IMG/VR virus record: IMGVR_UViG_3300045950_000056
Span: 1-53,719 of that record
Source of the DNA: a virus
Lineage: Duplodnaviria > Caudoviricetes
Length of the DNA stretch: 53,719 bases
Strand: one strand, 5' to 3'
Part shown: piece by piece, positions 1 to 53,719 of the stretch
How the letters are laid out: each line of letters starts with the position of its first letter
Numbering within the stretch: the first letter of the stretch is position 1
The notes under the pieces: model-generated
What the model was told of the DNA's origin: nothing
The model's input: only the letters and a program-made list of their open reading frames with translations
The model's database searches: none
Program-made: the position numbers and the translations under genes

Positions 1-68
1 CTGAGAACGGTCAGCAGCACATGGCCTGATAATTCCGATTCGCTACGGTCCGCCGGGATCAGACTCCA

Positions 69-480
69 ATGAGCGTTCGGGGGCCCGTGATTATCCACGT
101 TGTCTCTGCGCTCCATATCATTCAAGCTCTCGCACTGTTTCTCGGACAGGAGGCGGCCCGGGCGACTCCGATTGCCGGGCTGGCGACGTGGGTTCCGATC
201 CCGTGGCTCATCGGCATCTTGTTCCTCGCGGCGGCGGTCGGGGCCTCCTATCTCTTTCTCGCTCGGCGGGGATCATTGTGGTTTGCAGGAAGCGCTCCTG
301 ATCCTCGCGGCCTTCGGGGGACTCAAAGCCGCATGGTTCGGAGAATATCTGGACGGGACGGTGATCCCTCGGCTCCATATTCTCGCTGACCAAGTTGTCT
401 ATGCCATGTTAGCCATCGGGCACGCTTGGGCAATCGTGCAGGAGAAAGCCCGATGCCACGAGTGTCCACCTGGCGGATGA
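69..480 (+). pseudogene. Multi-pass membrane protein split by a frameshift near 283-290
   Basis: Hydrophobic ORF 69.. (to ...GSLWFAG) continues plausibly in the +1 frame (LQEALLILAAFGG...) to the stop at 480. Confidence 0.55.
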
Positions 481-481
481 T

Positions 482-697
482 ATGGTTGAGATAGCCGCCC
501 TTATCTTGGCTATCGTGGGCCCCTTCTTCACGGCATGGTTTGCCTACAAAGCCGCAGACCGCCGGAGTCAGAGTCGCTTTACGCACTTGGAGACGAACGA
601 CATGGTCCACCTCCGCGCCCGGCTCGATGGGATCGAAGAACGGCTCGGGCGGATTGAGACGTGGGTGTTCGAGCACCAGCGGAACCACCCCCAATGA
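482..697 (+). CDS. Small membrane-anchored coiled-coil protein (holin/XhlA-like)
   Basis: N-terminal TM helix plus heptad pattern LRARLDGIEERLGRIE; lysis-module context. Confidence 0.55.
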   Translation: MVEIAALILAIVGPFFTAWFAYKAADRRSQSRFTHLETNDMVHLRARLDGIEERLGRIETWVFEHQRNHPQ

Positions 698-963
698 ATA
701 ATCAGCTGCCGAAATCCAATGGAGTGTACCGCTGGATCGCGGGTATTCTAGCCGCGCTCGCCACGGCGGGTCTCAGCTATGTGGCGTCGGATAACCGTGC
801 CAGGATTCAGGAACTCAGCACGGAAATCAGGCGAGTGTCTGCGATTCAGTCTCAACGCGGCGAGCGGATTACAGCGGTCGAGACCCAGCTTCTGGGGATT
901 CATCCGAGGCTTGACAAGATTGAGGCGAAGCTCGACGACGTGCTCGCTCGGCTCCGGCGGTAA
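694..963 (+). CDS. Small membrane-anchored coiled-coil protein (holin/XhlA-like)
   Basis: ATGA coupling to previous gene; TM helix plus RLDKIEAKLD coiled coil. Confidence 0.55.
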   Translation: MNNQLPKSNGVYRWIAGILAALATAGLSYVASDNRARIQELSTEIRRVSAIQSQRGERITAVETQLLGIHPRLDKIEAKLDDVLARLRR

Positions 964-1070
964 TAGCTTTGGTAGAACGGACAGATGTTTGCGGCATGGG
1001 AAACGGTGTCGGGGGCGTTTGGCCTCGGCGTTTGGCCTCGCGGCGCTCCGCTACGCCACGGCCAAGGTCG

Positions 1071-1100
1071 TTAATATAGTTTAGTATAGCTTAGTATATG
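1071..1100. repeat. Three tandem AT-rich 10-mers TTAATATAGT/TTAGTATAGC/TTAGTATATG
   Basis: Directly visible; ends on the ATG at 1098. Confidence 0.7.
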
Positions 1101-1307
1101 ATCCCCCGCCCCTCGCCCGTCCTAACCATGGTCGCTCATTGTCTCTATCACCAGCGGGACCGGGGCGACCGGTTTGCCTATTGTGAGCGGCATGAGGCCG
1201 AATGTCTGGAGAGGGGGTCTCAATGGTGGTGCCCCTTCGGGCACGTCGCCCGGTCCAGTTCCGAGCCGCTGTCATGTCCGATCTGCGCGGGCCGATCCTG
1301 GGCCTGA
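1098..1307 (+). CDS. Small Cys/His-rich Zn-ribbon-like protein
   Basis: CPFGH...CPIC motifs. Confidence 0.45.
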   Translation: MIPRPSPVLTMVAHCLYHQRDRGDRFAYCERHEAECLERGSQWWCPFGHVARSSSEPLSCPICAGRSWA

Positions 1308-1579
1308 TTCTCGTTACGACAACGCCCGCTTCGGCGGTCCCAATCATTTTGACCGAGCCGCCCGTGCAGACGACTCCCGATGCGCCGTGTCGGGTCCTCT
1401 GGAAAGCCTTTATCCGGGACCACGGAGGGATTGAAGAACTCTGTTGGTCGGGGCGGCATTTGCTCCTGGAACGGGTCCTGTCGGCCCCTGACATGAAGCT
1501 CGAGCATCGGGATATTCGCTTCCAGGTTCCCATGCGGGAGTTGGCCCCGTGTCCCCCTCCCGTGTTGGAGGATCCGTAA
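1274..1579 (+). CDS. Hypothetical protein with signal-peptide-like N terminus
   Basis: Hydrophobic stretch ending ASA; fits operon packing. Confidence 0.45.
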   Translation: MSDLRGPILGLILVTTTPASAVPIILTEPPVQTTPDAPCRVLWKAFIRDHGGIEELCWSGRHLLLERVLSAPDMKLEHRDIRFQVPMRELAPCPPPVLEDP

Positions 1580-2134
1580 CTGCTCGCGCTCGTCGCCCGC
1601 TTGCCTGACGACCGGCGGCAGTTGGGGACGCTGGTCGCCCAGGACGTCACGCTCGGGATGTTGCAGGCACCCCATGGAATTCAGATCGACGACCTCGACG
1701 ATCCCTATGGCGACGATACGGAGATTCGCCCGTTCGGCCCCGTGCCCTGTTTCGGCAAGGCCGACAATCGCGGGGCGGCAGATCATAAGAATTCCACGCG
1801 GGACCCGACCCTGCCCTACGGGGATCACCCGCTGGGAATGTACCGGATTACCGGATGGGCTCCTTCCTCTCGGGCCGAATTCGCCACCTTCGGCCCGGCA
1901 GGGAAGCTCGTCCTGGACCCTTACGAAGGGCAGGCCCTCATTGCGAAGGCGAACGGGCGCTATGGCCTCTTGCTCCACGGCGGGGCGCTGGGAGGCCCCT
2001 ATCCTCGGGGGTTTCGGCCCACCTACGGATGCCTCCGACTCCTGGACCCCGACGTGCTAGAATTGGTGGCGTGGTGGCGGGAAACTCGCTGCGCGTGGTA
2101 TCGGGCCGAACGGGCCCTCCGAAAGGCAGCATGA
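1580..2134 (+). CDS. Putative endolysin, L,D-transpeptidase (YkuD/Tlde1-like) fold; probable CTG start
   Basis: PLGMYRI and LLHGG...PTYGCLRL His/Cys motif; GGAGGA at 1567-1572 precedes in-frame CTG at 1580; upstream of holin. Confidence 0.7.
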   Translation: MLALVARLPDDRRQLGTLVAQDVTLGMLQAPHGIQIDDLDDPYGDDTEIRPFGPVPCFGKADNRGAADHKNSTRDPTLPYGDHPLGMYRITGWAPSSRAEFATFGPAGKLVLDPYEGQALIAKANGRYGLLLHGGALGGPYPRGFRPTYGCLRLLDPDVLELVAWWRETRCAWYRAERALRKAA

Positions 2135-2325
2135 TCTCTTACTGCTGTCCAGTCTGTCGTGGACGCGGGACAGTGGACGAGCAGTTTTATTCCAGCCTTC
2201 CGGTATCTGGTACGGCGGTCAATGAGGTTCCATGTCGCTCCTGTTCAGGAACAGGGATTGTGTGGTGGCCTGAGAATTCGCAGGTAGAAAGTGCCCGCGC
2301 GGGCACTGCAAAACAGGGAGGATAG
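2131..2325 (+). CDS. Small DnaJ-type zinc-finger protein
   Basis: CPVCRGRG and CRSCSGTG (CxxCxGxG) motifs; ATGA coupling. Confidence 0.6.
   Translation: MISYCCPVCRGRGTVDEQFYSSLPVSGTAVNEVPCRSCSGTGIVWWPENSQVESARAGTAKQGG
2290..2307. promoter_or_regulatory. 18-bp palindrome AGTGCCCGCGCGGGCACT, perfect copy
   Basis: Perfect inverted repeat just upstream of the holin RBS (GGAGG). Confidence 0.7.
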
Positions 2326-2327
2326 AT

Positions 2328-2531
2328 ATGGGAACGATGATCCGCAACCGCTGGACAACGATTATGGGCGTCCTGGCTGGCGTGATGAGCTATCTCGTGA
2401 CCGTCGGCCCGGATCGGCTGCCCACGAGCCGCCAGGAGTGGGGCTACTTTCTGGTGAGTGCGCTGCTCGCCGGGCTCGGCATCAGCGCCAAAGATGCCAC
2501 GACCGGAAGCAGACCGGGAGCCCAGTCATGA
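2328..2531 (+). CDS. Putative holin (2 TM)
   Basis: 67 aa, two hydrophobic helices, N-W-x-T-T start and AKD ending, strong RBS. Confidence 0.7.
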   Translation: MGTMIRNRWTTIMGVLAGVMSYLVTVGPDRLPTSRQEWGYFLVSALLAGLGISAKDATTGSRPGAQS

Positions 2532-2959
2532 CCGCCCGCCGCCGACCGCTCTCCATTCGACAGCTCGCGGTTCTGATTCTGCTGACCGTCTTGCTGCCAG
2601 CGTGTGGCAGTACGCTCTACTACACGGGCGAAGGACTCGCCGCGCTCGGCAACCGGTTTGCCGACACGGGCGAACTCTACAACGATCTCTACCAGGCCAA
2701 GCAGATCACGCCTGAGCAGTACGGGGTGTGGGCGGCGTTCGCCACCACGTTCAAAGCGGTCTATCCGCGTGCGACGGCGCTGTGGAAACGGGCCAAGGCG
2801 CAATACGATCAGGAACTTGCCCGGAAAACCGCCGACCCGTCCATTCTCCGGGAGGCGAAGCAGGACTTAGGACAAGCCGAATCTCTCTTGCGCTCGCTCG
2901 CCCTCGGTCTCTCGCGCTTTACCCGGGATCTCGTAGGCCAGATTAAGAAAGGAGACTAG
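2528..2959 (+). CDS. Putative lipoprotein
   Basis: Basic N terminus, hydrophobic core, lipobox-like LPAC. Confidence 0.6.
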   Translation: MTARRRPLSIRQLAVLILLTVLLPACGSTLYYTGEGLAALGNRFADTGELYNDLYQAKQITPEQYGVWAAFATTFKAVYPRATALWKRAKAQYDQELARKTADPSILREAKQDLGQAESLLRSLALGLSRFTRDLVGQIKKGD

Positions 2960-2961
2960 CC

Positions 2962-3147
2962 ATGGCGCTTCCGTTGCTTGCCATTTTGCCAGCCGCCTCG
3001 GCGGCGCTCAAGCTGAGTCGAGACCTCTATGAGATGATCCGCAACGATCCCGACACGCCCGCCGAGGTCAAGGAAAAGACGGATGCGACCCTGCGGAAGA
3101 TCGAGGAAGCCGAGGAACGAGTGGCCGATTTACCGATTCTATCGTGA
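2962..3147 (+). CDS. Hypothetical lysis-module protein
   Basis: AGGAG RBS; amphipathic 61-aa ORF. Confidence 0.55.
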   Translation: MALPLLAILPAASAALKLSRDLYEMIRNDPDTPAEVKEKTDATLRKIEEAEERVADLPILS

Positions 3148-3213
3148 TCGAGCGGCGGATTCGGCTCGCCGAATTCGGTACTTTGCCACGCATATTATTC
3201 GTGGGGATATACC

Positions 3214-3393
3214 GTGATCCGCTGGCTTAAGATTCTCCTGCTTCGCCTGCTCGCTCGGTGGGCTACGAAGCGAGCCGAGCAGATGGCCGAGATAGGAGAG
3301 AGCGAGCAAAAGGAGCGCCAAGCCATCCAGCAAACCACCGAGGATGAACGGGCGGCTCTCCGGCAGGATCCGAACCGATTTTGGCGTAGTTGA
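3214..3393 (+). CDS. Putative i-spanin (Rz-like), 59 aa; absent from the ORF track
   Basis: Manual translation MIRWLKILLLRLLARW...EQKERQAIQQTTEDERAALRQDPNRFWRS: anchor plus helical domain; GTG start with RBS. Confidence 0.5.
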   Translation: MIRWLKILLLRLLARWATKRAEQMAEIGESEQKERQAIQQTTEDERAALRQDPNRFWRS

Positions 3394-3395
3394 GA

Positions 3396-4070
3396 ATGAC
3401 TTTAGGATCTGATGTCGAAAGACTGCTTCGCGTCCCTTCTCGCTGGAACAGGCTTCTCGGACTCTGGACCTCCAGCATTAAGCTCGCAGCTATCGTCGCC
3501 CTTCGGAAGGAACTTACACGCGGTCGCCGTTTATTATTGGAAGAACAAGTCTGCGCCCTCCTTGCCCAAGCAGCCGATCAGCAGTTTCGGCTTGAAGGCG
3601 TGAAGAACATTGTTCCCCGCATTGGTCGGTCACCCTCACGCCCATTCCGTATTGGGCGCTGTCTTCCCTGTCAACGATATTTCATCACGCTCAAACGTGG
3701 ACGCTCATTCTGCTCACGGGCCTGTATGGGCAAGAGCGGGCGTTGCGGCAGGCCCCGAAAACTTCCGTCTGGACCGATCTTGCTCCAGCTCTACGTGGCT
3801 GAGCAGTGGTCAACACCTGAGATCGCTAGATGCTATGGCGTCACTGATCCCCATACCGTGAGAACGGCACTTCTCCGATTTGGAGTGACACTCAGGAGGC
3901 GCACGAACGCCCGAAGATGCTCTGTGCGTCAGTGCCATGCTCCCGTGTTCAAGATTCGTCACGCGAAAAACGGGAGTTGGTATGGTCGCCGCTGCGAGCA
4001 ACATTGGCGCGTTCATCGCACGATGCTCTCCAGACTGTACCGACGAAATGCCCTCTGGCGAGCAGCATGA
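3396..4070 (+). CDS. Basic Zn-finger/HTH protein, homing-endonuclease-associated type
   Basis: CLPC...FCSRAC, LYVAEQWSTPEIARCYGV HTH-like segment, CSVRQC...CEQH. Confidence 0.55.
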   Translation: MTLGSDVERLLRVPSRWNRLLGLWTSSIKLAAIVALRKELTRGRRLLLEEQVCALLAQAADQQFRLEGVKNIVPRIGRSPSRPFRIGRCLPCQRYFITLKRGRSFCSRACMGKSGRCGRPRKLPSGPILLQLYVAEQWSTPEIARCYGVTDPHTVRTALLRFGVTLRRRTNARRCSVRQCHAPVFKIRHAKNGSWYGRRCEQHWRVHRTMLSRLYRRNALWRAA

Positions 4071-4318
4071 GACGAGGTACTGCTCTCATGTTTCTCGCCC
4101 TCGGGCTCGCCGGATGCGCCTCGGCCCCCTGCCCGTCCCTCCGTGCCCGCCCGGCGGGGCACTTTTATCCCACGACGGTCGAAATCCAGAAGAACAGCCT
4201 CACCGAGCAGGTCAAGGGCTTCGCGCTGACGGAAGCTGATCTTCAGGGGCTTCTGAGCTACGTCGTTCAAATCGAGGCGCAGTATCGACAGTGTGCGGGG
4301 GGACGAGGATCATGGTGA
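4067..4318 (+). CDS. Putative o-spanin (Rz1-like lipoprotein)
   Basis: Lipobox LAGC, Pro-rich linker, C-terminal helix with Cys. Confidence 0.6.
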   Translation: MRRGTALMFLALGLAGCASAPCPSLRARPAGHFYPTTVEIQKNSLTEQVKGFALTEADLQGLLSYVVQIEAQYRQCAGGRGSW

Positions 4319-4638
4319 CTTGCCTACGAAATCAGCTTTGTCGCTATCTCATGGGAGCGCTAACCTTACAGGAGTTTCGAGAGTGGTTTTCCCCTCAAGC
4401 GTGGAACGTCGATCAGCGGGAATCTCGGGACACGGCTCGGCTTGTGCATGAGATTGATCTAGTGCTAGCCGAGTACGATCACGGACACTGGACTGAGGAT
4501 GAACTAAAGCAACACTTCGTACCTGTTCTCGCTACTCTGGTTTACTGGCTAGATCGCCCCTTGGTTTACAAGTCGGATACTGCTGCGGTGGGAAATCAAT
4601 GCGTCCTGTTTCCGCTTCGGTACCCTGGCGGGCATTGA
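4312..4638 (+). CDS. Hypothetical protein resembling helical immunity proteins
   Basis: YLxGxLTLxEFxxWF...WTEDELK pattern recalls colicin-D-type immunity folds. Confidence 0.45.
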   Translation: MVTCLRNQLCRYLMGALTLQEFREWFSPQAWNVDQRESRDTARLVHEIDLVLAEYDHGHWTEDELKQHFVPVLATLVYWLDRPLVYKSDTAAVGNQCVLFPLRYPGGH

Positions 4639-4732
4639 CACGTTTTGTCACTTTGCCTAGTGACAGAAAACGTCACTGACCCCAGGTTCGCAAGTACGTA
4701 GAATCCTTGCGAGAAAAAAATTCAGGACGGCC

Positions 4733-4761
4733 TTGACACGCTTAGAGCCGTAGGCTACAAT
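4733..4761 (+). promoter_or_regulatory. Sigma70-type early promoter TTGACA-N17-TACAAT
   Basis: Near-consensus boxes, 17-bp spacer, upstream A-tract, at head of the rightward operon. Confidence 0.85.
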
Positions 4762-4783
4762 CCGTGATGTAGGGGCAACCCAT

Positions 4784-5188
4784 ATGGACCACCTGGAACA
4801 GTGCAATCACCTCGAAACTCTAAGTCTACCACCCCTTCACCGGGCGGTCGTCGCGCTGCTCAAAAGAATTTGTGAGGAGGAAACGGACTACAATAGCCGA
4901 GACCGTCTATTGTGGGCGCTTCTCACAGCACTCCGCTCCTGCGATGACCGGTCACCAACTATGTTTGAATTCAAGAGCTTGACCACGGAACGGATAAGAT
5001 ATTTAGCAGTCCGCAATGGCGCTTTCGATGTTTTCGATAGCCAGCCTCTATCTCCTAGTGAACGCAAACGCCGCGATGATCTGCTACGCGCTGGATCAGC
5101 ACATTTCTTTGTCCATTATCATGATGCAGTCGAAGCCATCCGGCGTATCTTTCATTACGACTTAGAGACTGAAATGCCGCTGTCGTAA
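4784..5188 (+). CDS. Hypothetical early protein
   Basis: First ORF after promoter, RBS AGGGG, visibly lower GC. Confidence 0.65.
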   Translation: MDHLEQCNHLETLSLPPLHRAVVALLKRICEEETDYNSRDRLLWALLTALRSCDDRSPTMFEFKSLTTERIRYLAVRNGAFDVFDSQPLSPSERKRRDDLLRAGSAHFFVHYHDAVEAIRRIFHYDLETEMPLS

Positions 5189-5204
5189 AGGGCTATCGAG
5201 GGTC

Positions 5205-5807
5205 ATGGACCACCTGGAAGAGACCAAGCACGACGATTCGGGGCACCCCGTTGAGTCGAGACAGCGGGGGGCAGGGAGCTCTACTCTCCAGGTGGTCCGC
5301 CCTGCCAGCCCCGTTTTTTTCAGTGCCCGCGCGGGCAGCGGGGCGACCGACATGGCGGGGCCACCCGAGGCAAGAACGATCCGGCGCGGCAATCGGGCTG
5401 TCGCTGGATCAGGGGATAGTGGCGTGGTCCCCGCCATAAAACGAACACGTTCGCTTGTCGTAGAAGTGAGGCGGAAGGCGACGGAGGCCGCACATCTACG
5501 GGCTCGGCTAAGACAACTAGAAACCGAATTGGCTGAGTTGCGGGCTGCCGTCCAAGACTATGAGCTACGACCCTATCGGCATTCTTCCATCGTTGGGCGT
5601 GCGGTGGAAGTGATCAGAGAACTCGCCCGACCTATGACAGCCGACGAAATAATCGCCATGTTGCATATGGAGGGGCACACGGTTGATCGGAGAACCTTGA
5701 TTCAGTCATTAGGTCGGGCAATCCGCACCGGGCGGGTATTCTTACGCCGCAATGGGCGCGGCTATTACGAGTTGACCGACGTGGCACCAAACCGCCATAA
5801 CTTGTGA
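5205..5807 (+). CDS. Coiled-coil plus winged-HTH protein; start uncertain
   Basis: AVEVIRELARPMTADEII...GRGYYEL winged-helix pattern. Confidence 0.65.
   Translation: MDHLEETKHDDSGHPVESRQRGAGSSTLQVVRPASPVFFSARAGSGATDMAGPPEARTIRRGNRAVAGSGDSGVVPAIKRTRSLVVEVRRKATEAAHLRARLRQLETELAELRAAVQDYELRPYRHSSIVGRAVEVIRELARPMTADEIIAMLHMEGHTVDRRTLIQSLGRAIRTGRVFLRRNGRGYYELTDVAPNRHNL
5322..5339. promoter_or_regulatory. 18-bp palindrome copy (16/18)
   Basis: AGTGCCCGCGCGGGCAgc. Confidence 0.6.
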
Positions 5808-5854
5808 GTACACCGATGCGCTTGAGCCGTTCGTCGAAGTGAGAGGTTCGTGTG

Positions 5855-5872
5855 TGTGCCCGCGCGGGCACT
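5855..5872. promoter_or_regulatory. 18-bp palindrome copy (17/18)
   Basis: tGTGCCCGCGCGGGCACT, intergenic, upstream of ATG 5886. Confidence 0.7.
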
Positions 5873-5885
5873 TTAGGATGACCGG

Positions 5886-6170
5886 ATGCCACTCTACTGC
5901 TTATGTGAGGCAAACAACGATAAACCGGATTCGCAACACTACGGCGCTCCGAATCGGTACGCCGCAATGGTGGGCCAACCAGGTGACTTCCCGCCATTGG
6001 CACTCCGCCAAAAGATGGTCTGCATCAAGACGGGTGCACAGCAAGTGCTCCTGTACGCCAAGGATGATAAGCCGAACATGTGGGAAGGCGGAAGGCCAAC
6101 GAAAGACCATTATCCGAATGTCGATGTGTTCGAGTGTCCGCATTGCCGAGCGCGAGTGGTGCGTCAGTGA
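5886..6170 (+). CDS. Small Zn-ribbon protein
   Basis: YCLC and CPHC motifs. Confidence 0.5.
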   Translation: MPLYCLCEANNDKPDSQHYGAPNRYAAMVGQPGDFPPLALRQKMVCIKTGAQQVLLYAKDDKPNMWEGGRPTKDHYPNVDVFECPHCRARVVRQ

Positions 6171-6214
6171 AGATGAACACCGCGAAAAAGGGGCACTAGA
6201 TCGGGGGAAGGAAC

Positions 6215-7540
6215 ATGCAAAAACTCAAGAAGAAGAGCAAGATCACCATCAAGAAGAAGAGGCAAGACAATAAATCTGGACTACCAGCCGTAGCGCAACC
6301 GCCCACGCCAACGAGGCGACTGGTAGTCAGGTCGCCAGATGGTCTCTCGCCGCGCTCCCTTGAAGAAGCGATGGCCCTTGCAACTCAGCTATCGGATTCG
6401 GCATTAGTCCCGAAGGAGTATCGAGGCAAGCCCGGCGATATCCTTATTGCCATCGGCCTCGGGCATGAGGTCGGCCTCAAGTGGGCCCAGGCCCTCCAGT
6501 CCATCGCGGTTATCGGTGGCCGCCCGACGATCTGGGGGGATGCCGGGCTCGGGCTCGTGATCCAGCACCCCGATTACGAATGGCACAAGGAGACCGACAA
6601 CGCTCAAACACAGACGGCGACCTGTGCAATCAAGCGGCGCGGACTCGATCCAGTGGTGCGGACGTTCTCGCAGGCCGATGCCGAGCGGATCACCGTTTGG
6701 GAGCGAGACGCGCAAGGCAACACTCGGCAGGTCCGACTCGCCGACAGGCCAGTCTGGAAGGCGGGCTATGGCCAGCGAATGCGCCAGATGCGGGCGCGCT
6801 GGTGGGCCATGAAGGACAGCTTCCCCGATGCCCTCAAGGGTATCGAGGGGCGGGAATGGGTAGAGGATGATCTCTCGGTCACCCGCGAGGCCGAGAGGCC
6901 ACCGCTTGAGGACTTGATGCCCAAGAAACCAATCATACCTGCGGCGCGGAGTCACGGTGAGCGGCGAGACGAGTCTATGCGGCAGACTGGCGGGGAGGGG
7001 ATGACGGAGCCGCAGAATATCGGGCCATCCCTGAATCAGGCAGGCGTCTCAGCGAGGGGGTCGGAGCCGAGTTCACCGTCGCCGCAAGGTACCCTTCTGC
7101 TTCTCACTCCCGATCAGCAAGAGCGGCATGCGCTGCTCGGGAGGATCGACGAGCTTGTCAAACAGAAGAAAGCCAAGGCCCAGTGGTTCGGGGGTGTGGT
7201 CGCGCAATACGCGGGTGGCGATCTGGCTACGGCGTCCCTCGACAGCCTGCTGGCGATCCACGATCTGCTGACGGGCATTCCTGACCCGCCGAATAAGGAG
7301 CCCCATCCCCGCAAGAATCACGTGGTCACTTTCGAGATCGGCGGGCGGTCCTATACGACTGCCGGGATCGAGAAGACGACTCTGCTGGCGATCTTCGACG
7401 CCGAGGCCAAGCTGGAGAAAATCCAGAAGGGCCTTGCCAGGACGATGCTCGTGAAGCACTTCGGCGTGGAGCACCGCACCGACCTCACCGAGGAGCAGGC
7501 GCAAATCTACGTCCGCAAGCTCCAGGAGGCGATCCAATGA
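6215..7540 (+). CDS. recT: RecT/Bet-like ssDNA-annealing protein with C-terminal extension
   Basis: VPKEYRGKPGDI...GHEVGL...QALQSIAVIGGRPTIWGD...RMRQMRAR...FPDALKG. Confidence 0.85.
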   Translation: MQKLKKKSKITIKKKRQDNKSGLPAVAQPPTPTRRLVVRSPDGLSPRSLEEAMALATQLSDSALVPKEYRGKPGDILIAIGLGHEVGLKWAQALQSIAVIGGRPTIWGDAGLGLVIQHPDYEWHKETDNAQTQTATCAIKRRGLDPVVRTFSQADAERITVWERDAQGNTRQVRLADRPVWKAGYGQRMRQMRARWWAMKDSFPDALKGIEGREWVEDDLSVTREAERPPLEDLMPKKPIIPAARSHGERRDESMRQTGGEGMTEPQNIGPSLNQAGVSARGSEPSSPSPQGTLLLLTPDQQERHALLGRIDELVKQKKAKAQWFGGVVAQYAGGDLATASLDSLLAIHDLLTGIPDPPNKEPHPRKNHVVTFEIGGRSYTTAGIEKTTLLAIFDAEAKLEKIQKGLARTMLVKHFGVEHRTDLTEEQAQIYVRKLQEAIQ

Positions 7541-7707
7541 TGAACATGTGGGACCGCTTTGTGTGGGGAGTGGGTGCCACTCTGCTTACTGGGGTTGCGT
7601 TTGTTACGTGCGTGTTTATTATTGTGTTATTCATCGCCGGAACTACGGCAATCTTCTCCGAGAAATTGGTCTATTCCAAAGAAACGGGCTGGGGCTGCAA
7701 AAAATGA
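7537..7707 (+). CDS. Small membrane protein, 56 aa; absent from the ORF track
   Basis: Manual translation; long hydrophobic stretch; ATGA-coupled at both ends. Confidence 0.6.
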   Translation: MMNMWDRFVWGVGATLLTGVAFVTCVFIIVLFIAGTTAIFSEKLVYSKETGWGCKK

Positions 7708-8297
7708 CGCACCGGGGTCGGACGATAGGCGGCATCTACTACCCGTCGGTGACGGAAATCCTGGCGGCGGTGGGGCTTGGCCCACAGTATGATGGGATGC
7801 CTCCAGATCGTCGGGCTTACGCGATGGCCCGAGGTTCAGCCGTCCACAAGGCGATTGAACTTGAGTGGGCTGGGCAGCTTAGCGGCTACCAACTCCACGC
7901 TGGCACAGTAGGCTATGTGGACGCCTTTCGGCGATGGCGCGATGAGGTGAAGCCCACACTCATCGCGGCTGAGCCCGAGCTAATCAGCCACCGGTGGCGC
8001 TTCCTCGGGCATCCTGATCTTGTAGCAGACCTTGGTGACTCGCGTATCGTGGTGGTGGAATATAAATGCGGGAAGGTTCCCCCTGAAGCCGTGTACCAAG
8101 CCCAAGCGTATCGAATTCTCGCGCTTGAACACTATCCAGGACCAGTTCCTGTGATTGCCCTTGAACTTCATCCCGATGGCTCGTACCGGCATTGGGTCCT
8201 TGATCTGCCCCAAACAGATCAGGTGATCCATGCGGCGATTATTGTCTATCGGGAGCAGCGTTATCTTGGCCGATCCGTGGAGAAAGGAGGCGCATGA
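7704..8297 (+). CDS. PD-(D/E)XK exonuclease, RecT partner
   Basis: YPSVTEIL, RGSAVHKAIE, GHPDL, VEYK, QAQAY motifs. Confidence 0.8.
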   Translation: MTHRGRTIGGIYYPSVTEILAAVGLGPQYDGMPPDRRAYAMARGSAVHKAIELEWAGQLSGYQLHAGTVGYVDAFRRWRDEVKPTLIAAEPELISHRWRFLGHPDLVADLGDSRIVVVEYKCGKVPPEAVYQAQAYRILALEHYPGPVPVIALELHPDGSYRHWVLDLPQTDQVIHAAIIVYREQRYLGRSVEKGGA

Positions 8298-8986
8298 TGA
8301 GCGAAGCGGTAATGACCCTTCAGCGTCAAGGGAATAGCCTTCTGGAAGAGGTAAGCTCCCTTGTGGTCCTGGATCAAGAGAGCGCGGCCATTGCCTCGGG
8401 CTATCGGCAAGCCGTCAAGGGGTATCTGAAACGGGTCGAGGAGTTGACGGCTCCCGTGATCCAAGCAACGAAACAAGCCGTTGCGGCGGCGATGGCTCAA
8501 CGGGAGGGGCTACGCCAGCCTGGCGTGACCGCCCAAACGACCTTGGATCAGAAGCTTCTGGCTTATGACCGCGAGGTCGCCAGACAGCGGGCTGAAGCCC
8601 AGCGCCTTGCCGAAGAGGAACGGCAGCGGTTGGTGGACGAGGCCAAGCTCCAAGCTGCCCTCGACGCTGAGGCGAACGGGCATCCGGGGCAAGCAGAGGC
8701 CATCCTCGCCGCGCCCGAGCCACCCATGCCAGTCCTGGCCCCGCCAGCGGCAATGCCAGAGCCAGCCAAGACGGAAGGGGTCTGGTATCGCTCGACGTGG
8801 GAAGCTCATGTGGTGGACTTCCGGGCACTGGTCCAGGCATGGCTTGACGGCAAAGTGCCCGAGCTGGCACTCCTGCCTGGCCAGGTGGCGCTCAACGACC
8901 TTGCCCGCGCCAAGCGGTCGGTGGATCTTGGCATCCCTGGCGTAATCGGCGTGGAAAAGCGAAGTGTGGCGGGCAGGGCGGGATAA
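8294..8986 (+). CDS. Conserved phage coiled-coil protein of recombination modules
   Basis: Long coiled coil, RSTWEAHVVDF and C-terminal IPGV. Confidence 0.65.
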   Translation: MMSEAVMTLQRQGNSLLEEVSSLVVLDQESAAIASGYRQAVKGYLKRVEELTAPVIQATKQAVAAAMAQREGLRQPGVTAQTTLDQKLLAYDREVARQRAEAQRLAEEERQRLVDEAKLQAALDAEANGHPGQAEAILAAPEPPMPVLAPPAAMPEPAKTEGVWYRSTWEAHVVDFRALVQAWLDGKVPELALLPGQVALNDLARAKRSVDLGIPGVIGVEKRSVAGRAG

Positions 8987-10539
8987 TGGACGCATGCCGG
9001 GTATTAGTCCACATCCTCACTCACTGCTACAACGACTGCGCGGCAGGTCTGTCGCCTGGCGGCGCAAGCCCCCAAGCCCCCTTCCGCCAAGGCTCACGGC
9101 GTCTCTTGAGTGCCCGCACGGGCACTTACACGACGTTTCTCCAGCGGAAGTCCCACTCCGGACTTGACTCGGGGTTCGTGCCTCTCTGGTTGCCGGACAT
9201 GCTCTTCGATTTTCAGAAGGCGCTCACGGAGTGGGCTATCCTGAAAGGCCGAAGCGCCCTCTTCGCGGATTGCGGGATGGGTAAGACGTACATGCAACTC
9301 GTCTGGGCCGAGAATGTGGTCCGTCAGACGAACAAAGCCGTGCTGATCCTGACGCCGCTTGCGGTTTCTCAGCAGACCGTCGAGGAGGGCGAGAAATTCG
9401 GGATCGAGGTCCGCCGAACCACCGACGGGACAATCAAACCTGGTATCAATGTCACGAACTACGACCAGCTTCACAAATACGATCCAGCAGAAGTTGTCGC
9501 CGTCGTCTGCGACGAAAGCTCGATCCTGAAACATTTCGGCGGGGCGACACAAAAGCTGCTCACGCGGTTCGTCTCCAAACTTCCGTACCGGCTCCTCTGT
9601 ACGGCGACGGCGGCCCCGAATGACTTTCACGAACTCGGGACCAGTAGCGAGGCCCTAGGCGTCCTCGGCTATACGGACATGCTGAGCCGGTTTTTCGCTC
9701 TCGCCGACAGCGGCCACTGGCGGCAGGACGCTGTGAGGCTCGCGCAGCAGGCGAAAGCTGGCCACCACTACGCGAGGCTGGCCTATCGTGTGTCCCAACA
9801 GATCGGCCAGTGGCGGTTGAAGCCGCACGCGGAAATCCCGTTCTGGCGATGGGTCTGCTCCTGGGCGCGGGCTTGTCGGAGTCCTGCGGACCTTGGGTTT
9901 GCTCAGGACGGCTTCGCGTTGCCCGCATTGATGGAGCGCCACTATATCGTGACGCCCTCCCGTCCTCCAGACGGGATGCTCTTCACCATCCCTGCCTTTG
10001 GGTTAAGTGAGGAGCGGGACGAACGCCGCCGGACACTGGACGAGCGCGTGGACTTGGTGCGACGCCTTGTTGATCATCCCGAGCCAGCCGTCGTGTGGTG
10101 CCATCTGAACGTGGAAGGTGACCGTCTCGCCGAGGCGATTCGGGGCAGTGTCCAAGTGAAGGGATCAGACAGTAACGAGGCCAAGGAAGAAGCCTATCGC
10201 GCGTTCAGCCGTGGCCAAGTGCGTGTCATTATTACGAAGCCGAAAATCGGGGCGTGGGGCCTGAACTGGCAGCACTGCGCCCATGTCGTGACCTTTGCGT
10301 CCCACAGCTACGAGCAGTATTACCAGTCTGTGCGCCGATGCTGGCGGTTCGGCCAGCACCATCCGGTGACTGTCGATATCATCTCCACCGAAGGGGAAGT
10401 GCATGTGCGGGATAACATGGTCCGAAAGATGGCGGCGGCGGACCAGATGTTCACAAGCCTCGTTCGCTATATGCATGAGGCTGAGCCTGTGACCAGGGTC
10501 CACGCCGACCAGGACGTAGACGTGCCCTCATGGCTGTGA
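8986..10539 (+). CDS. SNF2/SF2-type helicase; true start may be near 9106
   Basis: LFADCGMGKT, CDESS, TATAAPND, GLNWQHC, QSVRRCWRFGQ. Confidence 0.9.
   Translation: MDACRVLVHILTHCYNDCAAGLSPGGASPQAPFRQGSRRLLSARTGTYTTFLQRKSHSGLDSGFVPLWLPDMLFDFQKALTEWAILKGRSALFADCGMGKTYMQLVWAENVVRQTNKAVLILTPLAVSQQTVEEGEKFGIEVRRTTDGTIKPGINVTNYDQLHKYDPAEVVAVVCDESSILKHFGGATQKLLTRFVSKLPYRLLCTATAAPNDFHELGTSSEALGVLGYTDMLSRFFALADSGHWRQDAVRLAQQAKAGHHYARLAYRVSQQIGQWRLKPHAEIPFWRWVCSWARACRSPADLGFAQDGFALPALMERHYIVTPSRPPDGMLFTIPAFGLSEERDERRRTLDERVDLVRRLVDHPEPAVVWCHLNVEGDRLAEAIRGSVQVKGSDSNEAKEEAYRAFSRGQVRVIITKPKIGAWGLNWQHCAHVVTFASHSYEQYYQSVRRCWRFGQHHPVTVDIISTEGEVHVRDNMVRKMAAADQMFTSLVRYMHEAEPVTRVHADQDVDVPSWL
9109..9126. promoter_or_regulatory. 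18-bp palindrome copy (17/18)
   Basis: AGTGCCCGCaCGGGCACT near the 5' end of the helicase core. Confidence 0.65.
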
Positions 10540-11495
10540 TCGAGCAGAGCGTGACTAACCGCTACGCGCTCTACTTAGGCGACTGCGTAGAGGTCATGGC
10601 AACGCTGCCAGACGCCTCTGTGGACATGTCGATCTATTCGCCTCCATTCGGGGGCCTCTACCAGTACAGCTCCGACGAGCGGGACATGTCGAACTGCGTC
10701 ACGCGCGAGGAGTTTTTTGAGCATTACGAATTTGCCGTGCGCGAGATCACGCGGTTGACCAAGCCGGGGCGCATGACGGCTGTTCATTGCGCGGACATTG
10801 CGAGTGGGAACACTGGACTCGATCACCTCTACGATTTCCCCGGCGACCTCATCCGCCTCCATGAGCGGATCGGATGGAAGTTCTGCGCCCGATATCATGT
10901 TTGGAAAGAGCCCCTGACGGTTCGCAACCGGACGATGACGAAGGCGCTGTCCCACAAAATGCTGACGCTCGACTCCACCCGGTGCAACATCGCCAATGCG
11001 GATCAACTGCTGCTCTTTCGGAACCGAGGCACGAATCACGTGCCAGTCTCCCATCCCAACGGTCTGCAACACTACGCTGGTGCGCGCCCGATTCCGTCCG
11101 ACGTGCTCGCTTACCGAGGCTGGCGCGGGTCGCAGATTGAGAATCGCTACTCTCACTGGATCTGGCGGCAGTACGCCTCGGCCTTCTGGGACGACGTACG
11201 GATCGACCGGGTGCTGCCGTATCGGCAGGCCAAGGATGAGGATGATGAGAAGCACGTCCACCCGCTGCAACTGGACGTCATCGAGCGCGGACTGATCCTC
11301 TGGTCGAACCCTGGCGAGACGGTCCTCACGCCGTTTATGGGCGTGGGATCGGAAGTATATGCCGCGCTCTCATTAGGGCGTAGGGCGATTGGGATTGAAC
11401 TGAAATCAAGCTATTATCAGCAAGCCAAAGCGAATATCAAATCGCTCGGTCGGCTCGCGGATCAAGACGAGTTGGCACTCGATGGGCAGCCGTGA
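10530..11495 (+). CDS. DNA amino-methyltransferase (N4-C/N6-A, beta class)
   Basis: YSPPF catalytic motif, KHVHPLQL, VLTPFMGVGS SAM motif, IGIELK. Confidence 0.9.
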   Translation: MAVIEQSVTNRYALYLGDCVEVMATLPDASVDMSIYSPPFGGLYQYSSDERDMSNCVTREEFFEHYEFAVREITRLTKPGRMTAVHCADIASGNTGLDHLYDFPGDLIRLHERIGWKFCARYHVWKEPLTVRNRTMTKALSHKMLTLDSTRCNIANADQLLLFRNRGTNHVPVSHPNGLQHYAGARPIPSDVLAYRGWRGSQIENRYSHWIWRQYASAFWDDVRIDRVLPYRQAKDEDDEKHVHPLQLDVIERGLILWSNPGETVLTPFMGVGSEVYAALSLGRRAIGIELKSSYYQQAKANIKSLGRLADQDELALDGQP

Positions 11496-11672
11496 CCGTC
11501 CTCATCTTGGGAGGCAACCTATTCGATCCGTAGTCGTGTTCCGATGGGCCAACGAGCGTCGAGTGAACGGGATGCCCACGCCGACGATGCTGGCGAAGCA
11601 GGCCTACGAGCTTGTATGCTCGCATCCGCTTTATCCGCTATCCTGGCTCATGCGAAAGAAACGGGTAAACGC

Positions 11673-12296
11673 ATGACGCGCATCGACCCGGACGGCCTTC
11701 GCCCCTACGAGACGCGCGACTTGCGGCTGCGCCAAGGCGCGAAGTTCCTGGCTGTCGAAGCCCTCGCGTGGGCGCGGGTGGCCCGAGAGGCCATCGAGTC
11801 GGAAGACTATCTCCGGTTCGGCTTTGAGAATGTCCGGGACTACTTCGACCAGCGGGTCGGGGTGGCCTACCGGACAGCGGCGAAGTATATCGCCGTCGTG
11901 AATGCTCTCGATGCTTTGCCACCGGCGGTTCAGCCGCGCGCGCAGACCGCCATTGCGGAGATCGGGATTCACCGGGCGGCGGTGCTGGCGCCGGTCCTGA
12001 CGGCGAAGACGTGGGAACGGTGGGTCGCGCAAGCCGCGATCTCTCGGGAGGCCGCGCTCCAGGAGGCCGTGTCGGCCAGCCTCGGACGGGAGCAACGAGG
12101 TGGGCTGCCTGACAACCCCGGCGAGCGGGCCTACCGCCATCTCCTCCACTACTTGCCAGACGAGGAGCGGGACCGGTTTGACCGCGTATTTCGGGCCGCG
12201 ATGAAGGTAGCCGAGACGGATAACCCGGTTCGCGTGTGGTTGTTGATGATCGGACTCCTCGAAGCGGACCTTGTGGCCCAGGGGGTGAAGGTATGA
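11673..12296 (+). CDS. Hypothetical helical DNA-binding protein
   Basis: YLRFGFENVRDYF...GVAYRTAAKYI HTH-like pattern. Confidence 0.55.
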   Translation: MTRIDPDGLRPYETRDLRLRQGAKFLAVEALAWARVAREAIESEDYLRFGFENVRDYFDQRVGVAYRTAAKYIAVVNALDALPPAVQPRAQTAIAEIGIHRAAVLAPVLTAKTWERWVAQAAISREAALQEAVSASLGREQRGGLPDNPGERAYRHLLHYLPDEERDRFDRVFRAAMKVAETDNPVRVWLLMIGLLEADLVAQGVKV

Positions 12297-12438
12297 GCAC
12301 CGGCCAATGGTTCCCGACAAGTGAGCAGTTTTCCGATCTCGCCGGTCGGCTCTTCGAGGCCTACCGCGAGCTGTGCAAAACCGATGAATGCAATTGCATC
12401 ACCAGACGATCATGCTCTTCGATGCTCAGTCTGGTCAA

Positions 12439-12771
12439 ATGATCCGCCAGACGACGCTCCGACGGCAGGGTAAGGTTACTCGGCGGCGCACTGCGGCAGC
12501 CCGAAACCTGCGCGCCCAACTGCTCGCCCGATCTGGCGGTCGGTGCGAAGTCCCGTGGTGCCGCCGGACTCGCCGGTTGGATACCCATCACGTCGTCAAG
12601 CGGAGCCAGGGCGGGCACGAAACGATGAACAATCTGGTCCTCCTCTGTCGCCGGTGCCATGAGGCGACGGATCGGCCATTGGAGAAAGGCAGACTCGTAA
12701 TTAGCGTTGTCCTCGTCATGAACCACCCCAAGTTCCGGCTTTACCTTAATGGGGAATGGGCTTGGAGATGA
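12439..12771 (+). CDS. HNH endonuclease
   Basis: CEVPWC...DTHHVVKRSQGG...NLVLLCRRCH. Confidence 0.9.
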   Translation: MIRQTTLRRQGKVTRRRTAAARNLRAQLLARSGGRCEVPWCRRTRRLDTHHVVKRSQGGHETMNNLVLLCRRCHEATDRPLEKGRLVISVVLVMNHPKFRLYLNGEWAWR

Positions 12772-13127
12772 TACGTTTCTTTATTCCGGGCCTACCTCAA
12801 GCGAGTCAGACCGGCTCCGTGATCCGCGGCCGAGGACGCATGGCGGGGCGACTGATCCCGCTTCGGCGCGGGCAAGGATGGCGAGATCGCTGTGTGTTGG
12901 CGGCGAAAGCGAATCGCCCGACCAGCGGGCCGTTCGATGGTCCCGTGTCCATTGAGCTAGAGTTCACGTCCGAGGGAGCCTACGTGTGGTGCGAGCCTGT
13001 GCCGTCGGCCAGGAGCAGCATCCGAGGCGACATCGACAACCTCGTCAAGGGCTGCCTCGACGCTTTCCAGGGACAGCTGTATCACCGGGATAGTCAGGTA
13101 GTCAGGCTGATCGCGGTCAAGAAATGA
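12768..13127 (+). CDS. rusA: RusA-like Holliday junction resolvase
   Basis: GPVSIELEF, DIDNLVKGCLDAF, DSQVV. Confidence 0.85.
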   Translation: MIRFFIPGLPQASQTGSVIRGRGRMAGRLIPLRRGQGWRDRCVLAAKANRPTSGPFDGPVSIELEFTSEGAYVWCEPVPSARSSIRGDIDNLVKGCLDAFQGQLYHRDSQVVRLIAVKK

Positions 13128-13420
13128 CGCTTCGCTTTGCCCTTCTCATTATCGTGATGGTTGTCCTCACCATGCTGGCCGTCGTGATTGCATACGGTGC
13201 CGTGGAAGAGGTTATGCGAGCCCTTCAGGCCGAGCGCCGAGCCCTCGAATCCGAACGCGAGGCCTACCACCGGATTCTCGCGCTGACCTCGGAGCTCTTG
13301 GAACAGGAAGCCCGAGCGCTCTGTTGGGAAGCGGAGGCCCGTCGGCCTCGGGAGCCAGGAACCCGAGGCCGGTTCGTTGAGTGCATGAAGCGCAAGACCA
13401 AACGGGGCATCAAGCTATGA
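13124..13420 (+). CDS. Membrane-anchored coiled-coil protein
   Basis: N-terminal TM; ATGA coupling. Confidence 0.55.
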   Translation: MTLRFALLIIVMVVLTMLAVVIAYGAVEEVMRALQAERRALESEREAYHRILALTSELLEQEARALCWEAEARRPREPGTRGRFVECMKRKTKRGIKL

Positions 13421-13608
13421 GGCGGTGCGAGTGCGGCCGGCGCGTCTCGATCCTCCTGCATCCGGGTCGCAATAAGCGGAGCCGCGCGGCGCGGGCGGGG
13501 CGGCGGGTCGGGCTCCAAGATCACACGCTCTGTCATCAGTGTTGGCTTCGGCTCCTTAGTCAGCAGGTCGCTGAACGACTCACGCCGCGCCCGAGCACTC
13601 GGTCATGA
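13417..13608 (+). CDS. Small Zn-ribbon protein
   Basis: CECG...LCHQC; coupled at both ends. Confidence 0.55.
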   Translation: MRRCECGRRVSILLHPGRNKRSRAARAGRRVGLQDHTLCHQCWLRLLSQQVAERLTPRPSTRS

Positions 13609-14420
13609 CGGTTCCAGTTCCGGTCGGCCCACTCTGCTCCTGCGGTCGCCTCCGGGTTCCGAATCGGAGTCGGTGTGCGCGGTGTTTGAAGTATCAGAGC
13701 CGGTGGAACCGCCAGAGGCGCAACAGGCTGCGGGCAATCGGTCGGTGTACCACATGCGGAATGCGCCCCCATGCGCCCCGGCGGGTGCAGTGTTCACGAT
13801 GCCGTCGAAGCAAAAACCGCTATCAACAAGCATTGAATCGCCGGAAGAAACAGGAGGGGAGTTGTCGCCACTGCGGATTGCCGTCGGCGCCGTTGGTTTT
13901 TTGCGAACTTCATCGGCAAGCGAAGAATCAGACCAGCTTGACTCGTCATCGTGTGTTGTGCCGGTGGTGCCACAAGGCGATCCGACCTCGCCACGGAGGA
14001 CGAATGAATCGGCTGCACGATGGGCGATGCTTCGAGCGCTTCCACCGGGCCTCGCGGGCGCGCATGATCCTCCACCACCGTGAGCTGAACCGGCGACAGT
14101 GGGCCCGGGCCACCCCGATTCAACGTCAGCGGCATTCCGCCCTCGTCTGGGCGATCCAGCGAGAACACCGAGCGATGGGACTATGCCTCTCTTGCTCGCG
14201 CCCGGCGATCACGAAAACCTCCTGTGCCGTCCATCTCCCGCCGCTTCACTGCCGGAGTTGCCGGGCAGAGATTCCGCCACTCGAGCGAACGCATGGTCGG
14301 CGATATTGCCTGGCCTGTCGGCCCCGCTCATTCTGGCGCCAGCCAGCCCGCGCGGGCACTGAGGAGAACTTCCATGAGCACACCGAGGGCGAAACCCAAG
14401 AGACCCCGAAACTGGAATGA
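13605..14420 (+). CDS. Arg/Cys-rich multi-zinc-finger protein
   Basis: Repeated GxCxxCG...CxxC/H units. Confidence 0.65.
   Translation: MTVPVPVGPLCSCGRLRVPNRSRCARCLKYQSRWNRQRRNRLRAIGRCTTCGMRPHAPRRVQCSRCRRSKNRYQQALNRRKKQEGSCRHCGLPSAPLVFCELHRQAKNQTSLTRHRVLCRWCHKAIRPRHGGRMNRLHDGRCFERFHRASRARMILHHRELNRRQWARATPIQRQRHSALVWAIQREHRAMGLCLSCSRPAITKTSCAVHLPPLHCRSCRAEIPPLERTHGRRYCLACRPRSFWRQPARAGTEENFHEHTEGETQETPKLE
14343..14360. promoter_or_regulatory. 18-bp palindrome copy (15/18)
   Basis: ccaGCCCGCGCGGGCACT directly followed by RBS GAGGAG and ATG 14374. Confidence 0.6.
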
Positions 14421-14736
14421 TCGGATTCGGAATGCACACAAGCGCGGTGGCTTCACTGCGCAGGATCGAAAGTTAGCGGCTGACTGGAAGACGTGCGCCG
14501 TCGGGGAACAGCGGCAGAAGTATCCAGACGTGATTCGGTTTGAACCTGTACCTCTGGACTTCTTTGCCCCAGTGAATGTTCCAACTGATTTACAGTTGAT
14601 AAAATTGGGCGGCTGGCAGCAGGGGTTTTATCGGGCTGTGGAATACGATAATGTAGCCGAGGCGCGGCGATTGCTCCGCCAGATTGAAGTGCGCGCCTTG
14701 GAGTTGAAGAAGGAACACGAAAGAAAGGCGAGCTAG
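14374..14736 (+). CDS. Hypothetical phage protein
   Basis: Strong RBS; WKTCAVGE motif. Confidence 0.65.
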   Translation: MSTPRAKPKRPRNWNDRIRNAHKRGGFTAQDRKLAADWKTCAVGEQRQKYPDVIRFEPVPLDFFAPVNVPTDLQLIKLGGWQQGFYRAVEYDNVAEARRLLRQIEVRALELKKEHERKAS

Positions 14737-15506
14737 TGCCACGGATTCGCCGGTGGCATCCGGTAAGTCATGAGTTCGTCCGGGACCCGGAGGTCCAAGA
14801 GTTGCGCCGTCTCTACGGGGACTGGATGGGCTACGTGTGGCTCGAAATGCTGGCGATTGCCGACCGAAATGAGGGGAGAATCAAGGGGAATTCGCGGCAA
14901 ATTGCGAGCAGTTTGTCGTGGATTTCCCTCCGAAATCGGCCCAGTTTGTCGTGGAAATCCATTCAATCTGCATTACAATTCATGGTGAAACGCGGCTGGA
15001 TTCTAGAGGAAAACGGGTACTTTCTCACATGTAACTATGCGGAATACCATCCATCGAGGGGAACAGTGAAATCCCGAGCGGGAACGGAAGAGAATCCCCC
15101 CATAACTACCTTCACTAACATAACTAACATACCGAACCTAACTAACGAACCAGGAAACAAAAGCTCTGTCGGCTCACGCCGACCTCGGGAGCGTTCGGCC
15201 CCTGGAAGCCTGGACGGATTCGACGCCCTGTGGGCGGTCCACCCAGGACCGAAGGGACCGAAGTCGGATGCCGTCGCGGCGTACCAGCGGATCAAGCCGC
15301 CGCCCGAAGCGCTCGCCGCGCTCAAAGCTCAGGTGGAGCGGAAGGCCGAGTGCGACCGGATCGGCGTGTTTTGCCCTCAGCCGCCGCATCTCCACCGCTG
15401 GATCACGAAACGCCGGTGGGAGGACGAGTTGACGCCGTTGCCTGCTGCGCCGATGTCCCACGCCGAGAGATTGGCGCGGGAGGCGAGAGAGGAGAGACAA
15501 CCGTGA
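14736..15506 (+). CDS. Phage replication initiator (lambda O/replisome-organiser-like)
   Basis: N-terminal winged helix (W...DPEV..L...YVWLEML), Thr/Asn linker, FDALWAVHP...WITKRRWEDE C-domain. Confidence 0.75.
   Translation: MPRIRRWHPVSHEFVRDPEVQELRRLYGDWMGYVWLEMLAIADRNEGRIKGNSRQIASSLSWISLRNRPSLSWKSIQSALQFMVKRGWILEENGYFLTCNYAEYHPSRGTVKSRAGTEENPPITTFTNITNIPNLTNEPGNKSSVGSRRPRERSAPGSLDGFDALWAVHPGPKGPKSDAVAAYQRIKPPPEALAALKAQVERKAECDRIGVFCPQPPHLHRWITKRRWEDELTPLPAAPMSHAERLAREAREERQP
15102..15146. repeat. Five imperfect tandem 9-mers (ATAACTAAC consensus); candidate iterons/origin
   Basis: ataactacc ttcactaac ataactaac ataccgaac ctaactaac inside the initiator gene. Confidence 0.6.
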
Positions 15507-15748
15507 GCGAGATTGAGTGGACAGATCGGTATCATGCTCTCGGCATTCCAGATCCCGAGCTAGCCGCGATGTGCGACGGACCATGCGAAGGGACTGGGTG
15601 GGTTCCTGTTTACAGTGACGAAGCCGATCCCCGCTATGCAGCATTATGGCAGGAAGCGGAAGCCAAGGCTCCAACTGGCGAAGCAGGCGGGGGGCACTTG
15701 GTTGACTGCCTAGACTGCCTTGGTACAGGAAGGAAACTAGGACGATGA
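15503..15748 (+). CDS. Small DnaJ-type Zn-finger protein
   Basis: CDGPCEGTG and CLDCLGTG. Confidence 0.6.
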   Translation: MSEIEWTDRYHALGIPDPELAAMCDGPCEGTGWVPVYSDEADPRYAALWQEAEAKAPTGEAGGGHLVDCLDCLGTGRKLGR

Positions 15749-16425
15749 CGTCGAAAGAAGCGCTCGCTGTGCTCGTCGCAGTCTATCCGGTCCTAGAAAG
15801 TCAGCTTCGCCCGCCGACGGAGAGGGCGTACCTCCGGAAAATGGCGGACATCCCTGGGGCGCTGTTGGAGGCAACGATTACGGCTCTCACAGACAGGCCG
15901 ACGCGCTTCCCCCCGGCCCCAGGAGAAATTCGGCACATGGCGGCGTCGCTTGCAGGGCTCCTCCCGATGAGCGCAGACGAAGCCCTGGCCATCGTGCGGG
16001 CCGCTGACATGGAGCGCCCGGTGTTCCGCCGGGATCGGCTCAGTCCAGACGGATCGGTAAAGCGGGCAGGCGAGTACGCCTACACCGAGAGAGAGTGGGC
16101 ATGGCCTGACGATCTTCCCGCCGGGCAGTTGGGAGTGATCCTCGCTACCTTGGCTCGGGTGGGAGATCCAGTCGGTCGGGATGGGGCGCCGATCTTCGGC
16201 TGGGAGCAGAGCTTCCGTTCGACCTACCAGCGGGAGGCCGAGATTAGCACCAGGGAGGCTCTAGCTGATCTGTCTCGGGCCGCGCTTCCCCCGCCTCGCC
16301 CGATGCTCCCCCGTCCGGCTCCTCGTGCTCTGCCAGAGGCGACCGACGGCCCGTCCCTGACCGAGGTCCGCCAGCTGGTCGGGCAGGTGGTGGCTCGCCT
16401 CAGCAGACCCCCACAAGGGGCGTGA
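15745..16425 (+). CDS. Putative helicase loader/loader-inhibitor-like protein
   Basis: MTSKEALAVLVAVYP...FPPAPGEIR pattern; position after initiator. Confidence 0.55.
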   Translation: MTSKEALAVLVAVYPVLESQLRPPTERAYLRKMADIPGALLEATITALTDRPTRFPPAPGEIRHMAASLAGLLPMSADEALAIVRAADMERPVFRRDRLSPDGSVKRAGEYAYTEREWAWPDDLPAGQLGVILATLARVGDPVGRDGAPIFGWEQSFRSTYQREAEISTREALADLSRAALPPPRPMLPRPAPRALPEATDGPSLTEVRQLVGQVVARLSRPPQGA

Positions 16426-16620
16426 ACGCCTTGGTCGCGGTAGTGTCCTAATTTAACCGGCGTTGGCATCAGACTGTTCCGGAGAAGCAGCAAGGGTTAC
16501 TTTTCTCCTCGTCAGTTTTACCAGAAATGGTGCTCGCCGAAATGCAGAATGGTCGCCTACTGGACGAGACGCCTTAAAGAGCCCATCAAAACCGGTAGTG
16601 CATTATAGGACTGGCAAACT

Positions 16621-16962
16621 ATGGGCCGGAAATGGCAGAGAAGTAGGGACCTCTCGGTTGCGACATATACGGGAGACACAATTGTCGCCGCAATCGTATG
16701 CGGACCTCTCGCGGTGCATCGGGCTATCGGTCATCCCCGGCATTGGTCAATCACTCATGTACCGTCTCGCCTCGCCATTCCGACCCAGCCGAACGGTAGG
16801 GTGCTGCTCTTCAGAACTCGACGACACGCGATGTGGGCAGCCGAATATCTGCTGCGTGTAGCGGATTGGACTCAACCACCAGACACCATCCGGGCTCATC
16901 TCCGTCGCCGATGGTCGGCGATCGTGAAGCGCATCAAAGAACCTGGGTCAGGCCACCGCTAG
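16621..16962 (+). CDS. Hypothetical protein, last of the rightward operon
   Basis: LAVHR...WSITHVPS motif seen in phage proteins. Confidence 0.5.
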   Translation: MGRKWQRSRDLSVATYTGDTIVAAIVCGPLAVHRAIGHPRHWSITHVPSRLAIPTQPNGRVLLFRTRRHAMWAAEYLLRVADWTQPPDTIRAHLRRRWSAIVKRIKEPGSGHR

Positions 16963-17293
16963 GCGGGTATCCCCCCCCCCAGTGCCCGCAGGGGCACTCA
17001 TGCATCTGGTTCCTCTTGTTCTCGCCGCTCAAGTTCGTCCAATAGCCTGTCATGCTCGTCCTCGCCCATGGGCCGTTCTTAGCCCGGTACAATCTGTCGA
17101 GCATCGCATCTATCAGCGACCCCTCTACGCCCAGCAGCGGGGCGCGTTCCCATAGCGGCGACCGAAGCACAAGATCGGCGAGTTGCACATCCGTCAATTT
17201 CCTCAATTCTTGATCTAAGTTGGCTGCGAAGAGCAATGTCCGGGCTGCCTTTGCCTTCACATCTTCAGGGGTCAATGCACCAATACCCCTCAT
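16934..17293 (-). CDS. Hypothetical protein, last of the leftward operon
   Basis: Helical ORF with RBS-like AGGGA; start uncertain. Confidence 0.45.
   Translation of the reverse strand: MRGIGALTPEDVKAKAARTLLFAANLDQELRKLTDVQLADLVLRSPLWERAPLLGVEGSLIDAMLDRLYRAKNGPWARTSMTGYWTNLSGENKRNQMHECPCGHWGGGYPPSGGLTQVL
16981..16998. promoter_or_regulatory. 18-bp palindrome copy (16/18)
   Basis: AGTGCCCGCagGGGCACT at operon convergence, abutting a C10 tract. Confidence 0.6.
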
Positions 17294-17348
17294 AAGTAAC
17301 GCGAAAGGCCCCGAGCACTTTCCCTCACGTACACTTTCCAAGGGATGT

Positions 17349-17552
17349 TCATATTCTTCCCCGTTTTCCCGTGCCCTCTCTCACCAGCCGGGCGTACAGG
17401 GTGCCCAGGTTCACCTGGTATTCCCGCCGCCGACCATGCTCCCGGAGGCTGAGGATGCCTCCAGGGTAGAGCGTGACGGCCAGGACGGGCCGGATGCCAT
17501 GCGGCACTTGGACCGCCGTCCGCCGCGTGACGGGCTTCTGGAGCTGGGTCAT
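17349..17552 (-). CDS. Small hypothetical protein
   Basis: MTQLQKPVTRRT...LREHGRRREY pattern typical of phage microproteins. Confidence 0.6.
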   Translation of the reverse strand: MTQLQKPVTRRTAVQVPHGIRPVLAVTLYPGGILSLREHGRRREYQVNLGTLYARLVREGTGKRGRI

Positions 17553-17555
17553 GCC

Positions 17556-17866
17556 CTACTCTCTGAACCGGATCGTATGGCCCATCGCCCGGAACGCTCG
17601 GCGCAACTTCTGCTTACGGACTTCGTCCGAGATGGTAAGGGCGTCGTTAAGGTTGTAAATCTCGGAGGCTGCGCTCGTGATGTGGCCTTCTCTGCTAATC
17701 CAGTTGCGCCGTTCCTGGCCTGGGAATCGATGCCAAGACCGTAGCAAGTCCACGTCGGCCAACTTGTTGTCGGGGATTCCGAGAGCCCTGGCAAAGAATC
17801 CCACGCAACACCGCTTATGGTCCAGGAGAGACGATACCACTCGGAGACTTTCACGGTGAAGATCAT
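17556..17866 (-). pseudogene. Hypothetical protein with apparent frameshift near 17832
   Basis: RBS-led MIFTVKVSEWYR frame must switch to the SLLDHKRCCVGFF...IYNLND frame to look protein-like. Confidence 0.5.
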
Positions 17867-18057
17867 CGCGTCCCTCTTGGTGCCCGCGCGGGCACTCCTT
17901 TGCTACACCGATGCTCGGGCTTCACGTATTCCTTCGGGGCTCCAGCAGCGCCAGCGCCCGTTCGGGTTGATTGCTCAAGCACCGTTGCAATGCGCTCAAG
18001 GGCTTGGGCAATTCGTTCCGTGGGCTCCGAAGGCTCTCGGGTATCTGCCTCACTCAT
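17863..18057 (-). CDS. Small hypothetical protein
   Basis: GGAG RBS; ERIAQALERIA repeat. Confidence 0.55.
   Translation of the reverse strand: MSEADTREPSEPTERIAQALERIATVLEQSTRTGAGAAGAPKEYVKPEHRCSKGVPARAPRGTR
17879..17896. promoter_or_regulatory. 18-bp palindrome copy (17/18)
   Basis: gGTGCCCGCGCGGGCACT immediately upstream (minus strand) of RBS and ATG 17866. Confidence 0.7.
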
Positions 18058-18367
18058 GGCTCTCTCTCCCCCACCGGCGCTCGAATTCGCTCCCAGCCCA
18101 CTCCTCAACCCACGGGCCAAACACCCCCATGGCGATAAGCCGGTCAACAAAGGTGTCAGTGGTATCCCCGTGCCTCCAATCGACTGAACTACAGGTCCAG
18201 AGGCAGCATGTCCGGTGAGCGTCGCAGTCACCTTGAGAGTGACTAATCGCCCGGCCATGGTCGAGGCAGAGGTGCATCACGCCGTAGGCGTGGATCGTGC
18301 ACGTATCGCAGCTCAACCCATCTGTATAGGTCTGTAACTGTGCGGCTTTTCGGCGTGTTCTAGACAT
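18050..18367 (-). CDS. Cys/His-rich hypothetical protein
   Basis: Overlaps neighbours; CDTC, CLDH, CSSV. Confidence 0.5.
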   Translation of the reverse strand: MSRTRRKAAQLQTYTDGLSCDTCTIHAYGVMHLCLDHGRAISHSQGDCDAHRTCCLWTCSSVDWRHGDTTDTFVDRLIAMGVFGPWVEEWAGSEFERRWGRESHE

Positions 18368-18671
18368 GGCTCGCCTTCTCGGGTGACTGAGACTTCGCGG
18401 GCACTCCCCCCCGCCCATGGCAGTCCAAACACTGCGCCCGTTCGGTGTCGCCGCCCGAGCCGAGGACCCAGCGGTCCCCGGTGCCCTGGCAGGTTTGACA
18501 GAGCGTCAGACCCGTCCAGCCGGTAACGGCCAGCATGGTGAAGAGCCATGGCAGCCCGATCAGGGCCACGCGGCTGACTCGTCCGTCTTGAATGAGCAGA
18601 CACAGGCTCGGCGCCTCTTGCACGAGCTTCCCGCTCTTACCGTTTCGTTCCCACCGGGCTAAGACTCTCAT
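18360..18671 (-). CDS. Hypothetical protein with DnaJ-type Zn finger
   Basis: CQTCQGTG and CLDCHGRG. Confidence 0.55.
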   Translation of the reverse strand: MRVLARWERNGKSGKLVQEAPSLCLLIQDGRVSRVALIGLPWLFTMLAVTGWTGLTLCQTCQGTGDRWVLGSGGDTERAQCLDCHGRGGVPAKSQSPEKASHV

Positions 18672-18683
18672 GGTGCCCCCCCC

Positions 18684-19391
18684 TTAATCCTCTAATAGCA
18701 TTTTCAGTTCGTGAACCTGCCAAGCTCGTTCGGCGTCCCGGGCGGCGTCCCCGGTAGCCCCGGCGGCCTTGGCGGCGGCCACGGCGGCGGCCCAAGCGGC
18801 GTCCCGGGCGGCGTCCCCGGTAGCCCCGGCGGCGGCCTTGGCCGCGGCCACGGCGGCGGCCACGGCGGCGGTCCAAGCGATGTCGGCGTCTCCGGCCGCG
18901 GCCACGGCGGCGGCCCAAGCGGCGACCACGGCGGCGGCCCCCGCGGCCCTGGCGCTGGCTAACTCTTCTTTTGTGGCCGTTTTATTGGCGTATCGAGTTG
19001 CGACCTCTAGTGCCGCCCACGATTGCGGATCGGGCTCTCGGCCCGCTGCGCGCTCTCGGTCGAGGGCTCGGGAGGCGCAGGCGACCGCAAAGAGGCGCGC
19101 CGTCTGCTCGGTCCAGGCGTCGCACCGGCTGAGAAGTCTGGCGCGCCTGACGACACACTTATTGTCTTGGCGCAGCAATTCGCCGTCTATCTCGACTCGC
19201 CAGATCGTTGGGCCTAGCCAGATGGGGAGCTGGTCGATTGTGCAGACGTGTAACCCGTGTTTGCACGGGATCAGGGGGGGGCCGGCCACTTCAACCCACT
19301 CGCCGGGCTGGCCGTCTTTGGGCAACGGCCAGCGCCCGGTGCCGCCGTTGATACTCTCGCCGTTTGGGCCGAGGACTTTGTAGTAGATCAT
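18684..19391 (-). CDS. Phage protein with C..GLH N-domain and Ala-rich AAW/DAA repeats
   Basis: YYKVL...PCKHGLH...RLFAVACA...AAWAAA...ERAWQ; GGAGG RBS. Confidence 0.8.
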   Translation of the reverse strand: MIYYKVLGPNGESINGGTGRWPLPKDGQPGEWVEVAGPPLIPCKHGLHVCTIDQLPIWLGPTIWRVEIDGELLRQDNKCVVRRARLLSRCDAWTEQTARLFAVACASRALDRERAAGREPDPQSWAALEVATRYANKTATKEELASARAAGAAAVVAAWAAAVAAAGDADIAWTAAVAAAVAAAKAAAGATGDAARDAAWAAAVAAAKAAGATGDAARDAERAWQVHELKMLLED

Positions 19392-19432
19392 TGGTTTCCT
19401 CCAGGTTAGCCAGTCAAGAAAAAAAGTCCCGC

Positions 19433-20572
19433 TTACTCCAACAACGCCAGTAATGTATCGTAAATAGCTGTCGCTATTGCACTATCCAGCGCATTACCCA
19501 CGAGGTCGGCGGCCCATGAGAATGGAGCAAGAAATAAGAATGAATCCGGGAAGCCCTGGATCCTGGCGGCTTCCCGCAGCGTCAGGGCGCGGTTCTCGGT
19601 TGGGTGCCAGAATCGCCCGCTGCCGGGGTTGGCGAAGTAGCATGTGATGGTTCGGGCGAGACCAAGGCGGTGGAGACGGCCGTAGCTCTGCGAGTAGTGA
19701 TCAAGCCCGCCCCGCCAGCGACCGCCCTCCGGCACGCGGCTCATGCGGCGCAGCTGGCCGCGCGTATGCGCCCACGGTCGATGTGACAGCCTCTCCGCCT
19801 CAGCCATCCCGATGGGCGGCAGGCCGGTCAAGATCTCCCCCACGTAAGGAATCGTCCGCCGGCCAAGGCCTTCATCGTCAAAGGGCAGCCCCTTGCGCAA
19901 GCGCTGGGTCGCGGGCGCCTCCCCGAGCATCGAGACCCGATCGCCGTCGAGGCGCTTCATGGCCTGGTCGCGATAGCAGAAATACCGGCGTTCGCCGCCA
20001 TGCGACGCTCGCGCGATTCGGGGCGCGACGCCAACATCACGATGGATGCCGATGTACACGAGGCGCTGGCGGCACTGGGTGCTGCCGCGGAGCGCCGCGT
20101 TGATGATCCCGGCCGTCCAGGCGTAACCCGCGCGCTCAAGCCGGCGCGTGAACGTCCGGAACTGCGGCGCGCCGGCCCCCAGGGGTACGTTCTCCATCGC
20201 GATGGCCAACGGCTTAAGCGCGACAGCGAGGTCAGCAAAGCGGAGCAGGTGCGAGTTCCGGGGATCCCCGGGATCGCGGGCGCCGCCGTCGCTGAACCCC
20301 TGACACGGCGGACACCCGAGAAGGATGTGGACGCGACCCCCGGCCAGGGCCTCGATTCGATCCGGGCTCAACCGCCGGACGTCCGCCCTGACGTAGGGCG
20401 CGGTTGGGAAATTGTAGAGGTACGTATCCCGGGCGAAGTCATCGTTGTCGACGAAAAGGGCCAATCTGCACCGCTTCCAGCACCTGAACGGCTCCGCCGA
20501 TCGCGCCGTCCCCGCGTAGAGCTCCGCGAGACGGAGCGGCGCAAAATGCCTCACGATTGGCGCTCTATTCAT
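19433..20572 (-). CDS. dcm: DNA (cytosine-5)-methyltransferase
   Basis: GCPPCQGFS, MENVP, QCRQR, LTLREAARIQGFP, VGNA; motif I degenerate. Confidence 0.9.
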   Translation of the reverse strand: MNRAPIVRHFAPLRLAELYAGTARSAEPFRCWKRCRLALFVDNDDFARDTYLYNFPTAPYVRADVRRLSPDRIEALAGGRVHILLGCPPCQGFSDGGARDPGDPRNSHLLRFADLAVALKPLAIAMENVPLGAGAPQFRTFTRRLERAGYAWTAGIINAALRGSTQCRQRLVYIGIHRDVGVAPRIARASHGGERRYFCYRDQAMKRLDGDRVSMLGEAPATQRLRKGLPFDDEGLGRRTIPYVGEILTGLPPIGMAEAERLSHRPWAHTRGQLRRMSRVPEGGRWRGGLDHYSQSYGRLHRLGLARTITCYFANPGSGRFWHPTENRALTLREAARIQGFPDSFLFLAPFSWAADLVGNALDSAIATAIYDTLLALLE

Positions 20573-20614
20573 CTCTCCTCCGCTCATCTATACTGCGACA
20601 TGAGGCCGGTCGCG

Positions 20615-21307
20615 ATGGACCCATTGAGCCCAAAGGAGCGCAGTCGTCGGATGATCCGCGTTCGCTCAACTGAAAACCGGTCAACCGAATGGAAGTTCCG
20701 CTCGGCGCTCATCCGGCAAGGACTCAGGAACTGGGTAATGCACCCGCGCTCAATTCCTGGCGTGCCAGACTTTCTCTTCCCGCCACGTAAGCTAGCGATC
20801 TTCATTGACGGATGTTTTTGGCACCGTTGTCCCAAGTGTCGTCGACGCCTGCCAGCGACCAACCGCGCATACTGGTCTCGAAAAGTGAAATCCAACGTGG
20901 CGCGCGCGCGGAGCGTCACGCGCCAGCTCCGTCACGAGCGCTTCGCCGTCGTTAGAATCTGGGAGCACGAGCTCCGCTCTCTAGGCTCGCTCCAAAAACT
21001 CTTCCGCGCCTGCGCTACAGCCCGAGTCGTTTCTACTGGACGCCATCCGCCGAGGAGTAACCCCAGGAGCTTCGCTGTCGGTGCTGGGATCGCCCGCCTG
21101 CCTGTCTCCCAGCGGGTTACCGTGACGCGGTGGACCCCGACGAGGCGGGCAAGCCCGGCCTGGCTGACGCGCAGGCGACCCCGGATCGCCCGGCAGTGGG
21201 TTGGGGTCATCTCCACATCCATCCGACGATTCCTGATATCCCCGCACTTGCAGCATTTCATGTGCGGCTTCCTCCGGATAGTGTCTGGCGGCACGTCGAG
21301 ACAGTAG
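20615..21307 (+). CDS. vsr: Very-short-patch repair endonuclease with non-conserved C-terminal run-on
   Basis: MD...RSRRM..VRS, PGVPDF, IFIDGCFWH, YWSRK..NVAR, VRIWEHE. Confidence 0.9.
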   Translation: MDPLSPKERSRRMIRVRSTENRSTEWKFRSALIRQGLRNWVMHPRSIPGVPDFLFPPRKLAIFIDGCFWHRCPKCRRRLPATNRAYWSRKVKSNVARARSVTRQLRHERFAVVRIWEHELRSLGSLQKLFRACATARVVSTGRHPPRSNPRSFAVGAGIARLPVSQRVTVTRWTPTRRASPAWLTRRRPRIARQWVGVISTSIRRFLISPHLQHFMCGFLRIVSGGTSRQ

Positions 21308-21324
21308 CAATGGTCACACGTCAT
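20932..21324 (-). CDS. Zn-ribbon plus XRE/Cro-type HTH regulator
   Basis: CDHC...CCKC then IRGRLRVSQAGLARLVGVHRVTVTRWETGRRAIP; GGAGG RBS before ATG 21324. Confidence 0.8.
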   Translation of the reverse strand: MTCDHCYCLDVPPDTIRRKPHMKCCKCGDIRNRRMDVEMTPTHCRAIRGRLRVSQAGLARLVGVHRVTVTRWETGRRAIPAPTAKLLGLLLGGWRPVETTRAVAQARKSFWSEPRERSSCSQILTTAKRS

Positions 21325-21338
21325 ACCCAACCTCCACC

Positions 21339-21358
21339 AGTGCCCCTGCGCGGGCACC
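21339..21358. promoter_or_regulatory. Palindrome copy with 2-nt central insertion
   Basis: AGTGCCCctGCGCGGGCACc directly upstream of the HTH gene RBS. Confidence 0.6.
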
Positions 21359-21581
21359 TAGCATCCGCTCCGAGATGCTTCATGAGCCAACCGGTCAAAC
21401 CACGGAGAGTCGAGCCAGATGTTACTCATGTTTCCGGCTTGCTCGTCCAAACCAGCGATTCAGCCAGACATGCCACGGACGCATCCGTCGAACGCGAAAC
21501 ATCGTGATAGTATGCCCTGGCCACGGGGACCATGAAAGGACGCGAATAGTTGAGGCCATTACGCGGGCACCGCCTCCGTTC

Positions 21582-21599
21582 AGTGCCCTTGCGGACACT
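21582..21599. promoter_or_regulatory. 18-bp palindrome copy (15/18)
   Basis: AGTGCCCttGCGGaCACT just downstream of the leftward promoter. Confidence 0.55.
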
Positions 21600-21627
21600 C
21601 ACAGCGTTGCCGGGTCATTTTGGACAG

Positions 21628-21657
21628 AGGATATAGCCACTGGTTACGTCTTGTCAA
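21628..21657 (-). promoter_or_regulatory. Leftward sigma70-type promoter TTGACA-N18-TATCCT
   Basis: Perfect -35 at head of the leftward operon; a second TTGACA at 21685-21690 faces right. Confidence 0.6.
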
Positions 21658-21721
21658 GTGAAAAAATCGCGCGACAAAATTTCCTTGACACGCCACCGCA
21701 CATCCGAGAGGATGAACAGCG

Positions 21722-22096
21722 ATGACTGTACCCGACCGCGCATCCGAGCTCCCTAGCCCTGTAAGAGTCCTCCTGCCCTCTGGGGCCACTGTGGAGGCTC
21801 AGGCAGTAGGTCTCCCCTCCCCCAGGGTCAACGTCGCAACAGAATCACCTCCTCTCGGAGGCGTCAGACCCGGTGCTGGACGGCCCCGGAAGTATTCCGA
21901 TAACGCCTCCCGACACCGTGCCTTTCGGGCACGCCACCGGACACCCTGGAAGCCGATCTTGCGTGCGCTGAGGCGGCACGAGAAACGCTTGCAGGCTAAG
22001 GGGATTCTCGTGAAGGGCCAGGAGCAGAGCAGGGGAACATCCAGCGTGACAGGCGGGGATCTGAGGACGAACGGAGATGCGGCGCAACTCACTTGA
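21722..22096 (+). CDS. Small basic putative DNA-binding protein
   Basis: GGVRPGAGRPRKYSDNASRHRAFRAR motif; GAGG RBS. Confidence 0.55.
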   Translation: MTVPDRASELPSPVRVLLPSGATVEAQAVGLPSPRVNVATESPPLGGVRPGAGRPRKYSDNASRHRAFRARHRTPWKPILRALRRHEKRLQAKGILVKGQEQSRGTSSVTGGDLRTNGDAAQLT

Positions 22097-22247
22097 TGGC
22101 GACCGTCGCGCCGTCTGGTTTTGCCTGCTAGCGGTGTGGGCTCTGGTTCTGCGGAATTCCTTTAGCCCCTTAAGGAGTGGCAGAAATGACACAAGAAGAG
22201 GGGGCGCTACCCTCCAGAGAGCGCGCCAGCGAACCTGCGTCCCCCAC

Positions 22248-22347
22248 TGGAAAGACCGTGGTGGGATTCGAACCCACGGCGGCGTGGTAACGCACGCCGC
22301 ACCTAGCGGCGAGCTAGGCGCCTTAGGCCACTCTCAGCCACCCGGTC
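22248..22347 (-). tRNA. Aberrant class II (Ser-like body) tRNA with anticodon CGC
   Basis: Cloverleaf: acceptor GACCGGG/CACGGTC (one mismatch), D-loop AGTGGCCTAA, anticodon stem CCTAG/CTAGG with loop CTCGCCG, 8-bp variable arm, T arm GTGGG-TTCGAAT-CCCAC, then TTT-CCA. Confidence 0.85.
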
Positions 22348-22401
22348 AAGTCAGGGGCGCCCGAAACCTTGCCAAGGGAAGGGCGCCCTTGGTGCTTCTC
22401 T

Positions 22402-22430
22402 TGCTAACATAATGACGGATTATCAGACGC
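22402..22430 (-). other. dif: dif-like XerC/XerD recombination site
   Basis: Minus strand GCGTCTGATAA-TCCGTCA-TTATGTTAGCA: 11-bp arms, ATAA/TTAT inner symmetry, XerD core TTATGTTA, 7-bp spacer. Confidence 0.7.
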
Positions 22431-22580
22431 TGGGAAATCAAGGGCTTGTGGGTACGCCAGTTACCCTACAATCCAGTGTAGGCTCATCCCGAGTGCGTGG
22501 TGGCGAAAATGAGACTGTCATGACATGTGTCAGATACGAGACACTCAATGGGGCGCCTATTCTCCATGGGTGGCGAGCGG

Positions 22581-22596
22581 TGTTTCACGTGGAACA
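22581..22596. other. parS: Chromosomal-type parS centromere site
   Basis: TGTTTCACGTGGAACA; reverse complement fits TGTTNCACGTGAAACA fully; non-coding context. Confidence 0.85.
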
Positions 22597-22812
22597 CGAA
22601 GTGGGTGTTATGGCCATGGTGTAGTGTTCTCATGGGCGCTGACCCATATACAATCACCCCCTTTGGCGTCAGTTTTGGCGGCAGTTTTTCTCCAGAAAGG
22701 CGATTCACAAAATGACCTTGGGAATTGCACAGCCGGCCCCCTCGCTCGAAAATTTCCGATATACCCAAAATCCAGTTGGGGGTAGGGGGGGCCTGCGAAG
22801 TCGGGAGGGAAG

Positions 22813-23091
22813 ATGTCCACGGCATATGATCTTCTAGCCCTCGCGCTGCTGCTAATTGGGTTCGCGGCAGTTTATTATGTCGGTCGAAAACATGGCGAGC
22901 TTTCGGCACCGACGGGCTGCGTGGGCGTTCACCATCTGTGGCGCGGGGGATCATGGATCTGTGTCTGCCGGAGCTTCAGAGTGGACCCTGACGCCCGTCT
23001 ATTGATCCCGGTCCCGAATACTGCCGAGACTGAAACCGGCGCAAGAGCCATGAAGCACGACCAGAGGAGGCGCACCAATGACCCTTGGTGA
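22813..23091 (+). CDS. Small membrane protein
   Basis: GGAGG RBS, N-terminal TM. Confidence 0.6.
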   Translation: MSTAYDLLALALLLIGFAAVYYVGRKHGELSAPTGCVGVHHLWRGGSWICVCRSFRVDPDARLLIPVPNTAETETGARAMKHDQRRRTNDPW

Positions 23092-23213
23092 AGAGATCAG
23101 AGAACTGGACGTCGAACCGCTCCAGTGGCCCTCGGCCCTCCCGGCGCAACAGCCCGTATCCGTGCCAGAGCCAGCGCCAGAGGCTATCCCAGCCGAGGTT
23201 GAGGGGGCGCATC

Positions 23214-23885
23214 ATGCCAGTTGATCCGCTCTCCCGGGACCCCCTCGGCCAATTCCTTCGACAACTCCAACAAGCCCAACTCCAACAAGCCCTACAACAG
23301 ACATCTGCGACTGCAAGCACGGTAACCGCATCCTGGAGCAGTCCAATGGCGGGCGGACCGTTCACAACAAGCACGTTCACAACGACAACGGGCACCTCTT
23401 CCATCTACGTCCCCCACACATCCCACGGGAGTGCGCGACCAGAAACAGTCCTCGCCGGTCCGATTCTAGCGTATCGGTACTATTTCATGTGGGAAGCTCC
23501 GGGACAGGAATTGCGGTTGTATCCGCTGACTACCAGAGAGGGCCTTCCCTACGGAAGGGTTCTGGCCGCCACGCATGACTCCTCAGGAGCGCCCGCGCCA
23601 GCCAGAGGATGTTCCTGCGGCTATTATTCGATGAAAACCATGAAGCTCCTGATGGACTACCCGCTCCCGAACCCCCTCATCCCAGTCATCTATGCGCTCG
23701 TCGCCTGCTGGGGGCGCGTCATCGAACACCGCGACGGCTACCGGTCTCAGTACCAGTATCCCGTGCGCGTCTGGCTGCCTCGACCTGAGATTCCTGGATT
23801 TCCTCGCTCCCCGCATCTCGATCGGATGCTGGCGACGATTCAGGACCGGTACGGATGTGAGATCGGGCCTCCTCCCCCCTCGTAA
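23214..23885 (+). CDS. Hypothetical protein with CxCGYY...WGRVIEH..GYR domain
   Basis: Recurrent phage domain pattern; RBS GAGGGG. Confidence 0.65.
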   Translation: MPVDPLSRDPLGQFLRQLQQAQLQQALQQTSATASTVTASWSSPMAGGPFTTSTFTTTTGTSSIYVPHTSHGSARPETVLAGPILAYRYYFMWEAPGQELRLYPLTTREGLPYGRVLAATHDSSGAPAPARGCSCGYYSMKTMKLLMDYPLPNPLIPVIYALVACWGRVIEHRDGYRSQYQYPVRVWLPRPEIPGFPRSPHLDRMLATIQDRYGCEIGPPPPS

Positions 23886-23890
23886 CGTCG

Positions 23891-24253
23891 ATGCCCCGCC
23901 GATCCACGGGTCCGCAGATCATCGTCACCGGCCCGACGACGGTGGAACACGCCTGTCCCATCTGCGGGACCATGGTGGAAACGAAATGGCCCCGGAACGG
24001 CCCGTATCGGATCTTTTGCGGCAAAACGGCGTGCACGCGAGAAGCCGAGAAGCAACGGCGACGGCAGCGGCGGCAGGCACGCGGGCAGTACTGGCCGCGA
24101 CGCAGCCGGACGCGGCTCCGAGACTTTTTGCGGGCCGTGGACCAGATGCCAGCCATCCCGCTCACCTCGCTTCCGCCGATTGTGGTCTCCCGACCCCCCA
24201 CCTTCGCCCCGTCCGTGCTCCCATGGCATACTAGGGACCAGCATGGATCATGA
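23891..24253 (+). CDS. Zn-ribbon protein
   Basis: CPICG...FCGKTAC plus Arg-rich helix. Confidence 0.6.
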   Translation: MPRRSTGPQIIVTGPTTVEHACPICGTMVETKWPRNGPYRIFCGKTACTREAEKQRRRQRRQARGQYWPRRSRTRLRDFLRAVDQMPAIPLTSLPPIVVSRPPTFAPSVLPWHTRDQHGS

Positions 24254-24836
24254 GCCCGGAGGGGATGGTGGCGACGGAGGACCTTGCGGCATGGCTCCGG
24301 TCCCCGCTCCCGTCCTTCCAGCAGGCGCTCTGGCGGATGGGCGTCCCGCCAAGCGAACATCTGCCCGTCGAGGTCGCCCTCGGCATCTGTCTTCGATGGT
24401 GGATGCGTCGCGCCAACTACCGCCGGGGGCTGCACCCGGAGACGGTCGAATGGCTCTGCGGCCACCTCCGCTCCCGATTGGACCATTCTCCGGGGGCTCC
24501 GGGCTCATTAAGGCCGGCATCCCACTTCTGGTCGCCCATCTCTATGACACCATCAATGAACTCAAGCGCCTCGCCATCCTTGCCGAATCGGCGAAGCAGT
24601 TCCACATCGCCGGGGAACTCCACCACGACGCCGGACTCCTCGCCATCCGCCAGCAGGAACTCGGTGTCGGACGATCGCTGAAAGTTCAAGCGCAGGTGCT
24701 CCATTCGCAGGCGGATCTCGTGCCGTGGCGGGACCTGCCGCCCGAGGTGCAGAAGAAAATTGGGGATGCGCTCGACGCCGTGAAAGGGCTCACCGACGCC
24801 GTGGAAGCCGAATGGATCGAACACGATGAGACTTGA
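24250..24836 (+). CDS. Putative small terminase subunit, needing a -1 shift at the G5 run 24492-24496
   Basis: Coupled start at 24250; the helical C-terminal half ending VEAEWIEHDET is in the -1 frame with no convincing start; upstream of TerL. Confidence 0.45.
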
Positions 24837-25200
24837 TCGACTCTCAGATGGATCACTTCTGATCGAGGACCGATGGGATCGGTTCCGCCAGGCGTGGCGA
24901 GCGGCCCTGACTCAGCTCGTCCTGGATGATGGGCGACCGGCCGTGCGCCTGGACCGCGAGCGCGTGCTCACCATCCCCGTCCCGATCTGGGATCGGATGC
25001 GCCGCCATGTGCAGCAGCGACTCTGGGGGCTCCCGAGCAAACGGGAGCGATGGTGCGAAGGGTGTGGAGCGACGATGACGGTCGTGAAGGAATTTGAGCG
25101 CATCTGGACCTTTCGCTGCCCGACGTGCCACTCGGTGGAAATCCAAGGAAAAAACCGGATCGGCGGCACCGTCGGCGGGGGCGAACGGGAACGCCCATGA
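24826..25200 (+). CDS. Zn-ribbon protein
   Basis: CEGCG...CPTCH. Confidence 0.6.
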   Translation: MRLDRLSDGSLLIEDRWDRFRQAWRAALTQLVLDDGRPAVRLDRERVLTIPVPIWDRMRRHVQQRLWGLPSKRERWCEGCGATMTVVKEFERIWTFRCPTCHSVEIQGKNRIGGTVGGGERERP

Positions 25201-25466
25201 CTGACATCCTGCTCGCCGTCGCGGTCCTGCTGTCACTCCTGAATGCGGCGGCCGCGCTCATTGTCTATCTTGAATTCACGAATCTCAAACGCCAATGGAC
25301 CGAATTCCGCCACGTCCTGGATCGGGCGGCGGCGGCCCCTCCAGCGGTCCGCGACGATCTCTTGACCCGTGGTCTCTCTCAACTCGCCCAGCCGAGCCCG
25401 CCCACGCCCGAGGACGATCAGCCCGATCCCTCCCACACCCCGACCACATGGCAGGCGTGGGGATGA
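25197..25466 (+). CDS. Small membrane protein
   Basis: N-terminal TM; ATGA coupling. Confidence 0.6.
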   Translation: MTDILLAVAVLLSLLNAAAALIVYLEFTNLKRQWTEFRHVLDRAAAAPPAVRDDLLTRGLSQLAQPSPPTPEDDQPDPSHTPTTWQAWG

Positions 25467-25651
25467 CTGTGGACGCCATCGGCCAGCGGATCGTGCTCTG
25501 GATTGCGGAACGCAGTGATCTGCCTAGTGCCGTGATCGAACGAGTACTCGCCCTGCAAGCGGACTACTGGATCGCGCATCAAGATGAACTGGCCGGGCTA
25601 CTTCAGTGTGAGCGATGTGCTCGGGAGACGGAGGATGGCCCAGACATTTGA
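25463..25651 (+). CDS. Small hypothetical protein
   Basis: ATGA coupling; WIAERSDLPSAVIERVL helix pattern. Confidence 0.5.
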   Translation: MTVDAIGQRIVLWIAERSDLPSAVIERVLALQADYWIAHQDELAGLLQCERCARETEDGPDI

Positions 25652-26738
25652 TCGAGAGATTCGGGCGGCGGCCCGTGAAACCGGAATTCCCGAGGACCTG
25701 ATCCGGTCGGTGATCAAGGTCGAATCGAATTTCAACCCTCGCGCGGTCGGTGCCCAAGGTGAACAGGGCCTCATGCAGCTGGGACCTGATCTCGCCCGGT
25801 CGCTCCCCGATCCCTTCGAGCCTCGCGCGAACATTCGGCGAGGGGCCCAGTTCCTTAAAGAACTGCTCGATCGGTTTGGGGATCAAGAATTGGCGCTGGC
25901 GGCCTACAACGCGGGACCGACGCGCGTGAGTCGACTCGGGCGACGGATATTCTCAGAAATCCCGAGTGTGCGGAGGTATGTGGATCGGGTGCTCGGGCGG
26001 ATGACGGCCATCGCCGAATCGCCTGAGCCGCGCTTGGCTCCGCCGACTCCGGGACGCCCATCGGAACGCCCGACCCGTCCGACGTTGTCCCGAGAACCCA
26101 TCGTCGACCGTCCGCTGATCTCAGCGGGCGAGGCGCCGAGACCCTCACGCCCCCCGTTGCCAGAACCTCCACGGGTCTCCGTGCGGCCTCCCTTGGAGGA
26201 GACGGCCAGTCAGCTCGTGCCTCGACCGATCCCCCCACGGGTGCATCGGGAGGGTCCGCCGAGAGCGGGCCCCCCGCCACCAGCGAGAATTCCTGTCGCG
26301 TCCGTGCTGGCCCATCTTCGCCCCCGGGAAGCGCAGGCGGAGATTCGGCGCCCCGTGCCCGGCCACACCGAATCATTCCCGGTTCCCATCCCGCCCACGT
26401 TCGAGCCCCTCGAACCGGTCGAGATGCCGGCCGGTCCATTCCGACCTCGCGCAGATGTGCCCGAAGGGCCACCCCCGGGAGTGCCCCAACCCGCCGATTT
26501 GGAACGCCTCGGACTCCGGCTGAGTCCGCTAGCGACGATCTCGGACCGTCCAGCTCCGATCGCCGTGGTCATTCCGGTTCCCTCACCCCCGCCACCGACT
26601 CCTCCGCCTCTGGCGGACCTCACCGAGGCGGGACGCGAATGGCACCGGCTCTACGCGATGATGCACCGCCAGATGGTCGATCAGGCGTTCGCCCGCCTCC
26701 GGGAGCGAGAAGCCGAGTCCCTCATCCAGGCGCCCTGA
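25635..26738 (+). CDS. Soluble lytic transglycosylase domain plus long Pro/Arg-rich tail
   Basis: IKVESNFNPRAV, GLMQL, NIRRGAQFL, ALAAYNAGP. Confidence 0.9.
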   Translation: MAQTFDREIRAAARETGIPEDLIRSVIKVESNFNPRAVGAQGEQGLMQLGPDLARSLPDPFEPRANIRRGAQFLKELLDRFGDQELALAAYNAGPTRVSRLGRRIFSEIPSVRRYVDRVLGRMTAIAESPEPRLAPPTPGRPSERPTRPTLSREPIVDRPLISAGEAPRPSRPPLPEPPRVSVRPPLEETASQLVPRPIPPRVHREGPPRAGPPPPARIPVASVLAHLRPREAQAEIRRPVPGHTESFPVPIPPTFEPLEPVEMPAGPFRPRADVPEGPPPGVPQPADLERLGLRLSPLATISDRPAPIAVVIPVPSPPPPTPPPLADLTEAGREWHRLYAMMHRQMVDQAFARLREREAESLIQAP

Positions 26739-28465
26739 TGCCCTGGCCGACGGCATCCCTGAAACACCCGGACCTCGAACGCTATCACTGGATTCGGGAA
26801 TTGCACCGGTGTGAGCGGCGGTTCGACTATCTCTGCGCGTCGTACCTCCACATCAAATCCAAGGACGTGATCGGATTTCCGACGCTCCGGTTCAATCCCG
26901 TGCAGCGAGTGCTCTGGGAGCGGATGCGGGCCCAACTCCGGCGGGAGGGATGGGTGCGGCAAGTATGGGGCAAAGCCCGCGCGGTCGGCGCCTCCACGCT
27001 GGCCGAGGCGTGGACCTTTTATAACACCGCCTATCAGGATAATCGCAGCGCGATCATGCTCGTCCACGACGAGCCCACGTCATTTGAGCGGTTCGACGTG
27101 ATTCATACGTTCCTGGATGCGCTGCCCGATCCGTTGAAACCGCTGTGTTCGTACCGCTCCAAAACGCGCATGATGTTCAAGAACCGGAATTCCAAGATCA
27201 AGACGGGCCATGCGCGGAATCCGAACGTCGGAGCCTCTGAAACCATTCATATCAGTCACGAGACCGAATGGGCGCGATATCCGAACCCGGAGGAGGTGCA
27301 AGCCTCTCTCGCGCCGACCTATTCCGAGGCGAAGGGCGCGCAGTTTTCTTCGGTGATCCGGGAATCGACCTCCGTGTACGGCGGGACGTGGTTCAAGGAG
27401 TTCGCGGAGGCCAGCCGAAAGGGCGAGACCGAGTACGAATTTCATTTCGTCCCGTGGTTTCTCCATCAGAGCTATACCGCGCCTGTGCCCGAGGACTTCG
27501 AGCTGACGGTGGACGAGCAGGAACTGAAACGTCGCTATCAGCTCACCGATGGACAGCTGGCGTGGCGGCGCAAAAAGCAAACCGAATATGTCACCAATCC
27601 GCAGTTGATCGACCAGGAGTATCCCTACAGTTGGGAGGATAGCTGGCGACTCCCGAAAGGGACGCGGCGCCTCCTGGATGAGGCGCTCTTGACGGCCCTG
27701 AAACAGGGGGTCCGCCCGGCGACGCGCATGATGCCGACCTCGACGGGCTTGGAGGCGATGCTGGGAGGACCGGTGGACGTCTGGGCCGAACCGGAGGAGG
27801 GCGTCTTCTATGATTTCGGGCTCGATCCGGCCGAGGGGGCCTCCGACGCCTCGGACTGGACGGTCGGATGCGTGATCCGGCGGGATACGCTCGAACAGGT
27901 CGCGCAGTTTCGCCTCCATCTCAACCCCGCGGCCCCGGAATTCTTCGATCTGGTGTATTGGCTTGGCATGGCCTATCATGGGGCCCAGTTCTGCCCGGAT
28001 ATCACGGCGGGATGGGGCCATGCGGTCATGCGGGAGATGATGCACCGGAACTATCCGACGATCTGGCGCTGGCGGCACTTCGATGACGCGAAAGGCCGCG
28101 CGAGCCAGAAGCTCGGCTTTCTCTTTACGCCGCAGTCCAAGCGGACGCTGGTGACCACGACGGTCGCCGCCCTGACGGCGGGCCATGTTACGATTCACTC
28201 AGAAATTCTGTGGAATGAACTGGTCGAATTCCTGTGTCTCGGCCTCGATCAGTGGGGGGCGGCCCCGGGACACCATGATGACTGCGTGGTCGCCTGGATG
28301 CTGGCGATCCTGGCCGCGCGCGGCGAGCAATCCACCCTGATCCCGGCGGATCCCCCCGTGGTCGCCACAACCATCGGGAAACCCTGGGCGGTCCATGATG
28401 TGGACGCGGATTTGCCCGCAGCGGCCCTGGCGTGGTTAGACACTTCACCGTGGAGGATTCGATGA
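26738..28465 (+). CDS. terL: Terminase large subunit
   Basis: KARAVGAST Walker A, HETE Walker B, EST coupling motif, GLDPAEG and HDDCVVA nuclease motifs. Confidence 0.9.
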   Translation: MPWPTASLKHPDLERYHWIRELHRCERRFDYLCASYLHIKSKDVIGFPTLRFNPVQRVLWERMRAQLRREGWVRQVWGKARAVGASTLAEAWTFYNTAYQDNRSAIMLVHDEPTSFERFDVIHTFLDALPDPLKPLCSYRSKTRMMFKNRNSKIKTGHARNPNVGASETIHISHETEWARYPNPEEVQASLAPTYSEAKGAQFSSVIRESTSVYGGTWFKEFAEASRKGETEYEFHFVPWFLHQSYTAPVPEDFELTVDEQELKRRYQLTDGQLAWRRKKQTEYVTNPQLIDQEYPYSWEDSWRLPKGTRRLLDEALLTALKQGVRPATRMMPTSTGLEAMLGGPVDVWAEPEEGVFYDFGLDPAEGASDASDWTVGCVIRRDTLEQVAQFRLHLNPAAPEFFDLVYWLGMAYHGAQFCPDITAGWGHAVMREMMHRNYPTIWRWRHFDDAKGRASQKLGFLFTPQSKRTLVTTTVAALTAGHVTIHSEILWNELVEFLCLGLDQWGAAPGHHDDCVVAWMLAILAARGEQSTLIPADPPVVATTIGKPWAVHDVDADLPAAALAWLDTSPWRIR

Positions 28466-29034
28466 CGACCCTGGACTCCGATTCGACACGCCCGATCACG
28501 ATTCCTGAGACGCTCCGTCAGAAGGCATCGGCGCTGGCCGAACGGCTCCAACAGCCTCTTGAGCCTCTCTGCGAGGCGGCCCTGCAGGCGGGATTACGGA
28601 TGCTGGACGGCGATCTTGAAATGGCCGCCGAGGTGTTCTTGCACCACATCCATCCCGATCAAGCCGCCTTGATTCGGGAACTCTGCCGGGAATACCAGCA
28701 ACCTGCCGCCGCATTTCTCCTCCAGTACATTCAGTTGGCCCATGACCGCCGGGAAACCTCGAGTTTCATGCCGGAGGGGCAATACCAGCAACTCCGGGAT
28801 TCAATCGCCCCGATGCCAGACGGCGACACGCGTGTCTGTGAATGGTGCGGTCAGCGATTTCCCCTGACTCGGCGGGGACAAAAATATTGTCCCCCGCCCG
28901 CCGAGGGGGAATCCTGCGGACGGAAGGCGTTCCTGGATGATCTGCACCGTCGACGACCCCAAACCCGAGCGGTCGTGAATCCGAATGCGCCAAAAGCGCT
29001 CGATCTCTCGACGATCCAGCGTCACCCTCGGTAA
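28462..29034 (+). CDS. RHH-like plus Zn-ribbon hypothetical protein
   Basis: ITIPETLRQKASALA; CEWCG...KYC...SC. Confidence 0.55.
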   Translation: MTTLDSDSTRPITIPETLRQKASALAERLQQPLEPLCEAALQAGLRMLDGDLEMAAEVFLHHIHPDQAALIRELCREYQQPAAAFLLQYIQLAHDRRETSSFMPEGQYQQLRDSIAPMPDGDTRVCEWCGQRFPLTRRGQKYCPPPAEGESCGRKAFLDDLHRRRPQTRAVVNPNAPKALDLSTIQRHPR

Positions 29035-29038
29035 CTAG

Positions 29039-30760
29039 ATGGCGACCCTGACCCTTCCTGACGTGATCCGATTGGAGGGTCGTCGAAAAACGCCAGAAGA
29101 GGATCAGGCGTTGAAGGTCCTCGATACGCTCTTTGACGAGGCGAAGCGGGCGAAAGATCACTGGGTCAAGCAGGAGGACATTGACCGCGATCTGAAGCTC
29201 TATCGCGGCCAGGTGGGACCTCCGAACCGCGAGCCGCACTTCAAAGCTAACTTTGTTGAAGCGTTCATCGACCGGATGACCGCCCAGTTGACCGATAACC
29301 GCCCGATTATCCGAGTCGAATCCCGAAAAGACGGGCTGAAAGGCGTCGCGGATGTCGCCAACAAGGTCGTGCGGGCCATCTGGGACGACGAAGATGTCCA
29401 GCGGCAGACCTTCAAAATGTGCCATAACGCCGCCGTCACCCGCTCGTCGGGATTTTACACGGGCTATGATCCGCTTCTGGATCAAGTGGTCCTGGAACTC
29501 GTGCCGATCTCCCAGGTGTGGATTGACCCGGCCGTGTCCGAGGCCGCGCGGGTCAGCAAACACGCCGAATACGTCATCATCGAGCGCATCCGGTCCTTGG
29601 AAGAAGTGAAGGCACGATTCGGCCGACGGGCGGACGGGCTCACGGCCGATTCGGACATTGATGTCGTCCCACAGGAGCGCCGGTCGGTGGCCTCTCCGCT
29701 GACCGATATTGTCTTTGGTCGGCGTCTTCGGGGCGGAATGGGCGTGCCACGGATCAAATTGAGGGAACATCTGCTCCGGGATTGGGCCGTCTCGACCGAG
29801 AACGGCTCGGTCCGCCTCAGCAATCCCGGAGGCCGCATCCTGATCCGGTCGAAGGATCGGCTGCTCTACGCGGGACCGAACCCGTACTGGGACAGCGAAT
29901 TCTGTCTGGACTGGTTCGACTGGCGGGTCGATCCGCAGCATCCCTGGGGGGCCTCCGAGCCCGACCGGCTCCGGCACCTCCAAATTTCCTTTAACGAGAT
30001 CATGGACGGACTCGTTGAAAACCAACTCCTGAGTAATTTCCTGGCCTTGGTCGCTGATTTCGACGCCTTCAGCCCGGAGACCTGGACCAAGCTCCAACAG
30101 ATCAGCTCGAGCCTGATTCTCAGGAAGCAAAACCGGAATGCCTCGGCAGTCCTGACGCCGCCGCCGACGTTCGGAGCCGATAAAATCGCCCTCGCGCGAC
30201 AACTCTTCACGTTCGCCCAACTCCTGACGGGCGTGACCGATGTCACGCTCGGCGAAAGTCCGGGATCGCTCCAGTCTGGCGTCGCGCTCGAAGGGCTCCA
30301 GGAGGGGGCGAATCTCATGACGCGCTCGCGGGCCTCTCGGTTGGAGGATTTTTTTGCCCGCATCGGGCAGAAACTCCTCGCCCGGATTTTTCAGTTTATG
30401 ACCTCGGATCGTGTCGTGTCGTTGGTGGGTCCGACCGGGGCCGCTTTGGAATACGCGATCAAACGCCAGGAATTTTTCACCCGCGACGACGGGAACGCCA
30501 TCCCGGAACACGAGCGGCGCCAGGTCTTTCGGGATCTTCGCTTCGTTGTGTCACCGGGCTCCTCGGCCATTGGGAGCCGAGTCCGTCGAGTGGAAGCGAC
30601 CCTGAAGCTCAAGGAAGCGGGCGTCGCCTCAAGCCTGGATGTGCTCCAAGCTGGCGATTTTCCAGAACCGGAGGGCATGATCGAGCGGGCCAAGAAGGAA
30701 TTGATGGAAATGGCCCCCGTCCTCAACCTGTTAGGATCAAGACGTGGCCCTGCCAGTTGA
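29039..30760 (+). CDS. Portal protein (podovirus/P22-like)
   Basis: 573 aa after TerL; YRGQ, LTDNRP, VWIDP, LQISFNE, TGVTDVTLG, SGVAL. Confidence 0.85.
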   Translation: MATLTLPDVIRLEGRRKTPEEDQALKVLDTLFDEAKRAKDHWVKQEDIDRDLKLYRGQVGPPNREPHFKANFVEAFIDRMTAQLTDNRPIIRVESRKDGLKGVADVANKVVRAIWDDEDVQRQTFKMCHNAAVTRSSGFYTGYDPLLDQVVLELVPISQVWIDPAVSEAARVSKHAEYVIIERIRSLEEVKARFGRRADGLTADSDIDVVPQERRSVASPLTDIVFGRRLRGGMGVPRIKLREHLLRDWAVSTENGSVRLSNPGGRILIRSKDRLLYAGPNPYWDSEFCLDWFDWRVDPQHPWGASEPDRLRHLQISFNEIMDGLVENQLLSNFLALVADFDAFSPETWTKLQQISSSLILRKQNRNASAVLTPPPTFGADKIALARQLFTFAQLLTGVTDVTLGESPGSLQSGVALEGLQEGANLMTRSRASRLEDFFARIGQKLLARIFQFMTSDRVVSLVGPTGAALEYAIKRQEFFTRDDGNAIPEHERRQVFRDLRFVVSPGSSAIGSRVRRVEATLKLKEAGVASSLDVLQAGDFPEPEGMIERAKKELMEMAPVLNLLGSRRGPAS

Positions 30761-31214
30761 GGTCGGGATGGCGGTCGGGCGGGATATCGCGGAGATGCCC
30801 CCTACGCTCCGGTTGGCCGTGGCCTTTGGGGCGGGATTGCGGGAACTCTCGCAAATTCTCAATCCCAAACGCTCGCAGATGGCGGTGCCGAGTGCTGCCG
30901 GGGCGACGGGCCCTCTCGACCGGATGCTCATGCTCGCCAAACTGGCGGGCGCTCAACCGCCGCTTGGCCCTCCTGGCATGACTCCCTCGCTCCTCGGGGG
31001 ACCGATGGCGGAGGTGATCCCTGGTGGGCCGACTGGGGGCCCTCCGGGCCTTCCCGGTCTTCCAGGACCCATCAGCCCGGGAGCTGGCGGTAGTCTTGGG
31101 CCTGCGCCGATGGCATCCATGGGTCCTCTGGGGCCAGCTGGACCTCCTCCCATTCCCCCCGCACTGATGATGGCGCTCCAACGGCATCTGGCCTCGGCAG
31201 CGGGGATCGTCTAA
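30744..31214 (+). CDS. Pro/Gly/Met-rich virion-associated protein
   Basis: Low-complexity ORF following portal. Confidence 0.55.
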   Translation: MALPVEVGMAVGRDIAEMPPTLRLAVAFGAGLRELSQILNPKRSQMAVPSAAGATGPLDRMLMLAKLAGAQPPLGPPGMTPSLLGGPMAEVIPGGPTGGPPGLPGLPGPISPGAGGSLGPAPMASMGPLGPAGPPPIPPALMMALQRHLASAAGIV

Positions 31215-31409
31215 ATGGCCCGAAATGGCAGACTCTCACGCGCCTTCCGAGAAGTGTCGGAGCACGAACCCCGGATTGTCCGTCACACGAGACGGGCGTT
31301 TGGTCCCGAGCGGGCGGGCAAGCAACGGACCGCCATCGCGCTTGACAAGGCCCGTCGGGCCGGGGCGCGCATCCCCCGCCGACCGATGCGTCGGGACATT
31401 CGAGCGTAG
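31215..31409 (+). CDS. Small basic head-module protein
   Basis: KQRTAIALDKARRAGARIP motif. Confidence 0.65.
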   Translation: MARNGRLSRAFREVSEHEPRIVRHTRRAFGPERAGKQRTAIALDKARRAGARIPRRPMRRDIRA

Positions 31410-31461
31410 AATAGAGAAGATGACGGGAGGCGAGTTCGACACGACCTGACAGGAGGAGCCG

Positions 31462-31575
31462 ATGGCGAAACATGACGCGCACGTCCCCACGAAACCGATG
31501 CCAAAGACGAAGGTGATTAAGTCGCCGCTGATGGAAACGGTCCGCAGCGGGAACATCTCCACCAAACGCGGCTAG
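31462..31575 (+). CDS. 37-aa basic peptide; absent from the ORF track
   Basis: AGGAGG RBS; MAKHDAHVPTKPMPKTKVIKSPL... Confidence 0.6.
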   Translation: MAKHDAHVPTKPMPKTKVIKSPLMETVRSGNISTKRG

Positions 31576-31673
31576 GACCGGGCCGCAGAACGGCAATCCT
31601 GGGCATCCTGCGATGACATAACCTGAATCGCCCACCGCGAGACCGACGGGTCACGCGGGGCGCACGAAGCCAG

Positions 31674-31721
31674 AGAAAACCCCCGATCCCTTGCAGGGGA
31701 GTGGATCGGGGGTTTTCTTTT
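31674..31721 (+). terminator. Long hairpin with T-tract; possibly bidirectional intrinsic terminator
   Basis: AGAAAACCCCCGATCC / GGATCGGGGGTTTTCT perfect 16-bp stem followed by TTT. Confidence 0.7.
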
Positions 31722-31758
31722 GGGCGGGGCGCAGGTCCGGGGGAATTGCACGGAGCGA

Positions 31759-32580
31759 ATGATGGCAGACGAGAAGACGAAGGACGACAAGCCGAAAAAA
31801 AAGTATCTCGACCGGTTCGACACCGAGGACGAACTCGTCCAGGCATTCTCGGGGCTGGAGAAGAAGCTCGGGGAGCAAGGGAACGAACTCGGCCAAACGC
31901 GAAAACAGGCTGAGGAGGCGCTTGCGGCGATCAAGCAGTATGCCGAGTACGTCGCGCAGGCCAAGCCCATCGTGGACTGGTACGGTGCGAACGAGCAGGA
32001 CATCCGGGCGTGGGTCGCAGGCAAGGGAACAGGTCCGAAAGAACCTCACAAATCCGCGTCGGCTTTGCTGACGCCAGAGGAAGAGGGGGCGCTCCTGACG
32101 AAGGCCGAAGAGCGCCTGACCAAGAAGCTGGCCGACCAGAACGCCCAGTGGCAAGCGATGGCGAAACAGATCATGGATGGCTGGAACAACCAGCTCAAGG
32201 CGCATACGGATGTCTGGTGGCGCACGATGCAGTTCGTCGCCGAGCCAGAGAAGATTGAGCGAGCGAAAGCCTTTCATGAGGAGGCCATCAAGTTTGCCGA
32301 TCCGAAGAACTTCGACGCGATGAAGATCGCGCAGGACTTTCTGGAGTCTCGGGCAAAGCTGGCCGAGCGCGACCAGGATCTGTCGAAGCGGGATGCGAGG
32401 ATCGCTGAACTGGAGAAGGCGGCGGTCCCGTCGTTTGGGTCGCATCCGGCCCCGACGTTGTTCCCCGCCGAGCCCCCGGCTGCGAAGACGAAGGAGGAAC
32501 GGCAAGCCGCGGTTCTGGCGAACGTGCAACAGGAAGTGGGCGCAGACGCCTGGCGGGACTTCTTCCCGTCTCGGAAGTAA
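31759..32580 (+). CDS. Capsid scaffolding protein
   Basis: ELVQAFSGLEKKLGEQGNELGQTRK; charged helical; precedes capsid gene. Confidence 0.8.
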   Translation: MMADEKTKDDKPKKKYLDRFDTEDELVQAFSGLEKKLGEQGNELGQTRKQAEEALAAIKQYAEYVAQAKPIVDWYGANEQDIRAWVAGKGTGPKEPHKSASALLTPEEEGALLTKAEERLTKKLADQNAQWQAMAKQIMDGWNNQLKAHTDVWWRTMQFVAEPEKIERAKAFHEEAIKFADPKNFDAMKIAQDFLESRAKLAERDQDLSKRDARIAELEKAAVPSFGSHPAPTLFPAEPPAAKTKEERQAAVLANVQQEVGADAWRDFFPSRK

Positions 32581-32621
32581 TGGGGATGGCTGCGTCCACG
32601 AGTCGAACAGGAGGATAACCG

Positions 32622-33572
32622 ATGGCGATTCCGACTCGGACGCAGACCCTCAACACATTCGTCGCCGCGACGCAGGAATCCCGGCGACCCGGGCTGATCG
32701 ACAACTTCTTCAAATCCGCACCCACCGTGATTCGGATGCGGTCGAAACACGCCGTCCGATTACGCGGCGGCGAGATCATCAAAGTGCAGCACATCTATCA
32801 GAATTTCGATGCCTCCTCGTATGGTCGGGGCACCGAATTCTCGACCGAGGTCAAAGAGTTCGCCACCTCCATGGTGTTCAACTGGAAGTTTGCCTACGCC
32901 CCCGTGAATCTCGACACCATTGATGTGGATCTGAACGATTCGCCCGAGCAGGTGTTCGACCTGGTGGACGCCGCCCTGGAAGTGGGCGAGCTGTCCCTCA
33001 TTAACGACCTCGGAGAGCAGCTGTTCGGCGACGGAACCGGAAACAGTAGTCTCGACTTCGACGGCCTGGCCAACGCGGTGTCCACCAGCGGAAGTTACGG
33101 CGGGATCACCCGAGGCGCGGATGCCCAAGGTAGCTCGATCAAGGCGGCATTCGAGGATGCCACCGGAGGCACGCTCAGCCTGGCCTTGATGAATTCCAAT
33201 TTCGGGAGCGCGGTCGTCGCCCGGAAAAAGCCCGATCTGATCCCTACCACGCAGACCTTGTGGAACCGGATCTGGGAGCGGTCGCAACCTTCGGAACAGA
33301 ATAATGGCGGAGACGACCTCCGGGAGATCGGACTGGATACCGTGCGATTCAACGGAGCCGACGTGGTGGTGGATTCGCACTGCCCGTCGGGGTTCATGTA
33401 TTTCCTGAACACGGACTACTGGGAATTCTATGTGCACCAGAAATGGGATTTTCGGTTCCGAGGGTTCATGGAACCGACCAACCAGCAGCGGCAGATCGGC
33501 CAGCAGATTGTCTGGGGCAACTTCGTCTGCCGGGGTCCACGGTTCCAAGGCGTGATGAGCGGACTGAGCTAA
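32622..33572 (+). CDS. Major capsid protein (podovirus type)
   Basis: 316 aa; LIDNFF, FNWK, LFGDGTG, FDGL, KPDLI, MYFLNT; AGGAGG RBS. Confidence 0.9.
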   Translation: MAIPTRTQTLNTFVAATQESRRPGLIDNFFKSAPTVIRMRSKHAVRLRGGEIIKVQHIYQNFDASSYGRGTEFSTEVKEFATSMVFNWKFAYAPVNLDTIDVDLNDSPEQVFDLVDAALEVGELSLINDLGEQLFGDGTGNSSLDFDGLANAVSTSGSYGGITRGADAQGSSIKAAFEDATGGTLSLALMNSNFGSAVVARKKPDLIPTTQTLWNRIWERSQPSEQNNGGDDLREIGLDTVRFNGADVVVDSHCPSGFMYFLNTDYWEFYVHQKWDFRFRGFMEPTNQQRQIGQQIVWGNFVCRGPRFQGVMSGLS

Positions 33573-34010
33573 ATGAGTGCGTCCCGGACATGGGCGACGG
33601 AGGCTCGACGGACACTGGCCGTGCCCGTGCCAGTTCGCTCCAAGACGCTGAACGTCGTGCTGACGACGCCGCTCGGGGGCCAGCCCGTGCCAGACTGGGG
33701 CGTCCGCTGCCTCTGTCATGTCGTGGCGAATCACTGCTGGCGGGTGGCGGCCGAGCAGTTCTGCACGGAGATCGTGGTGCATCATCCCTCCCATCGGCAC
33801 CCCTTCGACATGACCGAGCTGCTCGGGTACACCGTGCGGCATCTCGGCTACTGGCCCCAGGTGCAACGGGTCAATGGCCGCGTGATGCCGTTGATGGCGA
33901 CGCGGGGATTTCAGGCGCTCGGGGCGACCCTGGAGCGCCACCGGCCCGTGGTCGCGGTTCCCATCGCCGTTTCCAGCGAGGCTGGCGGCAAGGAGGTTTC
34001 ACATGGCTAG
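33573..34010 (+). CDS. Hypothetical protein
   Basis: Fills the gap between capsid gene and next structural gene, coupled at both ends. Confidence 0.5.
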   Translation: MSASRTWATEARRTLAVPVPVRSKTLNVVLTTPLGGQPVPDWGVRCLCHVVANHCWRVAAEQFCTEIVVHHPSHRHPFDMTELLGYTVRHLGYWPQVQRVNGRVMPLMATRGFQALGATLERHRPVVAVPIAVSSEAGGKEVSHG

Positions 34011-34779
34011 TGACAAGTCGCTCGTCCTGAATGTGGGGCACATCACCGGTCTGTCGATGCACGACATCGACGGCGACGACAAAGAGCCTCGGGCCCGACC
34101 CGGTACGATCGGGGCCTTCGTCGATGCCTATGGGTATCGCGTGGCGAAGTATTGCCGGTTGCACCAGTCTGGGGGCTGTGCGATTGGCGAACTCCAATCG
34201 AGACCGGCGAACGTGTCGGTCACGGACATCACCAGCGGATCGACGACGCACGCCGTCACCACGGACCTGACCGCCGATGTCCATGCGGGCAAACTCCTGT
34301 ACGTTCTTGACAATGACGATTCGGCTGGTGCGGCGCCAGAAGGCGAGACTTCGATCATCCGTAGTAATTCGGCCACTCGCATCGACGTGGAGAAAGACTA
34401 TCCCTTCAGCGTGGCGCTCGCGGCCAACGACGACCTGCGGATTATCTCGAACTGGCAGGTTGAGGACGCCGCGGATGGCGACCCCGCCAACGGAGACGGC
34501 GCGGCGGTCGGGGTGTGCCTCGGGCGAAATGGGGTCAGCGACAAGCAGTACGGGTGGTGGCAGATCGAAGGGTATGTCGTCGCCAAGACCAAGGCGTCCG
34601 CCATTACGGCCTATAATCCGGTCGTGGCCGATGCCGCGCAGATTGGACCCTTCGGGACCGATGGACAGGAGCTCTGGGTGGGCGTGGCCCTCGCGGCCTT
34701 CACGGCGGATCAGACCGCCCAGCGGGTGCCGGTCAATCTGAAGCTCTTCACCTCGGCAGGCACCGGCACCGCGCCGTAA
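34003..34779 (+). CDS. Putative capsid decoration/cement protein
   Basis: Beta-rich, QYGWWQIEG motif, position after capsid gene. Confidence 0.6.
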   Translation: MASDKSLVLNVGHITGLSMHDIDGDDKEPRARPGTIGAFVDAYGYRVAKYCRLHQSGGCAIGELQSRPANVSVTDITSGSTTHAVTTDLTADVHAGKLLYVLDNDDSAGAAPEGETSIIRSNSATRIDVEKDYPFSVALAANDDLRIISNWQVEDAADGDPANGDGAAVGVCLGRNGVSDKQYGWWQIEGYVVAKTKASAITAYNPVVADAAQIGPFGTDGQELWVGVALAAFTADQTAQRVPVNLKLFTSAGTGTAP

Positions 34780-34809
34780 CGGCGTGACGGGCGCGCAGAG
34801 GAGAACACT

Positions 34810-35571
34810 ATGGCGTTGAAAGTCACGCTCGATAAAGACACCTGGCAACCCTACGGGCACGCGGTCGAAGTGACGGGGACCATCGACTTCGACTCGTCCT
34901 ATCCGAAGGGGGGCGAATCCTTCAAACCCGCTGATCTCGGGTTGCGGCAGATCGACAGTATCCTCTTTGATGACCGCAACGGGATCGGCTTCGACTACGA
35001 CTACACCAACAATAAAGTCCGGGCGATTCCGGGGGCCCGGCATACCGTGCTCACGATCAACACCACCGCCGTCGGCAATGTCGGCACTGGCGAAGATGAC
35101 CTCATGACGTTCACGCTCAAGGGCGCCACCCTCGGCACGAACGGCATGGGGGTGCGCGCGACCGGATGGGGCACGGCGGCCAACAACGCCAACGCCAAAA
35201 CCGTCAAGGGAATCTTCGGGACGACTACGCTTCTGACGACGGCCCTCACGGCCTCCCAGGCGGGCGTCTGGCGTGCGGTGATGGAGATCATTCGGACCGG
35301 CGCCGCGACGCAAGAAGTGGGGGCTCACCTCTTGCAGGGAGGGGCCACCACGATTGTTGACGTGGAGCAGTCGGCCCCCGCCGAAACCCTGGCCAACGAT
35401 TTGACCATCAAGTTCACCGGGACCGGGACCGCCGACAATGACATCGTGCAGGAAGGCATGATCGTGGAATGGTTCGTCCCGGAGGGCACGGGCACCGTCG
35501 GGGCCGAAGCGATGGACACGTCCGATCTCTCTGGATTGACGGGGGTGCGGTTCCGAGCGCGAGGGGTCTAG
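34810..35571 (+). CDS. Virion structural protein
   Basis: FDSSYPKGGE...DLGL and DLSGLTGVRFRARG flanking a Thr/Gly-rich insert. Confidence 0.65.
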   Translation: MALKVTLDKDTWQPYGHAVEVTGTIDFDSSYPKGGESFKPADLGLRQIDSILFDDRNGIGFDYDYTNNKVRAIPGARHTVLTINTTAVGNVGTGEDDLMTFTLKGATLGTNGMGVRATGWGTAANNANAKTVKGIFGTTTLLTTALTASQAGVWRAVMEIIRTGAATQEVGAHLLQGGATTIVDVEQSAPAETLANDLTIKFTGTGTADNDIVQEGMIVEWFVPEGTGTVGAEAMDTSDLSGLTGVRFRARGV

Positions 35572-35574
35572 CCG

Positions 35575-35916
35575 ATGCCTGTGCTGGGTCCTGGCGACCT
35601 CATCAAACAGGATTCCCTCGCTGGCCTCACCCTGATCGTGAAGCACAAAACAACCCTCCTTGCCGCCAGAGCGATCAACACGACCGCCGCAGACGCCTAT
35701 GTGCAATTCTTCGACGCGGCGGCCGTGGCCGATGTCACCCTTGGAACGACCAGGGCCGATTGGGTCATCGTGACCGACTTTCCGATTGAAGTCAGCTCCG
35801 GGGATGGCCTCCCGACCAACGGGCTCAATTTCGAGAAGGGCATTGTCGCCGCCTCCACGACGACGGCGGTTGGATCGACTACGGCGACGCAGCATCTTCG
35901 ATTGGTGGTGGGCTGA
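35575..35916 (+). CDS. Small virion structural protein
   Basis: AYVQFFDA...VTLGTT...GLNFEKGI pattern. Confidence 0.65.
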   Translation: MPVLGPGDLIKQDSLAGLTLIVKHKTTLLAARAINTTAADAYVQFFDAAAVADVTLGTTRADWVIVTDFPIEVSSGDGLPTNGLNFEKGIVAASTTTAVGSTTATQHLRLVVG

Positions 35917-36446
35917 TGGACATGCGGGAAGCGGCGGCCATCCTCCGCAATGTCTACAAAGAATGGGAAGCGCTCCGGCGGCTTCAAGAGGCAGTCGAAG
36001 CCGTCGTCGGGCTCGATGATGTGGCCCGCTCGGCTGAGGAGCGGCGCCGAGCCATCGAGACCGAACTCGCGGAGCGGGAGCGTCTCCATCAGGAGCGGAT
36101 GCAGAAGATGGAGGTCGGTGAGGCTGAGGCCCAACGCGCCTCCGATCAACGGCTCTTGGACTCGCAGCGACGTCATGATGCCGAACACGCCGCCCTCACG
36201 GCCTCGCTGACCCAGCTTCGGACCGAGGCCGAGATCCTGGCGAAGCGTATGGAATCCAGCCGAATCGCGGAAGACCGAGCTCTGCTTCAGGCTTGCGCCG
36301 AGGCCGAGAAGGTCAAGCGCGGGCTCATCCAGGAGCACGGAGACCTCGTCGCACGGCTCCAGGCCGAGCGTGAGTCCCTGGAGAGCCGAATTGCCGCATT
36401 GCGTACCGATCTTGCGGCCCTCCGTGAACGATTGACCGTTCCCTAG
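35916..36446 (+). CDS. Coiled-coil protein
   Basis: Continuous heptads; TGATG coupling. Confidence 0.65.
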   Translation: MDMREAAAILRNVYKEWEALRRLQEAVEAVVGLDDVARSAEERRRAIETELAERERLHQERMQKMEVGEAEAQRASDQRLLDSQRRHDAEHAALTASLTQLRTEAEILAKRMESSRIAEDRALLQACAEAEKVKRGLIQEHGDLVARLQAERESLESRIAALRTDLAALRERLTVP

Positions 36447-36475
36447 GGTCGGATCGGGCGCTCGGGGAGTACTGA

Positions 36476-38260
36476 GTGGCCGATAACACGACCCTCAACG
36501 CCGCCGCTGGAGGCGATGTCATTGCCACCGACGACATCGGCGGCGTCAAATTCCAGCGCGTCAAGCTGATCCACGGCGCCGATGGCGTCAACGCGGGCGA
36601 CGTGGCGGCCACCAATCCGCTGCCGATCCTCGTCACCACGACGGCGGATGCCGCCGTGAAACCGGGTGACGCGGCCAACAATGCGATCCGGGTCAACGTC
36701 GTCGCGGGCGGCGCGGGGGGGACTTCTCTCGCAGACGAAGCGGCCTTTACCGAAGGCTCGACCTCGTTCACCCCCGTCGGAGGGGTCCTGAATGACACGA
36801 TTGTCTCTGATCCATCAGAGGATCAGGCCGCCGCGTTCCGCATTACGGCCAAGCGCGCCCTCCACACCAATCTCCGGGATGTGTCTGGCAATGAACTCGC
36901 ATCCGCCACCGCGGCTCCCGCAGGCACCGAGCGCGGGCTAATCGTCCGCAATATCCCGAACGGGACCCAGACCATCAGCGGCACCGTCACCGCCAACGCG
37001 GGGACGGGCACCTTCACGGTCGATTCGGAATTGCCCGCCGCCTCGGCACTGGCCGATGCCACCGCGAATCCGACCGCGCCAGCCGTGGGCACGTTCCTCC
37101 ATGCATTCGATGGGACCGATTGGGAACGTCTCCGGTGCGACCCGACGACCCGGAGGCTCGAGGTCGAAGTCGAAAACACTCCGACCGTCACGGCCAATGC
37201 GGGGACGGGAACCTTCACTACCCAGGACACGGCGTCAAAAGTGGACGACGCGGCCTTTACGCCCGCCACGGATCGCGTCGTCATGGTGGGCGCAGAATTC
37301 GACGATACCACGCCCGACAGCGTAGATGAAGGCGATGCGGGCGCGATGCGGATGTCCGCGAGGCGAGAACTCTATATCCAGGTTCGGGATGCAGCGGGGA
37401 ACGAGCGCGGCGCAGCGGTCACGGCGGCGAACGCGCTCAAGATTGATGGCTCAGCGGTCACGCAGCCGGTCTCGGGGACGGTGACAGCGAACGCCGGGAC
37501 TGGAACCTTTACGGTTGATTCAGAACTTCCAGCGGCAGCGGCCTTGGCCGATGCGACCGCCAATCCGACGGTTCCAGGCGTCGGCACGTTCCTCCACGGG
37601 TTTGACGGGACGGACTGGGAGCGCCTCCGCTGCGATCCCACGACCCGGCGATTGGAAGTGGAAGTGGAAAACACGCCGACGGTGACAGCGAACGCCGGGA
37701 CGGGAACCTTCAGTGTCCAGATCGGGGCGGAAACCGCGAATCGCGTGGAAGTGATGGGCGATGTGGCGCATGACGCGGCGGCCGCTGGCAATCCCGTCCT
37801 GATCGGCGGGCGGGCCAATCAGACCGAACCCGCCGCCGTCGCCGATGCGGATGCGGTCTATAGCTGGATGGACCAGCAGGGCCGAACCGTCGTCGTGCTC
37901 AACTTTCCGGCCAATGTGGCGGCTGACGACACGCACGGACCCAAAAGCGTCACGATTACGGCAACGACCAATACGCAGTTGCTCGCCGCGCCCGGCGCCG
38001 GTCAGTCGATCTACGTCACCAGGGCGAAAGCGAGCAATACTTCAGCGACTAAGACGATCTGTAACTTGGTCGAAGGCGGGACGGCAGGCGGAACGGACGG
38101 CACCATCCGGGATTCCGCGAGCCTCGCGGCGGACGGCGGCGGCTACGTCGACCGCTTTGATCCGCCCTGGAAACTCGCGGCCAACACGGCGTTATTCGGT
38201 CGGCTCGGTACCAGCGTGACCGACGTGCGCGTCAATCTCATGTATTTTGTGGCTCCGTAA
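36476..38260 (+). CDS. Fibre-like virion protein with internal duplication
   Basis: Ala/Thr/Gly/Asp-rich; about 80-aa unit repeated (approx. 36968-37217 and 37463-37711). Confidence 0.75.
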   Translation: MADNTTLNAAAGGDVIATDDIGGVKFQRVKLIHGADGVNAGDVAATNPLPILVTTTADAAVKPGDAANNAIRVNVVAGGAGGTSLADEAAFTEGSTSFTPVGGVLNDTIVSDPSEDQAAAFRITAKRALHTNLRDVSGNELASATAAPAGTERGLIVRNIPNGTQTISGTVTANAGTGTFTVDSELPAASALADATANPTAPAVGTFLHAFDGTDWERLRCDPTTRRLEVEVENTPTVTANAGTGTFTTQDTASKVDDAAFTPATDRVVMVGAEFDDTTPDSVDEGDAGAMRMSARRELYIQVRDAAGNERGAAVTAANALKIDGSAVTQPVSGTVTANAGTGTFTVDSELPAAAALADATANPTVPGVGTFLHGFDGTDWERLRCDPTTRRLEVEVENTPTVTANAGTGTFSVQIGAETANRVEVMGDVAHDAAAAGNPVLIGGRANQTEPAAVADADAVYSWMDQQGRTVVVLNFPANVAADDTHGPKSVTITATTNTQLLAAPGAGQSIYVTRAKASNTSATKTICNLVEGGTAGGTDGTIRDSASLAADGGGYVDRFDPPWKLAANTALFGRLGTSVTDVRVNLMYFVAP

Positions 38261-38393
38261 GGGGGACATGATCGACGAAAAGTCCTTGACCGGCTTAAGA
38301 CTTTTGCAGCGAGAACACAGCCGGAATCTGTTCACGACATCATTGGAACACGGACGCTCCGCGTTCTAATGATGTCGAAAAGGGGGTGGTCAT

Positions 38394-38905
38394 ACGGCTA
38401 CGCATAGAATCCCCATCCTCGGGTGGGCGACGGTTCCTGACACGTCGGGCAACGTATTCTTCGAGCCGTATTGAACACGGTCAAAGCAACCAACGACGTG
38501 TGGAGTCACCTCGTCCTGATCTACAACGACACGGCGACAAAGCTGAACTGTTTCGGGCGGTTCACGGTGCCGAAGAACTACGTCGGCACGGCCAAGATCA
38601 TCGTCGTCTGGACGGCCACGGCGACGACCGGCAACGTCGTGTGGGATTTCGATTACCGCGCCGTCGGCGGGAATGATGCGGAGTCCTTGGACCAGACGGG
38701 ATTTCAAGAGTCCGTGACGGTGACCGATGCGGCTCCTGGAGCTGCCCATCGGCGGCTGGAAGCGTCCGCCACCCTGACGGCGGCGAACCTTGCGGTCGAT
38801 GACGAGGTGGAGTTTCAGATCAGCCGAGACGGGGCCGACGCGAGCGACACGATGGCGGCGGCGGCAATGCTGTTTGAGGTCCTGTTCGAGTACGCGGACG
38901 CCTGA
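38394..38905 (+). pseudogene. Virion protein with ACG start and -1 frameshift near 38470, possibly sequence error
   Basis: RBS then ACG-ATHRIPILGWATVPDTSGNVFFEPY* joins LNTVKATNDVW... in the -1 frame. Confidence 0.55.
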
Positions 38906-38906
38906 G

Positions 38907-39665
38907 ATGGCTCGGCTCTTTAACGATGCGGCGTCGGAGATACTGAGCGTGGATCAAGCGGCGATTACCGCCGCTCCGTTTACATTCTGCGCGTGGGGCT
39001 ATTCGGACGACGCGACGGCGGCGCAATGTGTCATCTCAGTGGGGGACAAAGACACCACGAATACCCGATGGGCCTTGAAATTCTCTGGCAATGCCGCGAA
39101 TGATCCCGTGCGGTTTGATGTGAGAGGCGGTGGGAGCCAGACGGAGTTTGCGACGACTACTGGATATTCCGTGAACACGTGGCACCATGTCGCGGCTGTC
39201 GAAGCAAGCGCAACCGACCATCGGGTGTTTATCGACGGCGGCAGTAAAGGCACCTCGACCACGAGCGTCTCGCCAGCGGGTGCTGATCGGACCTCGATTG
39301 GTCGTCTCGCCGATGGCACGGGGGGGCAATTCTTTAGCGGTCGGATTGCCCATGTGGCGATCTGGAATGTGGCCCTCACGGACGATGAAATCCTCGCCCT
39401 CGCCCGGCGGCTTCACCCGGTTCGCATTCGACCGGGCAGCTTGGTCGGCTACTGGCCCGTGGGCGTTGGGTCACCTGATCCGAACTGGGCGGCTGGCACG
39501 ACGGCCCTCAACATGACGGTGACCGGCACGACCATCGCGGATAACCCTCCCATCATGTCCTGGTTCGGTCTCGGGCATGGCTGGCGAGGGGCGTTCGCGG
39601 CTCCCGCCCCGGCGGGCGTCTCGGCGGGACTGCGAACGCTGGCCCTCACGGGCGCGGGCATCTAA
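38907..39665 (+). CDS. LamG/concanavalin-A-like virion protein
   Basis: FTFCAW, NTWHHVAAV, VFIDG, FSGRIAHVAIWNVALT, LVGYWP. Confidence 0.85.
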   Translation: MARLFNDAASEILSVDQAAITAAPFTFCAWGYSDDATAAQCVISVGDKDTTNTRWALKFSGNAANDPVRFDVRGGGSQTEFATTTGYSVNTWHHVAAVEASATDHRVFIDGGSKGTSTTSVSPAGADRTSIGRLADGTGGQFFSGRIAHVAIWNVALTDDEILALARRLHPVRIRPGSLVGYWPVGVGSPDPNWAAGTTALNMTVTGTTIADNPPIMSWFGLGHGWRGAFAAPAPAGVSAGLRTLALTGAGI

Positions 39666-39807
39666 CCATGCTCCTGCCTCTCCATCTCAACACCGAACAG
39701 ATGCTCGGCCCGGTCGATGCAAAACTCGATGACCGGCTCCGGCGAGGACGGCGCCGAGCGCTCTGGTGGCCGCTCTTCTGTGACACGCTCTGGCGCTTGG
39801 TGACGTG

Positions 39808-40749
39808 ATGGCAACGCGGCTCGACGTGCAAACGGACGTGAAGACTCTCCTCGGTACGGACGCCTCACTGGCGACCGCCGAACTGAACACATTGATCCAG
39901 CTGCGCTACGAGCAGTTGTATGAGCACTGGCCGTGGTCCCGGCGCCGGCGAGACTTCACCGTGAGCCTCGTGGCACAGACCAAATCTACGAGTACCACGT
40001 TGGCGACCGTCACCAGTGGGTCGCCGACCGTGACGTTTGCCGGAACGCCGATCACCTCCGCGATGGGCGGACGGCAAATCCATCTCGGCGGCGAGCCGCA
40101 GTATTTCTTCATCAAGTTCGACTCCACCTCTCAGATCACGCTTCAAGATGGGGAATCCGCCGATGTGAACTGGCCTCGGGCGAGCGGAGGGAGCAAGTCG
40201 TGGGATGTATTCCAGACGCTCTATACGCTCCCGACCACGGCGGACGGCATCGTCTCATTAGCGGGGGACTTTCCCATTGACGAAGTAGATGGCGGGCGTC
40301 CGCAGCTCGATATCCTCGACCCGGATCGGTCCACGACCGGGAGCCACCCGACGCACTGGTGCTATGCCGGCGTGGATTCGAGTAACGTGCGGGAGATCGA
40401 GGTGTGGCCCATTCCGACCGCAGCGATTCTGCTGCGGGGCCAGTTCACGCGAGAGGCCCCCACGCTGTCGGACACGACGAAGCTCGATATTCCGCGATCT
40501 CTCGTCACCTACGGCACGACCGTCGATGCGTGCCATCTGCTCCATGCAAAACAGGGCTCCCAGGAGACGATGTGGGAGAACAAGGCTCTGTTCTTCGAGC
40601 GGAAACTGAAGGAACTCCTGAGTGATTTCAAGTTCGTGGACCTCGAACGCCAATCCCCGCCTCGATCCATCGGGCGGCGACGGAGTACGTTGTCGCGGCT
40701 CCACGGGACGGATTTCGAGGTGACCCATGATCTGGAACTGCTCGGGTGA
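39808..40749 (+). CDS. Head-tail adaptor (tail tubular A-like)
   Basis: WPWSR, YTLP, GSHPTHW, IEVWPIP motifs. Confidence 0.7.
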   Translation: MATRLDVQTDVKTLLGTDASLATAELNTLIQLRYEQLYEHWPWSRRRRDFTVSLVAQTKSTSTTLATVTSGSPTVTFAGTPITSAMGGRQIHLGGEPQYFFIKFDSTSQITLQDGESADVNWPRASGGSKSWDVFQTLYTLPTTADGIVSLAGDFPIDEVDGGRPQLDILDPDRSTTGSHPTHWCYAGVDSSNVREIEVWPIPTAAILLRGQFTREAPTLSDTTKLDIPRSLVTYGTTVDACHLLHAKQGSQETMWENKALFFERKLKELLSDFKFVDLERQSPPRSIGRRRSTLSRLHGTDFEVTHDLELLG

Positions 40750-40760
40750 CGGAGGCGACG

Positions 40761-40943
40761 ATGGCGAAGCGATGGATTCAGGGAGCGATCAAGAGCCCAG
40801 GGGCCTTAACCAAACAAGCCGCTCGGGCGGGCCAATCCCCGATGGAATTCGCGCGGGCGCACCGATCCGACTCCGGGACCACCGGGCGCCGGGCACGGCT
40901 CGCCATCACGCTTCGCCGGATGTCCAGAAAACGGAGGCGATAG
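40761..40943 (+). CDS. Small basic virion protein
   Basis: WIQGAIKSPGAL...RRARLAITLRRM; GGAGG RBS. Confidence 0.7.
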   Translation: MAKRWIQGAIKSPGALTKQAARAGQSPMEFARAHRSDSGTTGRRARLAITLRRMSRKRRR

Positions 40944-40946
40944 TCT

Positions 40947-41960
40947 ATGGCGCTCCCGAATAAGATCATCAGCACCGTTCCGGCTGGGAGCGACGCCCCC
41001 TCCGTGATTGACGACCGGATCAAGGACCTCGCTCTCGGCGTCATCGACATTCTGGGCATTCCCGACAACACCAACATTTCGGCGGCGGGGCTCAATTTCG
41101 CGGCAGCGGGACTTCAATATGTGCTCTTCCAGGATGCGGCCGCGAACCCGGCAGCGGCTGGCCGACTCCAGCGGAATGCCGCGAATCTCCTCTTCCATGA
41201 TGGCACGGCCGCCCGGACCTTCGTCTCGACCGACGGGACTCAAACCCTCACGAATAAGACCCTCAGCGCCCCTGTGCTGAGCGGCACGGCCACTGGGACG
41301 TACACCCTCGGGGGAACGCCCACGATCAACTCGCCCACCATTTCGAGTCCCACCTTGAGCGGCACGGCCACTGGGACGTACACCCTCGGGGGAACGCCCA
41401 CGATTTCGAGCCCAACACTGAGTGGGACGGTCGCTGGAACCTATACCATCGGGGGTACGCCGACACTGGGCGCCACGCTGAATCTGAATTCCCAAACCCT
41501 GTCCGGTGCCGCGACGTTCTCTGGAGCCTTGACGCTCTCGGCGGCTGGCACAGCGCTCACCGTCAACAACAATGCCACCATCAGCGGCACCTCCACGCTC
41601 GGCACGACGGTCGTCAGCTCAGCGGCCGACAGCCCGATGGATATTACGAGTACCCTGGCGACGAGCGGGGCCCAACTCAAGATCACTGGATCCGCCAGCT
41701 CGAACGGCGTCAACCTGAAACTTGTCGGCGACGGAGCGACAACGCCCACCAAGTATATCCGCGTCCAAGGAGGTCAATTAGAAGTCCTCAATGATACTTA
41801 CGCCACCATCCTTACGCGGATCATCGAGGCCCCAGCGGATGGAAAGACCTGTCTCTCGGTCTATCGGAATGTTGGGGGCACCTCCGCGCTCCACGAGGTC
41901 ACGATGGGAGCCGTGGATTCCGGCGGGCCTGGATTCAAGCTCTTGCGGGTTCCGAACTAA
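40947..41960 (+). CDS. Tail fibre/needle-like protein
   Basis: TQTLTNKTL and three PxLSGTxxGTYTxGGTPT repeats. Confidence 0.7.
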   Translation: MALPNKIISTVPAGSDAPSVIDDRIKDLALGVIDILGIPDNTNISAAGLNFAAAGLQYVLFQDAAANPAAAGRLQRNAANLLFHDGTAARTFVSTDGTQTLTNKTLSAPVLSGTATGTYTLGGTPTINSPTISSPTLSGTATGTYTLGGTPTISSPTLSGTVAGTYTIGGTPTLGATLNLNSQTLSGAATFSGALTLSAAGTALTVNNNATISGTSTLGTTVVSSAADSPMDITSTLATSGAQLKITGSASSNGVNLKLVGDGATTPTKYIRVQGGQLEVLNDTYATILTRIIEAPADGKTCLSVYRNVGGTSALHEVTMGAVDSGGPGFKLLRVPN

Positions 41961-43501
41961 TGCCTCGCGGACTGACCAAAACGGTTCTCCCGGCCGCACC
42001 CGGTGGAGTGATCGAGCGCGTCAACCCAGCGACGATCCCGGACGGCAAACTCCTGGCCTCCAAGAACTGGATCACCCGAGAGGGTACGGGGCGACCTCGA
42101 CCGGGCTACGAGCTGATCGGGAGCCAGTTGACCGCTGCCGACCCGGTCCTGGGCTTCGGCTTCCGGGGCACGCTCGCCACGGAATCCAACATGGTGGTCC
42201 ATACCGCCTCGGCGGCCTACTCGTGGAACGGCTCAGCCTTTTCGGCTATCACGGGGACCTGGACCAGCTCCAACGCGAACAACCACGTTCGCTTCACGGT
42301 CTTCCAGCAATCGGGGACGTTCATTTTGATTCGTACGAATCTCCAGAATGCACCCGACAAATGGACTGGAAGCGGATCGTTTGTCGATCTCGGGGGAACC
42401 CCGCCCGTCGCCCGGGATCTCACGACGACAAACGGGCGCGTCGTGCTCTTCTATGCCAACAACGAGCCCCGCCGGGTGCAGTGGTCGGGGTTTAACACCG
42501 CCGAGACGTGGGGCGCGGCGGATTTCTCGGACCTCACCGATACCCCCGATGAGATCGTGGGTGGCCGGGCCTTCGGACCCTTGTCCATGGCGATCTACAA
42601 GCAGGATTCGGTCTGGCTCGGGCAAGCCCAGGTCGCCGCCGCGCCCTTTCAGTTCCAGCTCATCGGGTTTACGCCGGGTCCGGTGAGCCCGGCCGCCATC
42701 GTCCCATGGCGGGAGGCGCATTATTACTTCGCCAAGGATTTGTCGGTCTACCGATTCGATGGGGGCCGAGTCCTGCCGGTCGGCGTGGATCTGCCGAAGC
42801 ATCTGCAACAAACGCTCGACTGGCCGAATCGGGATCGTATCTTCGGGTTCGTCCTCCCGCTCCCGGAACCGGAACTCTGGTTTGTGTATCCGCAAGAATC
42901 CGATGGCGCGATGAAGCGGGGCATTTCGATCAATCTCGCCACCAACGCCATGTCCCCGCACCAGTTCGCCCATGAGATTACGGCAGGATCGGAATGGATC
43001 GCTCGGCCCGTGCTCACCATCGACGGCCTGGATACGATCAGCGCGACCATCGACGGCTTGGATGCCTTCTACCCCACTATCGACTCGATGGGCACGCGAG
43101 CCAGCGTGACCTCCGTGATCGGAGAATCGACGGGGCGCGTGGATCGCTTCGGGAGGTCGGTCGATGACCGGGGCACGGCGATTGACTGGGAATTCACCCA
43201 TCCCTGGCGACCCGCCGGGGAGCTGGGGAATCGCTGCTACCTCGACGGAATCGCCAGTTATTGGAAGAAAACCCCCGCGTCGTTGACGGTGACGGTCGGT
43301 GTAACGATCACGGATTCGCTGGGCGATGCTGACACGGAGTCCACCGCGACTTTTAACACCTCGACGGACTCGAACCATCTCTCCACCTTTCCGAATAAGA
43401 CGGGTCAATGGGTGAAGGTGCGGCATGCCGCCAGTTCCCAAATCGCGGGGTTGGAACACCGGGGCGCCGCGATTCTCGCGTGGCCGAGGGCGATGGTCTA
43501 A
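41960..43501 (+). CDS. Tail nozzle/stabilisation protein (tubular B/gp10-like)
   Basis: RPGY, RVQWS...ETW, IYKQDSVW, YRFDG beta-propeller pattern. Confidence 0.75.
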   Translation: MPRGLTKTVLPAAPGGVIERVNPATIPDGKLLASKNWITREGTGRPRPGYELIGSQLTAADPVLGFGFRGTLATESNMVVHTASAAYSWNGSAFSAITGTWTSSNANNHVRFTVFQQSGTFILIRTNLQNAPDKWTGSGSFVDLGGTPPVARDLTTTNGRVVLFYANNEPRRVQWSGFNTAETWGAADFSDLTDTPDEIVGGRAFGPLSMAIYKQDSVWLGQAQVAAAPFQFQLIGFTPGPVSPAAIVPWREAHYYFAKDLSVYRFDGGRVLPVGVDLPKHLQQTLDWPNRDRIFGFVLPLPEPELWFVYPQESDGAMKRGISINLATNAMSPHQFAHEITAGSEWIARPVLTIDGLDTISATIDGLDAFYPTIDSMGTRASVTSVIGESTGRVDRFGRSVDDRGTAIDWEFTHPWRPAGELGNRCYLDGIASYWKKTPASLTVTVGVTITDSLGDADTESTATFNTSTDSNHLSTFPNKTGQWVKVRHAASSQIAGLEHRGAAILAWPRAMV

Positions 43502-45456
43502 TGCCGGGACTCCCGCAAACTCCTGATCTGCCGCGTGTCCCCGCCGATGACCGAGGGCTTCGGCTCTGGGCGGACTCCCATTCCCGGACGTTCGGCCGGT
43601 TATGGACGCATCTCACGCATGTCGTGAATGCGCTCAGCCAGACGGGCACAGCGGCCCAGAAGCCCAGTACGCCGGACCTCAATCATATCTTCTACACGGA
43701 GTCGGATACGAAGAAGACGTTTGTCGGGGTGGATGGCGCGTGGGTGCAGGTCGGGCGAAACCTCACCGTTCGGAAGAACAGCGGGGCCGATGTGGGGACG
43801 CGGCCACGGCTCAACCTGATCGAGGGGACGAATATCGGCCTCACGGTGGCTGACGATGCGGTCGATGATGAAGTGGATGTCACGATGACGGGCCGGGTGA
43901 CCGTCCGAAAGAACACCGGGGCCAACGTGGGCAGTCGCCCTCGGCTGAATCTCATCGAAGGCTCGAACATCACGCTGACGGTGGCCGACGATACGCCCGA
44001 CGACGAGATCGACGTCACGGTCGCGGCCGCCGGGGGGGGCCTCACCGGATCTGGCGTTGCCAATCAGGTCGCCTTCTGGACCGGCGCGACTTCGCTCGGC
44101 GGGGATACGGCGCTCACCTACAATGCGACGACCGATACGCTCACGGCCGCCATTATCTCGGATATCCGCATCGTGGATAATGTCAAATTCACCACGATCC
44201 AGCAGGCGATTGACAACCTCCCGGCGGCCGGCGGGATCGTGTATGTGCCACAAGGGACGTATGCGATCACCGCTGCCATTTCCATCACGAAACCGCTCAT
44301 CCTCATGGGGGCTGGGCCTCAGACGACTGAGATCACGACGACCTCGGCAACCATCGACATGCTCAGCATTGCGACGACGGCCCCGGTGTGCATTCGAGAT
44401 ATTCGGATTCGGAAAACTGTAACGGCGACCGCCGGGGCCGGTATCCGGGTCGCTGGATCAGGGGCCGATTGGAACCAGGACAGCCGAATCACGAACGTCC
44501 GCATCGAATCCCAGTGGGACGGCCTCGACTTCCAGGACGCCTCAGCCTGGACTGTCAGCGATTGCTTGATCCTGGAATGGCGCAACTTCGGCATTCGGGT
44601 TCGCAATACGCTCTCGCCCGATTCGGGGGACTCGACCATCTACGGCAACCTCTTGAGTTCTGCGGTGGCAGGGGCCGTGGGCATCCAGCAAGAATCCTCG
44701 GGAGGGCTGCGGATTGTCAGCAATAAGATCATCGGGCACGCCATCGGCTACCGGCTCAACGTGGCGACCGGGGTCTCGACCAGTGTGCTCCTGATCTCGG
44801 CCAATTCCATTGAAAACCAAGTGGACCGCTGTATCCAGCTCACCCGCACCGGGACCGGCGCGTTCTCTCAAATTTCCATCACCGGCAACCAGTTGGGGAC
44901 CGCCAGCACTCTGATTGAGGTGCTGGGAGGGGCCGGGGGGATTTCGCGGCTCGCCATCACGGGCAACACCTTGCAACTGGCCGCGAGCGGCAACGGCATT
45001 CTCTTGACCAACGGGGATGACGTGGGTATTTCGGCCAATGTCTTCCTCGGCGCGGCGAGCACGACCGGCGTCAGCGTGGGGGCTGGAGCCGCGAATGTGA
45101 AGATCGGGCGGAATACGTTCGCCAGCGTGACCACCGATGTCAGTCTCCCCTCAGGGACGAATGCCCACCACGTCGATCCGATCATCCAACGCGGAACGGA
45201 GACCATCACCACAAGCACCTTGGCGAATTACGGGACATTCTTTTCTGGGGATGCGACCGTCACGTTCCCCTTCGCCTTTCAAGCGGCGCCGCAGGTCTTT
45301 CTCACCGCCGAGAACGATGCGAATGGAGCCCTCTGCGGCGTCGTGAAGTCCGCGCCCTCCACGACCAGCGTGGCGATCAAAGGCATCGGCATCACGGCCA
45401 ACGTGGCGATCACGATTCACTGGGAAGCCGTGGGCACGAGGCTCCGGGGAGACTGA
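43501..45456 (+). CDS. Tailspike with pectin-lyase-like beta-helix
   Basis: TIQQAIDNLPAAGGIVYVPQGTY; repeated IxGN strands; duplicated VRKNxGAxVGxRPRLNLIEG. Confidence 0.85.
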   Translation: MPGLPQTPDLPRVPADDRGLRLWADSHSRTFGRLWTHLTHVVNALSQTGTAAQKPSTPDLNHIFYTESDTKKTFVGVDGAWVQVGRNLTVRKNSGADVGTRPRLNLIEGTNIGLTVADDAVDDEVDVTMTGRVTVRKNTGANVGSRPRLNLIEGSNITLTVADDTPDDEIDVTVAAAGGGLTGSGVANQVAFWTGATSLGGDTALTYNATTDTLTAAIISDIRIVDNVKFTTIQQAIDNLPAAGGIVYVPQGTYAITAAISITKPLILMGAGPQTTEITTTSATIDMLSIATTAPVCIRDIRIRKTVTATAGAGIRVAGSGADWNQDSRITNVRIESQWDGLDFQDASAWTVSDCLILEWRNFGIRVRNTLSPDSGDSTIYGNLLSSAVAGAVGIQQESSGGLRIVSNKIIGHAIGYRLNVATGVSTSVLLISANSIENQVDRCIQLTRTGTGAFSQISITGNQLGTASTLIEVLGGAGGISRLAITGNTLQLAASGNGILLTNGDDVGISANVFLGAASTTGVSVGAGAANVKIGRNTFASVTTDVSLPSGTNAHHVDPIIQRGTETITTSTLANYGTFFSGDATVTFPFAFQAAPQVFLTAENDANGALCGVVKSAPSTTSVAIKGIGITANVAITIHWEAVGTRLRGD

Positions 45457-45463
45457 CCTGACA

Positions 45464-46633
45464 ATGGGGTTTTTCGTCCAAGACCACCGAACGCAGTTTC
45501 AATTCGGCGAACTGACTGGCGCTCTCGGTCCAGCGGGCGTCGTGGCGTCCTTGAACTGGCGTGGCACCCCGCTCCTGCCGCCTTCATTCAGGGGAGAACG
45601 GACGGATCGGGTGCTGCAATGGACCTGGTGGTCGCATGAGATTCGGACCTCGGAAGGACCGACGGAAGAGAATCCCTCTGGAGAGAACCGATACAATCTG
45701 ACCCAGGCGGGGACATTCGGGGATGGGGACCGGACGGTTGCGGGGCTCCCCCGAACGAGAGACACGAATGGGCTCTCTCCGACCCATGCCGTGAACCTGA
45801 CGCCGATGCAGGCGACCATCCTTGCCTCGCCGCGGGATCAGTGGCGGACTCCTGCTCAATCGGTGATCCAGCATTCCGTCGGAAGCTGGACGCAGTATCG
45901 ATGGGAGGATCCGATCCTCTGGTGCCAGACAAAATGCCTCATCGGCCCGCTGATTGTGAACGGACGCGAACTGGAGGCATTCCCGCACTTGTACGTGGAA
46001 TCCTGGTGTCCGTTCTCGGCTACGGTCTTTGATGCCGTGATCGTGAGAGCCAGCGAGTGGGGATCGCCGCAATGGTGGTATCGGGTGGGCCAGAACGTGC
46101 CGACCTACCCGAGAATCCACGCTCCAGACAGCGACGGAGCTGTGATTCTGACGGGGCCGTCCGCCAGTCCGGCTCTGGCTGTTCTCTACGGGCGCACTCC
46201 AGCCCGCCCAGATGGGGACCACGTACTGAATATGATGGACTGGAATTCCGGCCCGAATGACCGAGGGGTCGCGGTTCTTCCCGGCGTCGATTGGCGCACG
46301 GTCAGATCCCATCGGGTCGTGGATCGAACCGTGGGGTTCTTCGTCGCGGATCGGCTGGATGAAGGGTTTATGGAGACGCTTCGCCAGCGGGTCTCCATGA
46401 TTCCGTCGCCGACGGTCTATGACCTTCCCGGGGAACTCGCGCCCGTGCTGGAACCGCTCTTGACCTCTCCGGGCGTCAGAATCGCCACGCCGATCCCATG
46501 GGTCGAGCCGGTCCCCTCCCCACCGCCGAGTCCACTCAGTATTGTCGTCGGAGAGCGGGAACGACTTCTTGCCGAGCTGGCGACGATCCGGCACTGGCTG
46601 GACCTGGTGGAGCAATTTTTGAAAGCCGCGTAG
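45464..46633 (+). CDS. Hypothetical protein, aromatic-rich beta domain
   Basis: 389-aa ORF with RBS; YNLTQAG motif. Confidence 0.6.
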   Translation: MGFFVQDHRTQFQFGELTGALGPAGVVASLNWRGTPLLPPSFRGERTDRVLQWTWWSHEIRTSEGPTEENPSGENRYNLTQAGTFGDGDRTVAGLPRTRDTNGLSPTHAVNLTPMQATILASPRDQWRTPAQSVIQHSVGSWTQYRWEDPILWCQTKCLIGPLIVNGRELEAFPHLYVESWCPFSATVFDAVIVRASEWGSPQWWYRVGQNVPTYPRIHAPDSDGAVILTGPSASPALAVLYGRTPARPDGDHVLNMMDWNSGPNDRGVAVLPGVDWRTVRSHRVVDRTVGFFVADRLDEGFMETLRQRVSMIPSPTVYDLPGELAPVLEPLLTSPGVRIATPIPWVEPVPSPPPSPLSIVVGERERLLAELATIRHWLDLVEQFLKAA

Positions 46634-46654
46634 CTATGATAGGATTTCGGATAG

Positions 46655-47140
46655 GTGTTCCCGATGCTTGAGATCGTTCGGGTTCATCGGACCAGGAAGG
46701 GGACGGACGGATATCTCCCCATCATCATGGACCGCGTGAGGGCCATGAGTCACCGATACGGCACGAACCCCGCGCCGCTGGAGCAGCAGATTTGGACCAT
46801 GTACGCGCAAGGAGCGGTGGCCCTCGGGCTGTGGGTCGCGGTGGAGGATGGCCTAGTCACGGGGCATCTCGTCGCCCAAATCCAGCAATGGGACGGCGAG
46901 TGGGTCGGCTGGGTGTACCAAGCTGAATTTGACGGTCCCCCGCTTCGGCAAACGGTCTGGGACCACTGCTTGATCGAACTCGACGACTGGATTCGAGAGG
47001 CCAATCTCGCGCTGAACGGCCAGGCGGTCATCAGGACGTTGATGATGGTCACGCCGCACAACCCGAAATTCTTTGAGCGACGAGCTGGATTTCATCTGGA
47101 TCGCTACTTGATGCGGCGACCCGTGAAGGGAGAAGGATAA
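46655..47140 (+). CDS. GNAT-like virion assembly protein
   Basis: LWVAVEDGLVTG...FFERRAGF; position before ejection genes. Confidence 0.55.
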   Translation: MFPMLEIVRVHRTRKGTDGYLPIIMDRVRAMSHRYGTNPAPLEQQIWTMYAQGAVALGLWVAVEDGLVTGHLVAQIQQWDGEWVGWVYQAEFDGPPLRQTVWDHCLIELDDWIREANLALNGQAVIRTLMMVTPHNPKFFERRAGFHLDRYLMRRPVKGEG

Positions 47141-47143
47141 CCC

Positions 47144-47803
47144 ATGGGCGGTGGACGGTCTACGACGACCTCGGAAGCGAACTTCCCTCCCGAATTCAGG
47201 CCACTGGCGACCTCTGCCGTGCAGCAGATTCAGGCTCTCCAAGACCTCCTGCCTCTAGCAGAATTCGGTCAGCCCGTCGCCCGGCCAGTCGCCGGGCTCG
47301 CCCCATTCACGCGAGCCGGATTTGAACTCGCCTCCATGGTTCCCTTCAGCAGTGCGGCAGAACAGGGGCTCCTGGACCTCTCCATTCCTATCGGTCAACT
47401 CGCTCGGCAATCGCTCGGGGCCGTCGGGGAGCCTGTGGCGGCCACTCGCGCCGCCCTCGCCATGCTGGCCCCGCAACTCGGGACAGGCCCGACGGGTCCG
47501 CGCCCGACGGGCACAACGGAATCCAACCCGCTCTGGGTCCCAACCCCATTTATGCCATCGCCATTCACGGGTCTCACCGAAACGCCCGCGCAGGCTCGCG
47601 CATTCGGGGCCAATCCAGGGAACGTGCCATTCTTCACACTTCCGCCGATCATGCTGCCACAACTGCCTCGTCCAGTTCCTCCGATGCCGGGGCTTCCGGG
47701 TCTCGGCATTCCCGGATTACCACCAGGGCCACCTGGCCTGTCAGGAACCTTTAGCTCTGCCATGCTCGACCCAGGCTTCTACGCGCCGGGATATATGGTC
47801 TGA
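47144..47803 (+). CDS. Putative ejection/internal virion protein
   Basis: MGGGRSTTTS...P start; low complexity. Confidence 0.65.
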   Translation: MGGGRSTTTSEANFPPEFRPLATSAVQQIQALQDLLPLAEFGQPVARPVAGLAPFTRAGFELASMVPFSSAAEQGLLDLSIPIGQLARQSLGAVGEPVAATRAALAMLAPQLGTGPTGPRPTGTTESNPLWVPTPFMPSPFTGLTETPAQARAFGANPGNVPFFTLPPIMLPQLPRPVPPMPGLPGLGIPGLPPGPPGLSGTFSSAMLDPGFYAPGYMV

Positions 47804-48432
47804 TGCCTGACGCGGCAGGAAACCTCACCCCCGCCGAAATCGGAGCCCAAATCTCGGGGTTCTTCGCCCCGCCAGGAGGGGTCAGTCCGCTCACGCAGGC
47901 CGCCATCCAGGCGTTTCAGCAGCAGACCCTTCCGACGATCCAACAGCAGTTCCAGCTCATGGGCCTCGGGCACTCTCCGGCCCTTGGTGTGGCGACAGGC
48001 TCGGCGCTGACGCAGGCGCTGGTTCCATTTCTCCAGGGAGACCTGGAGAACCGTCTTGCAGCCCTCCGACTGGCTCAGCAAGGGCTTGATCTCAGCCAGA
48101 CCGGAGCGACGAGGGCCGCCCAGATCGCTCAGATTCAACAACAGATGATGCTTGATCCAGTCCGGCTCGCCGGGAGTCTTGTGTCGGGTCTCGCGCAACC
48201 ATTCGGCACAGCCGCCAATCTTGGTCTCCAGCGGCAACAGCTTGCGCTGGAAGCGTTTGGAGCCGCCGGGCAAGCGCAACAGGGCGTGGCCCAATCGGCG
48301 CTGGACCAGCAGATGGCGGATTTGCTTCGTCGCCAAGCCCTCTCCGAGTCGTCGAGCACTGGGCTGTTCGGGTCCAGTGTATTGCCCCCGACGCTTCAAC
48401 AAATCGCGAGGACACGAACGAGCGGGAAATAA
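47803..48432 (+). CDS. Putative ejection/internal virion protein
   Basis: Gln/Ala/Gly-rich; ends TRTSGK. Confidence 0.65.
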   Translation: MPDAAGNLTPAEIGAQISGFFAPPGGVSPLTQAAIQAFQQQTLPTIQQQFQLMGLGHSPALGVATGSALTQALVPFLQGDLENRLAALRLAQQGLDLSQTGATRAAQIAQIQQQMMLDPVRLAGSLVSGLAQPFGTAANLGLQRQQLALEAFGAAGQAQQGVAQSALDQQMADLLRRQALSESSSTGLFGSSVLPPTLQQIARTRTSGK

Positions 48433-48450
48433 CAACGGGGGGATCAATCC

Positions 48451-48906
48451 ATGGCTGGCGGAGGCGATACGGCCAAATATGCGGCGCTGGCGGGTCTTGT
48501 GACCGCCGGGATCGCCGCGCCCTATCTGTTGCCAGCTCTCGCTCCAGCGGCAGCGGGAGCCGCAGGCGCCGGGGCGGGGGCTGGCACGGCTGGCTTGACG
48601 GCCGCTGAACTCGCGGCTGTCGAATTTGCGTTAACAGGTGCCGCCGGGGCTGGTGGGGGTGCGCTCGCAGCGGCCCCATCTGCCGCGACCGCCACGACCG
48701 CATCGGCCCTCGATCAGATGTCGAAAGGAGCCCTACTGGGAAGCGCGCTCGGCCAGTCGTTGGGACTCGGCCGACCATCGCCTCCACCGCCAAGCGTTCC
48801 TGACATTGGTCGAAGCGGAGCCTCGACCCCGACGGCCAATCAGCAACTTCAACTCCTCATGCAACTGGCAGAGCTTCAGCGGAACCGAGGCAAGAGGCTC
48901 TTCTAG
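48451..48906 (+). CDS. Putative ejection protein, Ala/Gly-rich
   Basis: Hydrophobic Gly/Ala segments. Confidence 0.6.
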   Translation: MAGGGDTAKYAALAGLVTAGIAAPYLLPALAPAAAGAAGAGAGAGTAGLTAAELAAVEFALTGAAGAGGGALAAAPSAATATTASALDQMSKGALLGSALGQSLGLGRPSPPPPSVPDIGRSGASTPTANQQLQLLMQLAELQRNRGKRLF

Positions 48907-50519
48907 TGAATGGTCAGCTCCAGTCGAGTCTGCCCTTTGCCCTTGGAATGGCGGCGACGCTGGCGAATCCGAGATCGAATGTCGCCCAGTCCTTGATCGG
49001 GTTGGCCGAGCTGTCGGCCCGCCAGCGTGAACGGCAACGAGAAGAAGAGGAAGTCCAGAGTGAGCACGCCTTCTTCCCGAAATTCGTTGAGGCGGCCAAG
49101 ACGGGACAACTGTCCTCGTTAGATGTCCAGGCGGTTCCGAGGCGCTATCACGGTCCCATCGTGTCGTTGAGTGCTGCCGCGAGAAGGCAAGAACAGGAAC
49201 AGGCCCGCCAAGCCCTCGGCGTCGAGGAAGCCGCGTCGTTTCAATCGCTGATAGGCCAAGCCGAGGTTGATCCCCTCTCGGCTCCGCAGATTCTTCGAGC
49301 CGTGGCCTCGATCCACCCGACGACGCCAGAAGGAGTCACGGCCAGGACGCAAGCCATCGAGCGCTTGAGTCCGAGCGCACGACATGTGCAGGGTCTCTTC
49401 CGCCAGGTCGAAGCGGCCCATCTGGCGCCCGTGCCAGAAAGTGCAGCCGGGGTGATGGTGCCACAGGTTCCCGAGGTCGTGATGGAATCCGTGAAGCGGG
49501 AGGCCAGCTTGCCGATCCCGACGACCATGGAAGAACGTCAGGCCCAGCTAGTGCGTCTCAGGGTCAGGCCAGAGGATCACGTGAATCAAGCGATGATGGC
49601 TCACCTGACCCAGACCGGAGATGTCGCGGGCTTCCTGGCTGAAGCGGCCCGGACGGGTCCCAGAGCCTTCGAGCAAGCAGGGACGATCCTGCCTCGGCTT
49701 GGGTTCGCTCCGTTGTCGTTCGCCAATCTCCCGCAGTCACATGTCGGGGCCCTGATCGAAGTTGGGAGAGCGACCAGCACACCCCCGGAGACCGTGATCG
49801 CGAATCTCCGATCTCCAGATCCAACGGCGCGGGCTCAGGCATTCGATCTCTACCAGAAAGCGGCTCAGCTCGTTCGATCTCAGGAACTGGACGCTATCGA
49901 CCGGCGGGCCGAGGCGGAAGCCAAGGCCCAATTCGCCTTCGTGCCCATGACCGAACAGGTCATGGAACAATACGTCCATCCGATGACGCTGGCTCCGCCG
50001 ACTCCGGGCATGTCTCGGCGCGACGCCAGGGAGGCGGGACTGGTCTACGTCGGCCCCGATGGACTCGCCACCGTTCGTCGGTTTCGGGACATGCTCTCAC
50101 GGTTCGACGACATGGAACGGATCGGCAAACAGATTTTCACGTCGGATCAACTGGCGCCGATCACACAGTTTCGGACCAACCTTGAAGGATTCTTCGCCCG
50201 ACCAGAGGTGAAGAATTTTCAACGGCACGTCAGCACGGTCTTTACGATTGCCGCCCAGGAACAGGGCAAGCGGTTGAGCGACATGGACTTTCGCGTCTAC
50301 GCGCAGGTCCTTCCGGGCATGGAGACCTTTCGAGAAACCAAAACCTCGTTCGAGTCTGGGATGCGCCAGATTCGAGTTCTCTGGATGAAGAGCTTCCTCC
50401 GATTTCTGGGTCGGCCCGATACGGTGGTGCATTTCCGAGACCGCCAGAGCGGCGCCATCGGATTATCCCCCCTCGACAGCTTTAATCCGACCACGATGGA
50501 ACGTCTCCAGGACTTCTAA
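48906..50519 (+). CDS. Putative internal virion protein
   Basis: 537-aa helical ORF; QGKRLSDMDF motif. Confidence 0.65.
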   Translation: MNGQLQSSLPFALGMAATLANPRSNVAQSLIGLAELSARQRERQREEEEVQSEHAFFPKFVEAAKTGQLSSLDVQAVPRRYHGPIVSLSAAARRQEQEQARQALGVEEAASFQSLIGQAEVDPLSAPQILRAVASIHPTTPEGVTARTQAIERLSPSARHVQGLFRQVEAAHLAPVPESAAGVMVPQVPEVVMESVKREASLPIPTTMEERQAQLVRLRVRPEDHVNQAMMAHLTQTGDVAGFLAEAARTGPRAFEQAGTILPRLGFAPLSFANLPQSHVGALIEVGRATSTPPETVIANLRSPDPTARAQAFDLYQKAAQLVRSQELDAIDRRAEAEAKAQFAFVPMTEQVMEQYVHPMTLAPPTPGMSRRDAREAGLVYVGPDGLATVRRFRDMLSRFDDMERIGKQIFTSDQLAPITQFRTNLEGFFARPEVKNFQRHVSTVFTIAAQEQGKRLSDMDFRVYAQVLPGMETFRETKTSFESGMRQIRVLWMKSFLRFLGRPDTVVHFRDRQSGAIGLSPLDSFNPTTMERLQDF

Positions 50520-50521
50520 CC

Positions 50522-51964
50522 GTGGCGGACCCCTTGATTGTCTATGAGTCCCCGAGTCCACCGCCGGATCGTCCGGTCGGAACTGGAACGGTCCTCAAAC
50601 GACGCCTCTTGCAAGCCGCGACCGAAGGCGTGGCGCGAGGGCTGGCGCCGATTGTCGGGCCGACCATCGGGCGGGCGGTGCCAGAGTTTTTTCTCCCGCA
50701 AACCGAAACGGAACTCCTGATCGACCTCGCCACATTCCCAGCCGGTGGGCCGATTGGGACTGTCGCCAGGCGGGTCGCGGCGCGGACAGGATCGAAGGCC
50801 CTGACGGGACTCGCGGGTCTCGGCGCACGGGTCGGGGCCCAAGCGGGTGGCGGCGCGGTCGGGGCCACACTCGAAGGCGAACCAGCCACTCGGGGAGCCG
50901 TCCGAGGAGTCGCCACCGGATTGACGGGAGAAGCGGTCGGGAAGCTGTTTGAGAAATTAGTGGGAATTCCGATGACGCGGGGATTGCTCGAACAGGTGGA
51001 TCTCCGTCGATTCGTCCGAGTGTTGCCCAAGGTCGCCCCGGATTTCCCTACGGCGAAAAGCGCCGCAGACCTGACCGAGATCATCGTTGGCACGTTAGGT
51101 CAGGATGCCATGCGCGAGGGTCTCCGGCAGAGAACCGCCCAGGTTGCCCAATCGCTCGGCAACACTCCGATCCTGTCCGAGACATTTGAGCGTCTGCTTC
51201 CAGGGTTGGGCTCTGAAGGGATGGACATTCTCCAGCGAGCCGCGAATCGAGTCGCGACGGTCACCGGGCGATCCGTGGCGGGGGCTCCTCCTGGGCCAGC
51301 CCGGCCGAGCTTTCGGTTCGAGGACCTGGTGGAGGCCCTGCCGTTGATTCGGAAACGCACGTTTGCGCCGACCGGAGCCCCGAAAACTGGCGAGACGGCG
51401 ATTGATCTCATGACGCTTCGGGAACAGGCCATTGGGGAGTTCAAACAGCAGATGCCGCCTGGGGCTGTCGCCGCCTTCGATACGGCGTTGCGGGAATATC
51501 GACGCCATGCGCGGATTCTCGATGTCCTCTCGGAGAACGCGGGCGAGCTCCTCACGCCACAAGGGGGAGTGAATCTCGGTGTCCTCATGAGGACGGTCGG
51601 GGGTGACCCGGACACCAGGCGGGAACTTCAGCGGGCGTTTCTCAGCGACCCGAAGAAACTGGAGGCGTTTTTCCGGGTCGTCTTCCGTGGCGGGCAACCG
51701 TTTGAACGGGATGTCCCGGGCCATCTGCCCGTCCGCATCGGAACTGGCAATCCCAATCGGCCTCCCTCATTCTTTCTCGGATTGCCGAAATTCCCGGAAC
51801 TGGCTGGCGATCTGCCTGCCGCGATCCGTGTCTTTGCGAATCCCCGAGAACTCCTCACGATGTTCGGGGCCGTGCCACTCTCGAAATTCGTCTTCCCCCC
51901 TGTGACTGCGCCCCTCCCAGTGTCGCCCTCGCTGGCTCCTCCGAGTCGCCGTGATCTCCCATGA
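50522..51964 (+). CDS. Putative internal virion protein
   Basis: Gly-zipper N-terminal region; last of ejection cluster. Confidence 0.65.
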   Translation: MADPLIVYESPSPPPDRPVGTGTVLKRRLLQAATEGVARGLAPIVGPTIGRAVPEFFLPQTETELLIDLATFPAGGPIGTVARRVAARTGSKALTGLAGLGARVGAQAGGGAVGATLEGEPATRGAVRGVATGLTGEAVGKLFEKLVGIPMTRGLLEQVDLRRFVRVLPKVAPDFPTAKSAADLTEIIVGTLGQDAMREGLRQRTAQVAQSLGNTPILSETFERLLPGLGSEGMDILQRAANRVATVTGRSVAGAPPGPARPSFRFEDLVEALPLIRKRTFAPTGAPKTGETAIDLMTLREQAIGEFKQQMPPGAVAAFDTALREYRRHARILDVLSENAGELLTPQGGVNLGVLMRTVGGDPDTRRELQRAFLSDPKKLEAFFRVVFRGGQPFERDVPGHLPVRIGTGNPNRPPSFFLGLPKFPELAGDLPAAIRVFANPRELLTMFGAVPLSKFVFPPVTAPLPVSPSLAPPSRRDLP

Positions 51965-52277
51965 CCGGGCGAGCTACCGGAGACGATATGAACGGAAGCG
52001 CCGGAAGGCGTTCCGCCGCACTGGACGCTGCACATGTTGTGGGGGGCAACGGGAAGACTCCAAGTTCCGGTTCTGCCTTCTCTGCCGGACCCGGAAACGC
52101 TACCGGCGTACGGCGCGGAAGGCCGAGGAAACCACCTACAAACGGGAGTCCCGGCGGCTCCTCCGGCTCCATGGACTCTGTTTGGGCTGTAAACAGCCCA
52201 GTCCCACGCAATACTGCCCAGCCTGCCGTCGCCGACGGGATTCTCGGCCCGCGCGGGGAACGGCTTCGGACCTGTGA
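51951..52277 (+). CDS. Arg/Cys-rich zinc-finger protein
   Basis: GRCTCCG...CLLC and GLCLGC...CPAC; same unit style as 13605-14420. Confidence 0.6.
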   Translation: MISHDRASYRRRYERKRRKAFRRTGRCTCCGGQREDSKFRFCLLCRTRKRYRRTARKAEETTYKRESRRLLRLHGLCLGCKQPSPTQYCPACRRRRDSRPARGTASDL

Positions 52278-52602
52278 ACGCTGCGGGGCACCGATTACAT
52301 GGAACCGATCCCGCGTACATCCCTCTGGCTGGATTGATCCGGTGAGTTACTACGCTCGTCGCTATTGCGGGCCGCAATGCGCCGGGGAGGCCCGCCGGAT
52401 GGGACGCCTCCCCATCGCCGCAGTCCGCTCATGGGTCTCCGATGCGGCCTGTTTTGCCGATGTGCGAACCTGTCCCAAGTGTGGATCGACGGCGCTCTAC
52501 TACACGCCCGTCTCAGTCAACTGCCATCTCTGCGGCTCCACGACCTTCGTCCGGGACGGCGATTGGGAGCATGAGCCCTACCGGCTGACCACGAAGGCAT
52601 AG
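52171..52602 (+). CDS. Zn-ribbon protein; start uncertain
   Basis: CERCG...YCGPQC...CPKCGS...CHLCG. Confidence 0.5.
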   Translation: MDSVWAVNSPVPRNTAQPAVADGILGPRGERLRTCERCGAPITWNRSRVHPSGWIDPVSYYARRYCGPQCAGEARRMGRLPIAAVRSWVSDAACFADVRTCPKCGSTALYYTPVSVNCHLCGSTTFVRDGDWEHEPYRLTTKA

Positions 52603-52634
52603 CCTATGTGCGACCTGCTCAAGCGGGGTAATCG

Positions 52635-52976
52635 ATGACCCGGGCTCTTCATCGAAAGGCCCCTCGATGGCTCTGGCGGGTTGGCTTGGCGGCGACCTCC
52701 ATGGCCCTCCTGGGCGGGCTGTGGACGGGGACGAGAAGCAGCCTGGCATGGCTCAATGGCCGGTGGGACCAGCGGGAACCGGTCCTGACCGTCCAGCGGC
52801 AGGTCCAGGAGTTGGAGTATCGGACCCTCCTCCAACAACGCCAGCTGCTTCTGGCCGAGCGGTTTCGAATTAAGAGTGTGCAGCGGCCGCTGACACAAAT
52901 CGAACGTGAGCGTGTGGAGGAGTTGGAGCGCCAGATCAGTGAGATCAACGCTGAACTGGCGAGGTTCAAGCGATGA
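52635..52976 (+). CDS. Membrane-anchored coiled-coil protein
   Basis: TM plus heptads. Confidence 0.6.
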   Translation: MTRALHRKAPRWLWRVGLAATSMALLGGLWTGTRSSLAWLNGRWDQREPVLTVQRQVQELEYRTLLQQRQLLLAERFRIKSVQRPLTQIERERVEELERQISEINAELARFKR

Positions 52977-53377
52977 ACACGGCTCTCGCGTCCTTGCTCA
53001 TGCTGACCTATCTGGCGCTTCCCGGACAGCCAGCACCGAAATCGGGAGTGCCCTATCCCGTGGAGCCAGGGCTCCCCGCCACTGCTCGCATCCTTGCGGA
53101 GCGCCAGATCGTCTGCGACGACCAGCACGTCGGCATCCGTTCAATCTACGATCTCGATGGGAACGAGAACACGTTCGAGCTGGTCATATGGTCCACAGCC
53201 AGGGTCAGTGTGTGGGTTTACTGGGATCGTGACCGCCAGCCCGACGGATCAGCGAAGGCTGGGACTGTCTATCTGATCTATCCAACTATTCCGCTCGAAA
53301 CGATGACGGCAGAGGTGCTGCGCGAGCGCTTTCCGGGCGGCATCTGCCAGGTGTGGCGTGACGCGCCCTCGTCATGA
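52973..53377 (+). CDS. Secreted hypothetical protein
   Basis: Signal-peptide-like N terminus; ATGA coupling. Confidence 0.6.
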   Translation: MNTALASLLMLTYLALPGQPAPKSGVPYPVEPGLPATARILAERQIVCDDQHVGIRSIYDLDGNENTFELVIWSTARVSVWVYWDRDRQPDGSAKAGTVYLIYPTIPLETMTAEVLRERFPGGICQVWRDAPSS

Positions 53378-53595
53378 GCCAAACTGATCTGACCAATCGC
53401 TGCTTCGCACCAAAGGGAACATTTCATGATATCAAGAACCTTGACAGCGTTCCCTGTTCTCGGCCCGCAACTGGGCTCTGCTGTTTCTGCAAGCTGACAC
53501 TGGAGTCAGTGCCCGTGACCGCTGGAGCTTCGAGTCGGTACGTGTGGGAGTGTTGTAGATGCGGAAAACAGAGTGAAATCCATGACCCCCGCTGA
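53374..53595 (+). CDS. Small Cys-rich protein
   Basis: CCFC and CCRC; ATGA coupling. Confidence 0.5.
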   Translation: MSQTDLTNRCFAPKGTFHDIKNLDSVPCSRPATGLCCFCKLTLESVPVTAGASSRYVWECCRCGKQSEIHDPR

Positions 53596-53704
53596 TCTCG
53601 ATTGGTTGGCGTTGTTCGCGTCGATGCTGATCCCGGTCGCGGGGGTCCTTGCGGTGTTTCTCGGCGTGACATGGCTTTCTCGGGTCTTTGAAGATCGGGG
53701 ATAG
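53582..53704 (+). CDS. 40-aa single-TM peptide
   Basis: Manual translation MTPADLDWLALFASMLIPVAGVLAVFLGVTWLSRVFEDRG. Confidence 0.45.
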   Translation: MTPADLDWLALFASMLIPVAGVLAVFLGVTWLSRVFEDRG

Positions 53705-53719
53705 ACTCGTGGCGAGACT

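Follow-up and report, generated by a model that had tools for sequence, protein, structure and literature searches.

An exact chromosomal-type parS site in a tailed phage genome with no detected integrase, ParA or ParB

The stretch of DNA analysed here, which we call the window, comprises 53,719 bp, the full length of an IMG/VR virus record, and has a GC content of about 62%; the record is classed as linear and has a CheckV completeness of about 90%. The phage was detected in one sequencing run only, that of a groundwater metagenome which is possibly its own source. Pfam and PHROGs scans of 70 different ORFs gave the gene map summarized in Table 1. The gene content is of the temperate type, comprising an XRE regulator with divergent promoters, a RecT-like protein, an exonuclease and RusA. 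The regulator gene points away from the 22.1-22.8 kb region, and the divergent promoter-like sites lie at 21628-21680. The replication initiator and the iterons within its gene are arranged as in a lambda-O-type origin, a predicted autonomous replicon of the kind expected of a phage-plasmid. An earlier note, made from the letters of this DNA, had described the XRE regulator, the divergent promoters and an O-like initiator, and all three were recovered. Also present in this 54-kb genome are three HNH-endonuclease-like ORFs (3390-4070, 12388-12771 and 51961-52602) and two DNA methyltransferases, one of the N6/N4 type and one of the C5 type.

Table 1. Features of the 53,719-bp window; positions are those of the window.
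Feature	Position	Strand	Basis and remarks
RecT-like protein	6215-7540		Pfam/PHROGs scan
PD-(D/E)XK nuclease	7548-8297		Pfam/PHROGs scan
Exonuclease	8294-8986		Pfam/PHROGs scan
Helicase	8986-10539		Pfam/PHROGs scan
N6/N4 methyltransferase	10530-11495		Pfam/PHROGs scan
HNH endonuclease	12388-12771		Pfam/PHROGs scan
RusA	12756-13127		Pfam/PHROGs scan
Replication initiator	14736-15506	+	phrog_270, 1.5e-9
Iterons, five tandem 9-bp copies of CATAACTAA	15101-15146		Tandem-repeat finding; within initiator gene
C5 methyltransferase	19433-20587		Leftward block
XRE-family HTH regulator	20932-21357	-	Leftward block; Pfam HTH_3, 1.1e-7; PHROG transcriptional regulator, 4e-13
Gap housing the parS site, dif-like site and tRNA-like gene	22097-22812		ORF map; 716 bp, flanked on the left by a small gene (21722-22096, rightward) and on the right by the long rightward gene array
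Terminator-like hairpin	22197-22215	-	Downstream of the tRNA-like gene, on that gene's own strand
Non-canonical type-II tRNA-like gene	22253-22347	-	ARAGORN 'tRNA-Ala(cgc)'; 95 nt, 8-bp variable arm
'dif-like' site	22402-22430	-	AT-rich inverted repeat ATAAT-N5-ATTAT; shares TTATGTTA with the XerD arm
70-aa ORF across the start of the dif-like site and parS	22412-22624	+	Automatic gene call; ORFan, coding status uncertain
Exact chromosomal-type parS	22581-22596		16-bp match to the consensus TGTTNCACGTGAAACA; TGTTCCACGTGAAACA on the minus strand, TGTTTCACGTGGAACA on the plus strand
Sigma-70-like promoter TTCTCA-16-TACAAT	22627-22654	+	Consensus scan, 9/12 matches; consensus match only
TerL	26639-28465		Rightward block, which also has an SLT transglycosylase
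P22-like portal	29039-30760		Rightward block
Beta-helix tailspike	43408-45456		Rightward block

The region in which the earlier note had seen a parS site, a dif-like site and a tRNA-like gene within about 350 bp is indeed the largest gap on the ORF map. Its description as the largest non-coding region holds only in that sense, since an automatic gene call exists within it for the 70-aa ORFan. The codon score of this ORF, 0.167 bits per codon by a noisy measure, falls within the range of real genes, and a search for its homologues among 1.84 billion representatives returned the self-match only. On this ground we rejected the idea that the ORF across parS is a fragment of a host gene. The sigma-70-like promoter sits 31 bp to the right of parS and, judged by its consensus match, is a candidate start of the rightward array, which runs from small ORFs through SLT, TerL and portal onwards.

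Other sequence elements surround the site. A CGCCACCGCACATCCGAG-like motif of about 19 bp is found in direct orientation at 21690-21708, 21730-21748 and 21931-21949 and in inverted orientation at 22484-22505; one copy abuts a TTGACA -35 element, and another lies between the dif-like site and parS. This repeat is a better candidate than parS for a phage operator. To the right of the gap, the ORF listed as 23085-23885 probably begins at the ATG at 23215, and its upstream part is overlapped by a 49-aa ORF at 23079-23228 that starts with an ATG at 23079 behind a good GGAGG ribosome-binding site.

The parS site proved to be the only robust element of the arrangement proposed in the earlier note. 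The phage site has the same 16 bp as the B. subtilis-type site of chromosomal ParABS systems, for which the consensus is printed in Table 1 of PMC7022226. It is the sole copy in the whole window even when up to 3 mismatches are allowed, and an exact match is expected by chance 3.0e-5 times per window, given the base composition of the window. The match is thus above chance, and the consensus parS of the earlier note stands. Very probably it is a genuine ParB-type site that would recruit the ParB of the host. Chromosomal ParABS sites lie near the chromosomal origin; this one is on a phage genome and is an orphan, its cognate parA and parB being absent from the same replicon.

The dif-like site did not withstand the same kind of scrutiny. 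The letters pointed out earlier are present, including TTATGTTA, which we take to be the conserved start of the XerD arm. A Xer site has two 11-bp arms, for XerC and XerD, on either side of a 6-8-bp centre. The reference for scoring was the E. coli dif, which may differ from the dif of the host; against its arms the site gives 6/11 and 8/11 matches, or 14/22, with a 7-nt spacer. The same score is equalled at four other places in the window, and the best score reached at least 14 in 30 of 30 Markov-1 randomisations. As judged by these scores, the site is at chance level, an AT-rich inverted repeat unsupported as a Xer site. Across 80 other parS-bearing viral loci (kept from at least 119 contigs, see below), dif-like matches do not crowd around parS, their density being 0.60 per kb near it and 0.49 per kb elsewhere.

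The tRNA-like gene, the third element, is more substantial but not canonical. ARAGORN finds a cloverleaf, and, as in phage tRNA genes and tRNA-like RNAs, the T-arm is canonical (GGUUCGAAUCC) and the D-arm carries GG. The Rfam model RF00005 scores it at 33.2 bits versus a gathering threshold of 29 in a 1-kb search; the gene is absent from the gathering-threshold search of the whole window. In a decoding tRNA the anticodon loop has 7 nt, with U33 and, at position 37, a purine; G3.U70 is the alanine identity pair. By these rules the gene departs from a canonical tRNA in both anticodon loop and identity: the anticodon loop reads CUCGCCG with C at position 37, C32-G38 closes in the free-energy fold (z = -3.9) to leave a 5-nt loop, UCGCC, and C3-G70 stands in place of G3.U70. 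The gene further shows a G6.A67 mismatch, the discriminator is U and no CCA is encoded. It is the combination of a type-II variable arm and an Ala-type anticodon with these changes that sets the gene apart from phage tRNA genes. Together with the terminator-like hairpin, its sequence has the look of an independent RNA gene with its own terminator, and of a non-decoding one.

Searches for the origin of this gene returned little. Exact patterns taken from it had 0 matches in metagenome contigs and 0 in viral contigs. When a host tRNA or attB was sought, the matches were confined to about 20-42 nt around the T-arm; they came from one Rhodoferax MAG and, of 401 genomes sampled from the same phylum, from 34. 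Identity with YrlA (Y RNA-like) was rejected at 16.4 bits versus a gathering threshold of 69. The parS site is perfect while the adjoining tRNA-like gene is aberrant, which fits selection on parS better than recent capture of the two together.

The earlier note had also remarked that no integrase, resolvase, ParA or ParB could be seen, and profile searches bear this out for the whole record. None of PF00589 (Phage_integrase), PF00239 (Resolvase), PF02195 (ParB_N), PF17762 (HTH_ParB) and PF13614 (AAA_31) was detected in six frames at E values up to 1, and the Pfam and PHROGs scans of the 70 ORFs contained no integrase, excisionase, resolvase or partition family. In the same six-frame Pfam searches and in the PHROGs scans of ORFs, neither partition nor other plasmid-maintenance genes of the phage's own were found. 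No multimer-resolution function was found in the phage either.

Public (Logan) contigs of the one run that contains the phage help to judge whether such a gene could lie just beyond the record. The first 12,345 nt of a contig of 31,103 nt are those of window positions 41375-53719, and the contig then runs for 18,758 nt beyond the window end; a second one, 22,504 nt long, would start at 18,804 of the window. The two contig breaks coincide exactly with tandem arrays at 18731-18947 and 41332-41461. From this contig arithmetic, the phage genome is very probably circular and closed, with a size of about 53.7 kb, and was split by the assembler at two repeats; a recombinase just outside the record is therefore unlikely. 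A pattern of the last 38 nt of the window, meant to read across the end, had 0 matches. The array at 18731-18947 is GC-rich, with periods of 12 to 69 nt, and lies inside the ORF at 18684-19391 on the minus strand; the second array, at 41.3 kb, is a 63-nt repeat. A contig of very high depth (about 1189x versus about 60x for the phage) touches short GC-rich stretches at 52385 and 36298; its likely source is a different organism with a short repeat in common.

Relatives of the phage were sought through its TerL, which retrieved homologues with 44-60% identity. No parS was present within 10 kb of TerL in 21 TerL-relative loci (44-54% identity), and an exact parS, an integrase or ParB was found in 0/5 whole relative records, three of them complete; a 2-mismatch parS match in one 55%-complete relative record is the sole exception. 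However, a protein-by-protein comparison showed that what the relatives have in common with the window is limited to its structural module at 24.8-48.4 kb, and no relatives were found for the early half of the window, including the parS region. The TerL and capsid relatives thus lack parS but also lack the entire early module, which makes this test of conservation uninformative rather than failed. The flanking ORFs at 21722-22096 and 23085-23885 have no relatives in IMG/VR, and the latter is essentially an ORFan, with one weak match (E 2.7e-5) in 5.8 billion proteins. At the DNA level, the 22.1-22.8 kb region shows no similarity to phages or plasmids. Among 185,579 species genomes a TerL relative is present in just 1, on a 5.4-kb MAG contig, and the phage group is uncommon as an integrated prophage. 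Matches of the helicase and the RecT-like protein in known phages were uninformative about the host, as the hosts of those phages are scattered (Synechococcus, Flavobacterium, Mycobacterium, Burkholderia and Salinibacter).

We then turned to other viral records with the same site. An exact-pattern scan of IMG/VR for parS gave at least 119 contigs, of which 80 were kept as loci (L098-L177). Position 5 of the pattern serves as an internal control: the ratio expected by chance (T:C:G:A) is about 1:2:2:2, so that the A and G variants measure the background. In the 103 sites of the 80 kept loci (of at least 119 contigs) this position is T in 70, C in 31, G in 2 and A in 0. As A and G are nearly absent (2/103), nearly all T and C sites, including the C type of the window, are genuine parS-type sites. 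By a crude measure, 46 of the 103 sites from these 80 of at least 119 contigs lie outside ORFs of at least 80 aa, although such ORFs cover about 83% of the DNA and leave about 17% free.

Few of these records encode ParB_N or a tyrosine integrase. ParB_N was detected in 3 of the 80 records kept from at least 119 contigs (in one of the 3 below the Pfam cut-off) and was absent from 77; a tyrosine integrase was present in 4 of the same 80. Neither was found in 18 of the 22 kept records with a completeness of at least 90% (again from at least 119 contigs), a figure to be read with the knowledge that genomes without an integrase are frequent among viral records anyway. Many of the records surveyed are fragments, and some are possibly plasmids or host DNA misfiled as viral. 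A tRNA gene occurs in one of the 80 kept loci (of at least 119 contigs), 6.9 kb from parS. PHROGs matches of the parS neighbours in six other viral loci were uninformative. Examples of the kept loci are L104, L126, L127, L128 and L176. Some kept loci carry 2-5 parS sites, and a number of sites fall in wide gaps that separate gene arrays; in L126, two abutting copies (6863-6894) occupy a 1.3-kb gap, and in L176 the site at 4399-4414 lies beside iteron-like repeats.

Several known systems resemble the arrangement in part. P1, N15 and the extrachromosomal mycobacteriophages each bring a ParA and a ParB of their own, which act with an element-specific parS. What the present phage has in common with these phage-plasmids, of which the extrachromosomal mycobacteriophages of PMC7157519 are examples, is a tailed-phage genome with its own replicon and no integrase, and a centromere-like site that implies episomal inheritance. 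In contrast to them, it has neither ParA nor ParB and carries the consensus site of the host chromosome. With the IMEXs (CTXphi, VGJphi and TLCphi) and the plasmid Xer sites (cer and psi) it would share the idea of an element without a recombinase that borrows the host XerCD through a dif-like site; however, the known IMEXs considered here are filamentous or other non-tailed elements found integrated at dif, whereas the candidate site of this phage is indistinguishable from chance and no integrated relative was found. A full-text literature search, judged by the titles and abstracts listed, found no description of a natural orphan chromosomal-type parS in phages. The papers that it brought up deal mostly with engineered parS/ParB labels or with phages that possess a parABS system.

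Starting from a sequence match beyond random expectation, a record devoid of the matching protein genes and a replicon of the phage's own, we infer ParB binding, an episomal state and partition. The best explanation we can offer, put forward tentatively and with less confidence than the ParB-type character of the site itself, is that host ParB recruited by parS serves a ParA-driven, plasmid-like partition of the phage episome. Dimers of host ParB would load at the phage parS as CTP-dependent clamps, from which a partition complex would build up on the DNA of the phage. The initiator and iterons of the phage would replicate the episome so marked, and host ParA would position and segregate it in the fashion of a low-copy plasmid. 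Without integrating, the phage could then exist outside the chromosome in a lysogenic, carrier or pseudolysogenic state, in which the dif-like sequence would have no demonstrable part. The ParABS system of the host and its parS preference are assumed in this scheme. We favour partition because a chromosomal par operon with a single parS can stabilise unstable plasmids (PMC7022226). Several observations count against it, namely that the phage has a single parS, whereas plasmid centromeres are often arrays; that no relative shares the region, so that selection on parS cannot be claimed; that no multimer resolution was found, though a recombination-proficient plasmid prophage would benefit from it; and that the phage comes from one sequencing run only. 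In addition, its relatives, without parS or integrase (0/5) and nearly absent from the 185,579 genomes, are as compatible with a virulent lifestyle as with an episomal state.

The site need not have any role in the phage. As a neutral passenger, it would have been picked up from host or plasmid DNA, perhaps with the tRNA-like gene, or have arisen by chance. This is somewhat unlikely in our view, although the site is single and the phage a singleton, a few chance matches are expected over very many windows even at 3e-5 each, and the tRNA-like gene next to it has a degenerate look that captured DNA could also have. Against capture, the flanks have no similarity to any phage or plasmid DNA, the ORF across parS, without a homologue in 1.84 billion representatives, bears no trace of a host-gene fragment, and a perfect parS stands beside the aberrant tRNA-like gene. 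Pure chance is also unlikely for the C variant, with A or G at position 5 in 2 of the 103 sites but C in 31 (80 of at least 119 contigs). Host ParB might also be captured for a purpose other than partition, which, reading from the layout of the sequence, we hold to be a little less likely again. Many replicating copies of the phage could act as a titration 'sponge' for ParB, to the detriment of segregation, SMC loading or division in the host. Extra parS copies are described as toxic in the Caulobacter literature. Alternatively, spreading ParB could be a host-supplied repressor of the adjoining rightward promoter. Repression would agree with the position of parS 31 bp upstream of the promoter-like site heading the rightward array, although that promoter is only a 9/12 consensus match; it has a precedent in P. 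aeruginosa, where ParB at parS3 and parS4 represses adjoining promoters (PMC5521831). The phage group moreover looks non-integrating and is rare in genomes, and the 18 of 22 near-complete parS records without ParB_N and integrase (from at least 119 contigs) would suit a trick of lytic growth.

Two further readings are far less probable than partition. The palindrome could be the operator of a phage regulator, the XRE protein or an ORFan neighbour, with a coincidental likeness to parS; it is almost palindromic, with its centre about 72 bp upstream of the probable start point for the promoter-like site, and an HTH regulator is encoded 1.2 kb away. Nevertheless, operators normally recur and this one has no second copy even at 3 mismatches, the CGCCACCGCACATCCGAG motif with its three direct copies and one inverted copy is the better candidate, and an exact 15/15 match to parS would be unexpected in an unrelated operator. 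We therefore consider an operator very unlikely. The least probable reading, in fact barely tenable, is the one advanced in the earlier note, a full three-part cis-only mini-chromosome cassette that combines segregation by ParABS with monomerisation or integration by XerCD. It draws on the closeness of three features within 350 bp, on a phage without its own recombinase and on the TTATGTTA segment, the conserved start of the XerD arm. However, the likeness to dif does not exceed chance, the 80 other viral loci (of at least 119 contigs) show neither an enrichment of dif-like matches near parS nor tRNA genes beside it, relatives of the tRNA-like gene are lacking in the databases searched, and the 185,579 species genomes yielded no integrated copies.

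Plasmid-prophages are thought to require their own partition genes, and lifestyle predictors class a phage without integrase or ParAB as virulent. If a 16-bp copy of the host centromere suffices to recruit ParB, some 'lytic' phages could persist as episomes at zero coding cost; alternatively, phages that recruit ParB could manipulate the segregation of the host chromosome. More speculatively than for the single phage, there is perhaps a class of phages, the present one included, that carries the host centromere sequence as a DNA-only device without ParB in a recurrent strategy, and that the host ParABS, possibly with SMC, treats as 'self'. Such treatment may serve episomal inheritance, silencing or sabotage of host segregation. 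An orphan parS would, if this is true, be a cheap sequence marker by which such phages could be found and their host range restricted to bacteria with ParABS.

A separate observation concerns the terminases of the phage group. Twelve TerL homologues were noted (P0009, P0013, P0014, P0018-P0021, P0025, P0033, P0037, P0043 and P0044), and many of the relatives are long, at 830-990 aa. The TerL of the window itself has no intein domains. LAGLIDADG or intein-splicing Pfam domains are found in 7 of the 12 long homologues, and intein-interrupted terminases appear common in this phage group.

What the first reader, a model, noticed from the sequence alone, without database searches (positions are those of the whole stretch)
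22248..22347. Ser-body tRNA with an Ala (CGC) anticodon and abnormal loop and 3' end
Seen: all stems pair except one acceptor mismatch. It has a long 8-bp variable arm, loop CTCGCCG (tRNA-Ser(CGA) typically has CTCGAAA), a pyrimidine at 37, C3:G70 rather than the AlaRS determinant G3:U70, and three T before CCA. Known: SerRS recognises the variable arm and ignores the anticodon. Inference: a GCG Ala-to-Ser mistranslating tRNA, a decoy against anticodon nucleases, a non-translational adaptor, or a decaying gene. Intact stems suggest structure is under selection.
Basis: partly seen in the sequence, partly recalled or inferred. Interest (0 to 1): 0.7.

Follow-up and report, generated by a model that had tools for sequence, protein, structure and literature searches.

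The report
Phage serine-type tRNA with disabled anticodon loop
An uncultivated groundwater phage carries one serine-shaped tRNA gene whose anticodon loop and acceptor end break the rules of working serine tRNAs, so it is most likely a disabled or repurposed tRNA rather than a device that rewrites alanine codons.

Summary
ARAGORN (22253-22347, minus strand, "Ala cgc") and Rfam tRNA (33.2 bits) both find the gene. ARAGORN made 1 call in 100 shuffles of the window. The window is a whole 53.7-kb phage record, and this is its only tRNA.

The body is serine-type:
- All 15 nearest alphaproteobacterial matches fetched are tRNA-Ser.
- My Ser model scores it 53.8 bits and my Leu model 23.9.
- The 8-bp variable arm has one flanking base on each side.

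It departs from all 19 cellular tRNA-Ser compared. It has A2:U71, C3:G70, G6•A67, U73, no in-register CCA, two extra D-loop bases, and the loop CUCGCCG (C37; C32 can pair with G38).

GCG makes up 4.4% of the phage's codons. At 108 conserved GCG sites relatives have Ala (45%), not Ser (8%), so there is no recoding.

I found no homologue: 0 of 19 related phage loci, 0 of 3 complete related genomes, and 5 pattern scans aimed at it. Selection on the structure therefore cannot be shown. No integrase was seen.

My reading is a tRNA-Ser-derived gene that no longer decodes normally, either a relic (about 0.45) or a tRNA-shaped decoy (about 0.2). An active GCG-to-Ser mistranslator is unlikely (about 0.1).

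The parts
22253..22347 (-). Serine-type (class II) tRNA-like gene, 95 nt, nominal anticodon CGC
   Evidence: ARAGORN. RF00005 at 33.2 bits. My Ser model R1 at 53.8 bits against my Leu model R2 at 23.9 bits.
22307..22313 (-). Anticodon loop CUCGCCG. The anticodon CGC lies at 22309-22311. It has C37 and G38, and C32 can pair with G38.
   Evidence: Sequence. The MFE fold closes C32:G38 and leaves a 5-nt loop. Of 43 ordinary tRNAs of genome G001, none has a pyrimidine at 37 or the C32/G38 combination.
22279..22300 (-). Variable arm: an 8-bp stem with a 6-nt loop and one unpaired base on each side
   Evidence: The 19 cellular tRNA-Ser have stems of 4-7 bp with the same one-base flanks.
22320..22338 (-). 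D arm of Ser type (GCU...GGC, with G13•A22) and two extra loop bases
   Evidence: the 8-26 region is 22 nt here and 20 nt in 19 of 19 cellular tRNA-Ser.
22261..22277 (-). T arm GUGGG-UUCGAAU-CCCAC, identical to that of many alphaproteobacterial tRNA-Ser
22248..22260 (-). 3' acceptor strand CACGGUC, U73, then the trailer UUCCA (this CCA is out of register)
   Evidence: All 19 cellular tRNA-Ser have G73 followed directly by CCA.
22355..22388 (-). GC-rich hairpin (GGGCGCCC...GGGCGCCC) ending 7 nt upstream of the tRNA 5' end
   Evidence: Part of it (22370-22394) is listed as terminator-like on the + strand.
22197..22215 (-). Terminator-like hairpin followed by a T-rich tail, about 35 nt downstream of the tRNA
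   Evidence: a consensus scan only.
21358..23400 (.). A region of about 2 kb around the gene with no clear coding signal and no relatives, between the leftward regulatory genes and the rightward lysis/packaging genes
   Evidence: No third-position GC bias. No Pfam or PHROG hits for its ORFs. No similarity to 20 related loci. ORF 21722-22096 has no homologue in 5.8 billion proteins. The right-hand limit of about 23,400 is my estimate.

Best explanation
This is a real tRNA-derived gene of the bacterial serine type, carried as the only tRNA of an uncultivated groundwater phage with a P22-like portal.

The parts that give a tRNA its L-shape are intact:
- U8, A14, G15/C48, G18G19 and A21.
- The T loop UUCGAAU.
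- 27 of 28 stem pairs.

Both functional ends have left the serine rule set:
- The 3' half of the anticodon loop reads C36-C37-G38, where the 19 tRNA-Ser compared have a purine at 37 and A at 38.
- The acceptor end has A2:U71, C3:G70, a G6•A67 mismatch, U73 and no in-register CCA.

I infer that it descends from a phage tRNA-Ser, probably the CGA isoacceptor. That tRNA reads UCG, the phage's commonest Ser codon. I infer that it no longer serves as a normal adaptor. If it is transcribed, it gives a stable tRNA-shaped RNA that cannot read Ser codons and would read GCG badly.

The most likely status is an inactivated relic in a poorly constrained, lineage-specific stretch of the genome. What is shown: the gene exists, its type, its deviations, and the absence of recoding. 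What is inferred: its ancestry and its loss of function.
For: The gene is real:
- (1 chance ARAGORN call in 100 shuffles).

It is serine-type:
- All 15 fetched best BLAST matches among 401 alphaproteobacterial genomes are tRNA-Ser: 14 UGA and 1 CGA.
- R1 (Ser) scores it 53.8 bits and R2 (Leu) 23.9 bits.

It deviates from working tRNA-Ser:
- All 19 cellular tRNA-Ser start GGA, have G73 plus CCA, a 20-nt D region, a purine at 37 and A38. The window gene has none of these.
- None of 43 ordinary tRNAs of G001 has a pyrimidine at 37 or C32 with G38. Its true tRNA-Ala(CGC) has the loop AUCGCAC.
- The MFE fold closes the loop to 5 nt.
- RF00005 scores it 33.2 bits, against 44.0-62.9 for G001's four tRNA-Ser.

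There is no recoding:
- GCG is 508 of 11,479 codons.
- At 108 GCG sites in 9 conserved genes, relatives have Ala 44.8% and Ser 7.7%. At 111 GCC sites they have 45.0% and 9.2%.

It is lineage-specific:
- 0 class II tRNAs in 19 TerL-related loci, and none in 3 complete related genomes.
- The surrounding 2 kb shows no coding signal and has no relatives.
- UCG is 29% of the phage's Ser codons.
Against: - The damage is not spread as random decay would spread it. Three adjacent loop positions (36-38) differ from a CGA-type loop, while only 1 of 28 stem pairs is broken and every tertiary-contact base is kept. That needs either one multi-base event or selection on the loop.
- Phages usually lose useless DNA quickly.
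- The gene is flanked by a hairpin upstream and a terminator-like hairpin downstream, like a self-standing unit.
- PMC5389517 (passages) accepts U73 plus a long arm as serine-like, so charging is not excluded.
- Expression could not be examined, so loss of function is inferred and not shown.
Confidence: 0.45

Rival explanations
1. Functional non-decoding tRNA mimic. The RNA keeps the tRNA-Ser body but has lost the GA step of the anticodon. It would then bind, without being cut, a host tRNA-Ser-directed anticodon nuclease or another tRNA-binding factor, acting as a sponge that protects the host tRNA-Ser pool during infection.
For: - The body and tertiary bases are intact, and the changes are concentrated in loop positions 36-38.
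- PMC5175351 (passages) reports that VapC28 and VapC30 cleave tRNA-Ser(UGA) and tRNA-Ser(CGA), and maps VapC28 cleavage of tRNA-Ser(UGA) between G and A in the anticodon loop.
- PMC10264068 (passages) argues that phage tRNAs carry loop changes that escape such enzymes, and that phages avoid the UCN-reading tRNA-Ser because the cut lies in the anticodon.
- The gene has its own flanking hairpins.
Against: - No decoy tRNA of this kind appeared in the papers I listed or read. By the abstracts listed (PMC11464382, PMC11555353), the known phage counter-measures are working tRNAs, and this one cannot restore Ser decoding.
- No nuclease, host or homologue is known here.
- There is no conservation.
Confidence: 0.2
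2. Active mistranslating adaptor. SerRS charges the RNA through its long variable arm, and it inserts Ser at GCG (Ala) codons. This would perturb the host or diversify phage proteins.
For: - The arm geometry is Ser-type.
- Natural class II tRNAs with non-cognate anticodons that insert Ser exist, namely the allo-tRNAs (PMC5389517, passages).
- The T stem is the same as in cellular tRNA-Ser.
Against: - GCG is 4.4% of the phage's own codons and 41% of its Ala codons.
- Its GCG sites are ordinary Ala sites.
- It has C37 and a closable C32:G38, seen in none of 43 working tRNAs.
- It lacks G2:C71 and G73, has a G6•A67 mismatch, and has no in-register CCA.
Confidence: 0.1
3. Integration-site remnant. 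The tRNA-like sequence is, or was, an attP that copies a host tRNA gene.
For: - A single tRNA-like element lying next to a repressor-like HTH gene is typical of temperate phages.
- Its 24-nt T-arm/acceptor 3' end is identical to that of cellular class II tRNAs in two alphaproteobacterial genomes.
Against: - No integrase or recombinase appeared in 60 ORF scans against Pfam or PHROGs.
- The element is a full cloverleaf, including the 5' half, not a 3' fragment.
- It is about 60% identical to the nearest cellular tRNA-Ser.
- The cellular tRNAs that share its 3' end are Leu-type with other arms.
Confidence: 0.05
4. A cis-acting RNA element: a tRNA-shaped RNase P/RNase Z processing site, or an antisense regulator in the control region between the divergent operons.
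For: - It lies in the roughly 2-kb non-coding stretch between the leftward and rightward gene blocks.
- The RNase P-processed C4 antisense RNA of phages P1 and P7 is a precedent.
Against: The loop region has no excess complementarity elsewhere in the genome: 3 matches with up to 2 mismatches, one of which is the gene itself, against 1.0 expected, and 9 of 100 shuffles did as well. There is no conservation.
Confidence: 0.08

Closest known systems
Bacterial (alphaproteobacterial) tRNA-Ser, canonical 7/5 class II
   Same: - D-arm pattern UGGCYGAG..GG...AAGGC.
- G15/C48.
- A long variable arm with one unpaired base on each side.
- An identical T arm.
- The best BLAST and covariance-model matches.
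   Different: - A2:U71 and C3:G70 where the 19 cellular tRNA-Ser compared have G2:C71 and A3:U70 (19 of 19).
- U73 instead of G73.
- No encoded CCA.
- Two extra D-loop bases.
- An 8-bp arm against 4-7 bp.
- Loop CUCGCCG, with a non-serine anticodon and C37.
allo-tRNAs (Mukai et al. 2017, PMC5389517; passages read)
   Same: - A long variable arm with G73 or U73.
- Anticodons that do not match the serine-like body.
- Found in Proteobacteria and phages, often beside mobile or toxin-antitoxin genes.
- Some members are inactive in translation.
   Different: - Allo-tRNAs are defined by an 8/4 or 9/3 acceptor/T branch and a tRNA-Sec-like D arm with a long stem and tetraloop.
- This gene is 7/5, because U8 cannot pair with C65, and it has a Ser-type D arm.
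- In the passages I read, CGC is named as a codon read by the GCG anticodon, not as an anticodon. I did not see their Figure 2.
Phage tRNAs with anticodon-loop changes that evade anticodon nucleases (PMC10264068, passages; PMC11464382 and PMC11555353, abstracts in the search listing)
   Same: It is phage-encoded, and the deviation from the host-type tRNA is concentrated in the anticodon loop at the site where VapC-type enzymes cut tRNA-Ser.
   Different: Those tRNAs keep their anticodon and still decode. This one has lost the Ser anticodon and the purine at 37.
tRNA pseudogenes
   Same: It has a low general tRNA score (33.2 bits), a mismatch in the acceptor stem, a non-canonical loop and no conservation in relatives.
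   Different: The stems and tertiary bases are almost wholly intact, and the changes cluster in three adjacent loop bases.
Leu-type tRNA with a UGG (Pro) anticodon beside an IS1595-family transposase gene
   Same: - A class II body with a non-cognate anticodon.
- No encoded CCA.
- It lies next to a mobile-element gene.
- The T arm and 3' acceptor strand are identical (24 of 24 nt), and the 5' strand differs at position 6 only.
   Different: - That tRNA is Leu-type: A73, and R2 60.7-64.1 bits against R1 55.9-60.2.
- It has a regular loop, UUUGGGA or UUUGGGU, and scores 57-59 bits on RF00005.
- It is conserved across three sequence variants whose variable-arm stems differ but can still pair by my reading of the sequences. 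I ran no pair count on them.
- The window gene has no such relatives.

Membership tests
tRNA (Rfam RF00005) | Cloverleaf with the T-loop and D-loop consensus, scoring at or above the gathering score of 29 bits | tested here: met
   33.2 bits, model positions 1-71. ARAGORN calls it. One chance call in 100 shuffles.
Bacterial tRNA-Ser | Long variable arm in the Ser orientation, with one unpaired base on each side of the stem | tested here: met
   An 8-bp stem with one base on each side, the same flanks as 19 of 19 cellular tRNA-Ser.
Bacterial tRNA-Ser | Sequence and structure closer to tRNA-Ser than to the other class II tRNAs | tested here: met
   All 15 nearest matches fetched are tRNA-Ser. 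R1 (Ser) scores 53.8 bits and R2 (Leu) 23.9 bits. R1 alone discriminates poorly: Leu and Tyr tRNAs score 43-60 bits on it.
Bacterial tRNA-Ser | G1:C72 and G2:C71 in the acceptor stem | tested here: not met
   G1:C72 is present, but pair 2-71 is A:U. All 19 comparators have G2:C71. PMC9976931 calls both pairs conserved in most bacterial tRNA-Ser.
Bacterial tRNA-Ser | Discriminator G73 | tested here: not met
   U73 here, against G73 in 19 of 19 comparators.
Bacterial tRNA-Ser | A serine anticodon (NGA or GCU) in a 7-nt loop with U33 and a purine at 37 | tested here: not met
   The loop is CUCGCCG, with anticodon CGC and C37. All 19 comparators have a purine at 37.
Bacterial tRNA-Ser | Charged by SerRS | not testable with these tools
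   This needs an aminoacylation assay.
tRNA-Ala | The G3:U70 pair, with a class I body (short variable loop) | tested here: not met
   C3:G70 and a 24-nt variable region. G001's tRNA-Ala(CGC) is 76 nt with the loop AUCGCAC.
allo-tRNA | 8/4 or 9/3 acceptor/T branch | tested here: not met
   The branch is 7/5. An eighth pair would be U8 with C65, which cannot form (sequence).
allo-tRNA | Long variable arm, G73 or U73, and a non-serine anticodon | tested here: met
   An 8-bp arm, U73 and anticodon CGC. The criteria come from PMC5389517.
tRNA-Leu (bacterial) | A73 and a Leu-type D arm and variable-arm base | tested here: not met
   U73. R2 scores it 23.9 bits, against 38-45 bits even for true Ser and Tyr tRNAs and 60-68 bits for Leu-type tRNAs.
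Phage attP copy of a host tRNA | An integrase gene in the phage, and identity to a host tRNA 3' part | tested here: not met
   No integrase or recombinase family appeared in 60 ORF scans. The nearest cellular tRNA-Ser is about 60% identical overall.

The most novel reading that the evidence does not exclude
The phage deliberately makes a serine-shaped tRNA whose anticodon loop has been rewritten so that tRNA-Ser-specific anticodon nucleases can bind it but cannot cut it. It would be a tRNA decoy or sponge, or else a low-level GCG-to-Ser mistranslator used against the host. Together with the Leu-shaped tRNA(UGG) found beside IS1595-family transposase genes, which shares the same acceptor/T minihelix, it would point to a family of class II tRNAs with non-cognate anticodons carried by mobile elements in Alphaproteobacteria.
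Probability: 0.2. Interest if true: 0.75.

Novelty: new variant of a known kind. Interest (0 to 1): 0.35.

Why it matters
If the RNA is made and does something, it would be a canonical 7/5 serine-type tRNA with a non-serine anticodon in a phage. That would extend the short list of natural class II tRNAs whose body and anticodon disagree, such as the allo-tRNAs. It would also give a concrete candidate for a tRNA decoy against anticodon nucleases. If it is a relic, it is an ordinary by-product of phage tRNA turnover. It then serves as a warning that 'tRNA-Ala(cgc)' calls by gene finders can hide serine-type bodies.

Tried and rejected
Searches for a homologue of the gene:
- Five exact-pattern scans aimed at it found nothing. 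These covered the anticodon arm with a free loop (viral contigs), the T-arm/acceptor 22-mer (viral contigs), and the D arm (genome contigs; viral contigs). The same 22-mer in metagenome contigs gave 8 loci, none Ser-type.
- The 24-mer in genome contigs gave only two Leu-type tRNA(UGG) genes and one Streptomyces tRNA-Cys.
- blastn of the tRNA region and of 20 kb around it against 50,697 phage records found no match.

Searches for related phages:
- TerL as a single query found 1 viral locus at 44% identity and no prophage.
- A TerL alignment gave 79 viral loci. I examined the 19 with 39-53% identity and left out the other 60, which are at most 27% identical. None of the 19 has a class II tRNA, and three carry a tRNA-Met.
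- Of 5 related whole records, one has an ordinary 73-nt tRNA.

Other ideas tested:
- Allo-tRNA (8/4) folding is impossible from the sequence.
- IS1595 remnant in the window: tblastn gave nothing better than E 0.67.
- Pseudogene remnants in 21300-24200: 6,383 ORFs from relatives gave only noise.
- Direct repeat 21385-21405 / 22336-22356 (81% identity): by my estimate this is within chance.
- The 8-mer shared by the anticodon loop and the variable-arm 3' strand (7 of 8): also within chance by my estimate.
- Antisense targets of the loop: none in excess.
- Weak Rfam YrlA hit (16.4 bits against a gathering score of 69): rejected.
- Sigma-70-like promoter upstream of the tRNA: none met the scan's threshold.

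Expression: no RNA holder is listed. The one run found is DNA contigs, so expression was not examined.

Not run or not available:
- tRNAscan-SE isotype models are not available. I replaced them with my own Ser and Leu models.
- The earlier-findings tool was not open.

Literature: three searches listed no paper describing a 7/5 serine-type phage tRNA with an alanine anticodon. Supplements, for example the allo-tRNA sequence sets and the phage tRNA tables of PMC10264068, were not seen and could hold such a case.

Full report
**What the window is.** The window is a complete virus record of 53,719 bases. Pfam and PHROG scans identify these genes:
- a P22-like portal (29039-30760);
- a large terminase (26639-28465);
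- a major head protein (32622-33572);
- a beta-helix tail protein (43408-45456);
- a transglycosylase (25584-26738);
- a RecT-like protein, an exonuclease, a helicase, RusA and HNH;
- two DNA methylases;
- a zinc-ribbon/HTH regulator with a weak MqsA-like hit (20932-21357, minus strand).

No integrase or recombinase family appeared in these 60 ORF scans. Cultured phages are distant: the best TerL match is 25.6% identical, in Roseobacter phage CRP-7. The only sequencing run that holds the region is a groundwater metagenome.

**The observation.** ARAGORN finds one tRNA, at 22253-22347 on the minus strand, and names it by its anticodon as tRNA-Ala(cgc). Rfam's tRNA model matches the same span with 33.2 bits, above the gathering score of 29, although the filtered whole-window run missed it.
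- one acceptor mismatch (G6•A67);
- C3:G70;
- loop CUCGCCG with C37;
- an 8-bp variable arm;
- U73 followed by UU and then CCA.

ARAGORN made one call in 100 dinucleotide shuffles of the window, so this is not a chance cloverleaf. A second assembly of the holder run is identical over 21700-22900. That run may be the source sample, so this only excludes an assembly slip.

**Which kind of tRNA.** I tested the 'Ser body' claim in three ways.
1. BLAST of the 95 nt against 401 alphaproteobacterial genomes gave best hits over the variable and T arms at 83-88% identity. All 15 of the fetched loci that I scanned carry a tRNA-Ser at the hit: 14 UGA and 1 CGA. In a phylum-wide sample of 401 genomes, only 2 reached E ≤ 5e-5, and both had already appeared in the class-level alphaproteobacterial sample. 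Eight of 401 in the class sample reached that level. This is a weak hint that the host is an alphaproteobacterium.
2. I compared the architecture with 19 cellular tRNA-Ser, the 15 above plus the 4 of genome G001. The window gene has the same D-arm pattern and the same one-base flanks of the variable stem.
3. I built covariance models from the 19 tRNA-Ser (R1) and from 20 tRNA-Leu (R2). They score the gene at 53.8 and 23.9 bits. R1 alone is not very selective, since Leu and Tyr tRNAs score 43-60 bits on it. The 30-bit difference is what separates the gene from Leu-type tRNAs, which score higher on R2 than on R1.

**Where it breaks the serine rules.**
- All 19 comparators begin GGA (G1, G2, A3), carry G73 followed directly by CCA, have a 20-nt D region, variable stems of 4-7 bp, a purine at 37 and A38.
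- The window gene has A2:U71, C3:G70, U73, no in-register CCA, a 22-nt D region, an 8-bp stem and the loop CUCGCCG.
- None of the 43 ordinary tRNAs of G001 has a pyrimidine at 37 or C32 with G38. Its real tRNA-Ala(CGC) has the loop AUCGCAC in a 76-nt class I body.
- ViennaRNA closes C32:G38 and extends the helix, leaving a 5-nt loop.
- The review PMC9976931 (passages) states that serine identity relies mainly on the variable arm, but also that G1-C72 and G2-C71 are conserved in most bacterial tRNA-Ser and that G73 contributes in vivo.
- PMC5389517 (passages) treats a long arm with G73 or U73 as serine-like.

Charging by SerRS is therefore possible but not assured. Normal decoding is unlikely.

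**Does the phage use GCG differently?** It does not. GCG is 508 of 11,479 codons in 40 ORFs and 41% of Ala codons. At 108 GCG sites in nine genes shared with related phages (1,160 aligned cells), the relatives have Ala 44.8% and Ser 7.7%. This is indistinguishable from 111 GCC sites, at 45.0% and 9.2%. TerL alone gives the same picture. A Ser-inserting GCG reader would be pure mistranslation of the phage's own proteins. UCG, which a CGA anticodon would read, is the commonest Ser codon at 29%. This is why I infer a CGA-type ancestor.

**Conservation.** None could be found.
- TerL relatives at 39-53% identity were recovered as 19 viral loci with up to 10 kb of flank. None has a class II tRNA, and three have a tRNA-Met.
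- Three complete related genomes have no tRNA, and one 88%-complete genome has an ordinary 73-nt tRNA.
- Synteny with relatives starts only at about 24.2 kb.
- The roughly 2 kb around the tRNA has no third-position GC bias, no family hits and no relatives.

The claim that intact stems show selection is therefore untestable at present. What can be said is this: relative to cellular tRNA-Ser, several acceptor and anticodon-stem pairs differ on both sides yet still pair. The lineage was therefore under tRNA-like constraint for most of its history.

**Interpretation.** I read this as a tRNA-Ser-derived gene that no longer works as a normal adaptor.
- A relic is the single most likely status (0.45). 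The clustering of changes at 36-38 in an otherwise intact body argues for a single multi-base event or for selection, so I keep a functional tRNA mimic at 0.2.
- The mimic idea has a concrete rationale. By the passages I read, VapC28 and VapC30 cleave tRNA-Ser(UGA) and tRNA-Ser(CGA), with the VapC28 cut in tRNA-Ser(UGA) mapped between G and A in the anticodon loop (PMC5175351). Phages are argued to escape such enzymes through loop changes (PMC10264068). Here the GA step is gone.
- An active GCG-to-Ser mistranslator gets 0.1.
- An attP remnant gets 0.05.
- A processing or antisense element gets 0.08. The loop shows no excess complementarity elsewhere in the genome.

**Comparison with known kinds.**
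- It is a tRNA by the Rfam test.
- It is serine-type by body, but fails three serine features that I tested: G2:C71, G73 and the anticodon loop.
- It is not an allo-tRNA, because the defining 8/4 or 9/3 branch is absent, although it resembles allo-tRNAs in pairing a serine-like body with a non-serine anticodon.
- It is not tRNA-Ala or tRNA-Leu.

**A related thing seen on the way.** The 24-nt T-arm/acceptor 3' end is shared exactly with a Leu-type class II tRNA that carries a UGG (Pro) anticodon and the regular loop UUUGGGA or UUUGGGU.
- It occurs in two alphaproteobacterial genomes and three metagenome contigs.
- It scores 57-59 bits on RF00005.
- The three sequence variants have different variable-arm stems that can still pair by my reading. 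I ran no pair count on them.
- It always lies convergent with an IS1595-family transposase gene, in a 1.2-kb block that is 70% identical between the two genomes and single-copy in each.
- G001 also has a canonical tRNA-Pro(UGG).

This conserved case is stronger than the window's orphan gene and deserves its own look.

Noticed in passing
L002:734-824(+), L004:3414-3502(-), L006:3098-3188(-), L008:458-547(-), L009:7147-7237(-): A Leu-type class II tRNA (A73, Leu-like D arm) carries a proline anticodon UGG in the regular loop UUUGGGA or UUUGGGU.
- The Leu model R2 scores three of the copies (L002, L004, L008) at 60.7-64.1 bits and the Ser model R1 at 55.9-60.2 bits.
- No CCA is encoded.
- It scores 57-59 bits on RF00005.
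- It is conserved in 3 sequence variants whose variable-arm stems differ but can still pair by my reading. I ran no pair count.
- It lies convergent with an IS1595-family transposase gene, in a 1.2-kb block that is 70% identical between two alphaproteobacterial genomes and single-copy in each.
- Genome G001 also has a canonical tRNA-Pro(UGG).
- It is a candidate natural Pro-to-Leu mistranslating tRNA, or a non-translational one.
   Followed up: partly
window 21358-23400: About 2 kb shows no coding signal, no family hits and no relatives. It lies between the leftward regulatory genes and the rightward lysis/packaging genes. It contains overlapping inverted repeats around 22516-22532 (TGTCATGACA, and TGACA-TG-TGTCA) that look like operator sites.
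   Followed up: partly
window 21722-22096 (+): A 124-aa ORF with a promoter-like site (21651-21680) and a terminator-like hairpin (22095-22115), convergent with the tRNA. It has no homologue other than itself among 5.8 billion proteins, and no Pfam or PHROG family.
   Followed up: partly
window 20932-21357 (-): A regulator with an N-terminal CxxC...CxxC zinc-ribbon-like stretch and an XRE-type HTH. It has a sub-threshold match to the MqsA antitoxin family (E 8e-4, 20 bits against a cut-off of 30). No partner toxin gene was seen.
   Followed up: no
Proteins P0013, P0018-P0021, P0037, P0043, P0044 (relatives of window 26639-28465): Several large-terminase relatives are 930-990 aa long and carry intein or LAGLIDADG homing-endonuclease domains (PF14528, PF14890, PF13403). 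The window's TerL (608 aa) has none.
   Followed up: no
L010:1476-1557 (+): An 82-nt tRNA-Leu(UAA) on a short metagenome contig has the same acceptor stem (GACCGUG/CACGGUC, A73) and T arm as the UGG tRNAs above, and nearly the same as the window's gene. This suggests a shared acceptor/T minihelix among these class II tRNAs.
   Followed up: partly
L007:2616-2637, L011:901-922, L012:2839-2860, L005:1543-1564: AT-rich metagenome contigs hold tRNA-like ends with the same 22-mer. ARAGORN does not call them as tRNAs. They may be tRNA-derived repeats of a eukaryote.
   Followed up: no
L020 (G001:C13:73170-73300): A 111-nt match to RF00005 at 35.8 bits, with a long internal insertion. ARAGORN does not call it. 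It is an unexplained tRNA-like element in the alphaproteobacterial genome.
   Followed up: no
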